From positions 249,726-313,725 of the forward strand of contig JANQLX010000002.1 of NCBI GenBank assembly GCA_028280385.1: DNA of 64,000 nt, written 5' to 3'. Source of the stretch: Allomuricauda sp. GTDB taxonomy: Bacteria; Bacteroidota; Bacteroidia; Flavobacteriales; Flavobacteriaceae. Each line of letters begins with the position of its first letter. The first letter of the stretch is position 1. Both the position numbers and the translations under genes were made by a program. A model generated the notes under the pieces. It did no database searches. It had not been told where the DNA came from and worked only from the letters and a program-made list of their open reading frames with translations. Shown here one piece after another: positions 1-64,000 of the stretch.

Positions 1-599
1 GAATCTACCAATGATGCAATTTGCCCTTCTAAGCGAAGGTAAGCTTCATCATTTTTGGCTTCTTCCTCAGCTTCTTCATTGCTTTTGGCGAGAAAATCCA
101 ATATTTTGTTCAGGGAATTGTCCAACTTGATTCTATTATCCCGCTTCAATCCATATTCAGAATCAATGCATCCCCGCAAAAGAGAAAACTTTACCCCTAG
201 GGCCACCTGGGTTGTGGAAATGGAATCATTTTCCTCTTTGGTATTTATGGCAAAGGATAAAACCGTATTTTGAATCAAGTTGTCGACAATGTCATCAGAG
301 TCAAAATCATCATAGGTAATGTTATTGCCCCCAAATACCCATCCTGGAGCAAATTCCAGCGAATAGGAATTAGGGAAAGCGGTAAAATTCTCGCTAGAGG
401 TACGAAGTGATACTGCTAAATCGGTTGGATTGGTAGGACGTTCAATATCAGTTGTCTGTAGCCCAAGAACCGTAAAAGCCGGGGAACTCGGACTCCTCAA
501 TAAATCCACAGAGATTTCGTCTTTTTTGTCACCATCACCATCTTCTTGCGCAAACATCCAAATAGGTAATATGAATAAGGTTATGAGGAGCTTTTTCAT
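1..599 (-). CDS. hypothetical secreted protein (partial; 3' end runs off the window)
   Basis: Not in the ORF track. Manual reading gives ATG at 599 and an open frame to the window edge: MKKLLITLFILPIWMFA-QEDGDG...RSPSSPAFTVLG..., a Sec signal followed by Gln. Confidence 0.75.
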   Translation of the reverse strand, partial: MKKLLITLFILPIWMFAQEDGDGDKKDEISVDLLRSPSSPAFTVLGLQTTDIERPTNPTDLAVSLRTSSENFTAFPNSYSLEFAPGWVFGGNNITYDDFDSDDIVDNLIQNTVLSFAINTKEENDSISTTQVALGVKFSLLRGCIDSEYGLKRDNRIKLDNSLNKILDFLAKSNEEAEEEAKNDEAYLRLEGQIASLVD

Positions 600-614
600 C
601 AATAGGGTTTTGGA

Positions 615-986
615 TTAAAAAAATAGGATACGGGTGGTGTAAATAACTATGTCCCCATCTTTTTGGACTTTGTATCGAATGGTTGGAAGACTAAGTACAT
701 TGGCACCCCCTCGCAGAATGAATTTGTAACTGGTCTCATTCGTAGTGGGTTGAATATCATATACCACAGTGTGCGCAACAAGTTCAGTGGGCGGCGAGGT
801 TCGCAGTTCCTCGTTACTACCTACTGGAAAATCCTCAATGGTATTTTCAATCTTATCACCAATCAATTTGCCTTTGACGAATACGTCGGTCTTAGCGACT
901 TGTCCGTGACCAATAACAATGGTCAGCAACACGGGGTCTGTACTATTTTTAACCTCATAGATATCTGATGTATTGAATTCTTTCAT
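615..986 (-). CDS. hypothetical beta-rich protein, 123 aa
   Basis: ORF track; lies 15 bp upstream of the previous gene and 49 bp downstream of the next, same strand; alternating hydrophobic pattern suggests beta strands. Confidence 0.75.
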   Translation of the reverse strand: MKEFNTSDIYEVKNSTDPVLLTIVIGHGQVAKTDVFVKGKLIGDKIENTIEDFPVGSNEELRTSPPTELVAHTVVYDIQPTTNETSYKFILRGGANVLSLPTIRYKVQKDGDIVIYTTRILFF

Positions 987-1035
987 GATGTCCTATGTTT
1001 TGTGTCCTTTTTATAGATTTCAATAGTTCGGCAAA

Positions 1036-1698
1036 CTAAGGCCTCACATCATTTCTCTTCCAAGAGTCCCTTACCACCTTAAAAAACTGGTTGATTCCCG
1101 AAGTACCGCCACTCAAAAGTGCCGCTGTAAGAATGATATCAAGATAATACATAATCTTGTGGTTCAGTTCCACTACCCCTTTCCCATTGTGCATTTCTAT
1201 AAAGTCGGTCAGCACCGTAACCCCCGCAATAGCCAAAACAAGGCTAAAGGCAAAAGCCACAACCCGCACAAATCCCATTCTATTCGCATTAATTTCCTGA
1301 AGTACTTCCTGGGCGGACCTGATGGATTCATCCGTATCCGATAGATCACGGTTCAACGTACCAAATGTATCGTAGCGCGCATGATCTGCATTGTTCCGTA
1401 ACCGCTCACTCAAAATCTCTTTCCTTATCCCGTTTCTTTTTTCCCTGTTCACCCTAAGGGTGGTCTCGGCGCCAGTGCGCACCGTTTGGGTTTCCTCGCT
1501 TTCTGGAAAAAAGACCGCAATGAGCTGGTCCAACAGAGCTCCGACAACAATCAGCTTGACTGCCAATTGGCCCAATACTTCAAAAGGTTTGTCCGTCCAG
1601 ACCAGTGGTTCCAGCACCCCTTCATATTTTATGACGAACACCAGGGTGACAATTATAAACACTAGAAATAACCACCAGTATTTTTTTAGGATTTCCAT
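1036..1698 (-). CDS. hypothetical membrane protein (TM pair, coiled coil, TM pair), 220 aa
   Basis: Hydrophobic segments at both ends flank a charged helical region. Confidence 0.75.
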   Translation of the reverse strand: MEILKKYWWLFLVFIIVTLVFVIKYEGVLEPLVWTDKPFEVLGQLAVKLIVVGALLDQLIAVFFPESEETQTVRTGAETTLRVNREKRNGIRKEILSERLRNNADHARYDTFGTLNRDLSDTDESIRSAQEVLQEINANRMGFVRVVAFAFSLVLAIAGVTVLTDFIEMHNGKGVVELNHKIMYYLDIILTAALLSGGTSGINQFFKVVRDSWKRNDVRP

Positions 1699-1745
1699 AC
1701 GTAAATGATTTGCAATAAACTTATGAAGTGGTGGTAAAGAAGGCT

Positions 1746-1763
1746 ATACCCATCAATGGGTAT
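1746..1763. terminator. short hairpin, possible terminator downstream of the AraC gene
   Basis: ATACCCAT-CA-ATGGGTAT perfect inverted repeat 9 bp past the stop at 1772. Confidence 0.3.
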
Positions 1764-1771
1764 TTTATGAT

Positions 1772-2800
1772 TTAGTCCTCCTTTTTGCTCTGCTTTCTAT
1801 ATTCGGATGGTGTTATCCCGGTGTTTTTTTTGAAGGCCGTGTTAAAGGTGGATTTGGAATTGAAACCGACTTCGTAGTAGATGTCCTGAATGCTCAGATG
1901 TTGCAATTTAGGATTGGCCAGTTTCTTTTTGGACTCCTCTATACGCTGGGAGTTGATGATGTTGAGAAAGGAATCGCCATAATGGTGGCTTAAATATCTA
2001 GAAACATGATGTGGAGATACGTTCAACGCTTTCGCCACTTTTTGTTGGTTGATCAAAGGATCGGTAAACACTGAAGGTTTTGTGATATAAATAGGAAACA
2101 GGTTTTCCAAATGTGACCTAATCTCTTTTGGAAGTCCGGAATCCCCATTGCTTTTAAGTTTGGATTTTCCGGTGGCCAGCATATATATCAGATAAAGCAA
2201 CGAATACCCCAATAACGCCTCGGAAAGACAAAAGAGAACCCATGCCCATGTTTCGGAAAGCCACCCCAACTGTGACCATAACACAAGCTCAAGACAGTGT
2301 AACAGAAAGCTTAAACCCCATAGACCCACTACCTTTTTATAGCCGCCAATTTCAGTAGTGGCATTGGCCATTGTTTTAGAAACAAACAGTAGGGCTACGG
2401 CGTACACAATAAAATGTACTAGACCGGTAATGACCAGCAATTGTTCCACACCCGGATTGGCATATAGAAGAAACGCTCCCACAACAGCCGGAACAAAATG
2501 GAGCAGAATGGCAGGTTTCCGTGGGAGCTGTTCAAGCTTAATGAACAGCACTGGACCCAGCACAAAATATAAAAGCTGCCCATAGCTATATGCCGTTGTA
2601 ATTAAAGCGCTTGAGGAATTAATCCATGAGGTGAATCTTAAAAAACCCAACAAATGCAGAAGCAAAAAGACCAAAATGGAAATTCCCCAATGCCTAAATG
2701 CGATTTTGTCCTTTTGTTTAAAGAGAATAAGCAGGATCAGTCCGCATAAAAAGAATATGAGGAAATGAAGCAAACTCTTGATCCAAAAAAGTTCTATCAT
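1772..2800 (-). CDS. membrane-anchored AraC family transcriptional regulator
   Basis: About 6-7 N-terminal TM helices; C-terminal AraC HTH signature IQDIYYEVGFNSKSTFNTAFKKNTGITPSEYR. Confidence 0.92.
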   Translation of the reverse strand: MIELFWIKSLLHFLIFFLCGLILLILFKQKDKIAFRHWGISILVFLLLHLLGFLRFTSWINSSSALITTAYSYGQLLYFVLGPVLFIKLEQLPRKPAILLHFVPAVVGAFLLYANPGVEQLLVITGLVHFIVYAVALLFVSKTMANATTEIGGYKKVVGLWGLSFLLHCLELVLWSQLGWLSETWAWVLFCLSEALLGYSLLYLIYMLATGKSKLKSNGDSGLPKEIRSHLENLFPIYITKPSVFTDPLINQQKVAKALNVSPHHVSRYLSHHYGDSFLNIINSQRIEESKKKLANPKLQHLSIQDIYYEVGFNSKSTFNTAFKKNTGITPSEYRKQSKKED

Positions 2801-2885
2801 AACTACTAATGGCCGAAATTGACAAAGAAGGGTTCTAATTAAATAATTCGAACAAACTTACTCCCATATCCCCCTATCATTGGGT

Positions 2886-4079
2886 ATGAAAACAAAGGTG
2901 ATATTCCCATTTCTTTTTCTTGGCACTTGTCTTTCATGGTGTCAAGATATAAAGTTTGTACAAAGTTTGCCCTTTCCAAACCAATGGATAAGCAGCGAGT
3001 CAAGTCTTGCCATTAGTGTTACGGCACCCAACCAGTTGATGGCAGCTTTCTTGGGAGTGCATCCACAAGCTGAAAAGCCGGAATATCAAACGGTAATTTT
3101 ACATTCTTATAATCACGGTAAAAGCTGGACCACCGAAAATCGGATATTTTCGAACCAAGCGGCCGATCCATGGTTAGTTGGAACCAATACGGATGAATTT
3201 GTTTTTTCAGACATCAGTGAGGGCAACGATTTTCACTTAAAAACTTGGTCCTATAAAGATGGGTTATGGAACTCCGCTCTTTCACATGGATTGGGCCATG
3301 ACCACACCACATTGATCACAGATAGGAATACTGATTTCCTGTTTTCCACGCAACGTAAGACCAAGAAAAAGCTTTTATATGTTTCAACCCATGTTGCCGA
3401 TACTTTAGGATTTAGGTCCAAATCCATCGAGTTGTTCAACGGCTGTGATTTCAGCGTTAAAAAACCGGTTTTGTTGAAAAACCATATCGCTATTCCAGTT
3501 GTGCTTAGAGGAAGTTTAAACGGGGAATCGGCCCAGAACTTTAGACAAATGACCAGTTGGCTTTTTCTATTGGACAGAAATACGTTTACTATTTCTGCTC
3601 CTGAATTGATTACTACAAAATCCGGTGGAAAACACCATATTCTCGTAAACGGAAATGAAGAATTGTACTACTGCTTCACAGATATGGAGCGCAAACGATT
3701 GGAAGTAATAAAAAAAGCAACCCTGGATGTTTCATGGAGCCTGCCCAAAACGATTACTTCTTCCGAACATCTTGTAAATCTGGACGCCGCTATATGGCAC
3801 AACAACAGCCTGGTTGTCATTTATACGAAAGAAACAAAGCCAGGGCATTTTCAAAAGTATATTTTGGTCATCTCAAAGGACCTCGCCATAGGGAGTGCAA
3901 TAAAACTTGGCCCAGAAAGTGTTCCAGATTCAAGAAATGGTTGGGCCTTGAGGGCCTGGCCCCAGGGCGGGGATTACTGTGGCTTGGTTGCGTCATCAAA
4001 TAAATTGCTCTACGTGGTTTGGTCCGCTGCCCCAGATGGATTGTTCAAACCTTATTTCTCTCAAATACAGCTCCCATGA
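2886..4079 (+). CDS. secreted sialidase-like/BNR beta-propeller protein
   Basis: Signal peptide MKTKVIFPFLFLGTCLSWC-Q; Asp-box-like SYNHGKSW; late GDYCGL motif. ATG 2886 preferred over TTG 2880. Confidence 0.6.
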   Translation: MKTKVIFPFLFLGTCLSWCQDIKFVQSLPFPNQWISSESSLAISVTAPNQLMAAFLGVHPQAEKPEYQTVILHSYNHGKSWTTENRIFSNQAADPWLVGTNTDEFVFSDISEGNDFHLKTWSYKDGLWNSALSHGLGHDHTTLITDRNTDFLFSTQRKTKKKLLYVSTHVADTLGFRSKSIELFNGCDFSVKKPVLLKNHIAIPVVLRGSLNGESAQNFRQMTSWLFLLDRNTFTISAPELITTKSGGKHHILVNGNEELYYCFTDMERKRLEVIKKATLDVSWSLPKTITSSEHLVNLDAAIWHNNSLVVIYTKETKPGHFQKYILVISKDLAIGSAIKLGPESVPDSRNGWALRAWPQGGDYCGLVASSNKLLYVVWSAAPDGLFKPYFSQIQLP

Positions 4080-5464
4080 TCAGAATATTATTTATGGTGT
4101 TAGTCATCCAATTCTCGAATGCACAACAAACCAATGTTTTAAAGCAAGAAGCTGCTGGGTTTTTGGATGCGATCAGACCCGAACTGGTATCTATCTCGGA
4201 TTCCATTTGGAGTTTATCCGAGCCATCTTTCAAGGAATACCAAACCGCGCAATTACTCAAAGATAAGTTGAGGAATGCCGGATTTAAGGTTACCCCATTT
4301 GGTGCTGGCTATGGCACTATGTTCATGGCATCCTATGGAGAAATGGGACCCAAAGTGGGTATTTTGTCGGAAGCAGATGCAGACGGTTTGTTGGAACCCA
4401 TGGCCGATATGCCGCTCCCCAATACAAAATATGGACAATCGGCAGGCCATCACCTTCTGGCCACTGGAAGTCTGGGCGCTGTGTTGGCCCTAAAGTCGCT
4501 AATGGATCAAGGGAAAATCAATTTAAGACTTACTTATATCCACAGCACTGCCGAAGGCAGTCTTGGAGGCAGGGTACCCATGGCACAAGCGGGTTATTTT
4601 GATGATTTGGACCTGGCATTCTATTGGCACCCCTCTCCAGTGACCAGTGCCAATCCCAATAGATGGGATGCCATCATAGATATGGAAATATCATTTTTGC
4701 CAGATGTATCCATGGAAGATGCCCAAATAGGATTTCTCAATCACATTCAAGCCCTAAAAAAGCAATATGGCAAAGATGTATTGATGCACTTCAAGTTGCA
4801 ACATGAGGTTATGGATGTTGCCAATGCCAACAATGGGCTGATCATGCACCTGCGGATACAACATGCCAAACAAGACCAAGCCCAGGAAATACTAGATCGT
4901 GTGGTAACCACATTGGAATCAGAACCCTTAAGGTCCAAGGTGAAATGGAAGGTTTTTAGGGCGGTGCGCGAGTTTATGCCCAATGCGGTAGGAAACAAAC
5001 TGGCCTATGATAATATGATGCGCTTGTCCAAACGGAGCGTCACATCCAATGATAGCATATTGGCTCAAAAAATTTGGAAAAGAGCCAACACACAACAGGG
5101 AAGATTCTTATTGGATGCACGAACATGGAATGCGGCTATTCCAGATGGACTTTATGGCTACGGTAGTGATATTGGGGATGTAAGTTGGCGAGTGCCCCTG
5201 ATTTCATTCGTGGTGAGTTGTATTCCAACCGGATTATCGATGAGAAATTGGGAGGCCACGGCTTTTGGAAAAAGTGATTTTGGCAAAGGAGGTATGATGG
5301 ATGCTTCGAAAGTCATGGTCTTCACCGTTATCGATTATCTTTTTGACGAAACAGCTAAACATAAAATTCAATCAGAATTTGAATCTCGATTACATCAAAA
5401 AAGAAATATCAAGAATATTGAGATTGAGCCTACTGCTTTTTCTAAATTGAAAAGAACGCAATAG
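4076..5464 (+). CDS. secreted M20/AbgB-like amidohydrolase homolog with degenerate metal site
   Basis: ATG 4076 overlaps the upstream TGA (ATGA); signal MIRILFMVLVIQFSNA-Q; AbgB-like segments IWSLSEPSFKEYQTA, WHP, GSDIGDVSW. Confidence 0.8.
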   Translation: MIRILFMVLVIQFSNAQQTNVLKQEAAGFLDAIRPELVSISDSIWSLSEPSFKEYQTAQLLKDKLRNAGFKVTPFGAGYGTMFMASYGEMGPKVGILSEADADGLLEPMADMPLPNTKYGQSAGHHLLATGSLGAVLALKSLMDQGKINLRLTYIHSTAEGSLGGRVPMAQAGYFDDLDLAFYWHPSPVTSANPNRWDAIIDMEISFLPDVSMEDAQIGFLNHIQALKKQYGKDVLMHFKLQHEVMDVANANNGLIMHLRIQHAKQDQAQEILDRVVTTLESEPLRSKVKWKVFRAVREFMPNAVGNKLAYDNMMRLSKRSVTSNDSILAQKIWKRANTQQGRFLLDARTWNAAIPDGLYGYGSDIGDVSWRVPLISFVVSCIPTGLSMRNWEATAFGKSDFGKGGMMDASKVMVFTVIDYLFDETAKHKIQSEFESRLHQKRNIKNIEIEPTAFSKLKRTQ

Positions 5465-5477
5465 TCTCACACTAGGG

Positions 5478-6527
5478 TCAACTTTGATTTTTCTTATAAG
5501 CCGATGGAGTAACTCCCTCAAATTTTTTAAAGGCAGTATTAAAGGAAGAAAGGCTATTAAAGCCACAATCAAATGCGATGGCTGAGATAGTGAATTGATT
5601 ACCGGGGTCCTGTAGCAATTTTTTGGCTTCCTCTATTCTGAAATGGTTGATAAAATCGTTAAAGTTCTGTTTGGCATACTGGTTAATTACCTCAGAAGTT
5701 TTTTGGGTGGTGAGCTGTAGTTTTTTACTTAGACTTGCCAGGGAAACATCCGGTTCCAAATACAGTTTGTTTTCTTTTACAAGGCTTGATAATTGATGAA
5801 ACAATTGGGCATGGTCACTTTCCTTAAAAACAGACCCATCCAAATCCGTTATTTTAAGTTGAAAGGCCCTAAAACTCAAATAGTAAATCGCCAACGAATA
5901 CATTATTGGGCCCACTATGTAGGGAACGGTGTCCTCAATAATGTTCAACGCGTAAGAAATCCAAATAACCACAAAACCTATCAATATTAAACTTAGCCAT
6001 TGAAAAATTGCTTTTTGCGATTTCGTCCTTAGTGACTGTGGATGTTTTTTTCCCGCCCCCTTCACAATAGTTGCAGCAATAAAGATGTAGAAGGCCAAAT
6101 GGAGATAGATAGCAATGAGAATGCTTCCAAAAAAGATGATAACCTCTTTGTCGGCGTTTTCGAACCAACTTTCCGCGATAAAAAAACTCAAAACAAAGAC
6201 CAGAATAAAAGGAACAAACTCCCATAGATAATACTTTGGCAATTTGTAATCCACTTGGGTCATTCCGCATACATACCATCGGAGTAAGGGTCCAATCAGC
6301 AAGAGAAAGGCCAAACCTGCAAAGATAAAAACCGGTTCCAGTTCACTGTTAAAATTGAGCAGTACGGATTTCCCTATCCGGAAGGCCATAAAAATGAGAA
6401 TCATGGCCAATAGATAGTTGGGCAGTGTTTTTCTTTTCTTGAAAAAACAGAGATATGTGGCAAAAGTTATTCCGTGCAGCAAGCCTGCAGTACTAAGAAC
6501 AACAAGAAGTATATCAATAAAACCCAA
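5478..6527 (-). CDS. membrane-anchored AraC family transcriptional regulator
   Basis: About 7 TM helices, then ISAIAFDCGFNSLSSFNTAFKKFEGVTPSAY. Confidence 0.92.
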   Translation of the reverse strand: MGFIDILLVVLSTAGLLHGITFATYLCFFKKRKTLPNYLLAMILIFMAFRIGKSVLLNFNSELEPVFIFAGLAFLLLIGPLLRWYVCGMTQVDYKLPKYYLWEFVPFILVFVLSFFIAESWFENADKEVIIFFGSILIAIYLHLAFYIFIAATIVKGAGKKHPQSLRTKSQKAIFQWLSLILIGFVVIWISYALNIIEDTVPYIVGPIMYSLAIYYLSFRAFQLKITDLDGSVFKESDHAQLFHQLSSLVKENKLYLEPDVSLASLSKKLQLTTQKTSEVINQYAKQNFNDFINHFRIEEAKKLLQDPGNQFTISAIAFDCGFNSLSSFNTAFKKFEGVTPSAYKKNQS

Positions 6528-6549
6528 CTACCTATTTTCTCAAATGTAG

Positions 6550-7656
6550 CTATAATTTTCTGCTTTTGGATTCGCACTTTTTCGCAAAGGAAACCATCCC
6601 AACAAGACTTGTAAAATCTCCCATTTCTCCTTTCATAGCGGCAATAATCCCATGTTTTGCTATCAATACCCGGTCTAAAGGCTGCCTTTCTTTTATAACC
6701 ATGGATTCAATCATTTGTTTAGCCGGGGAGCGTCCCATGTCCTTGTATGTGGAAATCACCTTCACTGCATTTTCCTCGGCTGTGATTTCCCGCGGTTTTG
6801 GGGTATAGCCCAACTGCTGGATCATTTGCTCTGCCAAACGCCAGGTAGACCATGGATTTTGTCCCGTGATCAAATTTTGGTCGTGACTTACCTTTTCAAG
6901 ATACATGGCCCCTTCCCTGAATTTGGCCCCTTTTTCTTCTATTTTATCTTGCAATAAAAATGGGAAAACGGTTCTAGCATCCGCTATGAGCAGCAATTCC
7001 TCCTTATTTGTAAAACTGCTTACTTGTTTGTCCCGCAAAAGAGGGCGACCATCATCCAAGGTCACATTGACCAACGCAGCTGGCCCATGACAGACCGCCC
7101 CGATAACTTTGTTGGATTGATAATAATCCTTAACTATTTTTTGAATGACCTGATTATTTGGGAAATCGAACATAGCACCCTTCCCTCCTGCAAAATACAC
7201 GGCCTGATAACCATCTGGGTCAACCTCCTTTAAAGCAATGGTATTTCTTGTTTTGGACTGTGCCACGGGATCATTCAGAAAAGCATAGTCAAATGCACCC
7301 ATATCCTCATCATCAATAACAACAGGGGCTTGTCCTCCTTCAGGACTGGCTATATCCACCTCAAATCCATTGGCCATGAACGTGTAATAGGCCCTTGCCA
7401 ATTCCGTAAGCTCATAACCCGTGGTTTTACCGCTATTGCCCATACTGGCCGTACTGGTAACCACGGCCAATATCTTGCCCCTTTTGGTAATTATATTTTC
7501 AGAAAGGTAGGCAATGTCACCCGCCTTGGTGGATTCAATGTTGATATCCCGTGGCGGAATAAGACTTTTGAACCAAAAACCAAATGAAACGACAACAAGG
7601 ATTACACTGACAATAAAAACAGAAATCCATTTAAGTACCCGATATTTTCTAAACAT
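6550..7656 (-). CDS. DJ-1/PfpI (type 1 glutamine amidotransferase-like) protein with N-terminal anchor
   Basis: TGYELTE, AGGKGAMFDF, GAVCHGPAAL (Cys nucleophile), TGQNP; N-terminal TM segment. Confidence 0.88.
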   Translation of the reverse strand: MFRKYRVLKWISVFIVSVILVVVSFGFWFKSLIPPRDINIESTKAGDIAYLSENIITKRGKILAVVTSTASMGNSGKTTGYELTELARAYYTFMANGFEVDIASPEGGQAPVVIDDEDMGAFDYAFLNDPVAQSKTRNTIALKEVDPDGYQAVYFAGGKGAMFDFPNNQVIQKIVKDYYQSNKVIGAVCHGPAALVNVTLDDGRPLLRDKQVSSFTNKEELLLIADARTVFPFLLQDKIEEKGAKFREGAMYLEKVSHDQNLITGQNPWSTWRLAEQMIQQLGYTPKPREITAEENAVKVISTYKDMGRSPAKQMIESMVIKERQPLDRVLIAKHGIIAAMKGEMGDFTSLVGMVSFAKKCESKSRKL

Positions 7657-7775
7657 GACTTGTGATTTAAAATTATTGGGCTAAATAATGCTTCCATCAC
7701 AAGAAAAACTGTCGAAATGATAATTCCGTCAGAGTAAAATATGATTAAAGAAGTGGGATTTAACGGATTTGTTGG

Positions 7776-8807
7776 CTACAAAACCGGCTCCAAGTGCTTC
7801 ATCCTATATTCGTTGGGAGTGCACTGCTCATGTTTCTTGAACACCGAGGAAAAATACTGACTGGTGGTAAAACCACATTGATACGCAATTTCGGTGATGG
7901 TTTTGGCATCGTCTTCCAACAGCATCCTTTTGGACATTTCCAGTCGTCTAAGCATCAGATAACGCATTGGAGTGACGTTGGTGAGCTGCTTGCAGTGATA
8001 GGTAAAACGGGTAACACCCACCCCAGCCGATTGCGACATTTGCTCTATGGTCCAATTCTCTGCCAAACTGTTTTCCAACTCTTTCAAGAAGAAATGTACA
8101 CTTCGGGAACTTTCAGTAAGGGATTCGTTCAATACCACATCGTCGGTATCCACCAAATCGAGAATCAAGATCAAAAGATAATTGACAAGCAATCTAATTT
8201 TTGAGGCATTGCTGCCAGCCTCATCAGTATCCACAGCCTTTCCAATATTGATAAAACAATTACGGACCTCCTTGTTGGTCTTCAGAATGGATTGTTCATT
8301 TTGTCGTAGTATGGTGGTTAACCTATTCAGGTCCTCGGGGGTTAAAGTAACCCATTCTGGCCACTGCCATTCCTGATGTGGTCTGCGAACACCCAAATCC
8401 AAAATGACCCAGTAAAATTTACCCATCCCCACATACGGATTACCCACCTTATGGGCTTCCCAGGGTCGGGTTATGGTGAGATAGTTTGGTTTTAACACCA
8501 CTTCCTTGTTCTCTTGGGCATAGGGCATGCTTCCCGACTCCAAGAAATGGAATTCTATCCCTTCGTTCCTGTGCCAGTCCAATCCCCAGTCCTGTGGTTC
8601 GTGGGCGTCCCAATAGCCAATACTGTTCAATCCCAAGGTATTGTCATCCAATCTTTCACCTGGATAGGTGTGACGTGCCAGCATTTTGGATTTGATCTTG
8701 TTTCTCTTGGCCGCATCAACCAAAGGCAGGCATTTGTCCGCATGGTAAACGATGCCATCTCCCAAATAAGGTTCTATCTCCTGTACATTTTCTTTCATTG
8801 AAACCAC
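7776..8807 (-). CDS. cytoplasmic AraC family transcriptional regulator (cupin-like sensor domain)
   Basis: WHRNEGIEFHFLESG cupin-like segment; C-terminal ITEIAYQCGFTTSQYFSSVFKK. Start may be 8798. Confidence 0.92.
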   Translation of the reverse strand: MVSMKENVQEIEPYLGDGIVYHADKCLPLVDAAKRNKIKSKMLARHTYPGERLDDNTLGLNSIGYWDAHEPQDWGLDWHRNEGIEFHFLESGSMPYAQENKEVVLKPNYLTITRPWEAHKVGNPYVGMGKFYWVILDLGVRRPHQEWQWPEWVTLTPEDLNRLTTILRQNEQSILKTNKEVRNCFINIGKAVDTDEAGSNASKIRLLVNYLLILILDLVDTDDVVLNESLTESSRSVHFFLKELENSLAENWTIEQMSQSAGVGVTRFTYHCKQLTNVTPMRYLMLRRLEMSKRMLLEDDAKTITEIAYQCGFTTSQYFSSVFKKHEQCTPNEYRMKHLEPVL

Positions 8808-8931
8808 ATAAGCAATAAGAGGTGGAAATTAACCATTTCATGGGCCTAATCAAAACCGAATCGCCCACCAACTAAGGGATTTAACTTAAATCGTGGTTTT
8901 TTTAACAATCCTACCAAAGTTCAACCACAGC

Positions 8932-8992
8932 TGTACAAAATATTTCAGTGTTTGATAGTGCACAATTAAAAATCCGCAATTGGCTAACTTTC
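8932..8992 (+). promoter_or_regulatory. conserved promoter/operator block A, shared with 19013-19073
   Basis: TGTACAAAATATTTCAGTG-N6-AGTGCACA-N18-GCTAACTTTC; the last block contains TAACTTTC, a one-mismatch Bacteroidetes -7 element (TAnnTTTG). Confidence 0.7.
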
Positions 8993-9070
8993 CAAGTTGA
9001 AATATCAACTACCGGGCATGCCCTTTGGAGTATCCCAATGTTGAACCCTTACACAAACGAAACAACCAAA

Positions 9071-12055
9071 ATGACATTAAGAAAAAAAACGATTTCCCTA
9101 TTTAGCCTTGCACTTACCGTATTGCTATTAATTTCAAGTTGTTCCAACAAAACTGACCAAAATAAAAGACCTTTGGAAACTTGGGTTTTTAGATCGGTTT
9201 TGGACAAAAAACCAAGAATGGTAACGGCTGCATTGCATGAAAACATGTGGCTGGCCTATGACACCCAAGATGGAACCTTGTACAAAGCATGGAAAGGCGG
9301 GGTAAATTTCGATGGAGCGGTCTATACCACCAAGCATGGCCCCCAGCCCACCAGTTTGGGATATGCCTATTTATCGGATAGTGAGCAATGGGCCCTTTCC
9401 AAAAATGGTGAAAGGACTGAAGCCAAAATGCAATATAAAGGGCATAAATTTACCAATGGCAATGTAAGTTTTACCTATTTGCTGCTAACTCCTGAAGGTG
9501 ATAACATTGAAGTAGTAGAGACACCAACCTATATCTCTGAAGGTGGGAAAAGTGGGCTTCAGCGTAGTTTTGAGGTCACCAATACCACCGACTACCAGGT
9601 AGTTTTGGAAACCGTGGTTTCCTCCCTGCAAAATGAAACCGATTATACAACCACCGGTTCCTTTACTGATATTACCAAGGAAGAAATCCAATTTGAGGAT
9701 GGTGAAATCCTTCAGATCCGGGGAAGTTTGGTATTAACCGAACCCACAACAACCTTCAGTGCCTACTTTCACCCAGGTTTTGATAAACTGGAGCAGAACA
9801 GCAATGAGCTGGCCTTGGAGGAAAACACCAAAAAAATGTCATTGGGCGCAAGACTGATCGAGGGAAGTGATTGTAAAGCCTGTCACAATGAAGAGGTGAA
9901 AACGGTAGGACCTTCTTATATGTCCATTGCCGAAAAATATCCCATGAACGAGGCTACCATCAAATCGCTTTCAGAGAAGATAAAACTTGGTGGAAATGGA
10001 GTTTGGGGAGAAGCAATGATGACCGCCCACCCTGACCTCCCAGATGCCGATGTGGAGGAAATGGTGAAATACATCTTGGCGCTGGACACCGATTCCGATG
10101 ATGAAGAAAATGAACAACCCAAGGAATTTACATTGGACACAGAATCCATCCCACTGGATTTTAAAGAGAGTATCAAACCACAATCCGGAAACGGCTTGGT
10201 GGCACACTTGTTTTTGGTTGGGGATGAGGACAATGATAGTAAAGCAGCCAATAAAACCATAGCCAGCAATGTACACGTCCTCAGGGCTGACGATTTTGGT
10301 GGTATCAATTCCAATTTTAAACTGGTTATCAAAGGGCAAATTGCCATTCCAGAGACTGGCAGCTACGACTTTAGATTGATGAGCGATGATGGATCCTACT
10401 TGTTTTTGGATGAAGAACTTGTAATTGACAATGGTGGTTTCCATGCCGTAAAGGCCGTAGACGGGGAAATGTACTTGAAGAAGGGAGTCCATGAACTCAG
10501 AATTGAGTTTGAACAAGGAGGTGGAGGTGCCGGATTGTCGTTCCAGTGGTTCAACAAGGCCAATGAGAAATTCGAGCTATTGCCCAACGAAATGTTGACC
10601 TATACCGAAGCACATTTTTCTGAGACCACTCCATACGTACCGCCAAAGTCAGCGGATGAAATGGATAAGGAACTTAGAAAGCCCGGCGATAAAAAACCAT
10701 TGGAAGATGTGCATCCTTCCTTTACCTTATACCAAGCCAGACCAGATGATTTTAAACCCCGTGTAGGTGGAATGGACTTTAAATCGGACAGCACCTTGAT
10801 CCTTAGTACTTGGGATGCGGAAGGTTCGGTCTATGCCATTAAAAACTACCTCTCAGGAGACCCAAAGGCCATTACGGTAAACAGAATAGCTTCTGGTTTG
10901 GCGGAACCCTTGGGTGTTAAGGTGGTAGATGATGAGATTTATGTGCTCCAAAAACAGGAACTCACCAAATTGATTGATCACGATGGAGATGAACTCATTG
11001 ATGAATACCAGGTGGTCAGCAACAAATGGAAGGTGTCCGACAATTTCCATGAGTTCGCCTTTGGACTGGAATATAACGAAGGCCATTTTTATGCTACTTT
11101 GGCCACGGCAATCCTGCCGGGTGGTGCCAGCGCATCCCCGCAGATTCCTGATCGTGGCAAAACAATTAAGATCAGTAAGGAAAATGGCGATTTGGAATTT
11201 GTTGCCCACGGGCTTCGAACCCCAAATGGTATTGGATTCAACAAGGAAAAAGAGCTTTTTGTGGCCGATAATCAAGGGGATTGGTTGCCATCCTCCAAAA
11301 TTGTACATATCCAAAATGGGGAATTCTATGGTTCCCGCTCCGTGGATCCAGAAGGTACCGCAGACCTGGTTGAAAAACTACCACTGGTATGGCTGCCCCA
11401 AGATGAAATTGGAAACTCTCCCAGCGAACCCACTTATTTGGATGTTGGTCCATATAAAGGACAATTGATCCATGGCGAGGTGACCCATGGTGGGATAAAA
11501 CGTGTGGCCTACGAAGACGTTGGCGGTCAATTGCAAGGGGCCGTGTTTAGGTTTACCCAAGGTATTGAGGCCGGGGTCAACCGAATTCGATGGGCGCCCG
11601 ATGGTTCCCTGGTTATTGGAGGTATCGGGGTTTCTGGAAACTGGTTGCACTATGGCAAGCTTAACTATGGATTGCAACGGATGGTATACAATGGGGAGAC
11701 AACTTTTGAGATGTTGAAAATCACCTCTAAATCGGATGGTTTTGCAATAGATTTTACAGCACCTTTGGCCAATGAAGTGGATACCTCCAAGGTATTGGAA
11801 GTGGAACAATGGTATTACCTGCCCACCGAGGCCTACGGAGGGCCAAAACTCGATCATAAAAAACTAAGCAGTCGGGTAATCAAAATATCGGATGATAGAA
11901 AGCGACTGTTTGTTTCGGTGGATGGCCTTAAAGAAAACCATGTGGTCTATTTCCACCTTAATCCAACATTGAAGAGCGATTCCGGTCAAGAACTTTGGAC
12001 CACTGAAGCCTGGTATACCCAAAACAAAATATCGGAGAATAGCCTTCTTGAATAA
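9071..12055 (+). CDS. large lipoprotein: cytochrome c + PA14 + glucose/sorbosone dehydrogenase-like beta-propeller
   Basis: Lipobox LLLISSC; heme motif CKACH with distal Met (MMTAHP); PA14 motif FRLMSDDGS; propeller segments GLRTPNGIG and ADNQGDW. ATG 9071 preferred over GTG 8948, which lies inside the promoter block. Confidence 0.85.
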   Translation: MTLRKKTISLFSLALTVLLLISSCSNKTDQNKRPLETWVFRSVLDKKPRMVTAALHENMWLAYDTQDGTLYKAWKGGVNFDGAVYTTKHGPQPTSLGYAYLSDSEQWALSKNGERTEAKMQYKGHKFTNGNVSFTYLLLTPEGDNIEVVETPTYISEGGKSGLQRSFEVTNTTDYQVVLETVVSSLQNETDYTTTGSFTDITKEEIQFEDGEILQIRGSLVLTEPTTTFSAYFHPGFDKLEQNSNELALEENTKKMSLGARLIEGSDCKACHNEEVKTVGPSYMSIAEKYPMNEATIKSLSEKIKLGGNGVWGEAMMTAHPDLPDADVEEMVKYILALDTDSDDEENEQPKEFTLDTESIPLDFKESIKPQSGNGLVAHLFLVGDEDNDSKAANKTIASNVHVLRADDFGGINSNFKLVIKGQIAIPETGSYDFRLMSDDGSYLFLDEELVIDNGGFHAVKAVDGEMYLKKGVHELRIEFEQGGGGAGLSFQWFNKANEKFELLPNEMLTYTEAHFSETTPYVPPKSADEMDKELRKPGDKKPLEDVHPSFTLYQARPDDFKPRVGGMDFKSDSTLILSTWDAEGSVYAIKNYLSGDPKAITVNRIASGLAEPLGVKVVDDEIYVLQKQELTKLIDHDGDELIDEYQVVSNKWKVSDNFHEFAFGLEYNEGHFYATLATAILPGGASASPQIPDRGKTIKISKENGDLEFVAHGLRTPNGIGFNKEKELFVADNQGDWLPSSKIVHIQNGEFYGSRSVDPEGTADLVEKLPLVWLPQDEIGNSPSEPTYLDVGPYKGQLIHGEVTHGGIKRVAYEDVGGQLQGAVFRFTQGIEAGVNRIRWAPDGSLVIGGIGVSGNWLHYGKLNYGLQRMVYNGETTFEMLKITSKSDGFAIDFTAPLANEVDTSKVLEVEQWYYLPTEAYGGPKLDHKKLSSRVIKISDDRKRLFVSVDGLKENHVVYFHLNPTLKSDSGQELWTTEAWYTQNKISENSLLE

Positions 12056-12149
12056 TGGTATACAAAATGTATACAGGAGAGAGAAATAAGATGAATAGGA
12101 ATTAAATTGGCGGGGACGTCAAGGCAACTTTAAACAATTGAAATAGCCC

Positions 12150-12536
12150 ATGGGAAATCAAAACAAACCATCCTCACGACAGAAAATCGTCAATATTGTT
12201 TTGTTCTTGTTGTTTGCGGCTTTTGCCATCGTACAATTGAACGACAAAGACGGTTTTATTTGGTTCTCCATTTATGGCGTTGTGGGACTGGTACATCTAT
12301 ATGCCATCTTCAAACCACTTAAGCCAAGTGTTTTGCTGTTATTTCTAATTGGCTTGGCCATATATGCTGCTATGCATGCCTCCTATTTTCTGGACTGGCT
12401 TCAAGTACAGAACAAATCCGAACTTTTTGGTGAAATGGTCTACGAAAAACCATACCTTGAAGGTACCCGGGAATTTTTGGGCTTGGTCATAGCTTTGGTT
12501 TCCATGGTCTATCAATGGAGGCAATCCAAAAAATGA
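12150..12536 (+). CDS. transmembrane 220 (TMEM220) family protein
   Basis: FAIVQLNDKDGFIWFSIYG and E..RE..GL motifs; 4 TM segments. Confidence 0.75.
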   Translation: MGNQNKPSSRQKIVNIVLFLLFAAFAIVQLNDKDGFIWFSIYGVVGLVHLYAIFKPLKPSVLLLFLIGLAIYAAMHASYFLDWLQVQNKSELFGEMVYEKPYLEGTREFLGLVIALVSMVYQWRQSKK

Positions 12537-12574
12537 AAAGAAATCTATACTAAAAGTAATGTGGGAAGGATAAA

Positions 12575-13381
12575 ATGGGAGATAGAAAGTTAGATTTTAC
12601 CAAGTGCGTTGTAGGCAAAATGTCTCCTGAAGAGCAAGATTGGCTGAACGTAAAAATGGCTGCCGTTAAAGAGAGTGCAAGGAGATTTCCCATTTTCTTT
12701 AGCCAAGCCTCACGTTTTATTGCCAATGATGTCCCGGAGTGGAATACGGACGAAATCCAAACGTTAGAGAACATTTACCCGGGATTTGGAAGCACGGATT
12801 GGACCAAAAGGAACTTGGCAAGAACAATTCTAATATGCGCTTTGGATACCAATTCGGATATTCAGGTTTTACGTGTTTTTTTCGAAATTGCAGAGATGAA
12901 CGAACTGGTGGCCCTCTACAAAGGTTTGTTCCTGTTGGATAACGCGGCCGATTTCTCTTCCCAGGTAAAAGAGGGGGTCCGTACCAATATGGTCAACGTA
13001 TTTGATGCCATTTGTCTTGGGAATCCCTTTGCAGCGGCTTATCTTGAAGACCCGGCATGGAACCAACTGGTCTTAAAAGCCATTTTTATGGAAAGACCTT
13101 TGTATAAAATCCAAAATATAGACCAACGAAGAAATAAGGAATTGGCAGATATGCTCCAAGATTACATCCAGGAGCGCTGGGCGGCAAAGCGTACAGTTTC
13201 TCCTGAGGTCTGGCGACTTGTACATCAGTACTTACGGGAAGATGTCAAGCAGTTGATTTTGGAAAAAGAACTTGAAGTTTTGGAAAAAAGTGCCATAGAA
13301 ACCATTTTGGATTCAAATGCAACTGTAGGAGAGGAATTTTGGAACAACATAGGAAAAATGAACGAAATAAATTTAAACTAA
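12575..13381 (+). CDS. eboA: EboA domain protein
   Basis: GVRTNMVNVFDAI...NPFAA...WNQLVLKAIF...YIQERWAAKR.VSPEVWR; first gene of the ebo cassette. Confidence 0.88.
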   Translation: MGDRKLDFTKCVVGKMSPEEQDWLNVKMAAVKESARRFPIFFSQASRFIANDVPEWNTDEIQTLENIYPGFGSTDWTKRNLARTILICALDTNSDIQVLRVFFEIAEMNELVALYKGLFLLDNAADFSSQVKEGVRTNMVNVFDAICLGNPFAAAYLEDPAWNQLVLKAIFMERPLYKIQNIDQRRNKELADMLQDYIQERWAAKRTVSPEVWRLVHQYLREDVKQLILEKELEVLEKSAIETILDSNATVGEEFWNNIGKMNEINLN

Positions 13382-14286
13382 TGCACTATATAGACCCCCA
13401 TATACATATGGTCTCAAGGACCACGGACGATTATGAAGCGATGAGGGAAGCCGGTATTGTGGCGGTGATCGAACCTGCGTTTTGGTTGGGACAACCACGG
13501 ACCACCGTGGGATCCTTCAAGGATTACTTTAGCATGCTGGTTGGATGGGAACGCTTTAGGGCTTCGCAATTTGGAATCAAGCATTATTGCACCATTGGAT
13601 TGAATTCCAAGGAAGCGAACAATGAGGAGTTGGCCGAACAGGTCATGGAAATCCTGCCCCAATTTTTAGCCAAGGAAGGTGTTGTGGCCGTTGGTGAAAT
13701 AGGATATGACGATCAATCCGAAGCAGAGGACAAATACTTTAGGCTACAGCTGGAACTCGCAAAGGAATTTGAACTTCCCGTTATGATCCATACCCCGCAT
13801 CGCGACAAGAAAAATGGAACCCTAAGAAGCATGGATGTCATCCAGGAACACGGCATTCCAGAACATATGGTGGTGATTGACCATAACAATGAAGAAACCG
13901 TAAAACATGTACTCGACAGGGGCTTTTGGGCAGCATTCACCATCTATCCCAAAACCAAAATGAGCAAAATGAGAATGGTGAACATAGTGAACACCTATGG
14001 GTCTGAAAAGATCATCGTGGACAGTTCTGCGGATTGGGGTGTAAGTGACCCATTGTCTGTTCCCAGAACAGCGGCAATCATGAGAGAACATGGAATCGCG
14101 GAACATCACATTCACCTGACTTGTTATCAAAATGCCATAACGGTTTACGGGCAAAGTGGACAGTTCAATGAATCTGATTGGAAACAGGACCATCTGGTAA
14201 AGCAAGCTGATCTACACCAAGGGAACAGTGTGCTTAGGGGGCAGGAAGCCAAGGAGATTAACTTCAAAAACAGTATCGGGGATTAA
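13381..14286 (+). CDS. eboB: TatD family hydrolase EboB
   Basis: ATG overlaps the eboA TAA (TAATG); DPHIHM, VGEIGYD, HTPH, DSSADWG motifs. Confidence 0.9.
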   Translation: MHYIDPHIHMVSRTTDDYEAMREAGIVAVIEPAFWLGQPRTTVGSFKDYFSMLVGWERFRASQFGIKHYCTIGLNSKEANNEELAEQVMEILPQFLAKEGVVAVGEIGYDDQSEAEDKYFRLQLELAKEFELPVMIHTPHRDKKNGTLRSMDVIQEHGIPEHMVVIDHNNEETVKHVLDRGFWAAFTIYPKTKMSKMRMVNIVNTYGSEKIIVDSSADWGVSDPLSVPRTAAIMREHGIAEHHIHLTCYQNAITVYGQSGQFNESDWKQDHLVKQADLHQGNSVLRGQEAKEINFKNSIGD

Positions 14287-14289
14287 TCC

Positions 14290-15180
14290 ATGCAATGGTC
14301 CGGGTATATACAGCTGATCAGGCCTGCCAATATTGTTACGGCCATAGCGGATATCATTGCGGGAGTGGCCATAGCTGGCGTGATTACCCTTGATGTTTGG
14401 AATCAGAACGTACTATTGGATGTATGCCTGCTGATCATTTCCACCAGTTGCCTATATGGCGGTGGAATTGTTTTCAATGATGTTTTCGATATTGAAGAGG
14501 ACAAAATCCATAGGCCGGAAAGAGTTATTCCTTCAGGCAGGGTCAGTCTTCAACAAGCTTCGCGGTTTGGGTCCTTACTTTTTATCATTGGCATCCTGGC
14601 TGCCTTTGGCGTGTCCATTTTAAGTGGCGGAATAGCTGCGAGTATTGCACTTTTGGCCTTGCTCTATGATAAATACAGCAAACATCATACAGTTTTGGGG
14701 CCACTGAATATGGGTGCATGCAGGGGTGCCAACCTGGTGCTGGGCATGAGTATACTGCAACCCGTTCCCTCCCATTTTTTATGGATTGGATTGCTCCCCG
14801 TCATCTTTGTTGCCGCCATCACCCTGACAGCACAAAAAGAAAGCCAAGGAAAGAACAAAAGAGCCATAGCGGTTGCCATGCTCTTGGACACAACCATAGT
14901 AGTAGGTCTTCTATTATTAAGCCGATACTTTAACTTTTCATTAAAATCGGCTGCCATATTTATAGTACTTTGGTATGGGGTTAATTTTTTGGCCAAGTTC
15001 AAAGCAATTCGACATAATGATCCCAAAATCATTAAAAAAGCGGTAAAGACAGGTGTTTTGTCCCTTATACCGCTAAATGCAAGTTATGTGGCTGGTTTTG
15101 GTTCTGTTTACTTCGGACTGGCCACCCTTTGCCTGTTGCCATTATCCATATACCTGGCCAAGAGATTTGCGGTGACCTAA
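14290..15180 (+). CDS. eboC: UbiA-like prenyltransferase EboC
   Basis: Asp-rich NDVFDIEEDKIHRPER.IPSG, second motif YD...K, GACRGANL; multi-TM. Confidence 0.92.
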   Translation: MQWSGYIQLIRPANIVTAIADIIAGVAIAGVITLDVWNQNVLLDVCLLIISTSCLYGGGIVFNDVFDIEEDKIHRPERVIPSGRVSLQQASRFGSLLFIIGILAAFGVSILSGGIAASIALLALLYDKYSKHHTVLGPLNMGACRGANLVLGMSILQPVPSHFLWIGLLPVIFVAAITLTAQKESQGKNKRAIAVAMLLDTTIVVGLLLLSRYFNFSLKSAAIFIVLWYGVNFLAKFKAIRHNDPKIIKKAVKTGVLSLIPLNASYVAGFGSVYFGLATLCLLPLSIYLAKRFAVT

Positions 15181-15186
15181 TTTGTT

Positions 15187-16362
15187 ATGCGGAAAGAAAT
15201 TATGAAAAAGGAAAGAATCATAGAGCAGAAGTTTCAAGTGAATTTTCAATTTAACGTGTTGTTCACCCACAACATTTTTGATGTTGAAAATTCCATTTTA
15301 CAGCAACTGCTGTCGGAAAATGCATTGAACACCAGCAAGGCCCTTGTTGTGGTGGATGGGGGTGTCAAGGAAGCACACCCCATGTTGTTGACAGCTATTA
15401 AAGATTACTTCAAACATTACAATAAATCCATTGCCCTGCAAGGTGAAATATTGATAGTTCCCGGTGGGGAACCCGCCAAAAATGATGAAACCTTGATCAA
15501 GTCCATTTTGGATAAGATAAACCAATTTGGGATTGACAGGCATTCCTATGTCATCGCCATAGGCGGAGGTGCAGTTTTGGATGCTGTAGGCTTTGCCGCG
15601 GCCATTGCACATCGCGGGGTTAGGCACATTCGGATTCCCACTACGGTTTTGTCCCAAAACGATTCCGGAATTGGGGTTAAAAATGGCATCAACACCTACG
15701 GCAAGAAGAACTTTACCGGTAGCTTCGCCAGCCCTTATGCCGTTGTTAATGATGCTACCTTTCTCACCACTTTGGACGACAGGGATTGGAGAGCGGGAAT
15801 AGCGGAGGCGGTTAAAGTGGCACTGATCAAGGATGCGGAGTTCTTCGAGTGGCTTGAATCGGAGTCTGAGGCTTTGGCCAATCGGAATATGGAGGTAATG
15901 GATGAGCTTATCTATCGTTGCGCGGATTTACACATGCAACACATCCGTACTTCCGGGGATGCCTTTGAACAAGGGTCATCCAGACCTCTGGATTTTGGAC
16001 ATTGGGCAGCACATAAACTGGAACAATTGACCAATTTTTCAGTACGCCATGGGGAAGCGGTAGCCATCGGAATTGGGTTGGACAGTGCCTATTCCCATTT
16101 AAAAGGATATTTAGATCAACCATCCTTAGATCGCATTTTGAATCTGATGGCCAAATTAGGATTTGATTTGTACCACCCACAATTATCGGAGCAGGTCATC
16201 CAGGGACTGGAAGAATTTAGGGAGCACCTGGGCGGGCAACTTACCATTATGCTGTTGGATGCCATAGGCCATGGTTTCGAAGTCCATGAAATGGACGAGG
16301 AAGTGGTCTTGGAGGCCATGAAATATATAAAACAGTACAGTGCGGAAAAACTCGAGGTGTAA
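15187..16362 (+). CDS. eboD: 3-dehydroquinate synthase-like sugar-phosphate cyclase EboD
   Basis: GGGAVLDAVG, IPTTVLSQNDSGIGVKNG, DFGHWAAHKLE, HGEAVAIG. Confidence 0.92.
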   Translation: MRKEIMKKERIIEQKFQVNFQFNVLFTHNIFDVENSILQQLLSENALNTSKALVVVDGGVKEAHPMLLTAIKDYFKHYNKSIALQGEILIVPGGEPAKNDETLIKSILDKINQFGIDRHSYVIAIGGGAVLDAVGFAAAIAHRGVRHIRIPTTVLSQNDSGIGVKNGINTYGKKNFTGSFASPYAVVNDATFLTTLDDRDWRAGIAEAVKVALIKDAEFFEWLESESEALANRNMEVMDELIYRCADLHMQHIRTSGDAFEQGSSRPLDFGHWAAHKLEQLTNFSVRHGEAVAIGIGLDSAYSHLKGYLDQPSLDRILNLMAKLGFDLYHPQLSEQVIQGLEEFREHLGGQLTIMLLDAIGHGFEVHEMDEEVVLEAMKYIKQYSAEKLEV

Positions 16363-17573
16363 TGCAAATTGAACACAATGCCCATTTAACGTACTGTACG
16401 AATATCCATCCTGGGGAAAGTTGGGAAGAAGTTTTTGCCAGTTTACAAACCTATGGCCTACAGATAAAAAAGAAGGTTGCCAACAATCAAGCTTTCGGTT
16501 TAGGATTACGTTTATCCCGACGAAGCGCGGAAGAATTGATTCAAGGAAAGCATTTGGACCAGTTCAAGTCCTGGTTGGAAACCCATAATTTATATGTGTT
16601 TACCATGAATGGATTCCCTTATGGGGATTTTCATCATGTGGCAGTTAAAGACCAGGTCCATACCCCTGATTGGACTACCGCAGACCGGGTGGTGTACACC
16701 AAAAGTCTTGTGAAAATTCTGGCCCATCTGCTTCCAGAAGGTATGGAAGGAGGGATTTCCACCTCGCCCCTCTCCTATAAATATTGGTTCAATTCCGAAG
16801 AACAAATTGAAGAGGTTAAAAGCAAAGCTGCCTTATCCCTGATCGCTGTGGTTGAAGAACTGGTCCAGGTTAAAAACCAATTGGGAAAAACCATCCACAT
16901 TGATATTGAACCGGAACCGGACGGAGTTTTGGAAAACACCCAAGAGGTCATTTCCTTTTATCAGGACCATTTGCTCAAAAAAGGAGTAGAGGCGTTGCAG
17001 GAAAAACTTAAATGTTCCCAATCCGAAGCACGGGAGCATATTTTGGAGCATCTTCAAGTGTGTTATGATGTCTGCCATTTTTCATTGGCCTATGAAGAGC
17101 CAAAGGAGGTAATGGCACAATTTCAGGAACACGGAATCAAGGTCGGAAAAATACAGATCAGTGCCGCGCTTAAAAGTAGGCGCTCACCAAATGTTTCCAT
17201 CAAAGAACAGCAAGATTGCCTGCAACAGTTTGATGAACCTGTATACCTGCACCAAGCGGTGGTACAGAAAAAGGACGGCACGCTAGACCATTATCCCGAT
17301 CTTCAGGAGGGCATAACGGCTATGGAAGATGAAAATTTTCAGGAACTCCGGGCACATTTCCACATCCCCATTTTTATTCCGGAGTTTCAGGTATTGGAAT
17401 CTACCCAAAATGATATTATCAAGGCCATGGACCTTTGGAAAGAAGTTCCCTATAGCGGCCATCTGGAGGTTGAAACCTATACCTGGACCATTTTACCAGA
17501 GCATTTGCAAACAGACATAACAAGTTCCATCGTAAGGGAATTGCAATGGGTCTTGAACCAATTGGAAGCATAA
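16362..17573 (+). CDS. eboE: xylose-isomerase-like TIM barrel EboE
   Basis: LTYCTNIHPGESW, TMNGFPYGDFH...VK, EPEPDG, CYDVCH, HLEVETYTW; ATG overlaps the eboD TAA. Confidence 0.92.
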   Translation: MQIEHNAHLTYCTNIHPGESWEEVFASLQTYGLQIKKKVANNQAFGLGLRLSRRSAEELIQGKHLDQFKSWLETHNLYVFTMNGFPYGDFHHVAVKDQVHTPDWTTADRVVYTKSLVKILAHLLPEGMEGGISTSPLSYKYWFNSEEQIEEVKSKAALSLIAVVEELVQVKNQLGKTIHIDIEPEPDGVLENTQEVISFYQDHLLKKGVEALQEKLKCSQSEAREHILEHLQVCYDVCHFSLAYEEPKEVMAQFQEHGIKVGKIQISAALKSRRSPNVSIKEQQDCLQQFDEPVYLHQAVVQKKDGTLDHYPDLQEGITAMEDENFQELRAHFHIPIFIPEFQVLESTQNDIIKAMDLWKEVPYSGHLEVETYTWTILPEHLQTDITSSIVRELQWVLNQLEA

Positions 17574-17586
17574 ATAGGAGAAGCAC

Positions 17587-18960
17587 ATGAAGCAAACCGT
17601 GGTCATCAATGTTGTAGGACTCTCTTCTTCCCTACTCCAACATGAAGATTTGTTTTTGACGCAATGGATTAAAAACAAACAGTTATCCAGAATAAAGCCT
17701 GTACTTCCGGCGGTTACCTGCTCTGCCCAGTCCACCTATCTGACTGGAAAACTCCCAAATGAACACGGCATAGTGGCCAATGGCTGGTATTTTAAGGATG
17801 AAAGTGAGGTCAAACTTTGGAGGCAATCCAACCACTTGGTACAAGCCCCGAAGATTTGGGATATGGCCAAGGAGAAAAATTCGGATTTTACCTGCTCCAA
17901 TATGTTCTGGTGGTATAATATGTATTCCAATTCCGATTTTAATGTGACCCCAAGACCCCAGTACAGGGCAGATGGACAAAAGATTCCCGATTGCTATTCC
18001 AAACCTGCGGAACTACGGGATAAATTACAAAAAGAACTGGGAACCTTCCCCCTGTTCAATTTTTGGGGGCCAACAGCCAATATCAAGTCCACCCAATGGA
18101 TAGCCAATGCTTCAAAATTGGTACATTCCTGGCATGAACCCACCTTACAACTCATTTACTTGCCCCATTTGGATTACGTGCTTCAAAAACATAATGACCC
18201 TGCCATTATTCTCCAAAATTTACTTGAATTGGACGTGGTTTTGGAAGACCTTATCGGGTTTTACGAGGCCAAAGGGATTGATCCCATCGTACTTTCAGAA
18301 TATGGCATCGCCCCGGTAAAGGGGCCCATCCACATCAACCAACTGTTACGGGAAAATGGGTATATACAAGTCCGGGAAGAAAATGGATTGGAGATTTTGG
18401 ATGCCGGTGCCAGTGACGCCTTCGCCATGGCCGATCATCAAATTGCCCATGTTTATGTAAATACCAAACATAAAGTGGAGGAAGTAAAAAAACTGCTTGA
18501 AAATTGTCCAGAAATAGACCTGGTTCTGGATGCTGATAGCAAAATGGATTATCATTTAGATCATGAACGATCGGGTGACTTGGTAGCGGTTTCTAAAAAA
18601 GACTACTGGTTTACCTATTATTATTGGTTGGATGACGTCAAAGCACCAGATTTTGCCCGAACCGTGGATATCCATAAAAAACCAGGATACGACCCAGTGG
18701 AAATGTTCACTGATCCCAAGAAAAAATTGATGCTGGCCCGAATTGGATGGAAACTGTTGAAGAAGAAGCTTGGATTCAGGGGCTTGTTCAACGTAATTCC
18801 CCTTGATGCCCATTTGATTCAGGGATCCCATGGGGCCATCAACATCCCGGAAGCATATTATCCAGTTTTGATACACGCCAATGAAGGAGAGGCTCCAAAC
18901 GATGAAATTGTCGCACCTACGGATGTATGTGCCTATATTTTAAAGCAGGTATTTGGCTGA
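17587..18960 (+). CDS. eboF: alkaline phosphatase/nucleotide pyrophosphatase family protein EboF
   Basis: VINVVGL, PAVTCSAQSTYLTG (Thr nucleophile), YLPHLDY, SEYG, GYDP, GSHG. Confidence 0.9.
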   Translation: MKQTVVINVVGLSSSLLQHEDLFLTQWIKNKQLSRIKPVLPAVTCSAQSTYLTGKLPNEHGIVANGWYFKDESEVKLWRQSNHLVQAPKIWDMAKEKNSDFTCSNMFWWYNMYSNSDFNVTPRPQYRADGQKIPDCYSKPAELRDKLQKELGTFPLFNFWGPTANIKSTQWIANASKLVHSWHEPTLQLIYLPHLDYVLQKHNDPAIILQNLLELDVVLEDLIGFYEAKGIDPIVLSEYGIAPVKGPIHINQLLRENGYIQVREENGLEILDAGASDAFAMADHQIAHVYVNTKHKVEEVKKLLENCPEIDLVLDADSKMDYHLDHERSGDLVAVSKKDYWFTYYYWLDDVKAPDFARTVDIHKKPGYDPVEMFTDPKKKLMLARIGWKLLKKKLGFRGLFNVIPLDAHLIQGSHGAINIPEAYYPVLIHANEGEAPNDEIVAPTDVCAYILKQVFG

Positions 18961-19012
18961 CCAGACTACCCAAAATTTTACTGTTAGTACCCTTTTTGGG
19001 TTTCTAACGGCT

Positions 19013-19073
19013 TGTATAAAATATTTCAATGACCGGAAGTACACAGCAGAAAGCTTATAAATAGCTAACTTTC
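19013..19073 (+). promoter_or_regulatory. conserved promoter/operator block B, shared with 8932-8992
   Basis: TGTATAAAATATTTCAATG-N6-AGTACACA-N18-GCTAACTTTC, 32 bp before ATG 19106. Confidence 0.7.
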
Positions 19074-19105
19074 ATGTTTAAATCTCTAACTCGACCCTCA
19101 AAACG

Positions 19106-22100
19106 ATGAATGTAACAAAATTTGTGGTTGCACTTCTTGTGCTCCTTTGCGCGATTTCCTGTGGTAAAAAACAAAAAGAAATATTGGTGTTTAGCAAAAC
19201 TGCTGGCTTTAGGCACGGTTCTATTGAAGCTGGAATTGCAGCGCTGCAAAAATTAGGGACAGAGCACGACTTTAAAGTTGTGGCCACGGAAGATGCATCC
19301 TACATCGTGGAGGATTCCTTGAAAAATTATGATGCCGTTGTCTTTTTGAATACCACGGGCGACATCTTAAATGCGGTTCAAGAGGCCGATTTTGAACGTT
19401 ACATGCAAGCAGGGGGCGGTTTTGTGGGTATTCATGCCGCAACTGATACCGAGTACGATTGGCCATGGTACAACAAAATGGTGGGGGCCTACTTTATGGG
19501 GCATCCGGCAGTGCAGCCCGCTACCTTAAATGTTATTGACCGCACCCATCCAAGCACCAAAATGTTGGATAGCACTTGGGTCAAGGAGGATGAGTGGTAC
19601 AATTTCAAAAACATCAACACCGATGTCAATGTGTTGATCAATATTGATGAAAGTAGCTATGAAGGAGGCGAGAATGGGGAGAACCACCCCATTTCCTGGT
19701 ATCATGAACATGATGGCGGAAGGGCTTTTTACACGGCCATGGGCCACACTGATGAAACATTTACTGACGAGACTTTTTTAAAGCACCTCATGGGCGGAAT
19801 AGATTACGCCACAGGTGGCGGTTCGTTGGATTACAGCAAGGCCAAGACGGAAAGAGTGCCTCTTGAGAACAGGTTTACCAAAACAATCCTTGATTTTAAC
19901 CTGGATGAGCCCATGGAGTTGGAAGAACTTCCAGGAAGGGGGATTCTATTTATTGAACGGCGCGGAAGTCTTAAATTGTACGACTTCAAAACGGCAACCA
20001 CCAAGGTAATTGCCAAATTGGACCTGTTTTATGGCAACGAGGATGGCCTTTTGGGATTGGCAGTGGACCCCAATTACGAAAAGAACAACTGGATCTATCT
20101 CTTTTATTCATCCGAGGAAAAGGTGGAGCAACATGTTTCCCGCTTTACCCTTAAAGATGATGTGCTGGACTTGGATTCCGAAAAAATCCTGCTTGAGATT
20201 CCACTGATACGCGAGTGTTGCCACAGTGGTGGCGGCTTGGAATTTGGACCCAATGGAAATTTATTCATTGGTTTAGGAGACAACACCAATCCTTTTGAAT
20301 CCCAAGGGTTTGCGCCAATTGACGAGCAAGAAGGAAGGGCACTTTGGGATGCCCAAAAATCCGCTGCCAACACCAACGATCTACGCGGTAAAATCCTACG
20401 GATAAAACCGGAGGATGATGGCACCTATTCCATTCCAGAAGGGAACCTCTTTCCAGAAGGAACGCCCAATACCCGACCTGAAATCTACGTAATGGGCTGC
20501 CGGAACCCGTTCCGGTTCCATATTGATTCCAAAACTGGATATGTGTATTGGGGCGATGTTGGTCCCGATTCCGGTAAGGACGATCCCAACCGTGGGCCCA
20601 AAGGGATGGGTGAATTTGACCAGGCCAGAAAGGCTGGCTTTTGGGGATGGCCCTATACCCGTGGCAATAACCAGCAGTACAACGATTACGATTTTTCAAA
20701 GGAAGAATCTGGACCAAAGTTTGATCCCAACCGTTTGATCAATGATTCCCCAAACAATACGGGAATACAGGAGTTGCCACCAGCACAGGAATCCTTGATT
20801 TGGTATTCTTATGACCGTTCGGAAGAGTTTCCCTGGTTAGGAGAAGGTGGGGTAAACCCAATGGCAGGTGTGGTGTACCACTCCACAGATTATCCCAATG
20901 CCACCGAAAGTACTTTCCCCAAATATTTTGAGAACAAACTGTTTGTTTACGAATGGATGCGGGATTGGATCTATGTGGTTACCTTGGATGAAGACCAGAA
21001 CTATGTAAAAGCCGACCCCTTTATGCCCAGCACCGAGTTTTCGCACCCCATGGATATGATCTTTGGTTCGGACGGGAAGATGTATATGCTGGAATACGGT
21101 CAAAAATGGAACTCCAGAAATTTGGACGCCCGTTTAAGCCAAATATCTTACATAGAAGGTAACCTAAAACCTGTAGCACAGATCACCTCCAATACAGGAA
21201 TTGGGGCCGCTCCCCTATCCGTGGAATTTTCAGGTTCGTCTTCCATTGATTATGATGGGGATGCACTAAGCTACGAATGGTCCTTTTCCAATAGTTCGCA
21301 AGTTGAGTCCACCGAGGAATCTCCCGTTCACACCTTTCAGGAAGCCGGGTTGTACAATGTACGGCTAAAGGTAACCGACCCTTTTGGCAACAGTGATGTG
21401 ACCAACACCAAGATTTTGGTGGGCAATACCGCTCCAGAGCTTCAAATTCAGATTGAGCCCAAGGACTCTATGTATTTCAACAACAAAAAAGTCACCTATA
21501 AGGTGGTGGTAAATGATGCGGAAGATGGAAATTCGGAAACTGGCAGTATTCCAGCAGACCAGATCAAGGTGACCTTTAGCTATATACCCGAAGGTGAGGA
21601 CATGATCAAGGCCACTTTGGGGCACCAACAAAATGTGATTCCCGAAGGGAAACAACTTATGGATGCCACTGATTGTGCGGCCTGTCATGCTGTGGATGTA
21701 AAAGTTAACGGGCCCAGCTATACGGAAGTTGCCGAGAAATATACCTCTGATGACCGTAATTATCTCATAGATCGGGTCAAAAAAGGAGGTTCTGGGGTTT
21801 GGGGCGAATCCTTGATGTCTGCCCACCCACAATTGGATATTGAGGAAATCGGGAAGATGGTGGACTACATCCTTTCCCTTGTTCCTGATGAAAAAGTGGA
21901 GGAAACCTTGTTGCCACTTTCAGGCACCGTACGCTTTAGGGAACACATGCAAGGTGACAGCGGCGGAAAATATGTGTTGATGGCCTCCTATTTGGATCAA
22001 GGCAATGAGAAGGTCCCTAATTCTCAGCTGGCCACAAGTTCGCAGGTGATTTTCACAACTTCCAAATTGGAAGCGGAAGCAGCTGACGAACTCAGTGATG

Positions 22101-22456
22101 ACGTTGGGGAATGGGAAGCCGGAGGTGCGGAGCTGATCGGATCCATCACCCACGACAGTTTTATCGGTTTTGAAGACATTCATCTGGTTGGCCTAAAAAG
22201 CATCAGTTTTTCGGCCTTCTATATTGGCGGCTACAACTATAAGGGCGTTTTGGAGATTCGCGAAGATTCCCCAGAAGGTCCGGTTATCGGTAGTGTGGCC
22301 CTAGGGTACTACCACGAGTCGGATGAAGGTTTTAGGAGTTACGAAATTCCCGTGAAACCCACCGAGGAACAAAGTGCGCTTTATCTGGTCTTTAAAAATC
22401 CTGTGGATGAAAAACAATTTGTGGCCAATGCCAATTGGATCATTTTAAATTACTGA
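19106..22456 (+). CDS. lipoprotein: ThuA-like + GSDH (PQQ-type) propeller + PKD + cytochrome c + CBM6-like
   Basis: Lipobox LCAISC; ThuA ILVFSKTAGFRHGSI and YTAMGH; GSDH HSGGGLEFGP and GCRNPFR; PKD GLYNVRLKVTD; heme CAACH; C-terminal CBM6-like sandwich. Confidence 0.88.
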   Translation: MNVTKFVVALLVLLCAISCGKKQKEILVFSKTAGFRHGSIEAGIAALQKLGTEHDFKVVATEDASYIVEDSLKNYDAVVFLNTTGDILNAVQEADFERYMQAGGGFVGIHAATDTEYDWPWYNKMVGAYFMGHPAVQPATLNVIDRTHPSTKMLDSTWVKEDEWYNFKNINTDVNVLINIDESSYEGGENGENHPISWYHEHDGGRAFYTAMGHTDETFTDETFLKHLMGGIDYATGGGSLDYSKAKTERVPLENRFTKTILDFNLDEPMELEELPGRGILFIERRGSLKLYDFKTATTKVIAKLDLFYGNEDGLLGLAVDPNYEKNNWIYLFYSSEEKVEQHVSRFTLKDDVLDLDSEKILLEIPLIRECCHSGGGLEFGPNGNLFIGLGDNTNPFESQGFAPIDEQEGRALWDAQKSAANTNDLRGKILRIKPEDDGTYSIPEGNLFPEGTPNTRPEIYVMGCRNPFRFHIDSKTGYVYWGDVGPDSGKDDPNRGPKGMGEFDQARKAGFWGWPYTRGNNQQYNDYDFSKEESGPKFDPNRLINDSPNNTGIQELPPAQESLIWYSYDRSEEFPWLGEGGVNPMAGVVYHSTDYPNATESTFPKYFENKLFVYEWMRDWIYVVTLDEDQNYVKADPFMPSTEFSHPMDMIFGSDGKMYMLEYGQKWNSRNLDARLSQISYIEGNLKPVAQITSNTGIGAAPLSVEFSGSSSIDYDGDALSYEWSFSNSSQVESTEESPVHTFQEAGLYNVRLKVTDPFGNSDVTNTKILVGNTAPELQIQIEPKDSMYFNNKKVTYKVVVNDAEDGNSETGSIPADQIKVTFSYIPEGEDMIKATLGHQQNVIPEGKQLMDATDCAACHAVDVKVNGPSYTEVAEKYTSDDRNYLIDRVKKGGSGVWGESLMSAHPQLDIEEIGKMVDYILSLVPDEKVEETLLPLSGTVRFREHMQGDSGGKYVLMASYLDQGNEKVPNSQLATSSQVIFTTSKLEAEAADELSDDVGEWEAGGAELIGSITHDSFIGFEDIHLVGLKSISFSAFYIGGYNYKGVLEIREDSPEGPVIGSVALGYYHESDEGFRSYEIPVKPTEEQSALYLVFKNPVDEKQFVANANWIILNY

Positions 22457-22495
22457 TCCAACTGGTTTGTTTATAAAACAACCGGATTAATTTTT
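22456..22495. terminator. probable terminator between convergent genes
   Basis: Imperfect hairpin (GGTTTGTTT / AAACAACC, outer ATCC / GGAT) followed by a T-run. Confidence 0.4.
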
Positions 22496-22500
22496 GCAAT

Positions 22501-22547
22501 GGACTAGTTGATATGGTGGTTATTTGCTTATAACGCCCAACTAGTCC
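22501..22547. repeat. 10-bp perfect inverted repeat overlapping the serine hydrolase stop
   Basis: GGACTAGTTG (22501-22510) and CAACTAGTCC (22538-22547). Confidence 0.5.
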
Positions 22548-24550
22548 TTGTCTTTTTTACCCTCAACAAAGATTTGCCAAGCATCTATGGTAAGCTCACT
22601 TCCAGTATCTGAATTGGTATATATGATATAGCCCATTTTTAGCTTGTCATAAATTTCAAATTGGCATTTAAAATCCCCGTTGTTTCCGCCATGGTAAAAT
22701 GTATCACCATAGTCCGTTTCCCGAATAAAAATTCCAAGACCTGCACCCTCCTTCTTGCCAGGGATATTCCAGTATTCCGAATCTGACTCTGTATGAATCT
22801 CCAAAAAATCGGAATACGTGCTTGGTTTCAGTCCTTTTCTCTCTAAAATGGTAAGGGCATATTTGGCAAATGCTTTCGCCTCCGTATGCATACTAAATGC
22901 CATACCGGCGTATTGTGGAATGTCCCAATTGGTAGGATGGCCTCCCACATGTCCATCGGATACCACCTCGCGCAGGGCTTCACTATCACTAAATTCCATG
23001 TGGTACAGTTCATTAGGCGCTATCAACTCCTCGTTAAGAATTTGCTCAATGGTCTTACCTGTAATTTTAACCACCACACGCTTTAGGTATTCAAAACCTT
23101 CCCCAGAATAGCCGTACTTTTCCCCTGGCTCGTTGATCATCTCAACTCCCCAATTGGGCAATCCGCTCCGATGGATCAATACGTGTCTTGCCGTCATCTT
23201 TTTGTATTCTGGGTACTCCTCAAGCTGCTCAAATGGAAGATATTCATGCAATGGCCTATCCAGGTCAATGATGTTGCGATCTGCCAATCTTAGCACCACA
23301 TAGGCAAAAACTGGTTTGGTGATCGAAGCGGCCTCAAACAAGGTCTTGTCATCAACAGGCTCCTTGGTCACCGAGTTCTTCACCCCATAGGTTTTGTGAT
23401 ACACCACTTTTCCGTCCTTGACCAAGGCCAACGAGACGCCCGGAATATTATAATGCGCTTGATAGCCCTCAATGACCTTGTCAACTTCTGTTTTTGATTC
23501 TTCGTTAAAATCATGCAGCAGTCCCACCTCAGGAATCATGTCTGGTTCAGGGAGCATTTTAATCTTCAAAGCAGGAATGGAATCATGGCCTTCCTTACCC
23601 AAAGAAAACCTTACCGGTTCTGTTGGGGCCATTCTGTGATATCTATAGTCAAGCGGAACAATTTTGGTGGGAACTTCTATTTGATATTCCCCAACGGGCA
23701 AAGGCACTGAAAATCCTCCTGTGGAATCCACCACGGTCTGAACCCACATGTTCTCGTTATCCAGACTGCTCATCCTAACGCTTATGGGAACCGGGGTCTC
23801 GGTCACTGAGGAGGTGTCCACCCTACCTTTCACCAAGCCAATCTCCGTGGCATCCGCTATAAAAATCACATTGCCCAGTCGGTCTGGGTTTGCCACTTTT
23901 TGTGTTCCCCTGCCCCAGGATAACCAGGTAAAACTGTCATCCTCGTCTTTATCAACCACTACCAGGTCCATTCCCAACGACATGCCTTCTTCAATTTTCC
24001 GGTCCAGTTTTACTTTCCACTCTACCGTTTTACCTGTTTCGGTTACATTTTTGGCCATCTCAACCTTGTCCCAGGCAGTTCTTGCCCCATAGGCGTTGCG
24101 GTCGTTCCCGTATTCGCTGTACTGGGTAACCGGCGATCCCGTTTTTAAACTTTCTTCGTTGATATACAGTTCCAGGCCATCTTGGTTGTCCCAAAAAGAC
24201 AACTCCGGGGATTCTATGACCAGGGATTCATCTGCAATTTCCATGGCAATATAGATTTCGCTTTGGTCTGCATTATAGCCAATTCGAAAATTGCCTTGAA
24301 AGTCTTCATTGCTGTTGGGAGCTTTGCCCAATTCCGCATTTTTGATTGGGTAGGAGCTGATATCCGAAGGCCATTCCGAAAGGTTCCCATCCAAAGTAAT
24401 GTTGTCCACGGGAACGGCGTAGGCAATTGCAGCATCGGTGTCTATTGTAGTTGCTTCCTTTGAATTTTGACATGAGGATATCAAACCAAAGGTGAGCAAA
24501 AGAATGAAATAAAGAAGGTGGGACAGGGAACCGGAACGGAGTGTTTTCAT
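22541..24550 (-). CDS. serine hydrolase (beta-lactamase-like family) lipoprotein with N-terminal CBM9/DOMON-like domain
   Basis: Lipobox LISSC; ITLDGNLSEW and GMDLVVVDKD (CBM9-like); catalytic SxxK (ASITK), YSG, HGG. Confidence 0.85.
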   Translation of the reverse strand: MKTLRSGSLSHLLYFILLLTFGLISSCQNSKEATTIDTDAAIAYAVPVDNITLDGNLSEWPSDISSYPIKNAELGKAPNSNEDFQGNFRIGYNADQSEIYIAMEIADESLVIESPELSFWDNQDGLELYINEESLKTGSPVTQYSEYGNDRNAYGARTAWDKVEMAKNVTETGKTVEWKVKLDRKIEEGMSLGMDLVVVDKDEDDSFTWLSWGRGTQKVANPDRLGNVIFIADATEIGLVKGRVDTSSVTETPVPISVRMSSLDNENMWVQTVVDSTGGFSVPLPVGEYQIEVPTKIVPLDYRYHRMAPTEPVRFSLGKEGHDSIPALKIKMLPEPDMIPEVGLLHDFNEESKTEVDKVIEGYQAHYNIPGVSLALVKDGKVVYHKTYGVKNSVTKEPVDDKTLFEAASITKPVFAYVVLRLADRNIIDLDRPLHEYLPFEQLEEYPEYKKMTARHVLIHRSGLPNWGVEMINEPGEKYGYSGEGFEYLKRVVVKITGKTIEQILNEELIAPNELYHMEFSDSEALREVVSDGHVGGHPTNWDIPQYAGMAFSMHTEAKAFAKYALTILERKGLKPSTYSDFLEIHTESDSEYWNIPGKKEGAGLGIFIRETDYGDTFYHGGNNGDFKCQFEIYDKLKMGYIIYTNSDTGSELTIDAWQIFVEGKKDKD

Positions 24551-24675
24551 GATGTGGTCTATTAGTTATTAAACTAAGGAGTCCTTAAAAATCAAACTGT
24601 TACAGTAAAACAACAATTCTTTTCCAAAGCGGTCACCCATGTCCTTTTTGGTAGGACGGGCAGGCTTCTTTTTTT

Positions 24676-24895
24676 CTATTTTTTGGGAAAAAAGACAAAG
24701 GATTTTAGCACGATCTTCCAGTGGCCGTCTATTTTTTGCAGTTCCAGGCAATCTATGTAGTGTCCACTGTTCAATGGGATGTTTACCATGGCAATGGCCA
24801 ACTGGGCATCCACGATTTCCAGACTTTGCAGGGTGTAGCCAATACCATAATCACAAGTCTCGAGTTTCCACAACCCTCCCTTAAGGGCCTGTTTG
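24676..24895 (-). pseudogene. 3' remnant of an NTF2-like (putative lumazine-binding) gene
   Basis: SLEIVDAQLAIAMVNI...HYIDCLELQKIDGHWKIVLKSF matches the family C-terminus; only ~73 codons lie outside panE and no ATG precedes the conserved part. Confidence 0.45.
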
Positions 24896-25828
24896 CTATT
24901 CCCTCTTTTGAATTTCCGCAAACAGCTGTTGATATGTTGGCACGTCAACACTAAAGTGTTGTGCTGCTTCAACCACATAACCTACCAAACTTTGTACCTC
25001 GGTATGGGCCTTTTTGTTTTGGAAGTCAGAATGTAAGGAAGAGGTGGCCGTACCGGGCAGACTTTCCAGTTTGGCCAATACTTTTTCGGGCATATTGTTG
25101 GAGATGGTTATGCATTTTGCCTGCGCTACTTGGGCCACTTCATTTACCAGGGCTATCACGGTGTTTCGTTTATTGGCATCGGCTAGTAAGGGGCCCACGG
25201 GAGCATCAAAATAGGTGGTGGCCGTGGCCATTACCGAGATAAAGACAAACTTTTCCCAGATCACCTTTTCAATATGTGGGGTCAGGGTCACCGCTACCCC
25301 GGCCCGCCGGAGTATTTTTTCAAGGGCGTACAGCCGGGCGTCAGACCCGCCTTCCATCCCAAAGAACAGCTTTTTAATGTTGCCCAGGTTCTCCACCACC
25401 CCAGGGCGGGACAGTCGCGCAATGATGTACACGCAGCCATCGCACACCAAATTGTTGGGCAATAATTTTTGGATACGGTCCCTACAATCTACCCCATTGA
25501 GCATGGGCAAGATCACCGTTTGTGGGCCAATACAGGGAGCCAATTGTTCTATGGTCTGCTCCAGATCATAACTTTTGGTGCAGACAATAATATAGTCCAC
25601 CTCGCCAATTTCGTTGGCATTGTCCGAGGCCAGTTTGGGAACGGCCACAAACTGCTCCCCGCCCTCAATCACCGTTAAGCCAGTTTCCTGGATTTTCTTT
25701 AGATGTGCGCCCCGGGCCAAAAAGCACACTTCTACCCTTGGGCTGTCCTCAAATTGTTTGGCGAGCAGGCCTCCAAAGAAGCCGCCCACTCCTCCTATTC
25801 CAGCAATCAGAATTCGTGTGGTACCCAT
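24896..25828 (-). CDS. panE: 2-dehydropantoate 2-reductase (ApbA/PanE family)
   Basis: IAGIGGVGG, CTKSYDL, LNGVD, WEKFVF, SSLHSDF, TEV. Confidence 0.88.
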   Translation of the reverse strand: MGTTRILIAGIGGVGGFFGGLLAKQFEDSPRVEVCFLARGAHLKKIQETGLTVIEGGEQFVAVPKLASDNANEIGEVDYIIVCTKSYDLEQTIEQLAPCIGPQTVILPMLNGVDCRDRIQKLLPNNLVCDGCVYIIARLSRPGVVENLGNIKKLFFGMEGGSDARLYALEKILRRAGVAVTLTPHIEKVIWEKFVFISVMATATTYFDAPVGPLLADANKRNTVIALVNEVAQVAQAKCITISNNMPEKVLAKLESLPGTATSSLHSDFQNKKAHTEVQSLVGYVVEAAQHFSVDVPTYQQLFAEIQKRE

Positions 25829-25917
25829 GAACCAAGCGTTAGTTTTTCTGAAAATTAAGGATTTATTGCAACTTGAACGGGCATAATTATACCCTTTAAA
25901 TTTTAAGGGTGCACAGC

Positions 25918-26622
25918 TCAGTTGTTGTTTGGATGCTCCCTGGTAAAAGGCACAAAACGCACTGCCATAAGCTCACGTTTTATAACCTTGTTTTTCTTTT
26001 TGATCACCAACACCAACTGCCTAACGCCATTATGGGGGCCCACTGGAATGATAAGCCTACCCCCTACCTTGAGCTGGTCAATCAAGGGTTGTGGAATGTA
26101 TTCCGCACCCGCGGTGACCATAATGGCATCAAAAGGGGCTTTCTCCGGCCATCCGTTGTACCCGTCCCCTCGCCACACCACAGTATTTGTGTAGCCCAAA
26201 TTGGCCAATCGCTCTTTGGCCGCTTTGGCCAAATCCTCCACAATCTCAATGGTATAAACGGTATCTACAATTTTGGAAAGCACCGCTGCCTGATAGCCGG
26301 AACCCGTACCAATTTCCAATACCCTATCTCCCGACTTTAACCGCAGCGCCTGGGTCATAAATGCCACGATATAAGGTTGGGAAATGGTCTGCCCATTTCC
26401 AATGGGCAGGGGACTGTCATTGTAGGCAAAGGGTTTTACATCTTCTGGCACAAATTGGTGCCGGGGCACGTTCAGCAGTGCATAGAGCGTGCCCAGATCA
26501 TCTATGCCCCGTGCCCTTATTTGGGTTTCCACCATGTGCTTTCTTTGGGCCGTATAATTATTTTGGCCCAATACCGTCTGGGTCAATAAAAGAGAAAATA
26601 AGATCGCAACTGCCCTAGCCAT
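25918..26622 (-). CDS. pcm: protein-L-isoaspartate O-methyltransferase
   Basis: VPRHQFV, GQTISQPYIVA, VLEIGTGSGYQAA, GDGYNGW, FDAIMVTA, QLKVGGRLIIPVG, VRFVP. ATG 26622 (ORF track TTG 26631). Confidence 0.95.
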   Translation of the reverse strand: MARAVAILFSLLLTQTVLGQNNYTAQRKHMVETQIRARGIDDLGTLYALLNVPRHQFVPEDVKPFAYNDSPLPIGNGQTISQPYIVAFMTQALRLKSGDRVLEIGTGSGYQAAVLSKIVDTVYTIEIVEDLAKAAKERLANLGYTNTVVWRGDGYNGWPEKAPFDAIMVTAGAEYIPQPLIDQLKVGGRLIIPVGPHNGVRQLVLVIKKKNKVIKRELMAVRFVPFTREHPNNN

Positions 26623-26659
26623 GGCCAACAATTAAATTGATAGCCAATAAGTTACAAAA

Positions 26660-27730
26660 CTATTGCTCCAGAATCAACTTGTTGGACAGGTACATATAGC
26701 GGGCATAGTTTTTAGATCGCTCCCCGGCATGTTCATAGGCTTTGCCAAAATGATAGGTGGCTTTTTCCTGATTTTGGGCTTTAATATAGTATTCCCCCAT
26801 GGCCAAATTGGCAATCCAGTTGTCCGGCTCCTTATTAAGCATTTCAGATAGCAGTCTATAGGTCTTTGGCGCATCGCCCTCCAACAGCATAAAGCTTAAG
26901 GGATAATAATAGAAATAGGGAAATCCTTCCCCCAGGGTGAGCGCTTGCTCTTCATACTTCTTGCTCTCTGCAGCCTTACCCTGTTGGGCCAACAATTGGG
27001 ATTTGAGCATGGTGTTTCGGAACTCTGCCCCAATTTCCAAGGATTGATCTACATATGACAACGCCTCTGCCACCTTTCCGGGGTCTTCCGCCACGGTCAA
27101 CTGGGCAATTTTGATGTAATCGTCCACTGTTTTTTCCTCCTTGGCCTTCAGGTCGGCCAACACATTGGCATTGACATCCACGCCTATTTCCACCCCACAA
27201 CGGACGGTAGACCACTTTAATTCCAATTGGGCGGATTGGGGTTGTAATTCATTGAATTCATATCGTAGATGTTCCTGATAAGGTGCTGTTTTGGGGGTTG
27301 CCGTTACCCTAAGGGCATCTTCTTCCTTTTTATAACTGAAACTTCCCCAATTATCCGCATTCTTCGAGAAGATAAAGACCCATTCGTTTTTCTTTACAAA
27401 AATGTGTAGTCCATACTTTCCCTTGGCAAGCGGTTTTCCCTGGATTTTTACATCATGGGTGAATTCTATGGTAGTATTTTGATTGGAACCAGCTCTCCAT
27501 GGGTATTCCACCCCATCCACAACAAAATCGTAGGGAACAATGCCGCCAAAAATTTTCCTCTTTTTGGCAGAAGGACTATGGTACACCACGGTAACATCCG
27601 TGGTTCCGATACGTTGTGTAATGCTTGCACGCTGGCTTACCTTGGTGGCCACCAGCATGTCCTGGGCCATGGAGCCAAAAATCCCGGTCAGTGCAACACA
27701 TAGGCAGCACAGTTTAAATCTTAGTGTCAT
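26660..27730 (-). CDS. DUF2911 domain protein with C-terminal TPRs
   Basis: SQRASITQRIG, IFGGIVPY, WRAGSNQNTTIEF; TPR-like helices at the C-terminus; signal peptide. Confidence 0.85.
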   Translation of the reverse strand: MTLRFKLCCLCVALTGIFGSMAQDMLVATKVSQRASITQRIGTTDVTVVYHSPSAKKRKIFGGIVPYDFVVDGVEYPWRAGSNQNTTIEFTHDVKIQGKPLAKGKYGLHIFVKKNEWVFIFSKNADNWGSFSYKKEEDALRVTATPKTAPYQEHLRYEFNELQPQSAQLELKWSTVRCGVEIGVDVNANVLADLKAKEEKTVDDYIKIAQLTVAEDPGKVAEALSYVDQSLEIGAEFRNTMLKSQLLAQQGKAAESKKYEEQALTLGEGFPYFYYYPLSFMLLEGDAPKTYRLLSEMLNKEPDNWIANLAMGEYYIKAQNQEKATYHFGKAYEHAGERSKNYARYMYLSNKLILEQ

Positions 27731-27751
27731 GATTGCGTTTTTAAGTTGATG

Positions 27752-28855
27752 TTACTTGATCTTCAGCCCCTCTTGGTCCATAAACCTTCCTGTGACCAAC
27801 CATCCACCAAAATCTTCGGAAACGGCCAGGAGCAGGGTGTTCTTTCCCTTCTTTAGATCAAGATAGATGGCATCAAAAAGCCCAATGGTACCTAGGAATC
27901 TGTAATCTCGGCTTCGGAAGCGATTGTTCCCTTTATAGATGGGCTTGTTGTTCAAAAAGGCCACCACCCTGTCGCTGTAGCCAAAATCGAAAAGTTTGAT
28001 TTGGTCTTTGTCCGAAGTAATGGTCAACTTGGCAATAACCGTATTTCCCGGAACGTCGCCATCAAGCTTAACGACCCTGGCTATGTTGGCAGCAACACCT
28101 TCCTCCACATGGATTTTTTTGTTCCATTTGAGGCGGGATATTAGGGCGTCTATATTATCCAGATTGTCCAACTCCTTTTCCTCGAACTTATCCGAAACCG
28201 TCCATTCCCCAATTACATTTTCTATGGGCTTTCGGGTTCCGGCATTGAAATTTTCAATGACAGGGGTTTGATGATCTATTTTAATATTGGCTATATGAAA
28301 TCCGCGAAAAAGCCCTCCTGAAAAACTGACTCCGCCAGCCTTGGGCTCATGGAACAATTGCCAAGATAGCTGCGGCGTATCTGAATGGTCCAAAAATACC
28401 TGCGCCTGCAGTCCATTGACCACAATCTTCACATGGGTCCAGGTATTAAAGTTGTATTTATGGGGAAAGGAATATTTGGGGCCAAAGTAAAACTGCCAAT
28501 TGGCCAGTCCGTTGGTCACCGGGGTAGCTTGGTTGGCATCTGGGTTGCCAGATTGGTGCGGTCGAATGTAAAATTGCTCTGCATCATCTTCATTGATCCT
28601 AAAATACACTCCAGGAAAACCCCGGTCTTCGGTAATATAGATGTCGTATTCGATAGTCCCATTCAAAAAGGATACATCTTTAAGACCAACGGTGCCCCCT
28701 TTGAAATAGATGGTCTCCTCTCCTTTAAACTGTTCGAACATAAAAGAATCGGAATTGATCTTCAAATGGACCGTATCCAACGGAACTACTTCCTGACCGA
28801 GGACAAAAGCGAAATTAAAAAGTATAAAAGCGGGTAAAAGGAAAGTTTTGATCAT
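27752..28855 (-). CDS. secreted hypothetical protein (DUF1080/lectin-like + jelly-roll domains)
   Basis: Start MIKTFLLP (28855) gives a signal peptide ending VLG-Q; GTIEYDI, GVYFR, WTHVKIVV. Confidence 0.6.
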   Translation of the reverse strand: MIKTFLLPAFILFNFAFVLGQEVVPLDTVHLKINSDSFMFEQFKGEETIYFKGGTVGLKDVSFLNGTIEYDIYITEDRGFPGVYFRINEDDAEQFYIRPHQSGNPDANQATPVTNGLANWQFYFGPKYSFPHKYNFNTWTHVKIVVNGLQAQVFLDHSDTPQLSWQLFHEPKAGGVSFSGGLFRGFHIANIKIDHQTPVIENFNAGTRKPIENVIGEWTVSDKFEEKELDNLDNIDALISRLKWNKKIHVEEGVAANIARVVKLDGDVPGNTVIAKLTITSDKDQIKLFDFGYSDRVVAFLNNKPIYKGNNRFRSRDYRFLGTIGLFDAIYLDLKKGKNTLLLAVSEDFGGWLVTGRFMDQEGLKIK

Positions 28856-28984
28856 GACTGTATGTTTTTTGATGTTCCAAAGCTCCCACAAGCGATTCAA
28901 AATCCAAAAACAAGTTGGTTCAAGTTCATTCATTCTGGTTCAGACAGCAATTTTTTTGTGATCTTTACACCACAAATCCCAGTA

Positions 28985-30256
28985 ATGTATCCTGAAGAAA
29001 AATTGGTGCGGAAATGCTTGTTGCAGATTGAGGAAGGCCTTGGTTGGGGCGCTTCCAAAAACTGGCACAACGATGTGTTTATAGAGCTCAGTGAGCGAAT
29101 TCAACAGGAGACCAAAGTTTTATTGAGCCCGGTTACCTTAAAGCGGGTTTGGGGAAGAATCGATTACCAAAGCGCACCCAGTAAAACCACCTTGAACACC
29201 TTGGCCCAATTTGCAGGCTTTAAAAATTGGAGGGATTTTAAAGGTACATCCGGTGTTCAAAAACAAACCCCCTTTACCAAGGTGATCAGTGCTAATCTGG
29301 GCGTTATCGTCCTTAGTGCATCAATAATGACAGTGGTCTTTATTTCATTTTTCTCGCTTAAAGGTTCCCAACCAGGAACGGGAACCATTGATGCATCGCA
29401 AATTACTTTCCAAAGCAAACCCATTGCCCAAGGCTTGCCCAATACCGTTGTTTTTGATTTAGATCTTGGTGAAATCGATTCCGATAGTATCCATATCCAG
29501 CAATATTGGGACCCCACCAAGACCATCAGTCTTAAGCCAGGACAGACACTTGCCACCGGACAATATTATTCTCCCGGATATTTTCGGGCAAAACTTCTGG
29601 TGGATGGCCAAGCCATAAAGCAGCACGACCTTTTTATCAAGTCGGATGGATGGATGGCCACTTTGGACTATAGGCCCATTCCCAAATATCTACCGTCCAC
29701 GGAAATTCTGGATGGAAAGCTTGCTCTTTCGCCTGAAATTATAAACGAATTATCCAATAATCCCGAACCCATGACCTCCACGTATCATTTGGTAGATGAT
29801 TTTGAGCAGGTATCAGGAGACAATTTTCTACTGCGCAGTACGGTGCAAAATGTGTACCATGAAAAATGGGCCGTCTGCCAGAAAACGGCCATTATTGTTT
29901 TGGGTACCAAAGGTGCCATGGTAATCCCCTTTGGCATTCCTGGATGTAGCTCGGAACTGGGGATTATGATGAACGATGTGTACCTCAGTGGCAAAGAACA
30001 CGATCTTTCCGGGTTGGCAATGGATTTTACAACCCCGCAAGAGATTCAAATACAGGTGCAGGATAAAAACCTAAAAATAACCCAAGGGCAAAAGGCACTC
30101 TTTTCCGGAAGCTATACGGAAAGTCTTGGAAGAGTGGTCGGGCTGCGCTACCGATTTTGGGGCGCAGGGGAAGTGCACAGTTGCCACCTTAGCAGTTTAG
30201 ACCAAGATGTAACCGTGAGTGCGGCAGCCTTGAACACCAATAAAACGGTGAACTAA
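28985..30256 (+). CDS. putative membrane-spanning one-component regulator (HTH-like N-terminus, TM, periplasmic beta domain)
   Basis: ELSERIQQETKVLLSPVTLKRVWG...TLNTLAQFAGFKNWRDF, one TM, then a PKD-like GYFRAKL region. ATG 28985. Confidence 0.6.
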   Translation: MYPEEKLVRKCLLQIEEGLGWGASKNWHNDVFIELSERIQQETKVLLSPVTLKRVWGRIDYQSAPSKTTLNTLAQFAGFKNWRDFKGTSGVQKQTPFTKVISANLGVIVLSASIMTVVFISFFSLKGSQPGTGTIDASQITFQSKPIAQGLPNTVVFDLDLGEIDSDSIHIQQYWDPTKTISLKPGQTLATGQYYSPGYFRAKLLVDGQAIKQHDLFIKSDGWMATLDYRPIPKYLPSTEILDGKLALSPEIINELSNNPEPMTSTYHLVDDFEQVSGDNFLLRSTVQNVYHEKWAVCQKTAIIVLGTKGAMVIPFGIPGCSSELGIMMNDVYLSGKEHDLSGLAMDFTTPQEIQIQVQDKNLKITQGQKALFSGSYTESLGRVVGLRYRFWGAGEVHSCHLSSLDQDVTVSAAALNTNKTVN

Positions 30257-30260
30257 TGCC

Positions 30261-30479
30261 TCAGTTCGCGTAATAGCTCAACGCTCCGGATGGACATTGG
30301 TCTATCTGGTTCCTAAGCTCTTCAGTGCTTGCGTTTTCGGGCTTTATCCATGGCTTTTCCCTTGGATTATAGACCTTGGGCAAGGTTTTTACACAAATTC
30401 CTGCATGCTCGCACAGTTTGGGTTTCCAGACCACCGTCAATTCACCGTTGGAATATTCCTTTTTTAATCCTTCTGCCAT
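30261..30479 (-). CDS. divergent 4Fe-4S mono-cluster protein (YjdI-like)
   Basis: CEHAGIC...CPSGALSY. Confidence 0.88.
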   Translation of the reverse strand: MAEGLKKEYSNGELTVVWKPKLCEHAGICVKTLPKVYNPREKPWIKPENASTEELRNQIDQCPSGALSYYAN

Positions 30480-30523
30480 TACTTTCTTTTTGGGTTCTAC
30501 TTTTCCGTAATGACTTTAAGTTA

Positions 30524-30531
30524 CAAATTTA
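30524..30531 (-). promoter_or_regulatory. Bacteroidetes sigma70 -7 element
   Basis: TAAATTTG on the minus strand, an exact TAnnTTTG, 45 bp upstream of ATG 30479. Confidence 0.5.
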
Positions 30532-30542
30532 TTTGGCCGGAT

Positions 30543-30848
30543 TCAACTTTGGTCATCGGTCTGGGCTTGATCCGAGACCTGACGCTCCTTAAAATAAAAC
30601 CCAATGATGAAACCCAATGGTCCCGATAATATGGATGAAACCGTGGTGAGCAGGTCTTTATAGTCTTCGGTACCAAATTCCTGGGTGTTGTACCCAATCC
30701 AAAAAGTGATGAAAATCACGATAAAGAAAAGCACCACAAAAAGTACGGCCAATACTCCTCGGTTCTTTTCCCGTTTAATGTCCCCGCTCTGTTTGATGAC
30801 CACATTTTCTATACGCTGGCCAATGTCTGCTATAATATTTGCGCTCAT
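30543..30848 (-). CDS. small 2-TM hypothetical protein
   Basis: Two hydrophobic helices, the second ending IIGFYF; 1 bp from the upstream stop. Confidence 0.7.
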   Translation of the reverse strand: MSANIIADIGQRIENVVIKQSGDIKREKNRGVLAVLFVVLFFIVIFITFWIGYNTQEFGTEDYKDLLTTVSSILSGPLGFIIGFYFKERQVSDQAQTDDQS

Positions 30849-30849
30849 T

Positions 30850-31041
30850 TTATTTCATTTTTTGGATTTTGTAGTTGGGATATTGGGATTCCATGTCAAT
30901 TCTAATCTCCTCTTGGATTTTATCCATTGCCTTGTCATCGGGCATCTTTAAGTCCGGATTCAATTCTACGATACGCTCTAAAATACGTTTGGTGAATTCG
31001 AGTTCATACTCCAATTCCAATCTTGATTTCTCTCTTTTCAT
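30850..31041 (-). CDS. small helical hypothetical protein, 63 aa
   Basis: Fits exactly between neighbours (18 bp and 1 bp gaps), same strand. Confidence 0.65.
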   Translation of the reverse strand: MKREKSRLELEYELEFTKRILERIVELNPDLKMPDDKAMDKIQEEIRIDMESQYPNYKIQKMK

Positions 31042-31059
31042 CTGTCTATGGTGTTGTAT

Positions 31060-32688
31060 TTAAATTAGTGAGGCTATTAATGCTGCTGGGTCTGCCACGG
31101 GTTCTGCCTTGTCCAAACCGCATTCTTTGATGAATCGGTTGGTAAACAACTTTTGCATTTCCGGGCTCAGCAGGGCTGTTCTGTATTCCCGCCAGGTTTT
31201 GGCATCATCACCATACATGAAATCGGACAAGCTTGGTTTGTTCCAATTGGCATCCACAAAGGACCAATCCGCGTTTTTACCCCAATGCATGGTAAATTCA
31301 ATGCCATTTTGGTGCAGGGCCTTCATCATTTCCCGGCTTAACCCGTTAAGGGTACCAAGGTTCTTCTTTTCATTCCATAGCACGCCATCAATTTCTATCA
31401 TACAGGTTTTGTCCCAACGTGCGAAGGACAGGGTGGCCTTGGATTTTTTAATAAAACGCATGGCAAATATTCCGGGAACAGGGCCCTTGTCAATGCTCAC
31501 CTTGGATAAGATTTTTAGAGCTTCGCTGCTCTTATCGGCAGAGACCCCAAATGATATGGCAAAAGCCGGCCCCTGGTACGGCGCATCCCAAAAAGTTTCG
31601 GCCAATGTACCAGTGGAAACTTCGTTTACCGCGGGTAGGATGCTATTTTTTAGGGCATTGATAAACAACGGAATCGTAAAAGTAACGGTCGACCCAAAAT
31701 TGACCGCCAAGCGAATCAAGTCGCGGTACACCGATTTTTTAATGACCGGGAATGGGTCTGGATAGCTCGTTTTATAGTCGTGCATATAGATAAACTCCAC
31801 AACGTAGTCGGAATCCTTGTCCTCGCGATATTGGTTGATAAAGATTTTGTAATGGTACGGGCTTCTCCCCTTTCCATTTTCAACTTCTTCCGGGATATCG
31901 GTGAAGCTGTCAAAGTTGAGGGTGTTGGCCAGCTCCAGGGCCTTTTTCTTCTTTATTTTTCTCACGTACCGCTTAAGGAGAAAAAGATTCCTGGCCTCAA
32001 TGACCACCCCGTGAATAAACCCAAAGGAGCCCAAGCCTACCAGTGCTGCATTAAAGAGTCCGTCATTGCGTATGACCCTTGATCGCATTTTTTGGGCAAA
32101 TACGTCATTTAGCGCAGGTTTGGTGTGTGGCTCCAGGTACACAATATCCCCCGGATTTGGCCCAATGATCAAATTGAGGCCAACCACATAATCTTGCACA
32201 GAGCCTACCTTAATGGCGGAACCATGGACCCCTGTTGAGATGCATCCCGCAATGGTCTGCCCATTACTCGCGCCTGTGGTTTTCAATGCTTTGCCATGTC
32301 CTTCCAGTTTTTCGGAGATTTCCTTGATAATGTTCCCACATTGGAACAGGAACAAATTTTCGGCCTTGTAATTTGAATTGCTGTGCAGATCTTGGTCCTT
32401 AAAGGAAAAATAAGTGTTCATATGGGCATTGAAGTGCATCCGGTCCTTTTGGTGGGCCACGTGCGACAGTGACCATGCCGAACCGTAGGCCCTAAATCCT
32501 TCATTTTGGTTTTGGGTCTCCTTGATCAATTTCTGGATTTCCTGGGCAGCGTCGTTATATCGGTCCAGTTCTGAGGGCATCAAACTGGAAGCCTCTAGCT
32601 TGGTTTTGTATAAAGTCTTAAGCTCCCATGGGCCATTATTGTGTAAAGTATCCCATTCTGTCAACGATAGTTTAGTTGTCCTAGCCAT
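31060..32688 (-). CDS. FAD-linked oxidase (VAO/ALO, aldonolactone oxidase-like)
   Basis: GSAWSLS, GQTIAGCISTGVHGS, LVGLGSFG FAD-binding motifs; C-terminal HWGK. Confidence 0.85.
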   Translation of the reverse strand: MARTTKLSLTEWDTLHNNGPWELKTLYKTKLEASSLMPSELDRYNDAAQEIQKLIKETQNQNEGFRAYGSAWSLSHVAHQKDRMHFNAHMNTYFSFKDQDLHSNSNYKAENLFLFQCGNIIKEISEKLEGHGKALKTTGASNGQTIAGCISTGVHGSAIKVGSVQDYVVGLNLIIGPNPGDIVYLEPHTKPALNDVFAQKMRSRVIRNDGLFNAALVGLGSFGFIHGVVIEARNLFLLKRYVRKIKKKKALELANTLNFDSFTDIPEEVENGKGRSPYHYKIFINQYREDKDSDYVVEFIYMHDYKTSYPDPFPVIKKSVYRDLIRLAVNFGSTVTFTIPLFINALKNSILPAVNEVSTGTLAETFWDAPYQGPAFAISFGVSADKSSEALKILSKVSIDKGPVPGIFAMRFIKKSKATLSFARWDKTCMIEIDGVLWNEKKNLGTLNGLSREMMKALHQNGIEFTMHWGKNADWSFVDANWNKPSLSDFMYGDDAKTWREYRTALLSPEMQKLFTNRFIKECGLDKAEPVADPAALIASLI

Positions 32689-32694
32689 GTCCCC

Positions 32695-33054
32695 TTAGTT
32701 TGATTTCATACATACATATTTGATCTTCACTTTTCGCTTGCGTCCGAAAGTGATTCCACTCAACAAAACCGCACCTAGGGTATTCCTGTACTCCACGGTG
32801 TGCAACTTCCCACTTGGACATTTATCGGTTTTTCTGATGAGATAGGTAAAATCCTTGTGGACGGGACCAATGGTGATCACCGTGTCCAGTTCAATGACTT
32901 CCATATTCCTGTAATAATCGTCCCTTACCAGGGGCGCTGCGGGTTCGTAAGCTCCTTCAACACTTCTCAAGCGTACGGAATAGCATGAATTTAAAAGAAG
33001 AATTACAATGAAGAGCAATAGCAAAACGGGCAATAGATAACGCTTAAATTGCAT
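32695..33054 (-). CDS. Bor/Iss-like small lipoprotein
   Basis: Lipobox LLNSC; CPSGKLHTVEYRNTLGAVLLSGITFG...YVC resembles the Bor C-terminal pattern. Confidence 0.55.
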   Translation of the reverse strand: MQFKRYLLPVLLLLFIVILLLNSCYSVRLRSVEGAYEPAAPLVRDDYYRNMEVIELDTVITIGPVHKDFTYLIRKTDKCPSGKLHTVEYRNTLGAVLLSGITFGRKRKVKIKYVCMKSN

Positions 33055-33278
33055 TTTGAATAAATTAGAATGTTGTCAAAAAAGGGGAACCGAGGGTATG
33101 CCCACAATGGGGATAGAGATCAAAAAATGGGGGAAGAAAAAAGTACTAAATACCTGACAATTAAATATATATAATTTTTAGGATAATCAATTGCAGTAAA
33201 TCCTTAAAAATTCTGGGGATTGTTTGAGGACAACTTACCAATATTCCCCAACTAAATTGCAGCCACAGTTTAGGTCCG

Positions 33279-35723
33279 CTAGTTGACCCTTTGTTTTTCT
33301 TCTTCAGAGCCCGTGCCCCTTTGACGCGCAGATTTTAGTTTACTGTTGCCAAAACTGTTGGTGTAGGATATCAAAAATGTGCGATTGAACAAATCAAAGG
33401 TATTGTCCGTAACCAAATTCTCCTCGGGTATGTTTCGCGTGATACTCCATTTCATGGTGTCCAGTGCATCATTGAGCTTTATGGAAATGGCCCCTCCATT
33501 TTTGCCAAGTTTTTGCTGAATCCCTAAATTAAGACCAACAATCTCCTGCAACACGCCTGTTCCCAGAAATCCACTTATGGTTGGGCTATTGTAGTTTAAA
33601 TTGATTTCCGCGGAAAGTTTCTCGTTTATTACAAAGGATTGGGTGCTGTTTAAATTGAAAGTGTTCTGGTTAAATGTCAATGGGCCGTCCTCGAAAGTAT
33701 TCTCTACTTGGGTGTTTAGATAGGTGAGGTTGTTCTGGACCTTCCACCAATTGGTGAAGGTTATTGGTAGTCCCATGGTGATTGAAAATATGTTAAACCG
33801 GTCCAAGTTGTCCGCCCCAAAAATGAGCCGTTCATTTACCTCATCAAATCTGGATTGAAATCTGGATATGGTTCCATTTTCCACTGAATACTGCATGGAT
33901 AAAATCAATGACCTATAATTGAAGTCCATTTTGACCGCATTTGAGATAGCTGGTTGCACTGCGGGATTGCCAGCAACAAAGGTGGTGGGGTCAAGAAAAA
34001 TCACAAAAGGAGCCAAGTCGTTGAACGTTGGGCGTGTAATCCGTCTCGAATAGGAAAAATTATAGCCCAAAGTGTCGTTGATTTTATGCGATAGGAAAAT
34101 TGTTGGGAAAAGCTCCCCAAAGCTCCTATCCACAACCACACCCTGCTTGTCCGATACCAATTCTGAATCTGTATGTTCGTATCTAAGACCCATTTGGAGA
34201 CTGGTTTTATCAGAAATGGAATAGTGAAGACTTCCATAAGTGGCCAAAATCCTTTCTTTTAGATTACTAAAATTGGTCAGATCATCATCCTCCACAAAGT
34301 TGTTGCCTTGGAAAGTACCTACCATCACATCGTTGTCAAAATCACTGAAAGCTGCTTTTACCCCTGTCTCCAATTTAACTTTTGGGCTTATCTGATTGCT
34401 GTAATCGACCTTGCCCACAATAATATCTATGGGAGTTGTTTTATCACTATTGGTCAGTTCTTCCCGCAAAAAATTATTGTTCCCATCAAAGAAGCTGTTG
34501 GTATAGTTAGTAGGATTTTCAATATTGTACCTTAGGTAATCCATATCAAAACTGATAAAGCCGCCTTCCTTATAATCATGTCGGACATTAAAATTGGCCC
34601 CGAAATTCTTAAGTTGGTTGCGCTCGGTGGTCAATAGTTCCACAAAGGCATCACGACTCCCATTTACGGTTTCCACACTTTCATTGACCGCATCCATGGT
34701 CCATTTGTTGTCATTGGCCCACACCAATGCCCCGAGAATAGTCTTGTCCGAGGTTTGTATATCAATCCCTGCGCGGGCGCCATGATTACGTTGTACAGGG
34801 TCCCTGTTGGAAATAGTGGCAATGTTGGCAGGCAGATCGTTGCTATTTACAAAGCTCCTGTCCAAATCAAAGATTTGTTTTTGGCCATTTCGCAGAAACG
34901 AATAATCCCCAAAAATGTTGACCTTGTTATTGCGATAATTAAAATTGATATTATTGGTAATGGTACTGCCATTTCCCGCACCTGCTGAAATTGCATACGA
35001 ACCATTTAAACCCAAATCTGTGCGTTGTTTCAACACAATGTTGATAAAGCCTGCATTTCCTTCGGCATCAAAATTGGCGGGAGGCGTGGTTATCAACTCG
35101 ATGGTTTCGATATTATCGGAACTCATTCCCTGTAGTATCTGAACCAAACTTGCCGTTGGCATATAGGTCTGTTTGCCATTGATCATGACCACCACACCAC
35201 TCTTGCCCACCAATGAAATCCCATTGTTTTGCCGATCAATGATCACCCCTGGGGAACGTTCCAAGACTTCCAAGGCAGAGGAACCGGTAGATATGATGCT
35301 GCTGGCCACATTGATCACCATTCGATCTATCTTTTGGACATAAAGGTTCTTTTTAGTGCTTACCACTACTTCGTCCAATGCAAGACCTTCCGATAAGGTG
35401 AACAAGGGAATTGTTTTGACACCCCCATCAAAACGGAACACCTCTGTGGTCTGCGACCCAAAGCCAATCATGCTGGCCGTCACTTTGTAATTGCCGGTAG
35501 GAATGTCTTCCAAAATAAACTGACCTTCTTCTGAGGTAATGGTTCCCTTGATCAAAGTGGAATCACTGGCTTTGAGCAAAAGCACATTGGCATAGGCCAA
35601 AGGGTTTTCAGAATCGTCCTGGACTGTCCCTTTTATAGTATTTTGTCCCTGAAGTGCTTGGGCCAAAAGCGTACAAATGCCAATAATGAGCCGTCCCCTG
35701 GCACTTTTGAATGGATATTTCAT
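33279..35723 (-). CDS. TonB-dependent receptor-like outer membrane beta-barrel protein
   Basis: Signal ending LQG-Q; carboxypeptidase-regulatory-like domain; plug LEVLERSPGV...IETIELITTPPANFDAEGNAGFINIVLK. Confidence 0.9.
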   Translation of the reverse strand: MKYPFKSARGRLIIGICTLLAQALQGQNTIKGTVQDDSENPLAYANVLLLKASDSTLIKGTITSEEGQFILEDIPTGNYKVTASMIGFGSQTTEVFRFDGGVKTIPLFTLSEGLALDEVVVSTKKNLYVQKIDRMVINVASSIISTGSSALEVLERSPGVIIDRQNNGISLVGKSGVVVMINGKQTYMPTASLVQILQGMSSDNIETIELITTPPANFDAEGNAGFINIVLKQRTDLGLNGSYAISAGAGNGSTITNNINFNYRNNKVNIFGDYSFLRNGQKQIFDLDRSFVNSNDLPANIATISNRDPVQRNHGARAGIDIQTSDKTILGALVWANDNKWTMDAVNESVETVNGSRDAFVELLTTERNQLKNFGANFNVRHDYKEGGFISFDMDYLRYNIENPTNYTNSFFDGNNNFLREELTNSDKTTPIDIIVGKVDYSNQISPKVKLETGVKAAFSDFDNDVMVGTFQGNNFVEDDDLTNFSNLKERILATYGSLHYSISDKTSLQMGLRYEHTDSELVSDKQGVVVDRSFGELFPTIFLSHKINDTLGYNFSYSRRITRPTFNDLAPFVIFLDPTTFVAGNPAVQPAISNAVKMDFNYRSLILSMQYSVENGTISRFQSRFDEVNERLIFGADNLDRFNIFSITMGLPITFTNWWKVQNNLTYLNTQVENTFEDGPLTFNQNTFNLNSTQSFVINEKLSAEINLNYNSPTISGFLGTGVLQEIVGLNLGIQQKLGKNGGAISIKLNDALDTMKWSITRNIPEENLVTDNTFDLFNRTFLISYTNSFGNSKLKSARQRGTGSEEEKQRVN

Positions 35724-36019
35724 CTATCTAGGTGGTTGATTACCTGTTAAGGGTGCTATATCAACTTGAGGGGCTACTTCTAAAATTATCGGCATGTTTT
35801 CCCATATAAAAATGGCCTTACCGGGTTAGCGGGGAACTAACTCTAATCCTTGGACCACCAGCATCTATAAAAGTATGTGCTGATAAGCTAAATGGAAGTT
35901 ACTACAATTTAACAAACACCCATGCGAAATATGTAAAAAAGAGGGTTTTTGGAAAATCCACGGTCAAATGCGGAAAGAAAAATCCCAAAAAGACAGTTTG
36001 GTCTGCTAATTTGGAGATA

Positions 36020-36886
36020 TTAAGGTTTGTTGGAAACCACAAGCTCGTCATTTTCCCATACACCGCTGGCAACAATATCACCTTTTTTGCCGTAAAATGC
36101 CCCTTCGCCCATCCGCTCATCATCTTTCCATTGCCCAACGAACTTTTCGCCATTGGGCCAGTGATAGGTTCCTTTTCCAGAACGTTTGTCATTGGCATAG
36201 GAGCCGGAATAATATTGTCCATCTGCCCAATAGAAAGACCCTTCGCCATGGCGGTTGTTGTCCTTCCACTCCCCTACATATCGGCTTCCGGTATTTAAGA
36301 TGGCCACACCATATCCATTGGCCTTTCCGTCTTTCACCTGACCCACATAGTGCATAAGACTTCCTTTGCTATTGGTGAACGTGAGGTACTGCCCCGAAGA
36401 TTTTCTTTTCAATTGTTTTTGTAGTTGGGCCAACTGCACTTTTGCTTTTTCCAAGGCGAAATTAAGGGAGTCGTATTGCTGAATTTCCTTTGGAGCGGTA
36501 TTGATAATGGAAGTCAAGGAATCCAATCGCTCCAACAACGCTGCTTGTGCAGAATCCCTTTGTGGCCTGGATTTGAGCTTCAGTAATTTTTGGGTTAAGG
36601 AAATACGAAGCTCCAGATCAGCTTCCTCTGCCAATTGATGCTCTTGATATTTTTCCTGATAGGCCTTTAGCGCTTGCGAGTAGTCATCCCCATCAATGAT
36701 CATGGCATCAATCTTTGTCAATTCATCTTCCTCCATCAAGTCATCGCCCATAAGTTCTTCATGAGCAGATTGCGCTATGGCCAAGTCCTGTTGTAGTTGT
36801 TGTGTCTTTATATAAAAGAAAACAGCAAAACCAAGGGTCAAGGCCAAAATGGCATAAACGGCTTTGGAAAGAAGGTGTTTTTTCAT
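36020..36886 (-). CDS. membrane-anchored coiled-coil MORN-repeat protein
   Basis: N-terminal TM; about 4-5 MORN repeats (YVGEWKDNNRHGEG etc.). Confidence 0.85.
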   Translation of the reverse strand: MKKHLLSKAVYAILALTLGFAVFFYIKTQQLQQDLAIAQSAHEELMGDDLMEEDELTKIDAMIIDGDDYSQALKAYQEKYQEHQLAEEADLELRISLTQKLLKLKSRPQRDSAQAALLERLDSLTSIINTAPKEIQQYDSLNFALEKAKVQLAQLQKQLKRKSSGQYLTFTNSKGSLMHYVGQVKDGKANGYGVAILNTGSRYVGEWKDNNRHGEGSFYWADGQYYSGSYANDKRSGKGTYHWPNGEKFVGQWKDDERMGEGAFYGKKGDIVASGVWENDELVVSNKP

Positions 36887-36920
36887 GTTGGATGCTATTG
36901 GCTACGTTTCATATACGTTG

Positions 36921-37742
36921 CTAATCATCAAAATGGATTTCGGGGAGTTTATTTTTTACTTTTCTGATATCTGGGGAGAAGTACACATGAAAGCGCATTG
37001 TCCAACCTTGCTTATAGATCCCGCCATTCTCCAGGGTTTGGCCTTGGGAGTACATAAGTCCTCCGGCCACAGTCAACCTGGGTGTTAGGATATAGCCCAA
37101 AGTAGTGGTCAAACGCAAATCCTCCATAGGGCTGGCCACGACCGCTTTTCCGCTTTGCATGATCAATTCTGCCTCTGGGGAGACATAAAGGGTGCTGGGC
37201 TCCAATTTATAGTTGTTCAGGGGAATTTTGGCCCTAAACATATATCTCCATCGGTTTCTAAAAATATATTCGCTGTCTTCGGCAAATCCTTGCGTCCATC
37301 GATGCTCAATACGCAGCCTATGATAAATCATGGAATTGTACAAGGGCATTGCAAATTGGTATTGGTGCCAAATCCTAAACTCAGGGACCACTGGACGATC
37401 ATCTGAATCCTCGTCTGTATTAAAATTGACCCGAAGCACTCCCCCTAAACTAAAGTTTACCTTTTTGGAGTAGATATAACCAATGGCGTGCCGATTATAA
37501 ATCTGACCTATTTGACCTATAAAGGGTGTGTCCTCGGTCTCTTCAAAACGGAAATGGGTCTGGGCATCCCAGAACAAGCGTTTCGAAATACGGATGTTAC
37601 CGTAGGTATTGAACCATACTTTGGTACTGGGGTCCTTGTATTTGGAGGTTGTGGGCAAAACCTCTTCCTCCTGGGCATGACCAGCGGAAAGAATAAACAA
37701 TAACAACACAACCCTAAGGAAATATTCCAATAACTTTTTCAT
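36921..37742 (-). CDS. DUF2490 outer-membrane beta-barrel protein
   Basis: Signal peptide; EFRIWHQY, HRLRIEHRW, RNRWRYM motifs. Confidence 0.8.
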   Translation of the reverse strand: MKKLLEYFLRVVLLLFILSAGHAQEEEVLPTTSKYKDPSTKVWFNTYGNIRISKRLFWDAQTHFRFEETEDTPFIGQIGQIYNRHAIGYIYSKKVNFSLGGVLRVNFNTDEDSDDRPVVPEFRIWHQYQFAMPLYNSMIYHRLRIEHRWTQGFAEDSEYIFRNRWRYMFRAKIPLNNYKLEPSTLYVSPEAELIMQSGKAVVASPMEDLRLTTTLGYILTPRLTVAGGLMYSQGQTLENGGIYKQGWTMRFHVYFSPDIRKVKNKLPEIHFDD

Positions 37743-37744
37743 GC

Positions 37745-39649
37745 TCAGTTATTCAAGGGTTGTAGGTTGAACAATTCCAAAATGGTGTTGGGGTCTTTTT
37801 CCTTGCGAAGCTTACGTTCCAATTTATGGGTATCTTCTTCCCGTAGTTCCAACATGCGTTTATGCAGTGCGCCAAGCAGTTGATTTAACTTGTCTGCCTT
37901 GGAACAATCCAGATTGCTGCCGGACTGATTTTGGATATAGGGGAGCAATACATTACGGTATGCCGCGGTGATTCTCTTTTTCACCTCCTCCTGCATCAGG
38001 TTGGCCATGAACGGATTCCAAACGTTATCCGTATAGGCTTCCTGGATCTCCAGTTCTTTTTCAGGCAATTGGGCCAGGTTCTGGGCCAGCTTTTTAAACG
38101 TTTCCAAACAGGTAACCAGACGTTTGGCCTCTTCCAATTTCCCTTCCGATGCCGTAGCGGAAGAATAGGTGTTCAGCTTGTTTTCAGCCAAGTCTTTAAT
38201 GTTCAAAATGGATTTGCCCCATGCCGCGGAAGAATCGATGGAATCCAGTTGTTGGTTCAACTCATTGATGTGGGCAATCATTTGTTCCTCCAAGGCCACA
38301 AACTCCTGTTGTTGTTGCTCGTTCTTTACCTTTTCATAAAGCACCCCGGCAATGTGATCCATACTTTGCTTTGCGTAGACCGACATTTGTCCCAATGACT
38401 TCATCATATCGCCGGCAAAATTGTAAGTGTGGTGGTCGGGGCCTTGATAGCTTCTCCCCTCCTGACCTACTTCAATGCTGGCGGAAGGTCTACCCTTTGG
38501 AAACAGTCGATTTGCCAATTGTTCCCTATTCACATAATCAAGCACTTGGTGTTCATTCAAGCGTATAACTTTTTTAAGTGGGCCAAGGAAAGTGTCATTG
38601 ATGGTCTTAACCGCCAAATAGAGAAACTCGGCCTCACTATCGGAACGTTTCAGTAAATTAAGTTGGGTGTTTTCCAGCAGACCGTTGGCCAGTTTGGAAG
38701 CTTGCGCATAATTTTCTTGGATGGAATCCAAAGCAGTCCGCTCTATTGAATCCAAGGGAAAGTAAGGCACTTTAGCCTTAAAGAGTGGCATAAATTGGGA
38801 TTCGCCCAATTGGGATAAAATGTCGTCCACCTTTTTATAATGCTCGCCATTTTCCCCCAAGAGCTTGTTGATTCCATCCTTTAGCAACGTAGCCTGTTCC
38901 TGCTCCAATTGAAGCTTCAGGATTTTGGAGAAGCGTTTATCCAGATTGACGGTCCTGGTGGCTTTAAAAGGTCCCAGGAAAATATCAAAGGATTGGCCCT
39001 CTTTTTGAATTTGGGTCAACACCCCTTCCTCAAAAGACCAGGTCTCCGTATTTTCATCACTAAACAACGTCCAGTCATCATGGGCCAAACCATCCCTTAA
39101 AAAACGGCCCACCAAAGTGCTTTGCCTGGCTTCAATTCGAAAACTTTGTTGTGGAACCCCATTGCTATAGGTAATCTGGCTGCTGAAAAGCGTTTCCTTG
39201 ACTTCCGAATCTTCAATAAGCTGTTCGGATATGGTCCAAAGTCCGTCCGGTTTTCCCATTGCAATGCTACCCTGCGCCCTATGTTGGGTACCATCCACAT
39301 TAATCCGATATTGATAGCCTACCACCTCGGTTTTTTGGTCCGATTCAAACTCGCCAAATTGAAAATCCCATGGTCCATTGGGAAAACCATTTTCAAAAAC
39401 ACCGAGGAAGGAGAAAGTTTTGTCTTTTTGATCTAACAGGGCGTCCAGATTGGACCGTTTCATACTGAACGGCCCTTGCAGCAAAGTGTCCCCATCAATT
39501 ATTTGATAGGTATAATCCACTTCGCCCACAAAGCTGCCTACTTGGAATGGTCCGGTATAACGCAGCTTTTCTTGCCCGAACATTGAGCAAGAAAGCAAAA
39601 GCCCCAACAATAAAACCGCCAAGTATTTTGGTTGTGTGGTTGGTTTCAC
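37745..39649 (-). CDS. secreted hypothetical protein with MORN-variant-like N-terminus and helical C-terminus
   Basis: GTG start; signal peptide; hairpin repeats FENGFPNGPW, MGKPDGLW, DGLAHDDW; long helical C-terminal half. Confidence 0.7.
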   Translation of the reverse strand: MKPTTQPKYLAVLLLGLLLSCSMFGQEKLRYTGPFQVGSFVGEVDYTYQIIDGDTLLQGPFSMKRSNLDALLDQKDKTFSFLGVFENGFPNGPWDFQFGEFESDQKTEVVGYQYRINVDGTQHRAQGSIAMGKPDGLWTISEQLIEDSEVKETLFSSQITYSNGVPQQSFRIEARQSTLVGRFLRDGLAHDDWTLFSDENTETWSFEEGVLTQIQKEGQSFDIFLGPFKATRTVNLDKRFSKILKLQLEQEQATLLKDGINKLLGENGEHYKKVDDILSQLGESQFMPLFKAKVPYFPLDSIERTALDSIQENYAQASKLANGLLENTQLNLLKRSDSEAEFLYLAVKTINDTFLGPLKKVIRLNEHQVLDYVNREQLANRLFPKGRPSASIEVGQEGRSYQGPDHHTYNFAGDMMKSLGQMSVYAKQSMDHIAGVLYEKVKNEQQQQEFVALEEQMIAHINELNQQLDSIDSSAAWGKSILNIKDLAENKLNTYSSATASEGKLEEAKRLVTCLETFKKLAQNLAQLPEKELEIQEAYTDNVWNPFMANLMQEEVKKRITAAYRNVLLPYIQNQSGSNLDCSKADKLNQLLGALHKRMLELREEDTHKLERKLRKEKDPNTILELFNLQPLNN

Positions 39650-39714
39650 GCAAATAGATATTTTGATGTTTAGTGTTCCCGCTTTTTACTTTCCATAAAA
39701 GCGCGATGCCCTAT

Positions 39715-39728
39715 ATACGTGAACGTAT
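39715..39728. promoter_or_regulatory. 14-bp palindrome upstream of the MORN/DUF2490 operon
   Basis: ATACGT-GA-ACGTAT, 65 bp upstream of GTG 39649. Confidence 0.3.
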
Positions 39729-39779
39729 GTACATTTGGATTGCGAGTCTAGGATTTTAATTTCAATATCCAGTCCCGGT

Positions 39780-40913
39780 TTACCACCAAGGTCGTAATTC
39801 TTGATTTTGGATGGAATCCAACGAAATTATGCTGCCTATTTCAGGGGCGATCAGGGGAATGCCCAAACTATTGGCTTTTTTGCTAACACGCTCAATGGGG
39901 TCTGTCCAGGAGTGAAGGGCCAATTTAAATCCACCCCAATGAATGGGCATGATGGTTTTTGCCCTCAAATCCATTCCGGCTTGTGCCGTTTCCTCTGGAA
40001 ACATATGGATATCTGGCCATAGTTTATTGTACTGACCGCATTCCAGCATGGCAAAATCAAATGGGCCATGGGCTTCTCCTATTTCCTTAAAATGATTGGA
40101 ATATCCGCTATCGCCACTAAAAAAGATTCGTTCTTCTTGCGATTTTATGACCCATGATGCCCAAAGGGTGCTCTGTCCGTTGTTCATTTTACGTCCGGAA
40201 AAATGTTGGGCCGGTGTACAAACAAATTCCAGGTTCCCAAATTTGGTATCCTGCCACCAATCCATTTCATGAATACTATCCTTGGATACTCCCCACGCTT
40301 CCAAATGGACACCAACCCCCAATGGCACATAGAATTGGTCCACTTTATCCTTTAGTTTTTTAATGGATTCATAATCCAAATGATCATAATGGTCATGGGA
40401 AATCAAAACAGCATCAATATGTGGTAGCTTTTCAATGGATATGGGCAATTCTGGGTTAAAACGCTTGGAACCCATCATAGGATGAGGTGCTGGTACCGGC
40501 CCCAACATCGGGTCTAGCAAGACGGTCTTCCCCTCCATTTGGAGCAAAAAAGCCGAATGTCCAAACCAGACCAATCGAGTCCCAGATTCATGGGTAACTA
40601 CTTCAACAGAATCTACTCTGTGCATGGGCGGCTCTTTCTCAGGCCTACCATTTTCTACCTTTTCAAAAAAGAATTTCCGGGCTATGGACAGCATCTCCCA
40701 AAAACTGGTTTCTTTGGGCACATCTTTGGTATTTTTAAAAAGTCCATCCCGGAACTGCCTTGAGGAAGCATATACTTTTTGTCGGTCTTCAGAGACATCC
40801 CCACCAAAAGAAGGGTAATAATTGACAAAGGCAAAATACGCCAAAATAAAGACCACTATTAGAATTCCTATGGATAGCAACATGCGTTTTAGATATTTTA
40901 GGATTTTTTTCAA
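39780..40913 (-). CDS. MBL-fold metallo-hydrolase (RomA/NAPE-PLD-like), membrane anchored
   Basis: SHDHYDHLD, QHFSGR, FSGDSGY, PIHWG. Start uncertain (TTG 40913, TTG 40940 or ATG 40883). Confidence 0.88.
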   Translation of the reverse strand: MKKILKYLKRMLLSIGILIVVFILAYFAFVNYYPSFGGDVSEDRQKVYASSRQFRDGLFKNTKDVPKETSFWEMLSIARKFFFEKVENGRPEKEPPMHRVDSVEVVTHESGTRLVWFGHSAFLLQMEGKTVLLDPMLGPVPAPHPMMGSKRFNPELPISIEKLPHIDAVLISHDHYDHLDYESIKKLKDKVDQFYVPLGVGVHLEAWGVSKDSIHEMDWWQDTKFGNLEFVCTPAQHFSGRKMNNGQSTLWASWVIKSQEERIFFSGDSGYSNHFKEIGEAHGPFDFAMLECGQYNKLWPDIHMFPEETAQAGMDLRAKTIMPIHWGGFKLALHSWTDPIERVSKKANSLGIPLIAPEIGSIISLDSIQNQELRPWW

Positions 40914-40923
40914 GGTGAGGGTA

Positions 40924-41592
40924 TTAATTGGTTTGGGCAAGGTTATTTATATCCTTGTTTTCCAGATGTTTTACATCTTGTGAATTGAAAAGCGTATGGA
41001 TCATAGCGTGCCCAATTCGGGTGGTGGTTGTAATGTTCTTGGACTTTTTCATCCATGGGAAAAAGGGTCGGGTAATCACGTAAAATGCATTGTACCAACC
41101 GGTGCGGGATTTAACCCCTCTTTCTGGAAGTATTCCACCTGGCCTAAAGGCATAAGCGTCTTTAAATCCTTTGTTTAAGACATAGTTCTCTGTTTTCCCT
41201 TTTACCCGGGCCCACATGGAGCGGCCTTTTTCTGAGCTGTCCGTTCCGGTGCCAGAGACATAATTAAAAATCATTTCAGGGTTCAGTGCAAACAGAACAT
41301 CCACAAATTTTTTGGTGATATCATATGTGATCCTAGTATAAGTTGCCTCATTTAATCCCAATACTGATACCCCCATGCAGAAAAAGCAGGCATCATATCC
41401 ACCAAGTTCGTCCTTGACCTTGTCCAAATCCATAAAATCCTTCAACAATATCTCTTTGAGCTTGGGGTGGCTAAGTTCAAGGGAATTGCGATTGACAACC
41501 AATACTTCTGATATGGATTCATGATCCAAACATTCCAACAATACCCCTTTGCCCACCATTCCTGTGGCGCCGGTAATAATTACTTTTTTCAT
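40924..41592 (-). CDS. NAD(P)-binding epimerase/atypical SDR family protein
   Basis: ITGATGMVG, WARVKGKTEN. Confidence 0.85.
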   Translation of the reverse strand: MKKVIITGATGMVGKGVLLECLDHESISEVLVVNRNSLELSHPKLKEILLKDFMDLDKVKDELGGYDACFFCMGVSVLGLNEATYTRITYDITKKFVDVLFALNPEMIFNYVSGTGTDSSEKGRSMWARVKGKTENYVLNKGFKDAYAFRPGGILPERGVKSRTGWYNAFYVITRPFFPWMKKSKNITTTTRIGHAMIHTLFNSQDVKHLENKDINNLAQTN

Positions 41593-41596
41593 TTTC

Positions 41597-42505
41597 TTAG
41601 TTCTGGGTTCTATATTGGGCCGGGCTCATGCCGGTTTTGGCCTTAAATAGTTTACTGAAGTGCTGCGGGTATTCAAACCCAAGGTCGTAGGCAATTTCAC
41701 TTATGGAATCCGTGGTGCCCAAAAGATTGGTTTTGGCGCGGTTTACCACAAAATTATGGATGTGGTCCTTGGCACTTTTTCCCGTTTCTTTCTTTAGCAG
41801 GTCACTTAAATAATTGGGCGACATGTGGAGTTGTTCCCCACAATATTTCACCGAAGGCACTCCCATTTCAGATGGTTTGCCCGAATTGAAATATTCCCGT
41901 AAAAGGGTTTCAAACTGACCCACATGGTCTTGGTTGAGGTTGGTGCGCACATAAAATTGACGATCGTAATATCGGGTGCTATAGTTTAGTATCAATTCAA
42001 TGTTGGAAACGATAAGTTTTTGACTGTGCTTATCAATGTTCTGTTGATACTCCAGTACAATCTTGCGAACCAGGTCGCTGACCATCAATTGTTCCTCTTC
42101 CGAAAGATGAAGTGCCTCATTGACCTCATAATCAAAAAAGGAATATTGTCCAATGGATTTTCCAAGTTCCGACCTTCTGATCAAATCCGGATGAAACAAC
42201 AACATCCAGCCTTTGGAGTCGGCACAAATATTTTCTGTGGTCCCATAAATAACCTGATGCGGTTTCATAAAAACCATGGTGCCATCCGAAAAATCGTAGG
42301 AATTCCTCCCGTATTGAATGGAACCTTCCACCCCATCCTTTAAGGAAACCATAAAGAGTTCCGAGGTAAAGCGAACCCCTTCAAAGTCCATATAGGTAGG
42401 ACAGTCTTTCATAAAGATAACCGTGACCAAGGGATGTTTAGGTTTTGGAAAGCCCATCATCTCATGGATTTTTTCTACGGATTCAATATGGATAATCTCA
42501 TTCAT
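41597..42505 (-). CDS. AraC family transcriptional regulator
   Basis: FHPDL...YSFFDY.VNEALHLS; ISEIAYDLGFEYPQHFSKLFK. Confidence 0.93.
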   Translation of the reverse strand: MNEIIHIESVEKIHEMMGFPKPKHPLVTVIFMKDCPTYMDFEGVRFTSELFMVSLKDGVEGSIQYGRNSYDFSDGTMVFMKPHQVIYGTTENICADSKGWMLLFHPDLIRRSELGKSIGQYSFFDYEVNEALHLSEEEQLMVSDLVRKIVLEYQQNIDKHSQKLIVSNIELILNYSTRYYDRQFYVRTNLNQDHVGQFETLLREYFNSGKPSEMGVPSVKYCGEQLHMSPNYLSDLLKKETGKSAKDHIHNFVVNRAKTNLLGTTDSISEIAYDLGFEYPQHFSKLFKAKTGMSPAQYRTQN

Positions 42506-42543
42506 TGTCTTCTAAATTACGTAAATCCGTTGGCTTTAACCCC

Positions 42544-42564
42544 CGCCCGAAACGAGTTCGGGCG
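42544..42564. repeat. GC-rich REP-like hairpin
   Basis: CGCCCGAA-ACGAG-TTCGGGCG, a perfect 8-bp stem in the intergenic region. Confidence 0.5.
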
Positions 42565-42599
42565 ACGGTATCAACCAACCATTGACCAACATCAAATTT

Positions 42600-43433
42600 T
42601 TAAGCGCTTTTGGCTGCATTTCCCATCATACGGATGATGGTACGATCAAAGAACCGGTCGCTGAACCATTTTCTAAAGAACAGGGTTTGGGCTGCCATTT
42701 TCCCTGCGGCATATCTGGTTTTGGGTCTATCTGCCCTTACCGCTTTGGAAATTACATCCGCAATAACGGCCGGCGGGGAGCTTTTCCCAGGGCTGTAGGT
42801 GTCTTCCACCGCGGCAGTGATCAAATTGGCCATATCTGAATAGGCCCCGTCCATGGAGCGGGAAAAGTTATCGTTCATCACATCTCCAAACTCGGTTCTG
42901 ATGGCTCCCGGTTCCACAATAACAACGTCAATCCCAAATTTTTCCACTTCCAAGCGCAAACAGTCGCTCCAGCCTTCCAAGGCGTGTTTGGTGGCATGGT
43001 ACCAGGCCCCAAGCGGACTGTAAATTTTACCTCCAATGGAACTAATATTGATTATAGTGCCGCTTTTTTGTTTACGCATGGTGGGCAAAACGGCCTTTGT
43101 TACTTCGGCCAAGCCAAAGATGTTGACTTCAAACTGGCGTTTGGCATCCTCGTAGGAAACATCCTCAACGGCGCCCCAGATGGCAAATCCAGCGTTGTTT
43201 ACCAATACATCCACACGATTTTCCTTTCTAACAATATCGGCAATAACAGCTTTTACCTGATCGTGTTTTGTAACGTCCATAGACATGGCCTTACCGCCGG
43301 CCTTGATCAAATCCTGCATGTTTTCCACCCTTCTGGCCAATCCGTATACCGTATGGCCTTCCTTGATGAATTGTAATGCGGTTTCCTTTCCAATACCGGA
43401 TGAAGCCCCGGTAACTATAATTACTTTTTTCAT
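42600..43433 (-). CDS. short-chain dehydrogenase/reductase
   Basis: TGASSGIG, NNAG, YHATK (YxxxK); ATG 43433. Confidence 0.93.
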   Translation of the reverse strand: MKKVIIVTGASSGIGKETALQFIKEGHTVYGLARRVENMQDLIKAGGKAMSMDVTKHDQVKAVIADIVRKENRVDVLVNNAGFAIWGAVEDVSYEDAKRQFEVNIFGLAEVTKAVLPTMRKQKSGTIINISSIGGKIYSPLGAWYHATKHALEGWSDCLRLEVEKFGIDVVIVEPGAIRTEFGDVMNDNFSRSMDGAYSDMANLITAAVEDTYSPGKSSPPAVIADVISKAVRADRPKTRYAAGKMAAQTLFFRKWFSDRFFDRTIIRMMGNAAKSA

Positions 43434-43502
43434 GATATATATTTTGATGAAATGGTTGCTTTTCAATTACATGACAAAAGTAGATGGGCGATTATCCATG
43501 AA

Positions 43503-43531
43503 CGTATACATTTTCCAGAATGGCGTATACA
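43503..43531 (-). promoter_or_regulatory. tandem direct repeat with 21-bp period, candidate AraC operator
   Basis: CGTATACA at 43503 and 43524, 70 bp upstream of the SDR start. Confidence 0.5.
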
Positions 43532-43828
43532 AATTACTGATGGGAGATTGAGTCTGTAGTTTATGATCGTTAGTCTATGGTTTTGGTTATTGGGAATTGT
43601 CCATTGATGATTATAACCCAAGGGCTTGTAGCGATGTTCAAAATTTAATATGGCCACCAAATATTTGTAGGTTTTTCCGCTTGTTTTTGAGGTAATTTCC
43701 GATTCCAATCAAAATATTTAGTAACTTAAAATTCTTAACTACAACATTTTATTTTCCCCTATTTTCAAGATTTCCGTTGCTTGAAAAGCAAATGAAATAC
43801 GGATATAACAACTTTAAATAAGGAGAAC

Positions 43829-44521
43829 ATGAAAATCACGTACACTTTTTTATCAGTTCAAACTTCTAGGCCACGACTATTGGTTCAGTTTAATTTACCG
43901 AAGATGGTACTGGCATTCTTTTTACCATTATTGTTTTTAGGTTGCGAAACATTGGAAGACCCGGAACCTTTTGGGACGGCCAGTTTACAGGAACCAGAGG
44001 TGGAAAGTGACTTTCTTCAAAATTGGCTTGAAAACAATGAACTCATGGCCTATGTCATGGAAAACGATGATGCAATTTATGTGGATGATGCCTATGTTGA
44101 TGACATAAAGGAATCCTTGGAAGCTACCGTGGACAACGGAGTTTGGTTGTACCAAAACAGTAAAGGCGATTCTCTTAAAAGGAATCAACAGCCACTGAAT
44201 ATAAAAGATTATGCAAATAGGGTAGCCATTGTTAAGTGGTCCTTTGCCCGAGGCTACCAATGTCAGGAATTACCCAAAGGGTACAAACTACCAATCCATA
44301 GGGCCGGAGACCGAAACAGGAAAATTGTGGCGGCCTACGAGCTCACCGAGAAAGGAAGCTGGTGTGTGGACAACCGACGATACCGATGCAAGTTTGGCTG
44401 GAAAAAAGTTACTGCCCGGTTTATCAAGGTCAACCGAAATGGAAAGCTCAGAAAAAAGAACGGCGAATATATTCGATATCCAGAAGCCAGCATGAACTTG
44501 ATGGTATGCACCAACGACTAA
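43829..44521 (+). CDS. hypothetical lipoprotein
   Basis: Lipobox LLFLGC; AAGGAG precedes ATG 43829 (alternative ATG 43904). Confidence 0.7.
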   Translation: MKITYTFLSVQTSRPRLLVQFNLPKMVLAFFLPLLFLGCETLEDPEPFGTASLQEPEVESDFLQNWLENNELMAYVMENDDAIYVDDAYVDDIKESLEATVDNGVWLYQNSKGDSLKRNQQPLNIKDYANRVAIVKWSFARGYQCQELPKGYKLPIHRAGDRNRKIVAAYELTEKGSWCVDNRRYRCKFGWKKVTARFIKVNRNGKLRKKNGEYIRYPEASMNLMVCTND

Positions 44522-44550
44522 GGACTTTTTGAATAATTAAATACACCAAC

Positions 44551-45123
44551 ATGTCTATTTACAAAAGCATACAACTTGTTATTGTGCTTATTCTGCTCTC
44601 TGGTATGAACCTGGGATGCACGCCCAGAAAAAAGGCACCAATCGACCTTTTCCCAAAATCGGTTAACGTAGCAAAGGATAGCTCCGCTACCACCGAGATT
44701 ACCCTGAACTGGGGATTTGCATCACGGAACAACCCCATTTATGAATTTGATATTGCAGTGGACATTGATGGTAGGCCAGTAAATACCGGGAGGGTTAAAA
44801 TTGAAGCTAAAAATGACCCAGCTTCTTGTTCTGGAAACGGAAACTGCAGCACAAAATCCTGTCCACAAATTAAAATTACCTATAACATTTTCGGGGAGGA
44901 AGAACAATGGGAATGGGATGGCACCTGTACCAGTTTTAGTGATATAGCAGGAGATCCCAACTTGAACGATGAGTGTTATTGCAGTTATGCTTCAAGAAGT
45001 AGTTGTAAATATATCATCAGTGTCCCGGAGCCTTCCGGAGAGGTTGTTACCATCACCATAGACCCTAAAAATGAAGTTCAAGAAATAGTGGAGGACAATA
45101 ACAGTATTGAAGTCCAGCTTTAG
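44551..45123 (+). CDS. Cys-rich lipoprotein with CARDB-like C-terminal motif
   Basis: Lipobox MNLGC; IDPKNEVQEIVEDNN matches the CARDB DPxNxVxExxExNN pattern. Confidence 0.7.
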   Translation: MSIYKSIQLVIVLILLSGMNLGCTPRKKAPIDLFPKSVNVAKDSSATTEITLNWGFASRNNPIYEFDIAVDIDGRPVNTGRVKIEAKNDPASCSGNGNCSTKSCPQIKITYNIFGEEEQWEWDGTCTSFSDIAGDPNLNDECYCSYASRSSCKYIISVPEPSGEVVTITIDPKNEVQEIVEDNNSIEVQL

Positions 45124-45375
45124 CCAAAGCACGATATCCATTTCGTAAAAATTTCTTCCGTCAATCCACCGATCCATAGATATAATCCAGGGTGTTTTTG
45201 GAAATAAACTTGCTTGATCCTTCCTCAGGGGGCAGGCGGGTAGATACATTTTCCAGCATATTGCACCAAATTATGACTATGTTCTTCGAAACGAAGGCAT
45301 TGCACCGCCAAAAAATACACGGACAGACCACAAACACCTGTAAATTTTGTACATTGATAACTAAAACAACCTCCC

Positions 45376-48300
45376 GTGATAAGTGATTTGATCAACAAAG
45401 GAATTCAGAGTTACAATGCCGGTCGATATGACGAAGCCATATCCTATTTTTCACAAGCCGCAGCCCAAGACCCAACCAATGCCAGCTGTTATGGGAATCT
45501 GGGATCTTGCTATCATATGAAGAAGGATTACCCGCAGGCCATAACCCATTTCCAAAAAGCCCTTTCACTGAACCCAAACCACGTACCGGCCTTAAAATCT
45601 TTGGGCAATGTTTACTTTGAAACCCATAAGGACGACAATGCCCTTGAATGTTATATAAAAGCCATAGCACTGGAACCTTCTGACCCGAACACCCATCATT
45701 ATATGGGCGTGATCTATGCCAACAAACAGATTTACACCAAGGCTGCCGAATCCTATGAAAAAGCCGCCCTGTTGGCTCCCAAACCGGAGACTTACAATGA
45801 ATTGGCCAATGCCCATTTTAAAATGTTCGAATTTGACATTGCCGCGCAGTATTTTGAGAAGGCAATGCATCTAAAACCATCCGACCCGCTGTACCAAAAC
45901 AATCTTAAAACAGCACAGGAGGCCCAAACCAACTTTTCCGTGGACCTTCCTAAACTGCGGTCACAGCAATTCAATGAAAAAGGAAATTCCTATCACCGTA
46001 ACGGAGAATACGACCAGGCAATCTTCTATTACCAAAAGGCCACTTTAGAGGCCCCCAATGATCCCGTACTGCAAAGAAACCTTGCTGGGAGTTATACCGC
46101 CAAAAAAAATGACGAAGGGGCACTACCTGCCTATTTAAGGGCCGTGGAAATTGACCCCAATGACGGAAACACCTACAATGATTTAGGTTGCTGCCTCATC
46201 CGATTAAACCGGTTCAAGGAAGCCATTGATGCCTTTTACAAGGCCCTGGCCATAGACCCCAACAACACCTATTACCGTCAAAATATTGACTACGCCAGGC
46301 AGCAAGACCAACTAAGTCCGGATCAAATAGATGCCCTTAAGGAAGCCAACAGGCTCAATCAAATAGGAACCGACCTCTTTAGCCAGGCCAAATACCAGGA
46401 AGCGTTGGGATATTACCAAAGGGCGGTTGACCTTAACCCAAAGGACGCCATTCTTGTATTCAATTTGGCCAATGCCCTTTTTAACCTTGGTAGACAGGAA
46501 GAAAGTCTCCCCCTTTTAAAAAGATCCCTGGAACTGGATCCCACCAATCTATCCACCCTAAATTTGATGGGAAATATCCAAACTCATTTCAAACAATTCG
46601 ACGAGGCCATAGCTACCTACCAAAAGGCACTCAGTTTTAAGGAAGATGCTGAGGCCTACAACAATCTGGGTAGCTGTTACTTTTCCATGCACCAATATGG
46701 GAAGGCAGCAGAGTTTTTTCAAAAGGCTTTGGATCTTAGTCCTGATAACGAAATTTATAAGACCAACGTCCAAATAGCACGATCCAATGAAAAAGTCTAC
46801 AGTGGATTGCCCCCGGAGGTAGTGCAAGAGGCCATGGCGATCAACCAACAAGCCATGAATGCCTACAACCAAAAGGACTATTCCCTTGCAGTAACACTTT
46901 TTGCCAAATATTTGGAGCAATTGCCCAATGATCCCCTTGGCAATTATAATCTGGCCACGGCCTATCATGCCCAACGGGCGTATGATGCCTCCATCGAGTA
47001 TTATGAAAAAGCACTAAAGTTAGACCCTAAATATGCGGATGCGGCCAACGCGCTGGGTAACGCATTTAGGGACAAGGGAGATAATAAAAAAGCCGTAAAA
47101 GCTTATGAAAAAGCATTGGACCTAAACCCCTCCCATGCAGCAACGCATAAAGATTTGGGATTCCTATATTTTAAGCAAGACGAGTTTAAAAAGGCCATTG
47201 CCCATTATTTAAAAGCCTCAGAACTGTTGCCAGATGCACATGACATCCATAACCAGTTGGGCTTTTGCTACTTTAAACTCTACGGGTTTACTAAGGCGGC
47301 ATCGTATTTTCAGAAAGCAGCGGATTTGGAGCCTGGCAATCCCACATATAAAGACAACTTAAATGCGGCATTGGCTGAAAAGGAAAAGCATGGCGATGAA
47401 CTGGATATGTCAGACAAACCGTCGTTGGATGAAGTCATGAAAGAAGTCAATGCCATGATTGGATTGGGCAACATAAAGCAGGACATTGACACGCTCACCA
47501 AATTCACCAAAATAGAAAAATTACGCAGGGAGAAAGGCCTCTCCAAAAACCCAATCAGTATGCACACGGTATTCTTGGGGCCTCCAGGAACTGGGAAAAC
47601 CACCGTGGCACGTTTGCTGGGCAAGATTTATCATGCCTTGGGTGTCTTATCAAGTGGCCACGTGGTGGAAGTGGACCGTTCGCAATTGGTAGCATCCTTT
47701 GTGGGACAGACCGCCCAAAAAACCAATGAGATCATTGATCAAGCCCTTGGTGGAATCCTTTTTATTGATGAGGCCTATACTTTGAACAAGGGAGACTCCG
47801 TGGATTATGGTGTAGAGGCCATTGACACCCTACTGAAAAGAATGGAAGACGACCGGGATAAATTGATGGTCATTGTGGCGGGGTACCCCCTACCCATGCA
47901 AAACTTTTTGGAAGCCAATCCAGGACTGCGGTCACGGTTCAACCGCTACTTCAATTTCATGGATTACAAGCCTGAAGAGCTTCTTGATATCTTTAGATTG
48001 TTCTGTTCCAACAATTCCATGTCCATTCATGATGATGCGGAGCAAAAACTCTTTAGATATTTCAAATACCTTCATGAAACCAAGGATGAGACCTTTGGCA
48101 ATGCCCGGATGGTACGGAATTCTTTCGAAAAAATCATTCAGGCCCAATCTCTCAGACTTTCAGATTATGGACATATCCCAGATGACGTTCTTTCCACTTT
48201 GACATTAAAAGACGTGGACAACGCGTTGGCGCATGATTTCCAAGAAACCACGGAGGAATCCTTGGAAGAGGTCTTGGCGGAAGTAGAAAAGTTGGTGGGA

Positions 48301-49125
48301 CTCAACAATGTAAAACAAGAAATCAATGCCCTGATCAACTTTATCAAGGTTGAAAGAATGAGATCGGAACAGGGCATGTCGCCAACAAAATTATCCCTAC
48401 ACTTTGTGTTCCAAGGACCTCCTGGAACCGGTAAAACCACAGTGGCCCGTCTACTCGGACGTATCTTTAAAGCCATGGGCATTATTGGCAAAGGCCATGT
48501 GGTGGAAGTGGACCGTTCCAACCTGATAGGTCAATATGTGGGGCAAACCGCACCCAAGACCAATGAGGTAATCGACTCAGCGCTTAACGGAGTCCTTTTT
48601 ATTGATGAGGCCTATACCTTGAATCCATCTGGGGGCGGCAACGATTTTGGAAGCGAAGCCATAGCCACCCTTCTGAAGCGCATGGAGGATGACCGAGACC
48701 GTTTGATTGTTGTGGTGGCCGGATACCAGCATGATATGGACACTTTTATAAAGTCTAACGCAGGATTACAATCCCGGTTTAACCGCTATCTGGATTTTAC
48801 GGATTATGCCCCGCAGGAGTTGATGCAGATTTTTGAACTGTTCTGCTCATCGAACAATTACTCTTTGGATGAGGCAAGCAGGCATACCCTGGCCAATTTC
48901 TTTACCCAGATATACCAAAACAGGGATGGCAATTTTGGTAATGGTCGCTTGGTACGAAATGTATTTGAAAAGGTAGTGGAAACCCAAGCCAATCGTATTT
49001 CGGGCGAGTCCAATATCAGTAATGAGGCACTGGTGGGCATTATCAATGATGATGTACTCCATGCTTTGTCGCAGTTTTCGGTGCCAAAGAAAGAAGACAG
49101 AAAAGGCATTGGGTTTTTGGATTGA
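45376..49125 (+). CDS. TPR-repeat protein with tandem CbbX/SpoVK-family AAA+ ATPase domains
   Basis: About 17 TPRs; two modules each with GPPGTGKT, FIDEAY and GL(R/Q)SRF; GTG start; no signal peptide. Confidence 0.92.
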   Translation: MISDLINKGIQSYNAGRYDEAISYFSQAAAQDPTNASCYGNLGSCYHMKKDYPQAITHFQKALSLNPNHVPALKSLGNVYFETHKDDNALECYIKAIALEPSDPNTHHYMGVIYANKQIYTKAAESYEKAALLAPKPETYNELANAHFKMFEFDIAAQYFEKAMHLKPSDPLYQNNLKTAQEAQTNFSVDLPKLRSQQFNEKGNSYHRNGEYDQAIFYYQKATLEAPNDPVLQRNLAGSYTAKKNDEGALPAYLRAVEIDPNDGNTYNDLGCCLIRLNRFKEAIDAFYKALAIDPNNTYYRQNIDYARQQDQLSPDQIDALKEANRLNQIGTDLFSQAKYQEALGYYQRAVDLNPKDAILVFNLANALFNLGRQEESLPLLKRSLELDPTNLSTLNLMGNIQTHFKQFDEAIATYQKALSFKEDAEAYNNLGSCYFSMHQYGKAAEFFQKALDLSPDNEIYKTNVQIARSNEKVYSGLPPEVVQEAMAINQQAMNAYNQKDYSLAVTLFAKYLEQLPNDPLGNYNLATAYHAQRAYDASIEYYEKALKLDPKYADAANALGNAFRDKGDNKKAVKAYEKALDLNPSHAATHKDLGFLYFKQDEFKKAIAHYLKASELLPDAHDIHNQLGFCYFKLYGFTKAASYFQKAADLEPGNPTYKDNLNAALAEKEKHGDELDMSDKPSLDEVMKEVNAMIGLGNIKQDIDTLTKFTKIEKLRREKGLSKNPISMHTVFLGPPGTGKTTVARLLGKIYHALGVLSSGHVVEVDRSQLVASFVGQTAQKTNEIIDQALGGILFIDEAYTLNKGDSVDYGVEAIDTLLKRMEDDRDKLMVIVAGYPLPMQNFLEANPGLRSRFNRYFNFMDYKPEELLDIFRLFCSNNSMSIHDDAEQKLFRYFKYLHETKDETFGNARMVRNSFEKIIQAQSLRLSDYGHIPDDVLSTLTLKDVDNALAHDFQETTEESLEEVLAEVEKLVGLNNVKQEINALINFIKVERMRSEQGMSPTKLSLHFVFQGPPGTGKTTVARLLGRIFKAMGIIGKGHVVEVDRSNLIGQYVGQTAPKTNEVIDSALNGVLFIDEAYTLNPSGGGNDFGSEAIATLLKRMEDDRDRLIVVVAGYQHDMDTFIKSNAGLQSRFNRYLDFTDYAPQELMQIFELFCSSNNYSLDEASRHTLANFFTQIYQNRDGNFGNGRLVRNVFEKVVETQANRISGESNISNEALVGIINDDVLHALSQFSVPKKEDRKGIGFLD

Positions 49126-49277
49126 TGACAATCCGCCTACTCTTTAATGGAATGCTTAAAAACCGTCTAAAATACCCGTAAGATAATTATCCATAAACTG
49201 AAAAAGACCATTGGTCAATTGCGGCACTCAAGAACGCATGTAGCTGGTTAGTTTGATTTCATCAAAACGATGGCTAT

Positions 49278-49790
49278 ATGAGACTATTTAAATTCACATT
49301 ACTGATTACCCCTTACCTATTGCTGGGGTGCAAGGATTCCGATTTATCCAACGAATTGTTGGAAACACAAAAAAAGTTGGTGCAAACCGAACAGGTTCTT
49401 TTGAAAACTTTGGATAAAAACAACGCCAATAACAACCTGATACGATTTTATGAGGAAACGGCCCACAATCTTATCCTTTCCAAAAATGACACCTACACCA
49501 TTAGGATAGATGAAACCCAAAAAGGTGACCTACGCTATTCAAGTTGGGCACATCCCAAAACCACAAATCAAAATCCGGATGTTGTCCTTTATGAGGGCAC
49601 AAAAGAAAAGTCAGGGAACTGGGGTGTTTTTAAATACGAGTTTAACCAGGATACCCATACCTATATTGTGGAAACGGTTCCCGTGGGACGGACGTCCAAA
49701 GAGAATCACATCTTCCTGGAAATTAGAAATCGGAACTCCCAGCAATTCTATTCCAAAATGGACGATTTACGCAAGCCTCGGCAGTTCTAG
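49278..49790 (+). CDS. hypothetical lipoprotein
   Basis: Lipobox LLLGC; short coiled coil then a beta domain. Confidence 0.7.
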   Translation: MRLFKFTLLITPYLLLGCKDSDLSNELLETQKKLVQTEQVLLKTLDKNNANNNLIRFYEETAHNLILSKNDTYTIRIDETQKGDLRYSSWAHPKTTNQNPDVVLYEGTKEKSGNWGVFKYEFNQDTHTYIVETVPVGRTSKENHIFLEIRNRNSQQFYSKMDDLRKPRQF

Positions 49791-49800
49791 CCTTACCACT

Positions 49801-50466
49801 TCACTTTTCTGAGTGTCTGATGTACTTTTCTATAACCACCGCCGTGACGATCACCAAGTAAAACTGGCCCATGAGCCCTACCAGTACAGCCGCTTTTTGC
49901 GCTATTGGAATGGCCGGGATTATTTCACCATATCCGATGGTTAAAAGCGTGATATAAGCATAATACAGAATGGCTTCGCTCTTGATCTCAATTTGCTGGG
50001 TTTCCATCAAGGTGCCCTGAAACGCCCCAGGGTGGGTAAGTTCAATCGCCATAAAGAGAAAAAATGCCAAAAAACCCAAAGAGATATATCCGCTCATTAA
50101 CCCCAGGATCACTTTTCTACTGACCAATTTGGCCTTCCAGACCTGATGGATCACATTCCACGAGACCACAATGTAAAACACAAAATAAATCATGAGTCGT
50201 ACCAAGAGATCCCCTTGGGATTCCTGTCTATAGATCATGGAGCTTCCAAAAATGAAAGCGGAAACCACAAAAAGCAGTACAAAGAACCAAGTAAGTTTTT
50301 TGCGTTTGGAAATGATAAGAATCCCAGCCAAAATGCCGGCCAGATACAACAGGGGCAATAAGGTAAATTCGAAGAATTCGCTGGGAAAGAACAATGACCC
50401 GAAAAGAATGGCCAACTGGGTGACCAAGAATATTTCGAACCTGAACTTGTAAAGCTTCTTTACCAT
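49801..50466 (-). CDS. potassium channel family protein (Ion_trans_2)
   Basis: Selectivity filter TLLTIGYGE between two TM helices; extra N-terminal TMs. Confidence 0.88.
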   Translation of the reverse strand: MVKKLYKFRFEIFLVTQLAILFGSLFFPSEFFEFTLLPLLYLAGILAGILIISKRKKLTWFFVLLFVVSAFIFGSSMIYRQESQGDLLVRLMIYFVFYIVVSWNVIHQVWKAKLVSRKVILGLMSGYISLGFLAFFLFMAIELTHPGAFQGTLMETQQIEIKSEAILYYAYITLLTIGYGEIIPAIPIAQKAAVLVGLMGQFYLVIVTAVVIEKYIRHSEK

Positions 50467-51660
50467 TTACACCCCAACATATGTCACCCTATAAATGGCA
50501 TCAGCATAGTCGTCCGAAATCAACATGGAACCGTCCTCCAAGAACAGGATATCCACTGGCCTGCCGAATCGCTCCTGGTTGTCATCGTTGAGCCATCCAT
50601 CAATAAAAGGTTCATAACTGACAGCCTCATTGCCGTTAAGCGTTACCATAGTAATACGATACCCTACTTTGGACGAGCGATTCCAGGAACCGTGCTCCGC
50701 CATAAAGATTTGCCCTTTGTATTGGTCAGGAAAAGCATTACCGGTGTAGAATTTAACCCCGAGCGGTGCCACGTGCGCGCCCAAAGGTTGCACTGGGGGC
50801 ACAAAATTGGCGCAAGGGTTTCCTTCACCAAATTCAGGGTCAACAACACTTCCTCCGTGGCAATGTGGATAGCCAAAATGCTGCCCAATTTCAGAAGCCC
50901 TGTTCAATTCACAAGGAGGAACATCATCACCCATCATATCCCTACCGTTATCTGTAAACCACAGCTCCTGGGTTTCCGGATGCCATGTAAATCCAACAGT
51001 GTTTCGAACTCCCCTGGCATAAATCTCCCTATTACTGCCATCGGGATCCATTCGTGTTATGGTGTTAAAACGTTCATCCTCATCGGTTCGATCACAAATG
51101 TTACAGGGTGCGCCCACAGGAACATACAATTTACCATCCGGTCCGAAAGCGATGTACTTCCAGCCATGGTGGAATTCCGTTGGATAGTCATCATAGATGA
51201 CTTCGGGTTCTGGTGGGTTGGCCAGACTGGACTCTATATTGGAATATTTCAACAATCTGCTGACCTCGGCCACATATAGATCTCCATTTCTAAAGGCCAC
51301 TCCATTGGGAGACTCCAAGCTTTCATCCAATTCTGAGATTTTTTCCGCCCAATGATCTCCATCCAAATCTTGTAGTATGTAAACTTTTCCTTCGTTCCGG
51401 GTTCCAACAAAAAGGGTCCCATCATCTCCGAGGGCCATTGACCGCGCCCCTTCAATTCCTTCGGCAAAAACTTCAATTTTGAACCCAGCTGGCAGATTCA
51501 GGCTATCCAAAAGCAGGTCAGTTTCATGTACCCGTTCCTTGGGTTCGGTGATCACTTGCGCATCGGTCTGGCCGTCTGAATCACCTGGTTTTTGTTTTTT
51601 ACCATTACAGGCAATCAATAATAATCCAAGGGTAAATACCACTAATTTTTTTGATGTCAT
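50467..51660 (-). CDS. glucose/sorbosone dehydrogenase family lipoprotein
   Basis: ATG 51660 gives lipobox LLIAC; HHGWKYIAFGPDG, GVRNTVG, TDNGRD, AEHGSWNRS, GRPVD. Confidence 0.9.
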   Translation of the reverse strand: MTSKKLVVFTLGLLLIACNGKKQKPGDSDGQTDAQVITEPKERVHETDLLLDSLNLPAGFKIEVFAEGIEGARSMALGDDGTLFVGTRNEGKVYILQDLDGDHWAEKISELDESLESPNGVAFRNGDLYVAEVSRLLKYSNIESSLANPPEPEVIYDDYPTEFHHGWKYIAFGPDGKLYVPVGAPCNICDRTDEDERFNTITRMDPDGSNREIYARGVRNTVGFTWHPETQELWFTDNGRDMMGDDVPPCELNRASEIGQHFGYPHCHGGSVVDPEFGEGNPCANFVPPVQPLGAHVAPLGVKFYTGNAFPDQYKGQIFMAEHGSWNRSSKVGYRITMVTLNGNEAVSYEPFIDGWLNDDNQERFGRPVDILFLEDGSMLISDDYADAIYRVTYVGV

Positions 51661-51931
51661 TTTTTGAGGGTTGATATAGTTTATAGATTGACTAAACGTA
51701 TAAAGGTTCTTTATTTTAATGTTTGTGTACGAACAAAAGCGACACTCCCGCCTTGCCAAAATGGGCGAAACCGCTGTCTGCTTAAACCAACTACCGCGGT
51801 AATCTTGGGTGTAAGCTGAAACCATTCGAAAATACGCAAAAAACATGGTTTGGATACGGCTGCTTTTGCTTTTGAACCTATTCAGGCGGTTTGCACCTCC
51901 CATCCTTACAAAAGGATGTGATTTTGGTCAA

Positions 51932-51961
51932 TTTCACGACCGGAGCCGACAGTTTCAGGAC
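51932..51961 (+). promoter_or_regulatory. candidate LytTR-binding direct repeat
   Basis: TTTCACGAC-N12-TTTCAGGAC, i.e. 9-bp repeats with a 12-bp spacer. Confidence 0.55.
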
Positions 51962-52031
51962 AAATACCCGGGACATGGGCGATAGAAATCAAAAAAAAGG
52001 GTCATTTGTGTATTCATCAATCCCAAAAACT

Positions 52032-52541
52032 ATGGACAGAAAAACATTTATAAGAAAAAATATGGTTCTAGGAAGCGCTATCGCACTAACCCCTGGATTG
52101 GCCATAGGCAACCCATTACAAGAGAAAAAGGACCTTTTTACGTCAGAGCTGATTTTGGATTTTGTCTTTGCCGCCCACAAAAGTCTGGAAACCACCAAAA
52201 AGATTTTAGAGGAGCATCCTTTGTTACTGAACTGCACCAGTCAATTTACAAAGGGGGATTTTGAAACCGCCGTTGGCGGTGCTAGTCACATGGGAAGAAA
52301 GGATATTGCCACCTATTTGGTTTCCAAGGGTGCCCGATTGGACATCTTTAATCTCGCTTTTCTGGGCTTCGATGATATTGTCAAACAAATGATCACGGAA
52401 CATCCACATTTGCTATATGCACCGGGACCGCATGGTTTTAACCTGCTCCATCATGCACAAGTGGGCAAACATGCCGAATTGGTGGCTTGGTTGCAATCCA
52501 AGGGACTGAAGAAAGCCCGTTTCGAAGGAGTATTTGGATAG
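52032..52541 (+). CDS. ankyrin-like repeat protein with Tat-like leader
   Basis: MDRKTFIRK leader; GDFETAVGGASHMGRKDIA.YL...GAR and GPHG..LL.HA repeats. ATG 52032. Confidence 0.7.
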   Translation: MDRKTFIRKNMVLGSAIALTPGLAIGNPLQEKKDLFTSELILDFVFAAHKSLETTKKILEEHPLLLNCTSQFTKGDFETAVGGASHMGRKDIATYLVSKGARLDIFNLAFLGFDDIVKQMITEHPHLLYAPGPHGFNLLHHAQVGKHAELVAWLQSKGLKKARFEGVFG

Positions 52542-52621
52542 GCCCATAGGTCTACATCAAAACGGCCGGATGTATTCCATATCTTTGGGATAAAGCGGGT
52601 ACTTACCCCCATGATGGACAG

Positions 52622-53356
52622 ATGAGATTTATTTGGAGCGACAAACGGTTTTATGTGCTTTCCATATTGGCACTCGTGGCCTTTTTTGGGATTACCCTGT
52701 TGCAAAATTATATTCGCTACCAACATCACAATAGTTATAGTATATGGGTTTCCATTGTGTATCTTGCCGTGTCTGTGCTGCTCTTTATACCGGTGATCAT
52801 TCTTACGCTTAGACTGCAAAAACTACTGAAGAAAAAATGGTTTAACAGATATTGGATATGGGTGGGTGTTACCGCCCTCGCCACCTTGGGTCTTTTTTAC
52901 CTTTTTTCAAATGTTGTCCTGCACAGCATAAGGTATTTTGACCATTTTGTAGATAGGGAATACGCCAGATACTACTTTGGGAGGGAGGCGTTATACCATT
53001 TGATATTGATCATAGCCTCATCCGTTTTTGTGTATTTTGCCATACACCAGAAGGAAACCATATTGGTAAACAAAGGAAGGAAACACATCAAGCTTGACAT
53101 AGATCAAGTGCATTGGATCGAGGTGGAAGGACACTATCTTAATTTTTACACTGACACAGAAAGTTATTTAAAACGTGAACGCCTAGGTGTCCTGGCAAAA
53201 CAGTTGGAACCGAACTTTATCCGGATTCATCGAAAATATGTGGTGAACCGCAGTCAAATCAAGTCCATGGAAAAAGACAAAAGGGATGAGTTTTTGGTGT
53301 TGTATTCGGGTAAACGCTTAAAAATTGGGCAATCCTTTAAGCCGATTGTTTGGTAA
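52622..53356 (+). CDS. membrane-anchored LytTR DNA-binding protein
   Basis: 4 TM helices, then WIEVEGHYL...FIRIHRKYVVN...LKIG. Confidence 0.88.
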   Translation: MRFIWSDKRFYVLSILALVAFFGITLLQNYIRYQHHNSYSIWVSIVYLAVSVLLFIPVIILTLRLQKLLKKKWFNRYWIWVGVTALATLGLFYLFSNVVLHSIRYFDHFVDREYARYYFGREALYHLILIIASSVFVYFAIHQKETILVNKGRKHIKLDIDQVHWIEVEGHYLNFYTDTESYLKRERLGVLAKQLEPNFIRIHRKYVVNRSQIKSMEKDKRDEFLVLYSGKRLKIGQSFKPIVW

Positions 53357-53365
53357 CCTAAATCA

Positions 53366-54181
53366 TCATTGACATACGGCACCATTACGCTGAATGGCAT
53401 ACTGCGTATTACCAACCCGCCATTTTCCAGCATTTAAATGGGCCAAATTTATAGGATACGAAGCTCCTTGACCATTGGCGTAAGTCACAGCCAACACTGG
53501 GGCACCCTGGATTTCCTCTACCCTCCAAGTCCCATAACCTCCTCCCTGACTGGCACCATGCACATTACCTCCCCTTCCACCTTGAACGGAATACGAACTA
53601 TCTGAGTTCATATTAAAGGTACCATTGGGGCAAAAATTCACGTAGGTAATGGAGCTGGCTGTATTATCATTAAGAATTGAGGTGCGTTGGTAATACACCA
53701 GTTGACTCCCTGCAATGATATTGAACAGATCCTTAAACTTTCCAGTTGGAGCTGGGGCACCAGCAGGCTGCGAAACCGTTTGCGGCGTAGGGGGCGCCTT
53801 AAAATAGGGAGTCAAATCAACATTTGCCAATTCATGGGTCTCGGAAATTTGAAAATACATTACCGTGTTTCCTTCAGACTCCACGGTAATTCCTCCATCC
53901 ACCGATGTGGATACATATTTAAAAATTCGGTCCCCTCCAAATAACTCTCCTTTTAATACCCCATCCTCCATAACACCTTTATACGCATAAAGTGCGGTTC
54001 CCGTACTCAATACTCCTTGATACTCCCCATCCACATATTTGGTCTGTGCGGATAAGGTTTGGTCCGCACTTAGAAAGGTTCCTATGAATCGTTGGTCTTG
54101 CGCATTTAGAACAATGGTCAATAAGCAAAACAGTAAGAAGAATGACAACGGTCTATTTCTGGTACTTTGGTTTGGTGTCAT
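53366..54181 (-). CDS. secreted hypothetical protein (two beta domains, Pro-rich linker)
   Basis: Signal ending VLNA-Q; linker APPTPQTVSQPAGAPAPT. Confidence 0.7.
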   Translation of the reverse strand: MTPNQSTRNRPLSFFLLFCLLTIVLNAQDQRFIGTFLSADQTLSAQTKYVDGEYQGVLSTGTALYAYKGVMEDGVLKGELFGGDRIFKYVSTSVDGGITVESEGNTVMYFQISETHELANVDLTPYFKAPPTPQTVSQPAGAPAPTGKFKDLFNIIAGSQLVYYQRTSILNDNTASSITYVNFCPNGTFNMNSDSSYSVQGGRGGNVHGASQGGGYGTWRVEEIQGAPVLAVTYANGQGASYPINLAHLNAGKWRVGNTQYAIQRNGAVCQ

Positions 54182-54233
54182 CGGTGGTGGGTTGAATAGT
54201 TGGTTGGTTAGTTGTTCGGTTCGTAGGGTTTAG

Positions 54234-54782
54234 TCACTCCTCTGTGTATTGCTTCACCCCTCCCGTATAGTTTATGGCCTGTCTATGGGTACTGTTAATG
54301 TTGATCATACCATACATGCCTGGAAAAATCCTCGCGGATACTGTATAGGTCTCGGTGTCATTGTCAATGTTAAAGGTGAGTTGGTACCCTTTACTTTTGT
54401 CGTCTTCCTTCCATTCAAAATCCTTAGGGGTTCCTTCAAATTGGATGGCATTGTCCCGATTTCCAAAGCTGGTGATCATTTGCCTTTCCCCATAATAGGG
54501 TAAATAGGCTGATACGCTATCCCCTATTATCCGCAAATATGCGGCATTCCCAATAAGATTGATTCTGCTTACGGTATTTCCTGGAGGTATCAATCCAGCG
54601 TTTGCAATACTGTTCAGACTGTTGGAGAGTATCGGTCTTGCCCATTCGGCATTGATCTCCACTTTACCATTTTCCACCATGGTGTCCAACGCCTGTTTTT
54701 CCACTTCATTGATCTGTTTTGTTTTGGCAGTTCCACATCCCAATAAAATTATCGTGAGGACACCAATGCATACTTTTTTCAT
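54234..54782 (-). CDS. DUF4251 domain lipoprotein
   Basis: Lipobox LLGC; YLRIIGDSVSAYLPYYG...AIQFEG. Confidence 0.8.
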   Translation of the reverse strand: MKKVCIGVLTIILLGCGTAKTKQINEVEKQALDTMVENGKVEINAEWARPILSNSLNSIANAGLIPPGNTVSRINLIGNAAYLRIIGDSVSAYLPYYGERQMITSFGNRDNAIQFEGTPKDFEWKEDDKSKGYQLTFNIDNDTETYTVSARIFPGMYGMININSTHRQAINYTGGVKQYTEE

Positions 54783-55049
54783 AGTTCAAATCTTTTTTAA
54801 AAGATACGAAATTATGTGCGTATATAAGGACTCAAAATCGAGGCAGCTTACTGTTTTAGAGTACTTTAACAGTTGACAACCCCACAGCTACAGCCTTTAG
54901 GGTGTATCGAAACCAAGACATTCCAGCAACTCTTGGTTGCACTAAAGCTTGGGACTGGAAATTTATCGCAACATACATTGCGCCAAGTGGTAATTGATAA
55001 TTGTGTTATTGGGAATAACAGTATATTTACTTGTAACCAACCTCTTTTT

Positions 55050-57275
55050 ATGATTTCAAAGTACCTAAGATTATTCTGTATTGGTACCCTTTTGTCCAGT
55101 ACCATCCTTCACGGACAGATAACGCAGCCCCAGGATTCGTTGGGAGCCCGACCTGAGTTTACTGCCCAAGTTTTGCAACAGGACCCTGTGATTGATGGCG
55201 AAATTATTAACGACCCCATTTGGCAAGCTGTTCCCACCATTGAGAATTTGGTACAGATACGCCCAAATTACGGTCAGCCTGTCTCAGAAAAGACAGTGAT
55301 ACGGGTGGCATTTAGCTCAAGTACCTTTTATGTGGCCGTTGTTTGCCATGACTCCGATCCTGATAAGATTGTGGTATCTGATTCAAGGCGCGATGCTGAT
55401 TTGAACGACGAGGACAGTTTCCTCTTTATCATAGACACCTACCACGACCGACAGAATGGGTTCCTGTTTGGGACCAATGCACAAGGAATGGAATACGATG
55501 CGCAGATAGACAATGAAGGAAAAGGAAATTTTAATGCCAACAGACAGCAAGGTGGTGTAATTGGGGGTACCAATATCAATTGGGATGCTTCTTGGACCGT
55601 AAAAACCCAAATGGGTGATTACGGTTGGAGCGCGGAATTCGCAATTCCTTTGCGGTCCCTCCGATTTGCTTCCGGTGACAATAAAACGTGGGGGCTCAAC
55701 TTTAGAAGGAACATCAGTAAAAATACGGAAACAGCCTATTGGACCACCCTGCCCCTGGGTTTTGATATGAAGCGGCTATCGCTGGCTGGTAAGTTAACGG
55801 GGCTGAGCTTAAGGAATCCTGGCAACCTTAAATTGATTCCCTATGCATTGACCCGCCTGACAAACAACCAAGCGGTGGACCCCAATGAAACGGATACGGA
55901 TTTTGAAGTGGGGGCCGACATCAAATATAGTGTTACGCCAAGTTTGACCCTGGATCTTACCTATAACACAGATTTTGCCCAAGTTGAGGTGGATGACCAA
56001 CAGGTGAATTTGGACAGATTCAATCTGTTCTTTCCTGAAAAAAGAGCATTTTTTCTTGAAAATGCGGGGCAATTTAGTGTAGGTAGCCCAGGGGAGGTCG
56101 ATTTGTTTTTTAGTCGGCGCATTGGTATAGGCGATGATGGTAGTCTTGTGCCCATTATAGGAGGAGCCCGTTTGTCCGGTAAAGTAGGACAGACCAATGT
56201 TGGATTCCTCAGCATGTTCACCGATGATGTGGAAGCTGCGGGCATTGAAAAAAACAACTATACCGTTGGTAGGGTAAACCATGATTTTCAGGGCACCCGC
56301 TCTTCTTTAGGAGGAATTTTTATCAATCGGGCAGGTTTGGGCTCCATGGAGGACGACTACAACCGCGTATTTGCGGTGGATGGCAAATGGGGAATTGGAA
56401 ATAAGGCAGAGGTAACAGGCTTTGCTGCAAAAAGCAGCACTCCCGGCATTGAAGAAAACGACCATGCCTTTAAGTTTCTGGCCAACTACAACTGGAATGG
56501 TTGGGACTTAAGGGCCGGATATACCGAGGTGGGTGAAGGCTTTAATCCCGAAGTGGGTTTTTTACAGCGGACCGCCTTTCGAAAACCAGAATTTTTGATT
56601 TGGAAGGCGCATCGCTTAAAGAATACAGGAAGTCTGTTAGAGATACGCCCACATGTTTCGTACCGTGGTTATTGGAATTTTGATGACCAGTTGATTACAG
56701 GTTTCCTGCATGTGGATAACCATTGGGAGTTCAAAAGTGGATTTGAGATCCATACTGGAATCAACTTTACAACAGAAAGGGTATTGCAAGAATTCACCTT
56801 ATCCAATGTTCCTGTGCCAGTAGGCAATTATAGGAACCAGGAACTCCAATTTGTGCTGATCACCAATCCCAACAACGCCTTTTCTTTAAGTTCCAGAACA
56901 TTTATTGGAGGATATTTCAACGGCGACCGGATTACCAACAGCGGGACCGCAAATTATAGAATTGGAGACCGATTTGTTTCCTCATTGACATTCAGCCATA
57001 GCGATATTAAACTGGATACTGGGAATTTTACGGCCCTCGTAGGTGGGTTGCGTCTGGCCTACTCGTTTACCCCCCGAATGTTCATTCAAAGTTTGATCCA
57101 GAGGAATAATGTATCCGAGATTACCTCGGTAAATGCCAGGTTTGGCTGGTTGCAAAATGCCAATACCGGACTTTTTGTGGTTTTTAATATTGTTAAGGAT
57201 GATAATGAGATGGATCTCCTGAACAACCAGGTGATCACCATTAAGTATACGCATCGTTTTGATGTCTTGAATTAA
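55050..57275 (+). CDS. CBM9-like + DUF5916 outer-membrane protein
   Basis: PVIDGEIINDPIW, WSAEFAIP, YNTDFAQVEVD, LFFPEKRAFFLE, LFFSRRIG; ATG 55050 gives a signal peptide. Confidence 0.88.
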   Translation: MISKYLRLFCIGTLLSSTILHGQITQPQDSLGARPEFTAQVLQQDPVIDGEIINDPIWQAVPTIENLVQIRPNYGQPVSEKTVIRVAFSSSTFYVAVVCHDSDPDKIVVSDSRRDADLNDEDSFLFIIDTYHDRQNGFLFGTNAQGMEYDAQIDNEGKGNFNANRQQGGVIGGTNINWDASWTVKTQMGDYGWSAEFAIPLRSLRFASGDNKTWGLNFRRNISKNTETAYWTTLPLGFDMKRLSLAGKLTGLSLRNPGNLKLIPYALTRLTNNQAVDPNETDTDFEVGADIKYSVTPSLTLDLTYNTDFAQVEVDDQQVNLDRFNLFFPEKRAFFLENAGQFSVGSPGEVDLFFSRRIGIGDDGSLVPIIGGARLSGKVGQTNVGFLSMFTDDVEAAGIEKNNYTVGRVNHDFQGTRSSLGGIFINRAGLGSMEDDYNRVFAVDGKWGIGNKAEVTGFAAKSSTPGIEENDHAFKFLANYNWNGWDLRAGYTEVGEGFNPEVGFLQRTAFRKPEFLIWKAHRLKNTGSLLEIRPHVSYRGYWNFDDQLITGFLHVDNHWEFKSGFEIHTGINFTTERVLQEFTLSNVPVPVGNYRNQELQFVLITNPNNAFSLSSRTFIGGYFNGDRITNSGTANYRIGDRFVSSLTFSHSDIKLDTGNFTALVGGLRLAYSFTPRMFIQSLIQRNNVSEITSVNARFGWLQNANTGLFVVFNIVKDDNEMDLLNNQVITIKYTHRFDVLN

Positions 57276-58477
57276 GAATTTTCCATTTTCCTTTGATGGT
57301 TGAGCCAAATGATATAGAAGATTCCGCAGATGGACAATAGCGCACAAGCATACATGACTATGGGAATGCGCTCCAACTTTTCATGATAATACCATCCGGA
57401 CAACAAGGCCCCAAGCCCTATTCCAGCTTCTAGGGCGATGAACATGGTGGCAATGGCCTTTCCTTTGTGCCCAGGTATGCTTAAATCTATGGTCCATGCA
57501 TTGATCCCGGGAGATACGATTCCCATTCCCAGACCGTAAATTCCCGCTCCCACGAGCAGACCTGTGGAAGTGGCAAAAAATGCAATCACCAAAAGGCCCA
57601 AGCATAAAAGTCCCAATCCATAAAGAATAATGGAAGTTCTGCCATAAATATCTGAAAGCCTTCCGGCAACCACCCGTACCAACAAGGATGTTAGGGTAAA
57701 GACAATAAAGAACACACCTTTGTTTTCAAAACCGACGGCTTCGGTCCAATCGGGAATCAGCGTTAGGATGACACCAAAGGCTACATACGCCAAAAAAGTG
57801 ACCACTGCTGCTGGAAAGGCTTCCTTGGCAATGATTTCATCTTTGGATATCCGCAAAAGCCTGATCTTAAAAGCTTGTTTTTCAATTAGGGTCTCCCTTA
57901 AATTGACCATAAGCAATGCAGCCAACAAAGCTATAAGGGAAGAACAATAGAATAAGACCGAATAATTAAAATGCAACTTTATCAGACTGCCCAAAGCGGG
58001 CCCAAGGGCCAAACCGGTGCTAAAAGCAATACCCTGGATACCCATAGCCTCACCCAATCGGTTGGCAGGTACAACATCTGAAACATAGGTGGATGCCGCC
58101 GTTGGCGTAAATCCAGTTGAGAATCCGTGGAACAAACGAAGTAGTAGAAAACCATAGACCGTGGTCAATACCGGATAAAGCACTCCACATGCAACACACA
58201 CAAAGGCCCCAAAGAGCAAAACCGGTTTGCGTCCAATGGTATCCGTTAGTTTTCCGCTAAAAGGTCTGGACAAGCCCGCGGTAAGGGTAAACAAGGCAAT
58301 GATCAACCCAATGTATTCTGCCCCGCCCATGGCACTTAAGTAGGACGGCAGCTCTGGGATAAGCATATTGTAACTGGCGGAAAAGAACAGGGAGGCCACG
58401 CATACCAGCACAAATTTGCTAGTGAACAAATGGCTTTTTGAAGTTCCCAATTCTTTTTTTGTGGTTGTCAACCCCAT
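57272..58477 (-). CDS. MFS transporter
   Basis: 12 TM; GKLTDTIGRK and GRLSDIYGR motif A. Confidence 0.93.
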   Translation of the reverse strand: MGLTTTKKELGTSKSHLFTSKFVLVCVASLFFSASYNMLIPELPSYLSAMGGAEYIGLIIALFTLTAGLSRPFSGKLTDTIGRKPVLLFGAFVCVACGVLYPVLTTVYGFLLLRLFHGFSTGFTPTAASTYVSDVVPANRLGEAMGIQGIAFSTGLALGPALGSLIKLHFNYSVLFYCSSLIALLAALLMVNLRETLIEKQAFKIRLLRISKDEIIAKEAFPAAVVTFLAYVAFGVILTLIPDWTEAVGFENKGVFFIVFTLTSLLVRVVAGRLSDIYGRTSIILYGLGLLCLGLLVIAFFATSTGLLVGAGIYGLGMGIVSPGINAWTIDLSIPGHKGKAIATMFIALEAGIGLGALLSGWYYHEKLERIPIVMYACALLSICGIFYIIWLNHQRKMENS

Positions 58478-58530
58478 ACCAAAAACGTAATTTTATATGC
58501 AAAGAACGGGTCAACGGAAATCAATGTAAA

Positions 58531-58542
58531 GGACATTTGTCC
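58531..58542. promoter_or_regulatory. palindromic operator candidate for the Crp/Fnr-family regulator
   Basis: GGACA-TT-TGTCC, 11 bp before ATG 58554. Confidence 0.5.
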
Positions 58543-58553
58543 CATGCTTCAAA

Positions 58554-59129
58554 ATGATCAGAACCAATCCTGAATTAGCTGCTTATATCCATAAACTGTG
58601 GTCATCCAGAGATTACTCTATCCAGGAAATGGATTTTAACGCCAAGACCATAATTTTTGAACAAGACAAACGCTATGGCAAAGTCTATGTGATTCGCGAA
58701 GGCATGGCCAAATGTTATATTTCGGATGAAAACGGAAAGGATTTTATCCAGGAATTTTTGGGACCCGGTATGGAGTTCGGAGAATTGGAAGTGTTCGACA
58801 ATCTCACCACAATCTGTTCCGTGGAGGCGATACAGAATTTGAAGACTTTTACCATGTCGCACCAAACCTATCAACAGCTGTTGGCAACGGATTCCCAATT
58901 TAACACTTTGGTCATCAAAGCCTTGGCAAACAAGATAAGATACAAGGCTCCTAGGCATTCGTATCAGCATTCCTATCCCATTGAGGATAATTTGCTTCGA
59001 TTGAAAAAACAATTTCCGGAGTTTACCGAGGTCATCCCAAAAAAAGATATTGCCAATTATATTGGAATAACCCCACGAAGTTTAAACCGGGCGTTGCGCG
59101 AACTCAAGGACAAGCACAACGGATTTTGA
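58554..59129 (+). CDS. Crp/Fnr family transcriptional regulator
   Basis: cNMP-binding fold (EFGELE), HTH DIANYIGITPRSLNR. Confidence 0.9.
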   Translation: MIRTNPELAAYIHKLWSSRDYSIQEMDFNAKTIIFEQDKRYGKVYVIREGMAKCYISDENGKDFIQEFLGPGMEFGELEVFDNLTTICSVEAIQNLKTFTMSHQTYQQLLATDSQFNTLVIKALANKIRYKAPRHSYQHSYPIEDNLLRLKKQFPEFTEVIPKKDIANYIGITPRSLNRALRELKDKHNGF

Positions 59130-60047
59130 TCAACGCTTGAACCGCTCAAAAATGGCAAGGGTCTTTTTGGTGTTGATGAAATAGACTCCTGTGAGCAAGA
59201 TCACCGCCGCTACAATAGATTGGACCGTAATTTGTTCATTCAAAAAATACCAGCCCAATAGCAGCGCCACAATGGGGTTCACGTAGGTAGAGGTGGCCAC
59301 TTTTTCTGGGGAGACCGATTTTAGAAGGTAATTGAAGGAAGTAAATGCTACAATACTCCCAAAAATCACAAGTAGACTTACTGAAAGTTGGACCTTACCA
59401 CTCCAGTTAAAGGGAGAGGACCATTCCTCGCCCAGTCCCAAACTCATCAACGCCAAGATGATTCCCCCGGTGAACATTTGGTAACCGGTGTTTACAAAAT
59501 AGTTTTTTGGCAAATCGGCCTTACCTACGAACAGACTTCCATATGCCCAGCTGACCATTGCCAAAAAAATGGCAATCATACCCAGAATGGAACCTTCTTT
59601 GGTAATGATCTCTTTTTGGTTGACCAATAGATAAATTCCGATTATCCCAAGCACAACCCCCACCACTGACATGGGCTTTATCTTCTTGCCCTGTAGAATA
59701 CGCATCAGTATCAGTACTACCAAAGGTTGCGCCGATATTTCAAGCGCGGCAAAACCTGAGTCCACAAAACGAAGTGCCCAAACCACAATTCCGTTTCCGA
59801 AACTGAGAAAGAGAAAGCCTGCAAATGTGGCATTCAGCAATTGCTTTTTATTTATGGAAATGGAAATGCCCATGAGCTTTGCCAAAACGAATATAAGGAG
59901 ACCGGCGGTGGTAAAACGATATGAAGCCAGCATAAAGGGCGGGATTTCCAACACGGCCATTTTGTTGAGCATATAGGTGGAACCCCATATCACATAAATG
60001 GCAAAAAAAGCAAGAATTACTAAGGTAGTGTTGGAAGTTTTTCCCAT
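59130..60047 (-). CDS. EamA/DMT family transporter
   Basis: YVIWGSTY, 10 TM, YVNPIVALLLGW. Confidence 0.93.
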   Translation of the reverse strand: MGKTSNTTLVILAFFAIYVIWGSTYMLNKMAVLEIPPFMLASYRFTTAGLLIFVLAKLMGISISINKKQLLNATFAGFLFLSFGNGIVVWALRFVDSGFAALEISAQPLVVLILMRILQGKKIKPMSVVGVVLGIIGIYLLVNQKEIITKEGSILGMIAIFLAMVSWAYGSLFVGKADLPKNYFVNTGYQMFTGGIILALMSLGLGEEWSSPFNWSGKVQLSVSLLVIFGSIVAFTSFNYLLKSVSPEKVATSTYVNPIVALLLGWYFLNEQITVQSIVAAVILLTGVYFINTKKTLAIFERFKR

Positions 60048-60163
60048 GGCGTTTCGGTCGGCAATGCTCTTACAATATTACATCTATTTGTACTGCGAAA
60101 AAACTTTAATGGAATAAGTTTTATCCAGAAAATGCCAAGGAAATTTATGCTAGGAAATAGATT

Positions 60164-60493
60164 TCAGGAATACGGGTTGGTGGCCAACAAATAGGCGGCT
60201 ATGTCCTGTTCCAATTGTTTAAAACGTTCAAGTTGTTGAAGAATATCTGACTTTAAATTTTGAGCTCCCACCTTCCGTTGTTTGAGCAGCCCCATGATTC
60301 GGTTTTGTTGAATGATAAAGACCTTAAAAGCCTGCCTTAACTCGTAGAGTTTTTCAAAACAGGAAGAATTGGTGGGTTCACAGGTATAGGAGTTTACTTT
60401 CTTGGAAAAACGTTGCACCGCCGTGTGGTTGCGTTCCATCTGTACAATCAGGTCCTGAATGGATTCTGTAGTATTTTTGGTCAAGTTGCGCAT
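60164..60493 (-). CDS. hypothetical helical protein, 109 aa
   Basis: ATG ORF in a gap with no competing long ORF; includes YTCEP. Confidence 0.65.
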   Translation of the reverse strand: MRNLTKNTTESIQDLIVQMERNHTAVQRFSKKVNSYTCEPTNSSCFEKLYELRQAFKVFIIQQNRIMGLLKQRKVGAQNLKSDILQQLERFKQLEQDIAAYLLATNPYS

Positions 60494-60690
60494 ACCATTT
60501 TGTTTACATATTTAGGCCTATCTAAACTCACCTATTAAATTAATAATTATCCTACATACTTTTACTAAATAAACTTTAATTTTCGAACATTTAACATTAC
60601 GAAATCCCGACTGGCAACCATTATTATCAAGAAAGATTGATTTTAGGCCGTGGGTTAAGGTTTACCGAATTTTTAGACTAAAGTTGTGCT

Positions 60691-61203
60691 ATGCATAGAT
60701 TTGTATTCGTATTTCTACTCTATTTGGGACTTGGAACCTTAACCGCACTAGGGCAAGATTCCAGCATAAGCTCCGCAAAAATCAGTTTTGAATTTGTTTC
60801 CAAGGGTGTTAAGGGAAGCATTTCCGGATTTAAATCTGAATCCAACATTAACCTGTCCGACTTAAGGAAATCTGTTTTTAAAGGAAGCGTTTCCTCCAAA
60901 ACTTTGGACACCAATAACGGACTTAGGAACTGGTCCCTTAGGAGTGGCAAATACTTTGATGTTGACGATTACCCGCGGATTAGTTTTGAAGGCACTGAAG
61001 TGTCCCAAAATGGAAATGAATGGATTGTGAAAGGAAAACTTACCATCAAGTCCACGACCAAGTCGGTTTCCATGATCTTTGTAAAGAAAGGGGAACGCCT
61101 GGTGGGCACCTTTTCACTCTATTCAATCGATTATGGAATCAAAATAAAAAAGAAGCGTGAAGATAATTTGGTGAAGGTGCTGCTGGAATTCGAGTTGGAC
61201 TAG
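60691..61203 (+). CDS. YceI family protein
   Basis: LDTNNGLRNWSL...YFDVDDYPRISF...GKLTIKSTTK. Confidence 0.9.
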   Translation: MHRFVFVFLLYLGLGTLTALGQDSSISSAKISFEFVSKGVKGSISGFKSESNINLSDLRKSVFKGSVSSKTLDTNNGLRNWSLRSGKYFDVDDYPRISFEGTEVSQNGNEWIVKGKLTIKSTTKSVSMIFVKKGERLVGTFSLYSIDYGIKIKKKREDNLVKVLLEFELD

Positions 61204-61232
61204 ATCTTGGACGGGGGATTGGAGAACTAAGA

Positions 61233-61325
61233 TTCAAGTAGCAAGTTCAAGAACCAAGAGTCAAGAGTCAGTGTTGTTGAACTTGAAATTTGAACCTGAA
61301 CTTGTTATTTGAACTTGAACTTCAA
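61233..61325. repeat. short-period inverted repeat array between convergent genes
   Basis: Left arm has CAAG every 6-7 bp (61235, 61242, 61248, 61255, 61262); right arm has (T/C)TGAA units; CAAGTTCAA pairs with TTGAACTTG. Confidence 0.6.
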
Positions 61326-61338
61326 TTAGCACTGATGT

Positions 61339-61770
61339 TTAAGATTCTCTTCGGAAAAGAGCTCCATAAATCTTCCCAACAAGCCAGTTCCCCAAGGGAA
61401 AGTAAAGGGCAAAGAACAAAGCCATGCCCAAGCTAAAATTCCTAATGTTGAACAATTGATCAAGGATGTTATCCGGATAGGCATAGGATGTTTGCAGGGC
61501 ATATCCACCAAACTCCAAGAATCCCATGGCCACCAATCCGTAAGCGTATTGCATGTGAAAAGGCAGGCCTCGAAGAATCAAGGAAATGGGAACCATGTAC
61601 AGGATGTAACAGGTTATCACCTGCCACCAATAGGTAAACTTGGCAATTTGAACCAATTGGCCAAACCAATCCATTCCCATGCCCCAAAGAAAATAGACCA
61701 CACTGTACACCAACAACAATCGTTTATCCACTGTTACTTTTTGCAGTATAAAATTCCAATACTCCCTCAT
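61339..61770 (-). CDS. hypothetical 4-TM membrane protein
   Basis: Four hydrophobic segments; ATG overlaps the ACP TGA. Confidence 0.75.
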   Translation of the reverse strand: MREYWNFILQKVTVDKRLLLVYSVVYFLWGMGMDWFGQLVQIAKFTYWWQVITCYILYMVPISLILRGLPFHMQYAYGLVAMGFLEFGGYALQTSYAYPDNILDQLFNIRNFSLGMALFFALYFPLGNWLVGKIYGALFRRES

Positions 61771-62021
61771 CCCTTGTTCGCTAATTTATCCTTGATGATA
61801 CTCTGGGCATCCGCCATGGTCTGCATCCCATCCATGTCCTCGTTCTCCAACATGATGTCAAATGCATCCTCCACGTCCAAAACAATATCCACCAAATTTG
61901 CCGAGTTGATATTGAGTTCTTCTATAAAATTGCTGGTTGCAACAATTGAATCCGGTGAAACATCATCTGGAAGATAGTTGCTCACAATGGACTTTAATTT
62001 TAAAAATAGTTCTTCTTGCAT
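61767..62021 (-). CDS. acyl carrier protein
   Basis: Acidic 84-aa protein; LNINSANLVDIVLDVEDAFDI with Ser at the phosphopantetheine position. Confidence 0.9.
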   Translation of the reverse strand: MQEELFLKLKSIVSNYLPDDVSPDSIVATSNFIEELNINSANLVDIVLDVEDAFDIMLENEDMDGMQTMADAQSIIKDKLANKG

Positions 62022-62024
62022 AGC

Positions 62025-63299
62025 TTAGGTATTGGTATAGGACCTAAAAATAACACAGGCATTGACATCACCAAAACCAAAACTTGCCTTGGCCACAATT
62101 TTGGGTGCAACATTTAAGCTTTGCATCGGGATTTTGGAGCGTTCCACCAGTTTTTCTATTTCTGGATGCACATCATCACAATTGATGTTGCCAAAGATTT
62201 TTTGATGATGGAATTGAAGTAGGGAACCCACACATTCAATGCTGCCGGCGGCGGCAAGACAATGCCCAAAAAGACTTTTGAATGAATTTACAAATGGAAA
62301 ATCCACTCCTTTTCTTCCTAGGGCCGTACTCCAATTTTTGATTTCAACGGAGTCTTTGGAGGTTGCCGTCAAATGGCCATTTATAGCATCAATCTCTTCA
62401 GGTTTTATCCCTGAGACATTGATAGCTTCTTGGATACAACGTACCACTGCCCCACTGTTCGGCGCCGTTAAACTTCCGCCATTTCGTTGCCCTCCGCTGT
62501 TGATAGCCCCACCTAAAACTTCTCCGTAAACCTTTGCCCCCCGCATTTTGGCACTGGACAAGGATTCCAGCACCAAGGCCCCCGCTCCACTTGCAGGTAC
62601 AAAACCACTTGCTGAGGCACTCATTGGCCTACTTGCTTCTTCCGGTGTAGCATTGTAATTTCTAGGAAGAATGCGCATGGCATCAAAACCGCCCCATACG
62701 TAAGGGCCACTGTCACTGCAACTGCCAACCAACATGCGGAGCGCCTTTCCTGATTTGATTCTTTCATATCCCATGATCAGGGCCTCGGTTCCTGTAGTAC
62801 ATGCGGAAGAATTTGTGGTCACCTGGTTGCCACAGCCCAACATTCCACCTAAATATGCACTGATACCACTGGCCATGGTCTGAACAACGGCTGTGCTGCC
62901 CAATCTTCTTACCTCTCCGCTGTCTACTTTGTAGATAGCTTCACGAAATTTATCAACACCCAGGATTCCGGTGCCAAAAACAATCCCCGAATCCCAATCG
63001 GGCTGTTCCGAATATTGTTCCAATCCCGCATCACTCCATGCATCCATCCCGGCCATCACCCCATAAATCAATCCTGTTGCATTGAGGTCTTTAAGCTGAA
63101 CATTAGTGAAGTAATTATTTAACTTAATATTGTCAATGTTCGGTTTTCCAGCTACTTGACAGGAAAAATTTAGATTTTCCAATTCTTTTTGAAAACGAAT
63201 CCCGCTGGTTCCATTTTCCAAAGATTCAGCAAAAGATTGAAGTCCAATTCCGTTGGGAGCGCACACCCCCATCCCCGTAACCACTATCCTTTCATCCAT
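62025..63299 (-). CDS. beta-ketoacyl-ACP synthase (FabF/FabB-like)
   Basis: IVVTGMG, SSACTTG (Cys), NGHLTAT and GHCL (His-His), SFGFG; ATG 63299. Confidence 0.93.
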   Translation of the reverse strand: MDERIVVTGMGVCAPNGIGLQSFAESLENGTSGIRFQKELENLNFSCQVAGKPNIDNIKLNNYFTNVQLKDLNATGLIYGVMAGMDAWSDAGLEQYSEQPDWDSGIVFGTGILGVDKFREAIYKVDSGEVRRLGSTAVVQTMASGISAYLGGMLGCGNQVTTNSSACTTGTEALIMGYERIKSGKALRMLVGSCSDSGPYVWGGFDAMRILPRNYNATPEEASRPMSASASGFVPASGAGALVLESLSSAKMRGAKVYGEVLGGAINSGGQRNGGSLTAPNSGAVVRCIQEAINVSGIKPEEIDAINGHLTATSKDSVEIKNWSTALGRKGVDFPFVNSFKSLFGHCLAAAGSIECVGSLLQFHHQKIFGNINCDDVHPEIEKLVERSKIPMQSLNVAPKIVAKASFGFGDVNACVIFRSYTNT

Positions 63300-63744
63300 T
63301 GGCATCCATTTTAATCATCCCAGCCAACATTCCCTTACAAACCAATTCTCCGGTACTGTTATACATTTTAACCCTGCATTTCAACTTATTGAAGCGAAAA
63401 AATTGCTTTTCAGAGCGCACCAACATGGTTTCACCCGGAAATACAGGCTTTATAAATTCCATATCCATGCTTGAAAAAGCAATTTGCAATGTATCATCGC
63501 TCTTAACACCGTTAATCCCTAACAAATAGATTCCCAAACAAACCAATCCTATTTGCGCGCAACATTCCGTTAGTATAACGCCTGGTGTTATGGGATTATC
63601 CTTAAAATGACCTTGATAGTATTGAGCCTTGGGACTAAAGGTAAACCTGCCTTCCACACCTTCTTCGTCCACATGAAGGAGCTCATCCACAAATAAGAAG
63701 GGTTCGCTGTAGGGAAGAAGGGCTAAAATCTCTGAATGGGTCAT
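63292..63744 (-). CDS. 3-hydroxyacyl-ACP dehydratase (FabZ family)
   Basis: LPYSEPFLFVD, GHFKDNPITPGVILTE; ATG 63744, 1 bp after the upstream stop. Confidence 0.9.
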   Translation of the reverse strand: MTHSEILALLPYSEPFLFVDELLHVDEEGVEGRFTFSPKAQYYQGHFKDNPITPGVILTECCAQIGLVCLGIYLLGINGVKSDDTLQIAFSSMDMEFIKPVFPGETMLVRSEKQFFRFNKLKCRVKMYNSTGELVCKGMLAGMIKMDANG

Positions 63745-63745
63745 C

Positions 63746-64000
63746 TTATCGTAAGCTTTCTCCTCCATCTACTTTTATAACCGTTCCGGTGATCCATTGC
63801 GCTTCTTGGGTGGTAAGCAAGTAGGCTACGTTGGCCACATCTTCAGGGGTGGTCAACCTGTGGTTGGGGTTGCGTTTTAGAGCCTGTTGCTTAAGCAATC
63901 CACTATTTGGGATCATTTGCAGGGATTTCGTATCAGTAACTCCAGCCTGGATACAATTGGCCTTGATGCCATCAGCGGCAAACTCCAATGCGATATTCCG
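63746..64000 (-). CDS. SDR/enoyl-ACP reductase-like protein, C-terminal part (5' end off the window)
   Basis: RNIALEFAADGIKANCIQAGVTDT...PEDVANVAYLL...WITGTVIKVDGG; the frame is open to 64000. Confidence 0.88.
   Translation of the reverse strand, partial: RNIALEFAADGIKANCIQAGVTDTKSLQMIPNSGLLKQQALKRNPNHRLTTPEDVANVAYLLTTQEAQWITGTVIKVDGGESLR

Follow-up and report, generated by a model that had tools for sequence, protein, structure and literature searches.

A 33-bp palindrome joined to Bacteroidetes-type promoters as the putative operator of an AraC-family regulator at an ebo-containing locus of Flagellimonas

We analyzed a 64,000-nucleotide stretch of a Flagellimonas genome (the window), in which a gene encoding an AraC-family regulator is divergent from two lipoprotein genes with an ebo cluster between them. 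The features are as follows, in window coordinates.

7776-8798, minus strand: AraC-family regulator of 340 aa, in which a putative cupin-like N-terminal domain precedes a double helix-turn-helix at the C-terminus
8782-8814, no strand assigned: operator 3, its centre on the start codon of the AraC gene (ATG 8798, minus strand)
8932-8964, plus strand: operator 1, 33-bp imperfect palindrome TGTACAAAATATTTCA-G-TGTTTGATAGTGCACA, predicted to cover -65 to -33
8985-8992, plus strand: -7 box of promoter 1, TAACTTTC, beginning 20 bp past operator 1; predicted transcription start about 8997
9071-12055, plus strand: target gene 1, lipoprotein with Pfam matches to PA14 and cytochrome c and a weak match to DUF7133
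12150-18960, plus strand: TMEM220-like gene followed by eboA-F (from Pfam), between target genes 1 and 2
19013-19045, plus strand: operator 2, TGTATAAAATATTTCA-A-TGACCGGAAGTACACA, predicted to cover -65 to -33
19066-19073, plus strand: -7 box of promoter 2, TAACTTTC, at the same 20-bp spacing; predicted transcription start about 19078
19106-22456, plus strand: target gene 2, lipoprotein with Pfam matches to ThuA, a PQQ-type glucose/sorbosone dehydrogenase (GSDH), PKD, cytochrome c, and CBM6

The assignment of the regulator to the AraC family was based on its C-terminus, where two helix-turn-helix motifs were found in the DNA-binding domain and residues 258-335 matched Pfam HTH_18 (8.5e-20; 71.3 bits against a cut-off of 33.6) and HTH_AraC (1.1e-18). 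Its sequence matches in the PDB were AraC-type domains, including those of XylR, Rns, MarA, and AraC. The N-terminus matched Cupin_2 below the gathering score (1.9e-5; 24.8 bits against 27.2), and no PDB sequence match covered the N-terminal 200 residues. A preliminary description of the locus had placed this gene at 7776-8807. The gene was retained, while its start was moved from GTG 8807 to ATG 8798, as the alignment of orthologues begins at M4 (numbered on the longest AraC open reading frame). The same description had started target gene 1 at 9038 or 9071 instead of 8948. By comparison with related sequences, the start is ATG 9071, which is conserved together with the signal peptide in two related loci (L066 and L067). 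The 9038 frame is not conserved and runs into stop codons there, and the rejection of 8948 stands.

Two 61-bp stretches, 8932-8992 and 19013-19073, had been described as sharing three sequence blocks (A, B, and C) at identical spacing, each ahead of a lipoprotein-type gene. Both stretches were recovered base for base and do precede target genes 1 and 2. With up to 3 mismatches, the three-block pattern was found only at these two places in the window and had no matches in 100 dinucleotide-preserving shuffles. Block A occurred only twice in the whole 4.12-Mb genome (up to 2 mismatches). The two stretches were identical at 41 of 61 bp, mostly inside the blocks, and the flanks and spacers were unrelated. 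A scan of relatives with block A alone at 3 mismatches was too noisy, with matches in 60 of 61 genomes and high control counts, and gave way to an orthologue-anchored comparison and a palindromic pattern. Blocks A and B turned out not to be separate elements. They are instead the two arms of one 33-bp imperfect palindrome with the consensus TGTttaAatt.tTTCA-N-TGAAa.aatTtaaACA, hereafter the operator. Each 16-bp half contains two conserved boxes, TGT..A and TTTCA, separated by about one turn of the helix. The centres of the two inner boxes lie only 6 bp from each other, so that the inner recognition units would sit on nearly opposite sides of the DNA, a point against the explanation favoured below.

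We then scanned the genome with a weight matrix built from sites of other genera alone, with no Flagellimonas site included. The scan picked three sites, all at this locus, starting at 19013 (23.3, the highest score in the genome), 8932 (22.7), and 8782 (21.2, the third rank). The best match outside the locus scored 13.2 and a reversed-genome control reached 17.0. No further operators were found in this genome before the TMEM220-like gene, after the AraC stop codon, or after target gene 2, where the best scores were below -10. In all three operators the second half was weak (4-6 bits, compared with about 21 in other genera). In operator 1, for example, the distal half was strong (17.8 bits) and the promoter-proximal half weak (4.0 bits). 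The weak second halves count against the explanation favoured below.

Promoters read by the Bacteroidetes sigma-A factor have a -33 element, TTTG, and a -7 element, TAnnTTTG. At both promoters TAACTTTC agrees with five of the six specified bases of the -7 element. Across genera, 20 bp was the modal spacing between the operator and the TA of the -7 box (141 of 176 cases), and a comparable box at 17-22 bp was present in only 4.9% of random windows. This bears out the earlier reading of block C as a -7 element held at a fixed distance. The -7 boxes of the regulon are sub-optimal (TAAnTTTC), the last base being mostly C where the consensus has G. Neither promoter had a TTTG element at the expected place, some 19-20 bp ahead of the -7 box; CACA, the outer arm of the operator, was found there. 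The -7 box has been placed at -12 to -5 in Flavobacterium (PMC9723704), and with the 20-bp spacing this predicts that the operator ends at -33. The upstream element previously suspected at the -33 position is thus the operator itself, occupying the site of the missing -33 element, an arrangement that fits activator-dependent promoters. A scan for sigma-70-type promoters, which is not designed for those of Bacteroidetes, found nothing above shuffled sequences. A reading of blocks A and B as an alternative-sigma (ECF) promoter was excluded by the dyad symmetry of the 33-mer, by its use in either orientation, and by the sigma-A-type -7 box that always accompanies it.

We surveyed 301 Flavobacteriaceae genera, with one genome for each. 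The motif was present in 37 of 38 genomes with an orthologue of the AraC gene and in 19 of 263 genomes lacking one (Fisher p = 4e-32), and all zero-mismatch copies were in AraC-positive genomes, adjoining the AraC gene. Among 80 AraC loci from other genera (at least 16 named ones), every one carried the palindrome, 72 on the AraC start and 68 just past the AraC stop. The divergent AraC, proposed earlier as the likely reader, is therefore the best candidate. This co-occurrence, together with the site on the regulator's own start codon, indicates that the palindrome is almost certainly the site of the neighbouring AraC-type regulator. Since binding by AraC is deduced from sequence, and since a palindrome of this perfect type, 33 bp long, would be expected more of other regulator families than of AraC proteins, the site could belong to a different dimeric transcription factor encoded elsewhere, with the AraC gene as one of its targets. 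We consider this very unlikely, because the motif follows the presence and absence of the AraC orthologue both across the 301 genera and across 41 genomes of the genus, because AraC is the sole gene constant across the 80 loci, and because half-sites of two boxes one turn apart suit a double helix-turn-helix protein. A second AraC-like gene and a DJ-1/PfpI gene were confined to the loci of Flagellimonas.

Within Flagellimonas, the AraC gene was found in 3 of 41 genomes, and the same three have the motif upstream of a close orthologue of the ThuA-GSDH gene. Operator 2 is conserved ahead of this orthologue in G022, G030, and L069; in G030 the AraC and ThuA-gene orthologues are directly divergent, with the operator between them. 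The scan of this genome and its relatives suggested in the preliminary description thus found the motif at this locus only here, and kept at orthologous sites and across genera. The locus is clearly rearranged among close relatives, the PA14 gene being absent in G022 and ebo from the G030 locus. Such rearrangement, and detail that the two sites here share beyond the family consensus (identical GCTAACTTTC), would suit a relic of promoter duplication during gene gain, without present regulatory function at one or both sites. However, the spacers have diverged completely, whereas the blocks and the distances between them were retained, both here and at orthologous sites (68-89% protein identity) and in front of unrelated targets across genera, which makes a relic extremely improbable.

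Operator 3 is a probable autoregulatory site, judging from its position on the AraC start codon. Its strong half lies inside the AraC coding sequence and the other half, outside it, is degenerate, which makes a role in this genome less certain. The conservation of the strong half could reflect the coding sequence. At AraC's own promoter, we found no preferred position for a conserved -7 box upstream of its operator.

Taken together, the motif is best explained as an operator that serves the neighbouring AraC-family regulator and is coupled to a sigma-A promoter under activator-type control, a reading to which we assign a probability of roughly 80%. The same protein at the same operator could alternatively act as a repressor that, bound at -65 to -33, keeps the polymerase from the upstream part of the promoter until released by a ligand. 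In favour of this, the operator lies over the place of the -33 element, and the site on the AraC start codon resembles a repressing, autoregulatory position. Against this, the rigid 20-bp spacing, the mostly sub-optimal -7 boxes, and the lack of a -33 element are typical of activator-dependent promoters, a repressor site would more commonly lie across the -7 box or the transcription start, and most AraC-family proteins are activators. Repression therefore appears rather unlikely.

The eboA-F genes between the two targets are six co-oriented genes in the known order, and the same order was observed in two other genomes (G134 and G239). Pfam matches between 13339 and 18960 were, in order, TatD-like, UbiA-like, DHQ-synthase-like, xylose-isomerase-like TIM barrel, and phosphodiesterase/alkaline phosphatase; the EboA position (12575-13381) had no match, as expected of an uncharacterised protein. 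The ebo cluster has been linked to the biosynthesis of thallusin, an algal morphogen (2026 preprint 10.64898/2026.05.21.724671), and earlier to the export of a scytonemin precursor (PMC6282210); neither report describes a regulator of ebo. Compared with the published cluster, the one here has the same six genes in the same order but belongs to a divergent subtype, as judged from EboE, and has the TMEM220-like gene in front. EboE here shares about 50% identity with that of the ebo clusters in 14 other Flagellimonas species and 59-62% with that of clusters in three other genera, two of which lie beside AraC loci. Overall, ebo was found in 53 of 301 genera. Co-occurrence of ebo and AraC across genera was ruled out, as ebo was present in only 4 of the 38 AraC-positive genera; a single ebo subtype shows the link.

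The preliminary description had the ebo cluster bracketed by the regulon. Its position between the two sites holds, but the cluster itself probably belongs to the regulon, because an operator lies immediately ahead of the TMEM220-like gene in three Flagellimonas genomes, F. flava among them, with ebo following in two of the three. In the genome analyzed here, the gap between target gene 1 and the TMEM220-like gene (12056-12149) contains neither an operator (best matrix score -17.7) nor a terminator-like site, which suggests that TMEM220-eboA-F may be read through from promoter 1. In two other genera, ebo starts 283 to 473 bp behind the preceding gene and may have a separate promoter.

In the mechanism that we infer, a dimer of the regulator would bind the 33-bp inverted repeat. 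The two boxes of each half, one helical turn apart, fit the two helix-turn-helix units of one AraC-type monomer, although AraC-family dimers more usually bind direct repeats than inverted ones. At about -65 to -33, the operator would stand in for the absent -33 element, with the sub-optimal -7 box 20 bp further on, and the bound regulator would most likely recruit or activate RNA polymerase in a class II-like manner; as in class II activation, the site abuts the upstream promoter element at a fixed phase. The trigger may be a ligand derived from a sugar or glycoside. Here, target genes 1 and 2 would be switched on, TMEM220-eboA-F would probably be driven by read-through from the first promoter, and the third site, on the AraC start codon, may provide autoregulation.

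The targets of the putative regulon varied among genera. In other genera they are usually a GMC oxidoreductase, a TAT-secreted TIM-barrel enzyme, an MFS transporter, and a TonB receptor. For Flagellimonas, both cytochrome-c-fused dehydrogenases are targets, with TMEM220-ebo as a direct target in F. flava. A more specific possibility, which we regard as speculative and doubtful, is that AraC and its operator form a sugar-responsive switch for a divergent, horizontally mobile, thallusin-type ebo subtype, and that the co-controlled cytochrome-c-fused periplasmic dehydrogenases act on the ebo product, for example by oxidising saccharoquinoline to thallusin. If true, this would supply the ebo pathway with a first regulatory input and with its first accessory enzymes.

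To our knowledge, operator-level regulation in the Flavobacteriaceae is poorly charted, and little has been described on activators at promoters of the -33/-7 type. Our literature search found nothing relevant on an AraC regulator of ebo or of GMC oxidoreductase loci, or on a flavobacterial palindromic regulon. The locus offers a precise promoter design, consisting of a 33-bp palindrome, a 20-bp spacer, and a weak -7 box, with a candidate cognate regulator. About 37 genera of marine flavobacteria share this design, and the regulon there would comprise periplasmic sugar-oxidising enzymes, transporters, and cytochrome-c fusion proteins. As the same switch touches ebo in Flagellimonas, the locus could be used to study when a cluster of this kind is expressed.

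The sequence evidence supports well a regulon that is new but of a well-known kind, an AraC-type activator with its operator beside the promoter. At araBAD of E. coli (araI1-araI2) and at Pm of Pseudomonas, AraC and XylS bind at the upstream promoter element, out to about -70. The system described here resembles them in its double helix-turn-helix with a putative ligand/dimerisation domain, in its strong distal and weak proximal half-sites, and in its putative autoregulation. It differs in that the half-sites are inverted instead of directly repeated, the promoter is of the -33/-7 and not the -35/-10 type, no distant looping site was seen, and the N-terminal domain has no detectable sequence relative of solved structure. 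Closer in geometry are RhaS and RhaR of E. coli, AraC-family activators with inverted-repeat half-sites ending beside the upstream promoter element; the 17-bp half-sites of RhaS, however, are 16 bp apart, whereas here a single base separates the halves of a compact 33-bp site. Both promoters resemble other Bacteroidetes sigma-A promoters in block C and in the predicted starts, and depart from them in having the CACA operator arm at -33 and a -7 box ending in C. Among the few operator-level regulons in marine flavobacteria is that of AusR, the GntR-type repressor of the alginate regulon of Zobellia galactanivorans (PMC7641319). It likewise has a conserved site near sigma-A promoter boxes, but AusR is of another protein family and represses its genes, and both its motif and the genes under its control differ from those described here.

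Two stretches of the window, 8932-8992 and 19013-19073, carry the same three-block motif (blocks A, B and C) exactly as the preliminary description had written it. Identity between the copies clusters in the blocks, and the flanks and spacers are unrelated. Searching the window with the three-block pattern, allowing up to 3 mismatches, returned just these two matches, with 0 matches in 100 dinucleotide-preserving shuffles. Block A (up to 2 mismatches) occurs only twice in the entire 4.12-Mb genome. The gene order was also confirmed, each copy lying ahead of a cytochrome c lipoprotein gene.

Features of the locus around the repeated motif.
7776-8798, minus strand: AraC-family gene, upstream of gene 1 and divergent from it
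8782-8814: third operator, on the AraC start
8932-8964: operator ahead of gene 1
8985-8992: -7 box of promoter 1
9071-12055: gene 1, lipoprotein with PA14, cytochrome c and a weak DUF7133 match
12150-18960: TMEM220-like gene and eboA-F, between gene 1 and the ThuA-dehydrogenase gene
19013-19045: operator ahead of the ThuA-dehydrogenase gene
19106-22456: ThuA-dehydrogenase lipoprotein gene, with ThuA, a PQQ-type glucose/sorbosone dehydrogenase domain, PKD, cytochrome c and CBM6

We compared the promoters of ThuA-dehydrogenase orthologues in two congeneric species, F. flava and F. spongiicola (89% and 68% protein identity, respectively), and found that the same blocks and spacing were kept while all else had diverged. 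The comparison was extended to 80 loci whose AraC orthologues share 63-90% identity with the protein encoded here; they cover at least 16 named genera, among them Wocania, Winogradskyella, Flavivirga, Mariniflexile, Algibacter, Tamlana, Seonamhaeicola, Formosa, Snuella, Jejuia and Flavicella. Across this set, blocks A and B are real but are not separate elements: together they form a single 33-bp palindrome, one arm each, with the consensus TGTttaAatt.tTTCA-N-TGAAa.aatTtaaACA. The AraC start codon lies at the centre of the palindrome in 72 of the 80 loci; in 68, the palindrome stands directly past the AraC stop, ahead of the next gene. Within each 16-bp half, the conserved positions fall into two boxes, TGT..A and TTTCA, set roughly one turn of the helix apart. 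Judging from the MarA/AraC family, this two-box half-site would be the pattern expected of a protein with two helix-turn-helix units.

Block C had been likened to a -7 element, and this holds for its TAnnTT. core and its fixed spacing: in 141 of 176 cases the TA begins exactly 20 bp past the palindrome, and such a box occurs at 17-22 bp in 4.9% of random windows. It does not hold for the end of the box, which is mostly C rather than the consensus G (TAATTTTC 35 times, TATTTTTC 19 times, TAACTTTC 3 times). The flavobacterial sigma-A -7 box, TAnnTTTG, occupies positions -12 to -5 (PMC9723704), which with the 20-bp spacing places the operator at about -65 to -33. Transcription is predicted to start at ~8997 and ~19078, in agreement with the preliminary description. 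The -33 position reads CACA, part of the operator arm, and not TTTG. The missing -33 element, the sub-optimal -7 box and the rigid phase together suggest that the bound protein activates rather than represses.

The adjacent AraC emerges as the likely binder of the operator from three independent lines of evidence. A weight matrix trained on non-Flagellimonas sites only ranked three sites of the AraC/ebo locus highest in the genome: those at 19013 (score 23.3), at 8932 (22.7) and at 8782, which has the AraC ATG of 8798 at its centre (21.2). The next best genome match scored 13.2, and the maximum in the reversed-genome control was 17.0. Within the genus, an AraC orthologue was found in just 3 of 41 genomes, the same three that have the motif ahead of a close ThuA-dehydrogenase orthologue. 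The palindrome pattern matched at the AraC locus in all three; of the other 38 genomes, 2 matched, with one 1-mismatch match each, the level of the control pattern. At the F. spongiicola locus, which lacks the ebo cluster, the AraC and ThuA genes diverge directly from either side of the operator. Across 301 Flavobacteriaceae genomes, one per genus, the motif was present in 37 of 38 AraC-positive and 19 of 263 AraC-negative genera (p = 4e-32, Fisher's exact test; taking one genome per genus reduces phylogenetic dependence but does not remove it). All zero-mismatch matches were in AraC-positive genomes, beside the AraC gene. The single AraC-positive exception (G110) has a homologue only 45% identical and no motif match; it may be a paralogue that regulates through another site. 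Gene and sites would also stay together if the whole locus moved horizontally; the co-occurrence is thus evidence for a functional unit and does not by itself prove binding by AraC. The protein has the double helix-turn-helix of its family; its N-terminal part gives a cupin match below threshold and matched no solved structure by sequence.

Two further genes follow downstream of AraC on the minus strand (5478-7656): one of the DJ-1/PfpI family (6550-7656) and a second one of AraC type (5478-6527). Conservation of this pair is confined to Flagellimonas loci (5 of 80), so it cannot be the operator's constant partner.

In all three operators of the window the promoter-distal half is strong (18-19 bits) and the proximal half weak (4-6 bits); in other genera the two halves reach about 22.6 and 20.9. 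The strong half of the third operator is AraC coding sequence (M-K-E-N-V-Q), its non-coding half is degenerate and the -7 box 20 bp beyond is absent, so its function appears less secure here than in other genera. The AraC gene had been started at GTG 8807, giving the longest ORF; we rejected this start since orthologue alignments begin at ATG 8798, the exact centre of the third operator (8796-8807 region). For gene 1, the earlier rejection of 8948 stands, because this GTG is inside the operator and upstream of the predicted transcription start. Of the two starts proposed instead, 9071 is retained, as CCAAAATGACATT and the lipoprotein signal peptide after it are conserved in two related loci (L066 and L067), where the frame from the counterpart of 9038 meets stops.

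For the operator-plus-box units of the 80 loci and the window, we recorded which gene comes first behind each. Most of these genes encode a TAT-signal xylose-isomerase-like TIM barrel (56) or a GMC oxidoreductase divergent from AraC (52), followed by MFS transporters (16), TonB-dependent receptors (12), PA14-cytochrome c genes (3), ThuA-dehydrogenase-cytochrome c genes (3), TMEM220 (3, and 4 more with the operator directly upstream) and DUF7133-cytochrome c proteins (2). The common theme is sugar or glycoside oxidation and uptake in the periplasm, which makes such a compound the probable ligand. Several genera have a second operator pair ~730-770 bp apart, with arms ending ACTGNACA, around a 174-aa ORF (L148, G239:C1:267527-268328; also G336 and G072). 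Its neighbours are genes of 630 and 652 aa, one of which is PA14/cytochrome-c-like. These genes add to the regulon at a distance of 25-50 kb from AraC.

According to a 2026 preprint (10.64898/2026.05.21.724671), ebo genes are determinants of thallusin biosynthesis; a regulator was not reported there and the last oxidative step was left unassigned. Three Flagellimonas genomes, F. flava among them (L068-L070), have the AraC-start operator directly ahead of TMEM220, followed by eboA-F in L068 and L070 and by the ThuA-dehydrogenase gene in L069; in Mariniflexile and Tamlana an operator is directly ahead of TMEM220 alone. In this genome, as in L066 and L067, AraC and TMEM220 are separated by the PA14-cytochrome c gene, which has an operator of its own. 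The gap ahead of TMEM220 (94 bp) contains neither an operator (best matrix score -17.7) nor a terminator-like hairpin, making read-through from promoter 1 into TMEM220-ebo a plausible possibility. At 12062-12078 this gap has a palindromic hexamer twice (GTATAC-AAAAT-GTATAC), a sequence without an operator-like score or an evident role. In G134 and G239 (Snuella sedimenti), TMEM220-eboA-F is co-oriented with and downstream of an operator-controlled GMC oxidoreductase operon, after gaps of 283 and 473 bp that could hold separate promoters.

Ebo and AraC show no general co-occurrence: ebo was found in 53 of 301 genera, just 4 of them with AraC. G110 has an ebo cluster of the common type. The EboE of the window shares 90% identity with its F. 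flava counterpart, just ~50% with ebo of 14 other Flagellimonas species, and 59-62% with ebo of three other genera; in two of these (G134 and G239; loci L146 and L147) the cluster is beside an AraC locus. By sequence, the copy here is of a divergent subtype, always with a TMEM220-like gene ahead. The identity pattern and the position beside AraC in G134 and G239 suggest that ebo spread horizontally together with the AraC locus. In 18 of 80 loci, the AraC orthologue has a gene for a TMEM220-like membrane protein (here 12150-12536) no more than 6 kb away, whether ebo is present or not; in Mariniflexile and Tamlana this gene is directly upstream of AraC and co-oriented.

A search of the accessible literature found no description of the AraC regulator, the operator motif or the regulon. 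The kind of system is known: as in AraC/XylS-type activators, the site adjoins the upstream promoter element and there is probable autoregulation, and the strong and weak halves of the operators here recall strong araI1 and weak araI2. The particular regulator, motif and regulon appear new. In being a compact inverted repeat, the site resembles that of RhaS more than that of AraC, and the design differs from the AraC/XylS type in its Bacteroidetes -33/-7 promoter and its set of targets.

Follow-up and report, generated by a model that had tools for sequence, protein, structure and literature searches.

What does a giant protein with a long arm of tetratricopeptide repeats (TPRs) and two AAA+ modules of the CbbX/SpoVK/EccA type do in a bacterium whose phylum has none of the CbbX, SpoVK or EccA client systems? 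The question is raised by a single gene of a marine flavobacterium that lies in the 64,000-nucleotide stretch of DNA analysed here as a whole, which we call the window. The gene and its parts are listed in Table 1. Among named orthologues, the nearest is P0038 ("tetratricopeptide repeat protein [Flagellimonas sp.]"), which is likewise 1249 aa long, aligns with the window protein without a single gap and begins at the corresponding position. Along the 1249-aa protein, the Kyte-Doolittle mean over 19 residues peaks at 1.06, which points to neither a transmembrane segment nor a signal peptide, as had been stated in an earlier note on this DNA.

Table 1. Features of the TPR-(AAA+)2 locus, with positions counted along the window.
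Feature	Position	Strand	Basis
Conserved upstream element, core CAAATTTTGTACATTGA	45330..45375	+	Shared by three orthologous loci
Complete TPR-(AAA+)2 gene with C-terminal tail	45376..49125	+	GTG start, 1249 aa
TPR block 1, 5 TPRs (residues 2-170) and capping helix YQNNL	45379..45936	+	Positional scan, AlphaFold2
TPR block 2, 3 TPRs (residues 196-297) and capping helix YRQNI	45946..46308	+	Positional scan, AlphaFold2
TPR block 3, 4 TPRs (residues 324-458) and capping helix YKTNV	46318..46800	+	Positional scan, AlphaFold2
TPR block 4, 5 TPRs (residues 486-655) and capping helix YKDNL	46813..47391	+	Positional scan, AlphaFold2
AAA+ module 1 (residues 679-957), including AAA_lid_6	47410..48246	+	Pfam, motifs, AlphaFold2
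AAA+ module 2 (residues 958-1231), including AAA_lid_6	48247..49068	+	Pfam, motifs, AlphaFold2
Flexible C-terminal tail (residues 1232-1249, ...SVPKKEDRKGIGFLD) with [KR][KR]x-[ILMV]-G-[FY]	49069..49122	+	AlphaFold2, motif counts

The two AAA+ modules are 53% identical to each other and match PF00004 and PF17866 twice each (the latter being AAA_lid_6; E 1e-31), and the AlphaFold2 model of the first one has a mean pLDDT of 93.6. Both carry a Walker A of the form GPPGTGKT (at residues 735 and 1014), an aromatic-hydrophobic-Gly pore loop (FVG at 775 and YVG at 1054), a Walker B of the form hhhhDE (794 and 1073), the sensor-1 motif AGY (835 and 1115), an arginine finger region (NPGLRSRF at 848 and NAGLQSRF at 1128) and a sensor-2 motif (GNAR at 908 and GNGR at 1188). 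We considered a defective arginine finger in the second module, where the position four residues after the asparagine is Q1132 instead of the R852 of the first module, and rejected it. This position varies family-wide, while the arginine of "SRF" (R854 and R1134) does not change in any of 67 aligned relatives, and we therefore count the arginine finger as intact in both modules. The earlier description of two complete modules with intact Walker A, Walker B and arginine finger thus holds.

[quoted passage not shown] The G and Y of sensor-1 (835-837 and 1115-1117) are invariant in the 67 relatives, both signature asparagines (N848 and N1128) and the arginine six positions further on are invariant as well, and the sensor-2 arginine is kept as R911 and R1191. 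By sequence, the nearest solved structures are CbbX (E 3e-55) and EccA1 (E 5e-53), and by fold the single modules match CbbX with TM scores of 0.73-0.78. When the equivalog cut-offs are applied to each module separately, the scores stay below them for CbbX (TIGR02880; 222 and 244 bits with a cut-off of 459), for EccA (TIGR03922; 264 and 282 bits with a cut-off of 467) and for SpoVK (TIGR02881; 279 and 288 bits with a cut-off of 423), the last being the highest family score. Orthology to CbbX, EccA or SpoVK, which scores summed over the two modules could suggest by coming near or above the cut-offs, was rejected in view of per-module scores far below them. Judged by these signatures and scores, the protein is a member of the CbbX/SpoVK/EccA clade and an orthologue of none of the three, just as the earlier note had placed it. 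The note had further seen no parent system nearby, and this finding extends from the window to the whole 99.95%-complete genome, which has neither a match to the RuBisCO large subunit (PF00016) nor any WXG100 gene.

The N-terminal arm gives very strong Pfam matches (TPR_1 with E 2e-109, TPR_2 with E 1e-102), and a positional scan resolves exactly 17 TPRs in blocks of 5, 3, 4 and 5, with a Y-x-x-N-[LIV] helix after each of the four; the same block structure and capping helices had been noted before, with about 17 repeats. AlphaFold2 models residues 1-690 as 38 helices with a mean pLDDT of 86 and confidence that drops only at the three inter-block linkers and the linker between TPRs and AAA+ modules, while the pTM of 0.41 is consistent with four loosely linked blocks. 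As a separate matter, the block of 3 TPRs was inspected by eye for a carboxylate clamp of the Hsp70/90 type, which we rejected since the clamp Lys/Arg positions (those of Hop TPR1) do not appear to be kept.

With two AAA+ modules per chain, each having Walker A and B, arginine finger and pore-loop aromatic, the protein shows the hallmarks of a type II (two-ring) AAA+ unfoldase. A model of the tandem, built as a monomer, spans ca. 570-600 aligned columns with the D1-D2 protomers of Cdc48, Drg1/AFG2, NVL and Rix7 at query-normalised TM scores of 0.58-0.63. Because of this superposition, the earlier suggestion of a double-ring remodeller with a client-selecting TPR arm is a reasonable reading.

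The gene is missing from all other genomes of same-genus species that were searched, including two that have its flanking genes, and of 301 Flavobacteriaceae genomes just 6 have tandem SpoVK-like ATPases. It is therefore accessory, rare and, with regard to the check put forward in the note, patchily distributed and not core. A gene this rare must have a dispensable role, which may be a very narrow one. Syntenic loci differ by this one gene, the orthologue of G227 lies in another genomic context, and clustering of the neighbours in 32 tail-bearing loci revealed no conserved neighbour or partner gene. The gene thus stands alone in every context examined, as had been claimed, and travels only with ca. 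45 bp of upstream sequence. These are kept in the window, L004 and G227 despite their differing wider contexts, and beyond them the similarity ends; they probably represent the gene's own Bacteroidetes-type promoter with a short leader. A scan for sigma-70 promoters and terminators was uninformative, with 13 promoter-like sites where 13.4 were expected. Insertion as part of a mobile element was rejected because there are no flanking repeats of note and no compositional anomaly, and because those surrounding ORFs that were looked at encode ordinary metabolic, regulatory or lipoprotein-like proteins.

This distribution bears on the idea of anti-phage defence, also raised in the earlier note. In such a system, or one for another conflict, the TPR arm would recognise a phage protein, upon which the ATPase would unfold or degrade its target, either an essential one or one of the phage. 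A patchy accessory gene at a variable site would fit such a role, TPR sensors are common among defence NTPases, and PADLOC reports weak matches to its IetA and TRIP13 models. However, these matches are generic AAA/TPR similarity (IetA, TRIP13 and TPR; best E 1e-18, partial coverage), none of 10 neighbours has a match in PADLOC-DB v2, the protein comes with neither an effector domain nor a partner gene, and the surrounding ORFs that were examined include no gene of a mobile element or of defence. Purifying selection acts strongly on the entire gene (dN 0.03-0.065 with saturated dS), which has no indels in comparison to a 92%-identical orthologue. Its TPR arm is not diversifying and evolves no faster than the second AAA+ module (dN 0.054 vs 0.058), and the orthologue in another genus (77% identity) has diverged about as much as two ordinary neighbouring genes (76% and 83%). 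We regard a role in anti-phage defence as highly improbable, and this part of the earlier reading found no support.

Neither the conserved basic-IGF tail at the C-terminus nor the wider protein family that shares it had been mentioned in that note. The tail (RKGIGFLD in the window protein) is modelled by AlphaFold2 without secondary structure and with a pLDDT that falls to 59 and then 50. Its motif occurs in 47 of 191 C-termini of the family compared to 21 of 6235 internal windows, i.e., with an enrichment of ca. 80-fold, and 41 of these 47 C-termini fall into the 67-leaf clade that contains the window protein. The motif is conserved across proteins of just 33-48% identity at a distance of 0 to 8 residues from the C-terminus, and roughly one in three members of the clade no longer have the tail but keep both ATPase modules. 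On the same (AAA)2-tail core, the N-terminal domain can consist of the 17 TPRs of the window protein, of DUF7477 plus TPRs, of Sel1 repeats or of a region of ca. 350 aa without Pfam match; the window protein is one of the N-terminal variants within a broader (AAA)2-tail family of Bacteroidota. Clp ATPases dock to ClpP through a tripeptide of the form (L/I/V)-G-(F/L) (PMC8745299). The IGF of the tail matches it over these three residues with additional basic flanks, though it is placed on a C-terminal tail, unlike the internal loop of ClpP partners.

Taking arm, motor and tail together, we think it likely that the protein would act as a hexameric, two-ring threading motor similar to Cdc48. Six subunits would assemble into two rings, one on top of the other, similar to Cdc48/p97, Drg1, NVL and Rix7, with a D1-D2 arrangement taken from the monomer model, and ATP hydrolysis would draw clients into the central pore. 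These clients would be captured by the TPR arm, as a version of the swappable substrate-recruiting N-domain of the clade that is comparable to the TPRs of EccA. Variable N-termini recruit the substrates of SpoVK-EccA-like proteins, and the known members of this clade serve narrow client sets (PMC11513918); similar to CbbX, SpoVK and EccA, the motor would most likely also work on a narrow set of clients and not in general quality control. The six tails below the second ring would form a docking element for which the hydrophobic pocket of ClpP is the best candidate receptor, with a membrane or another partner as alternatives. If the tails dock on ClpP, the machine would be a protease.

The genome encodes two ClpP genes, and its ClpX has VGY at the ClpP-docking loop. 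None of the 83 loci searched (80 related ones and three further) has a clpP homologue within ca. 8 kb of the gene. A link to the orphan ClpP paralogue was rejected given that this paralogue is core in the genus irrespective of whether the gene is present, and the canonical ClpP carries no phyletic signal because it is ubiquitous. Docking of the tail to ClpP is thus possible but unproven because of the lacking clpP linkage. The shortness of the motif (three residues and basic flanks), the loss of the tail in part of the clade and the lack of a reported peptidase association for the clade (PMC11513918) count against docking as well.

The same observations have to be weighed for a pure chaperone or assembly factor, which would remodel or activate one or few clients without any peptidase and release them intact like CbbX, SpoVK and EccA, while the tail would serve autoregulation, binding to the protein's own TPRs or recruitment of a partner. 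All three characterised members of the clade act without a protease and no association with peptidases has been reported for it (PMC11513918). The results on clpP, i.e., no linkage and no co-occurrence with the paralogue, and the loss of the tail alongside retention of both ATPase modules also agree with a chaperone. Yet this explanation offers no specific reason why basic-[ILMV]G[FY] should persist on a flexible tail among proteins so far diverged, and the variable spacing between motif and C-terminus speaks against recognition of a free carboxylate by the TPRs. We therefore see a chaperone of this kind as a serious possibility, with a chance somewhat short of even.

The opposite and bolder extension of the threading motor is that the (AAA)2-tail family including its TPR-armed member constitutes a previously unrecognised class of ClpP-activating unfoldases. 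Its origin would lie within the SpoVK/CbbX/EccA clade, and it would dock through its C-terminal IGF tail, i.e., in the manner of proteasomal HbYX or HslU tails and not through an internal loop, with the 17-TPR arm acting as an integral adaptor that hands particular clients over for degradation. We offer this proposal tentatively and consider it rather unlikely in this full form.

A third reading of the tail is that six basic and hydrophobic copies of it would hold the hexamer at the anionic inner membrane for the remodelling of proteins of the membrane or of envelope biogenesis. At least two basic residues flank the IGF, and lipoprotein-like ORFs flank the gene in the window. However, L004 and G227 have not kept these ORFs next to the gene, the 32 loci show no conserved membrane-protein neighbour, and an anchor of three hydrophobic residues would be very weak, so that we judge a membrane-associated remodeller improbable.

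The threading motor that we favour would be the same SpoVK/CbbX/EccA-type engine in a duplicated, two-ring version that carries a modular TPR arm of unusual length. If its IGF tail docks ClpP, the family would be a fourth, independently evolved one of bacterial Clp-type unfoldases with exchangeable built-in adaptors, and the view that the SpoVK/CbbX/EccA clade never partners with peptidases would be overturned. Since the gene is self-contained and the protein soluble, these ideas are directly testable.

Among known systems, EccA1 of type VII secretion in Mycobacterium (TIGR03922; PDB 9LUR, AAA domain) likewise has N-terminal TPRs followed by a CbbX-type AAA+ module with AAA_lid_6. To our knowledge, a C-terminal IGF tail is no described feature of EccA. 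EccA is thought to bind a narrow client set via its TPRs and has one AAA module behind a short TPR domain with a beta-helix (PMC11513918), whereas the window protein has two modules behind four TPR blocks. CbbX, the red-type Rubisco activase (TIGR02880; PDB 3SYL and 3ZUH), is the best match of each module in both structure and sequence (38% identity), and its pore-loop tyrosine aligns with Y1054, but it is a single-module hexamer without TPRs whose client Rubisco is absent from the genome studied here. SpoVK, the AAA+ protein of Bacillus sporulation (TIGR02881), shares the clade signatures, but its N-domain is short and beta-rich, it has just one module, and it is confined to sporulating Bacillota (PMC11513918), while our host is a flavobacterium.

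The type II classical AAA+ unfoldases Cdc48/p97, Drg1/AFG2, NVL and Rix7 also stack two AAA modules per chain and, like the window protein, belong to the classical AAA assemblage, but they are just 16-19% identical to it and differ from it in N-domain and lid type (AAA_lid_6 in the window protein). Archaeal Cdc48 and PAN dock to a peptidase through C-terminal tails; the genome studied here has no gene for a 20S or HslV peptidase. The IGF of the window protein resembles the (L/I/V)-G-(F/L)-type tripeptide that ClpX, ClpA and ClpC carry on a flexible element beside the last ATPase ring, but these are part of another AAA+ clade (HCLR) and have the motif on an internal loop instead of a C-terminal tail. 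A further counterpart is an uncharacterised family of ca. 870-aa (AAA)2-IGF-tail proteins in Bacteroidota (Saprospiraceae, Chitinophagales and Cytophagales), whose N-terminal ca. 350 aa contain no TPRs and match no Pfam family. These proteins share the two-module core (41-46% identity) and the tail with the window protein, fall into the same tree clade, likewise stand alone everywhere and are far more common among the sampled genomes than the version with 17 TPRs.

The TPR-AAA protein has a rare new architecture; it belongs to an uncharacterised subfamily that is fairly widespread in Bacteroidota and falls within a known AAA+ clade. Its two ATPase modules (AAA1, residues 679-957, and AAA2, residues 958-1231; 53% identical) each carry Walker A GPPGTGKT and Walker B hhhhDE motifs, sensor-1 AGY and sensor-2 GN[AG]R, and an aromatic-hydrophobic-Gly pore loop (F775-V-G and Y1054-V-G, respectively). 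AAA2 reads NAGLQSRF, while an Arg precedes that Ser in AAA1 and CbbX. Because an alignment of 67 tandem relatives shows the pre-Ser position to be variable and the next Arg (R854, R1134) invariant, we treat both arginine fingers as intact, and the two complete modules described in the earlier note thus stand. [quoted passage not shown] Whole-protein NCBIfam scores of 558 (SpoVK), 539 (EccA), and 459 bits (CbbX) suggest membership in these families, but each is the sum of two modules. Membership is ruled out by the per-module scores of AAA1 and AAA2, which stay below the cut-offs for SpoVK (279 and 288 bits; cut-off 423), EccA (264 and 282 bits; 467), and CbbX (222 and 244 bits; 459). By its sequence, the protein is therefore a clade member that is orthologous to no characterised one.

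Residues 679-1249 were modelled with the 67-sequence alignment (mean pLDDT 93.6, pTM 0.73), and CbbX was the top fold match of single modules (TM 0.73-0.78). The full tandem aligned over ~570-600 columns with the D1-D2 protomers of Cdc48/p97, Drg1/AFG2, NVL, and Rix7 (TM normalised to query ~0.6), and this match of a monomer model would be compatible with a two-ring machine.

The closest named public protein, P0038 ("tetratricopeptide repeat protein [Flagellimonas sp.]"), has equal length and an equivalent start and aligns at 92% identity with zero gaps. Pfam places many TPR matches in residues 1-665, followed by two PF00004 domains that each precede an AAA_lid_6. A positional scan exactly reproduced the layout noticed earlier, i.e., 17 TPRs in blocks of 5 + 3 + 4 + 5 with a Y-x-x-N-[LIV] helix closing every block; the blocks are 25-37% identical to one another. 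No signal peptide or TM segment was found, as already noted (top 19-residue hydropathy mean just 1.06). The AlphaFold2 model of residues 1-690 is all-helical (38 helices, mean pLDDT 86, pTM 0.41) with reduced confidence in the linkers only, and its low pTM suggests that the arm resembles four beads on a string, not a single rigid solenoid.

An exhaustive HMMER search with a threshold of E <= 1e-30 yielded 14,052 cluster representatives, many with 3-6 tandem modules and a subset collinear with the TPR-AAA protein from the TPRs through AAA1 and AAA2. A shared C-terminal motif, [KR][KR]x-[ILMV]-G-[FY], takes the form ...KKEDRKGIGFLD in the tail of the TPR-AAA protein (residues 1232-1249, without structure in the model). 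Among 80 genome loci retrieved by means of an alignment of tail-ended proteins, a family of ~870-aa proteins from Saprospiraceae, Chitinophagales, Cytophagales, Chlorobiota, and one Lachnospiraceae MAG also terminates in this tail. The motif lies within the last 16 residues of 47/191 proteins vs 21/6235 internal windows of the same proteins (~80-fold enrichment). In a family tree computed without tail columns, 41 of the 47 tail-bearers fall into a single 67-leaf clade (support 81) that includes the TPR-AAA protein, with apparent losses inside and a few occurrences outside. IGF is the most frequent form (29/47), positions -3 and -2 are mostly Arg/Lys, and the motif lies 0-8 residues from the C-terminus. 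Given this enrichment, clade concentration, form, position, and lack of modelled structure, we regard the tail as a real conserved feature. The N-terminal regions joined to the (AAA)2-tail core comprise 17 TPRs, DUF7477 with TPRs, Sel1 repeats, or ~350 aa without Pfam match, a variability that matches the clade's general rule of client recruitment by the N-domain (PMC11513918). Neighbour clustering of 32 tail-bearing loci revealed no conserved partner gene. The sibling proteins P0175, P0192, and one of locus L019 place DUF7477-matching repeats (W/G-rich, ~46 aa units) ahead of a few TPRs and the same core, and the tail is kept in P0175 and L019 and lost in P0192.

The distribution of the gene is patchy. 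At E <= 1e-20, no copy occurs in 24 further species of the genus or in 16 other families of the order, and the gene is missing at the syntenic site of G046, a further same-genus genome examined in detail. Any tandem SpoVK-like ATPase occurs in 6/301 sampled Flavobacteriaceae genomes. Of these six, just G227, which belongs to a different genus, carries the 17-TPR form (1247 aa, identity 77%, C-terminus KGIGF). A relative is carried by 48/401 genomes and 38/180 genera of the phylum sample, and the public collection contains only a handful of 17-TPR-type sequences, in metagenomic clusters of 1-2 members. Since the G227 orthologue diverges like two adjacent ordinary genes (77% vs 76% and 83% identity), ancient vertical descent with many losses seems as plausible as transfer. 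Between the window and L004, the host locus of P0038, synonymous sites are saturated and dN is 0.054 (TPR arm), 0.028 (AAA1), and 0.058 (AAA2); the gene is under strong purifying selection.

At the corresponding site of G022 and G046, both without the gene, an SDR gene is followed by DUF1302-DUF1329-MMPL-MarR, a lipoprotein gene, and a K+-channel gene. L004 has this order with the TPR-AAA gene alone added after the SDR gene, the window has the gene without the MMPL cassette and with two additional lipoprotein-like ORFs, and the G227 context is different. The three orthologous loci share only the gene and ~45 bp upstream (core CAAATTTTGTACATTGA), which together with the synteny settles the TPR-AAA gene as a self-contained single-gene unit at a variable spot. 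Within the genus, the interval from the SDR to the K+-channel gene varies: relatives have the cassette, and the window has in its place the two lipoprotein-like ORFs, which are Cys-rich and without Pfam or PADLOC matches. Directly upstream of the gene's conserved promoter-proximal element, L004 has a GGAAA/GAAAAT-rich simple tandem repeat that the window copy lacks.

Coordinates of the TPR-AAA gene and associated features
Feature	Position	Strand	Remark
TPR-AAA ORF	window 45376-49125	+	GTG start, 1249 codons open
Variable SDR/K+-channel site	window 43467-45375 and 49126-49800; L004 13756-18703; L017 4376-9323		
Lipoprotein-like ORFs	window 43829-44521 and 44551-45123		
Tandem repeat	L004 ~9700-9800		
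Glucose/sorbosone-dehydrogenase ORF	window 50467-51903	-	478 aa from first start codon vs 383-392 aa in relatives
DUF7477-type protein	L019 7254-10223		
ClpX	L099 1498-2733		
Orphan ClpP paralogue	G000:C6:90504-91049 = L102 1498-2046	-	182 aa

The neighbours are ordinary genes, with an MBL-fold hydrolase, NAD-binding protein, AraC regulator, and SDR upstream and a lipoprotein-like ORF, K+ channel, glucose/sorbosone dehydrogenase, and LytTR protein downstream. The extra N-terminus of the dehydrogenase ORF is probably an ORF-calling artefact, with the true start downstream. A role in anti-phage defence, which the earlier note had considered, finds no support: PADLOC has no match among ten neighbours and only partial generic ones (IetA, TRIP13, TPR models) for the protein, and the dN comparison gives no arms-race signature in the TPR arm. 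The gene is single-copy in the 99.95% complete window genome, which contains no Rubisco large subunit, WXG100, or HslV/20S peptidase, so that the reported lack of Rubisco or ESX genes in the window extends to the genome for the first two.

As far as sequence goes, the reading of the protein as a stand-alone double-ring remodeller whose TPR arm handles clients, with no link to Rubisco, ESX, or sporulation, is borne out. We lean towards a mechanism in which the subunits would assemble into a hexameric two-tier threading motor, the TPR arm would select a narrow client set, and the tail would serve as a docking element. Clp ATPases dock ClpP by a flexible element with an (L/I/V)-G-(F/L) tip (PMC8745299), a consensus that the (AAA)2-family tail fits, and the window genome encodes clpP-clpX and an orphan ClpP paralogue. 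This paralogue retains the Ser/His/Asp triad, and its N-terminal axial-loop region is replaced. With 88-96% identity, it occurs in 10/10 same-genus genomes tested and in 2/3 other Flavobacteriaceae genera, and is therefore core, not accessory. Its presence in the genus irrespective of the TPR-AAA gene counts against ClpP docking, as does the clade's lack of any reported peptidase association (PMC11513918), and so does the search of 83 loci, where no clpP was found within ~8 kb of the gene. We find it rather unlikely that the motor passes its clients to ClpP; their release in remodelled form, without such a handover, has a somewhat better, still tentative claim. Alternatively, the tail may tether the motor weakly to a membrane or act as an autoregulatory peptide. 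In ClpX of the window genome, the ClpP-docking loop has the sequence A-V-G-Y-S-A, i.e., VGY and not the textbook IGF. C-terminal docking tails are known in other classical AAA unfoldases, e.g., HbYX and HslU, and it is their geometry that the (AAA)2-family tail recalls.
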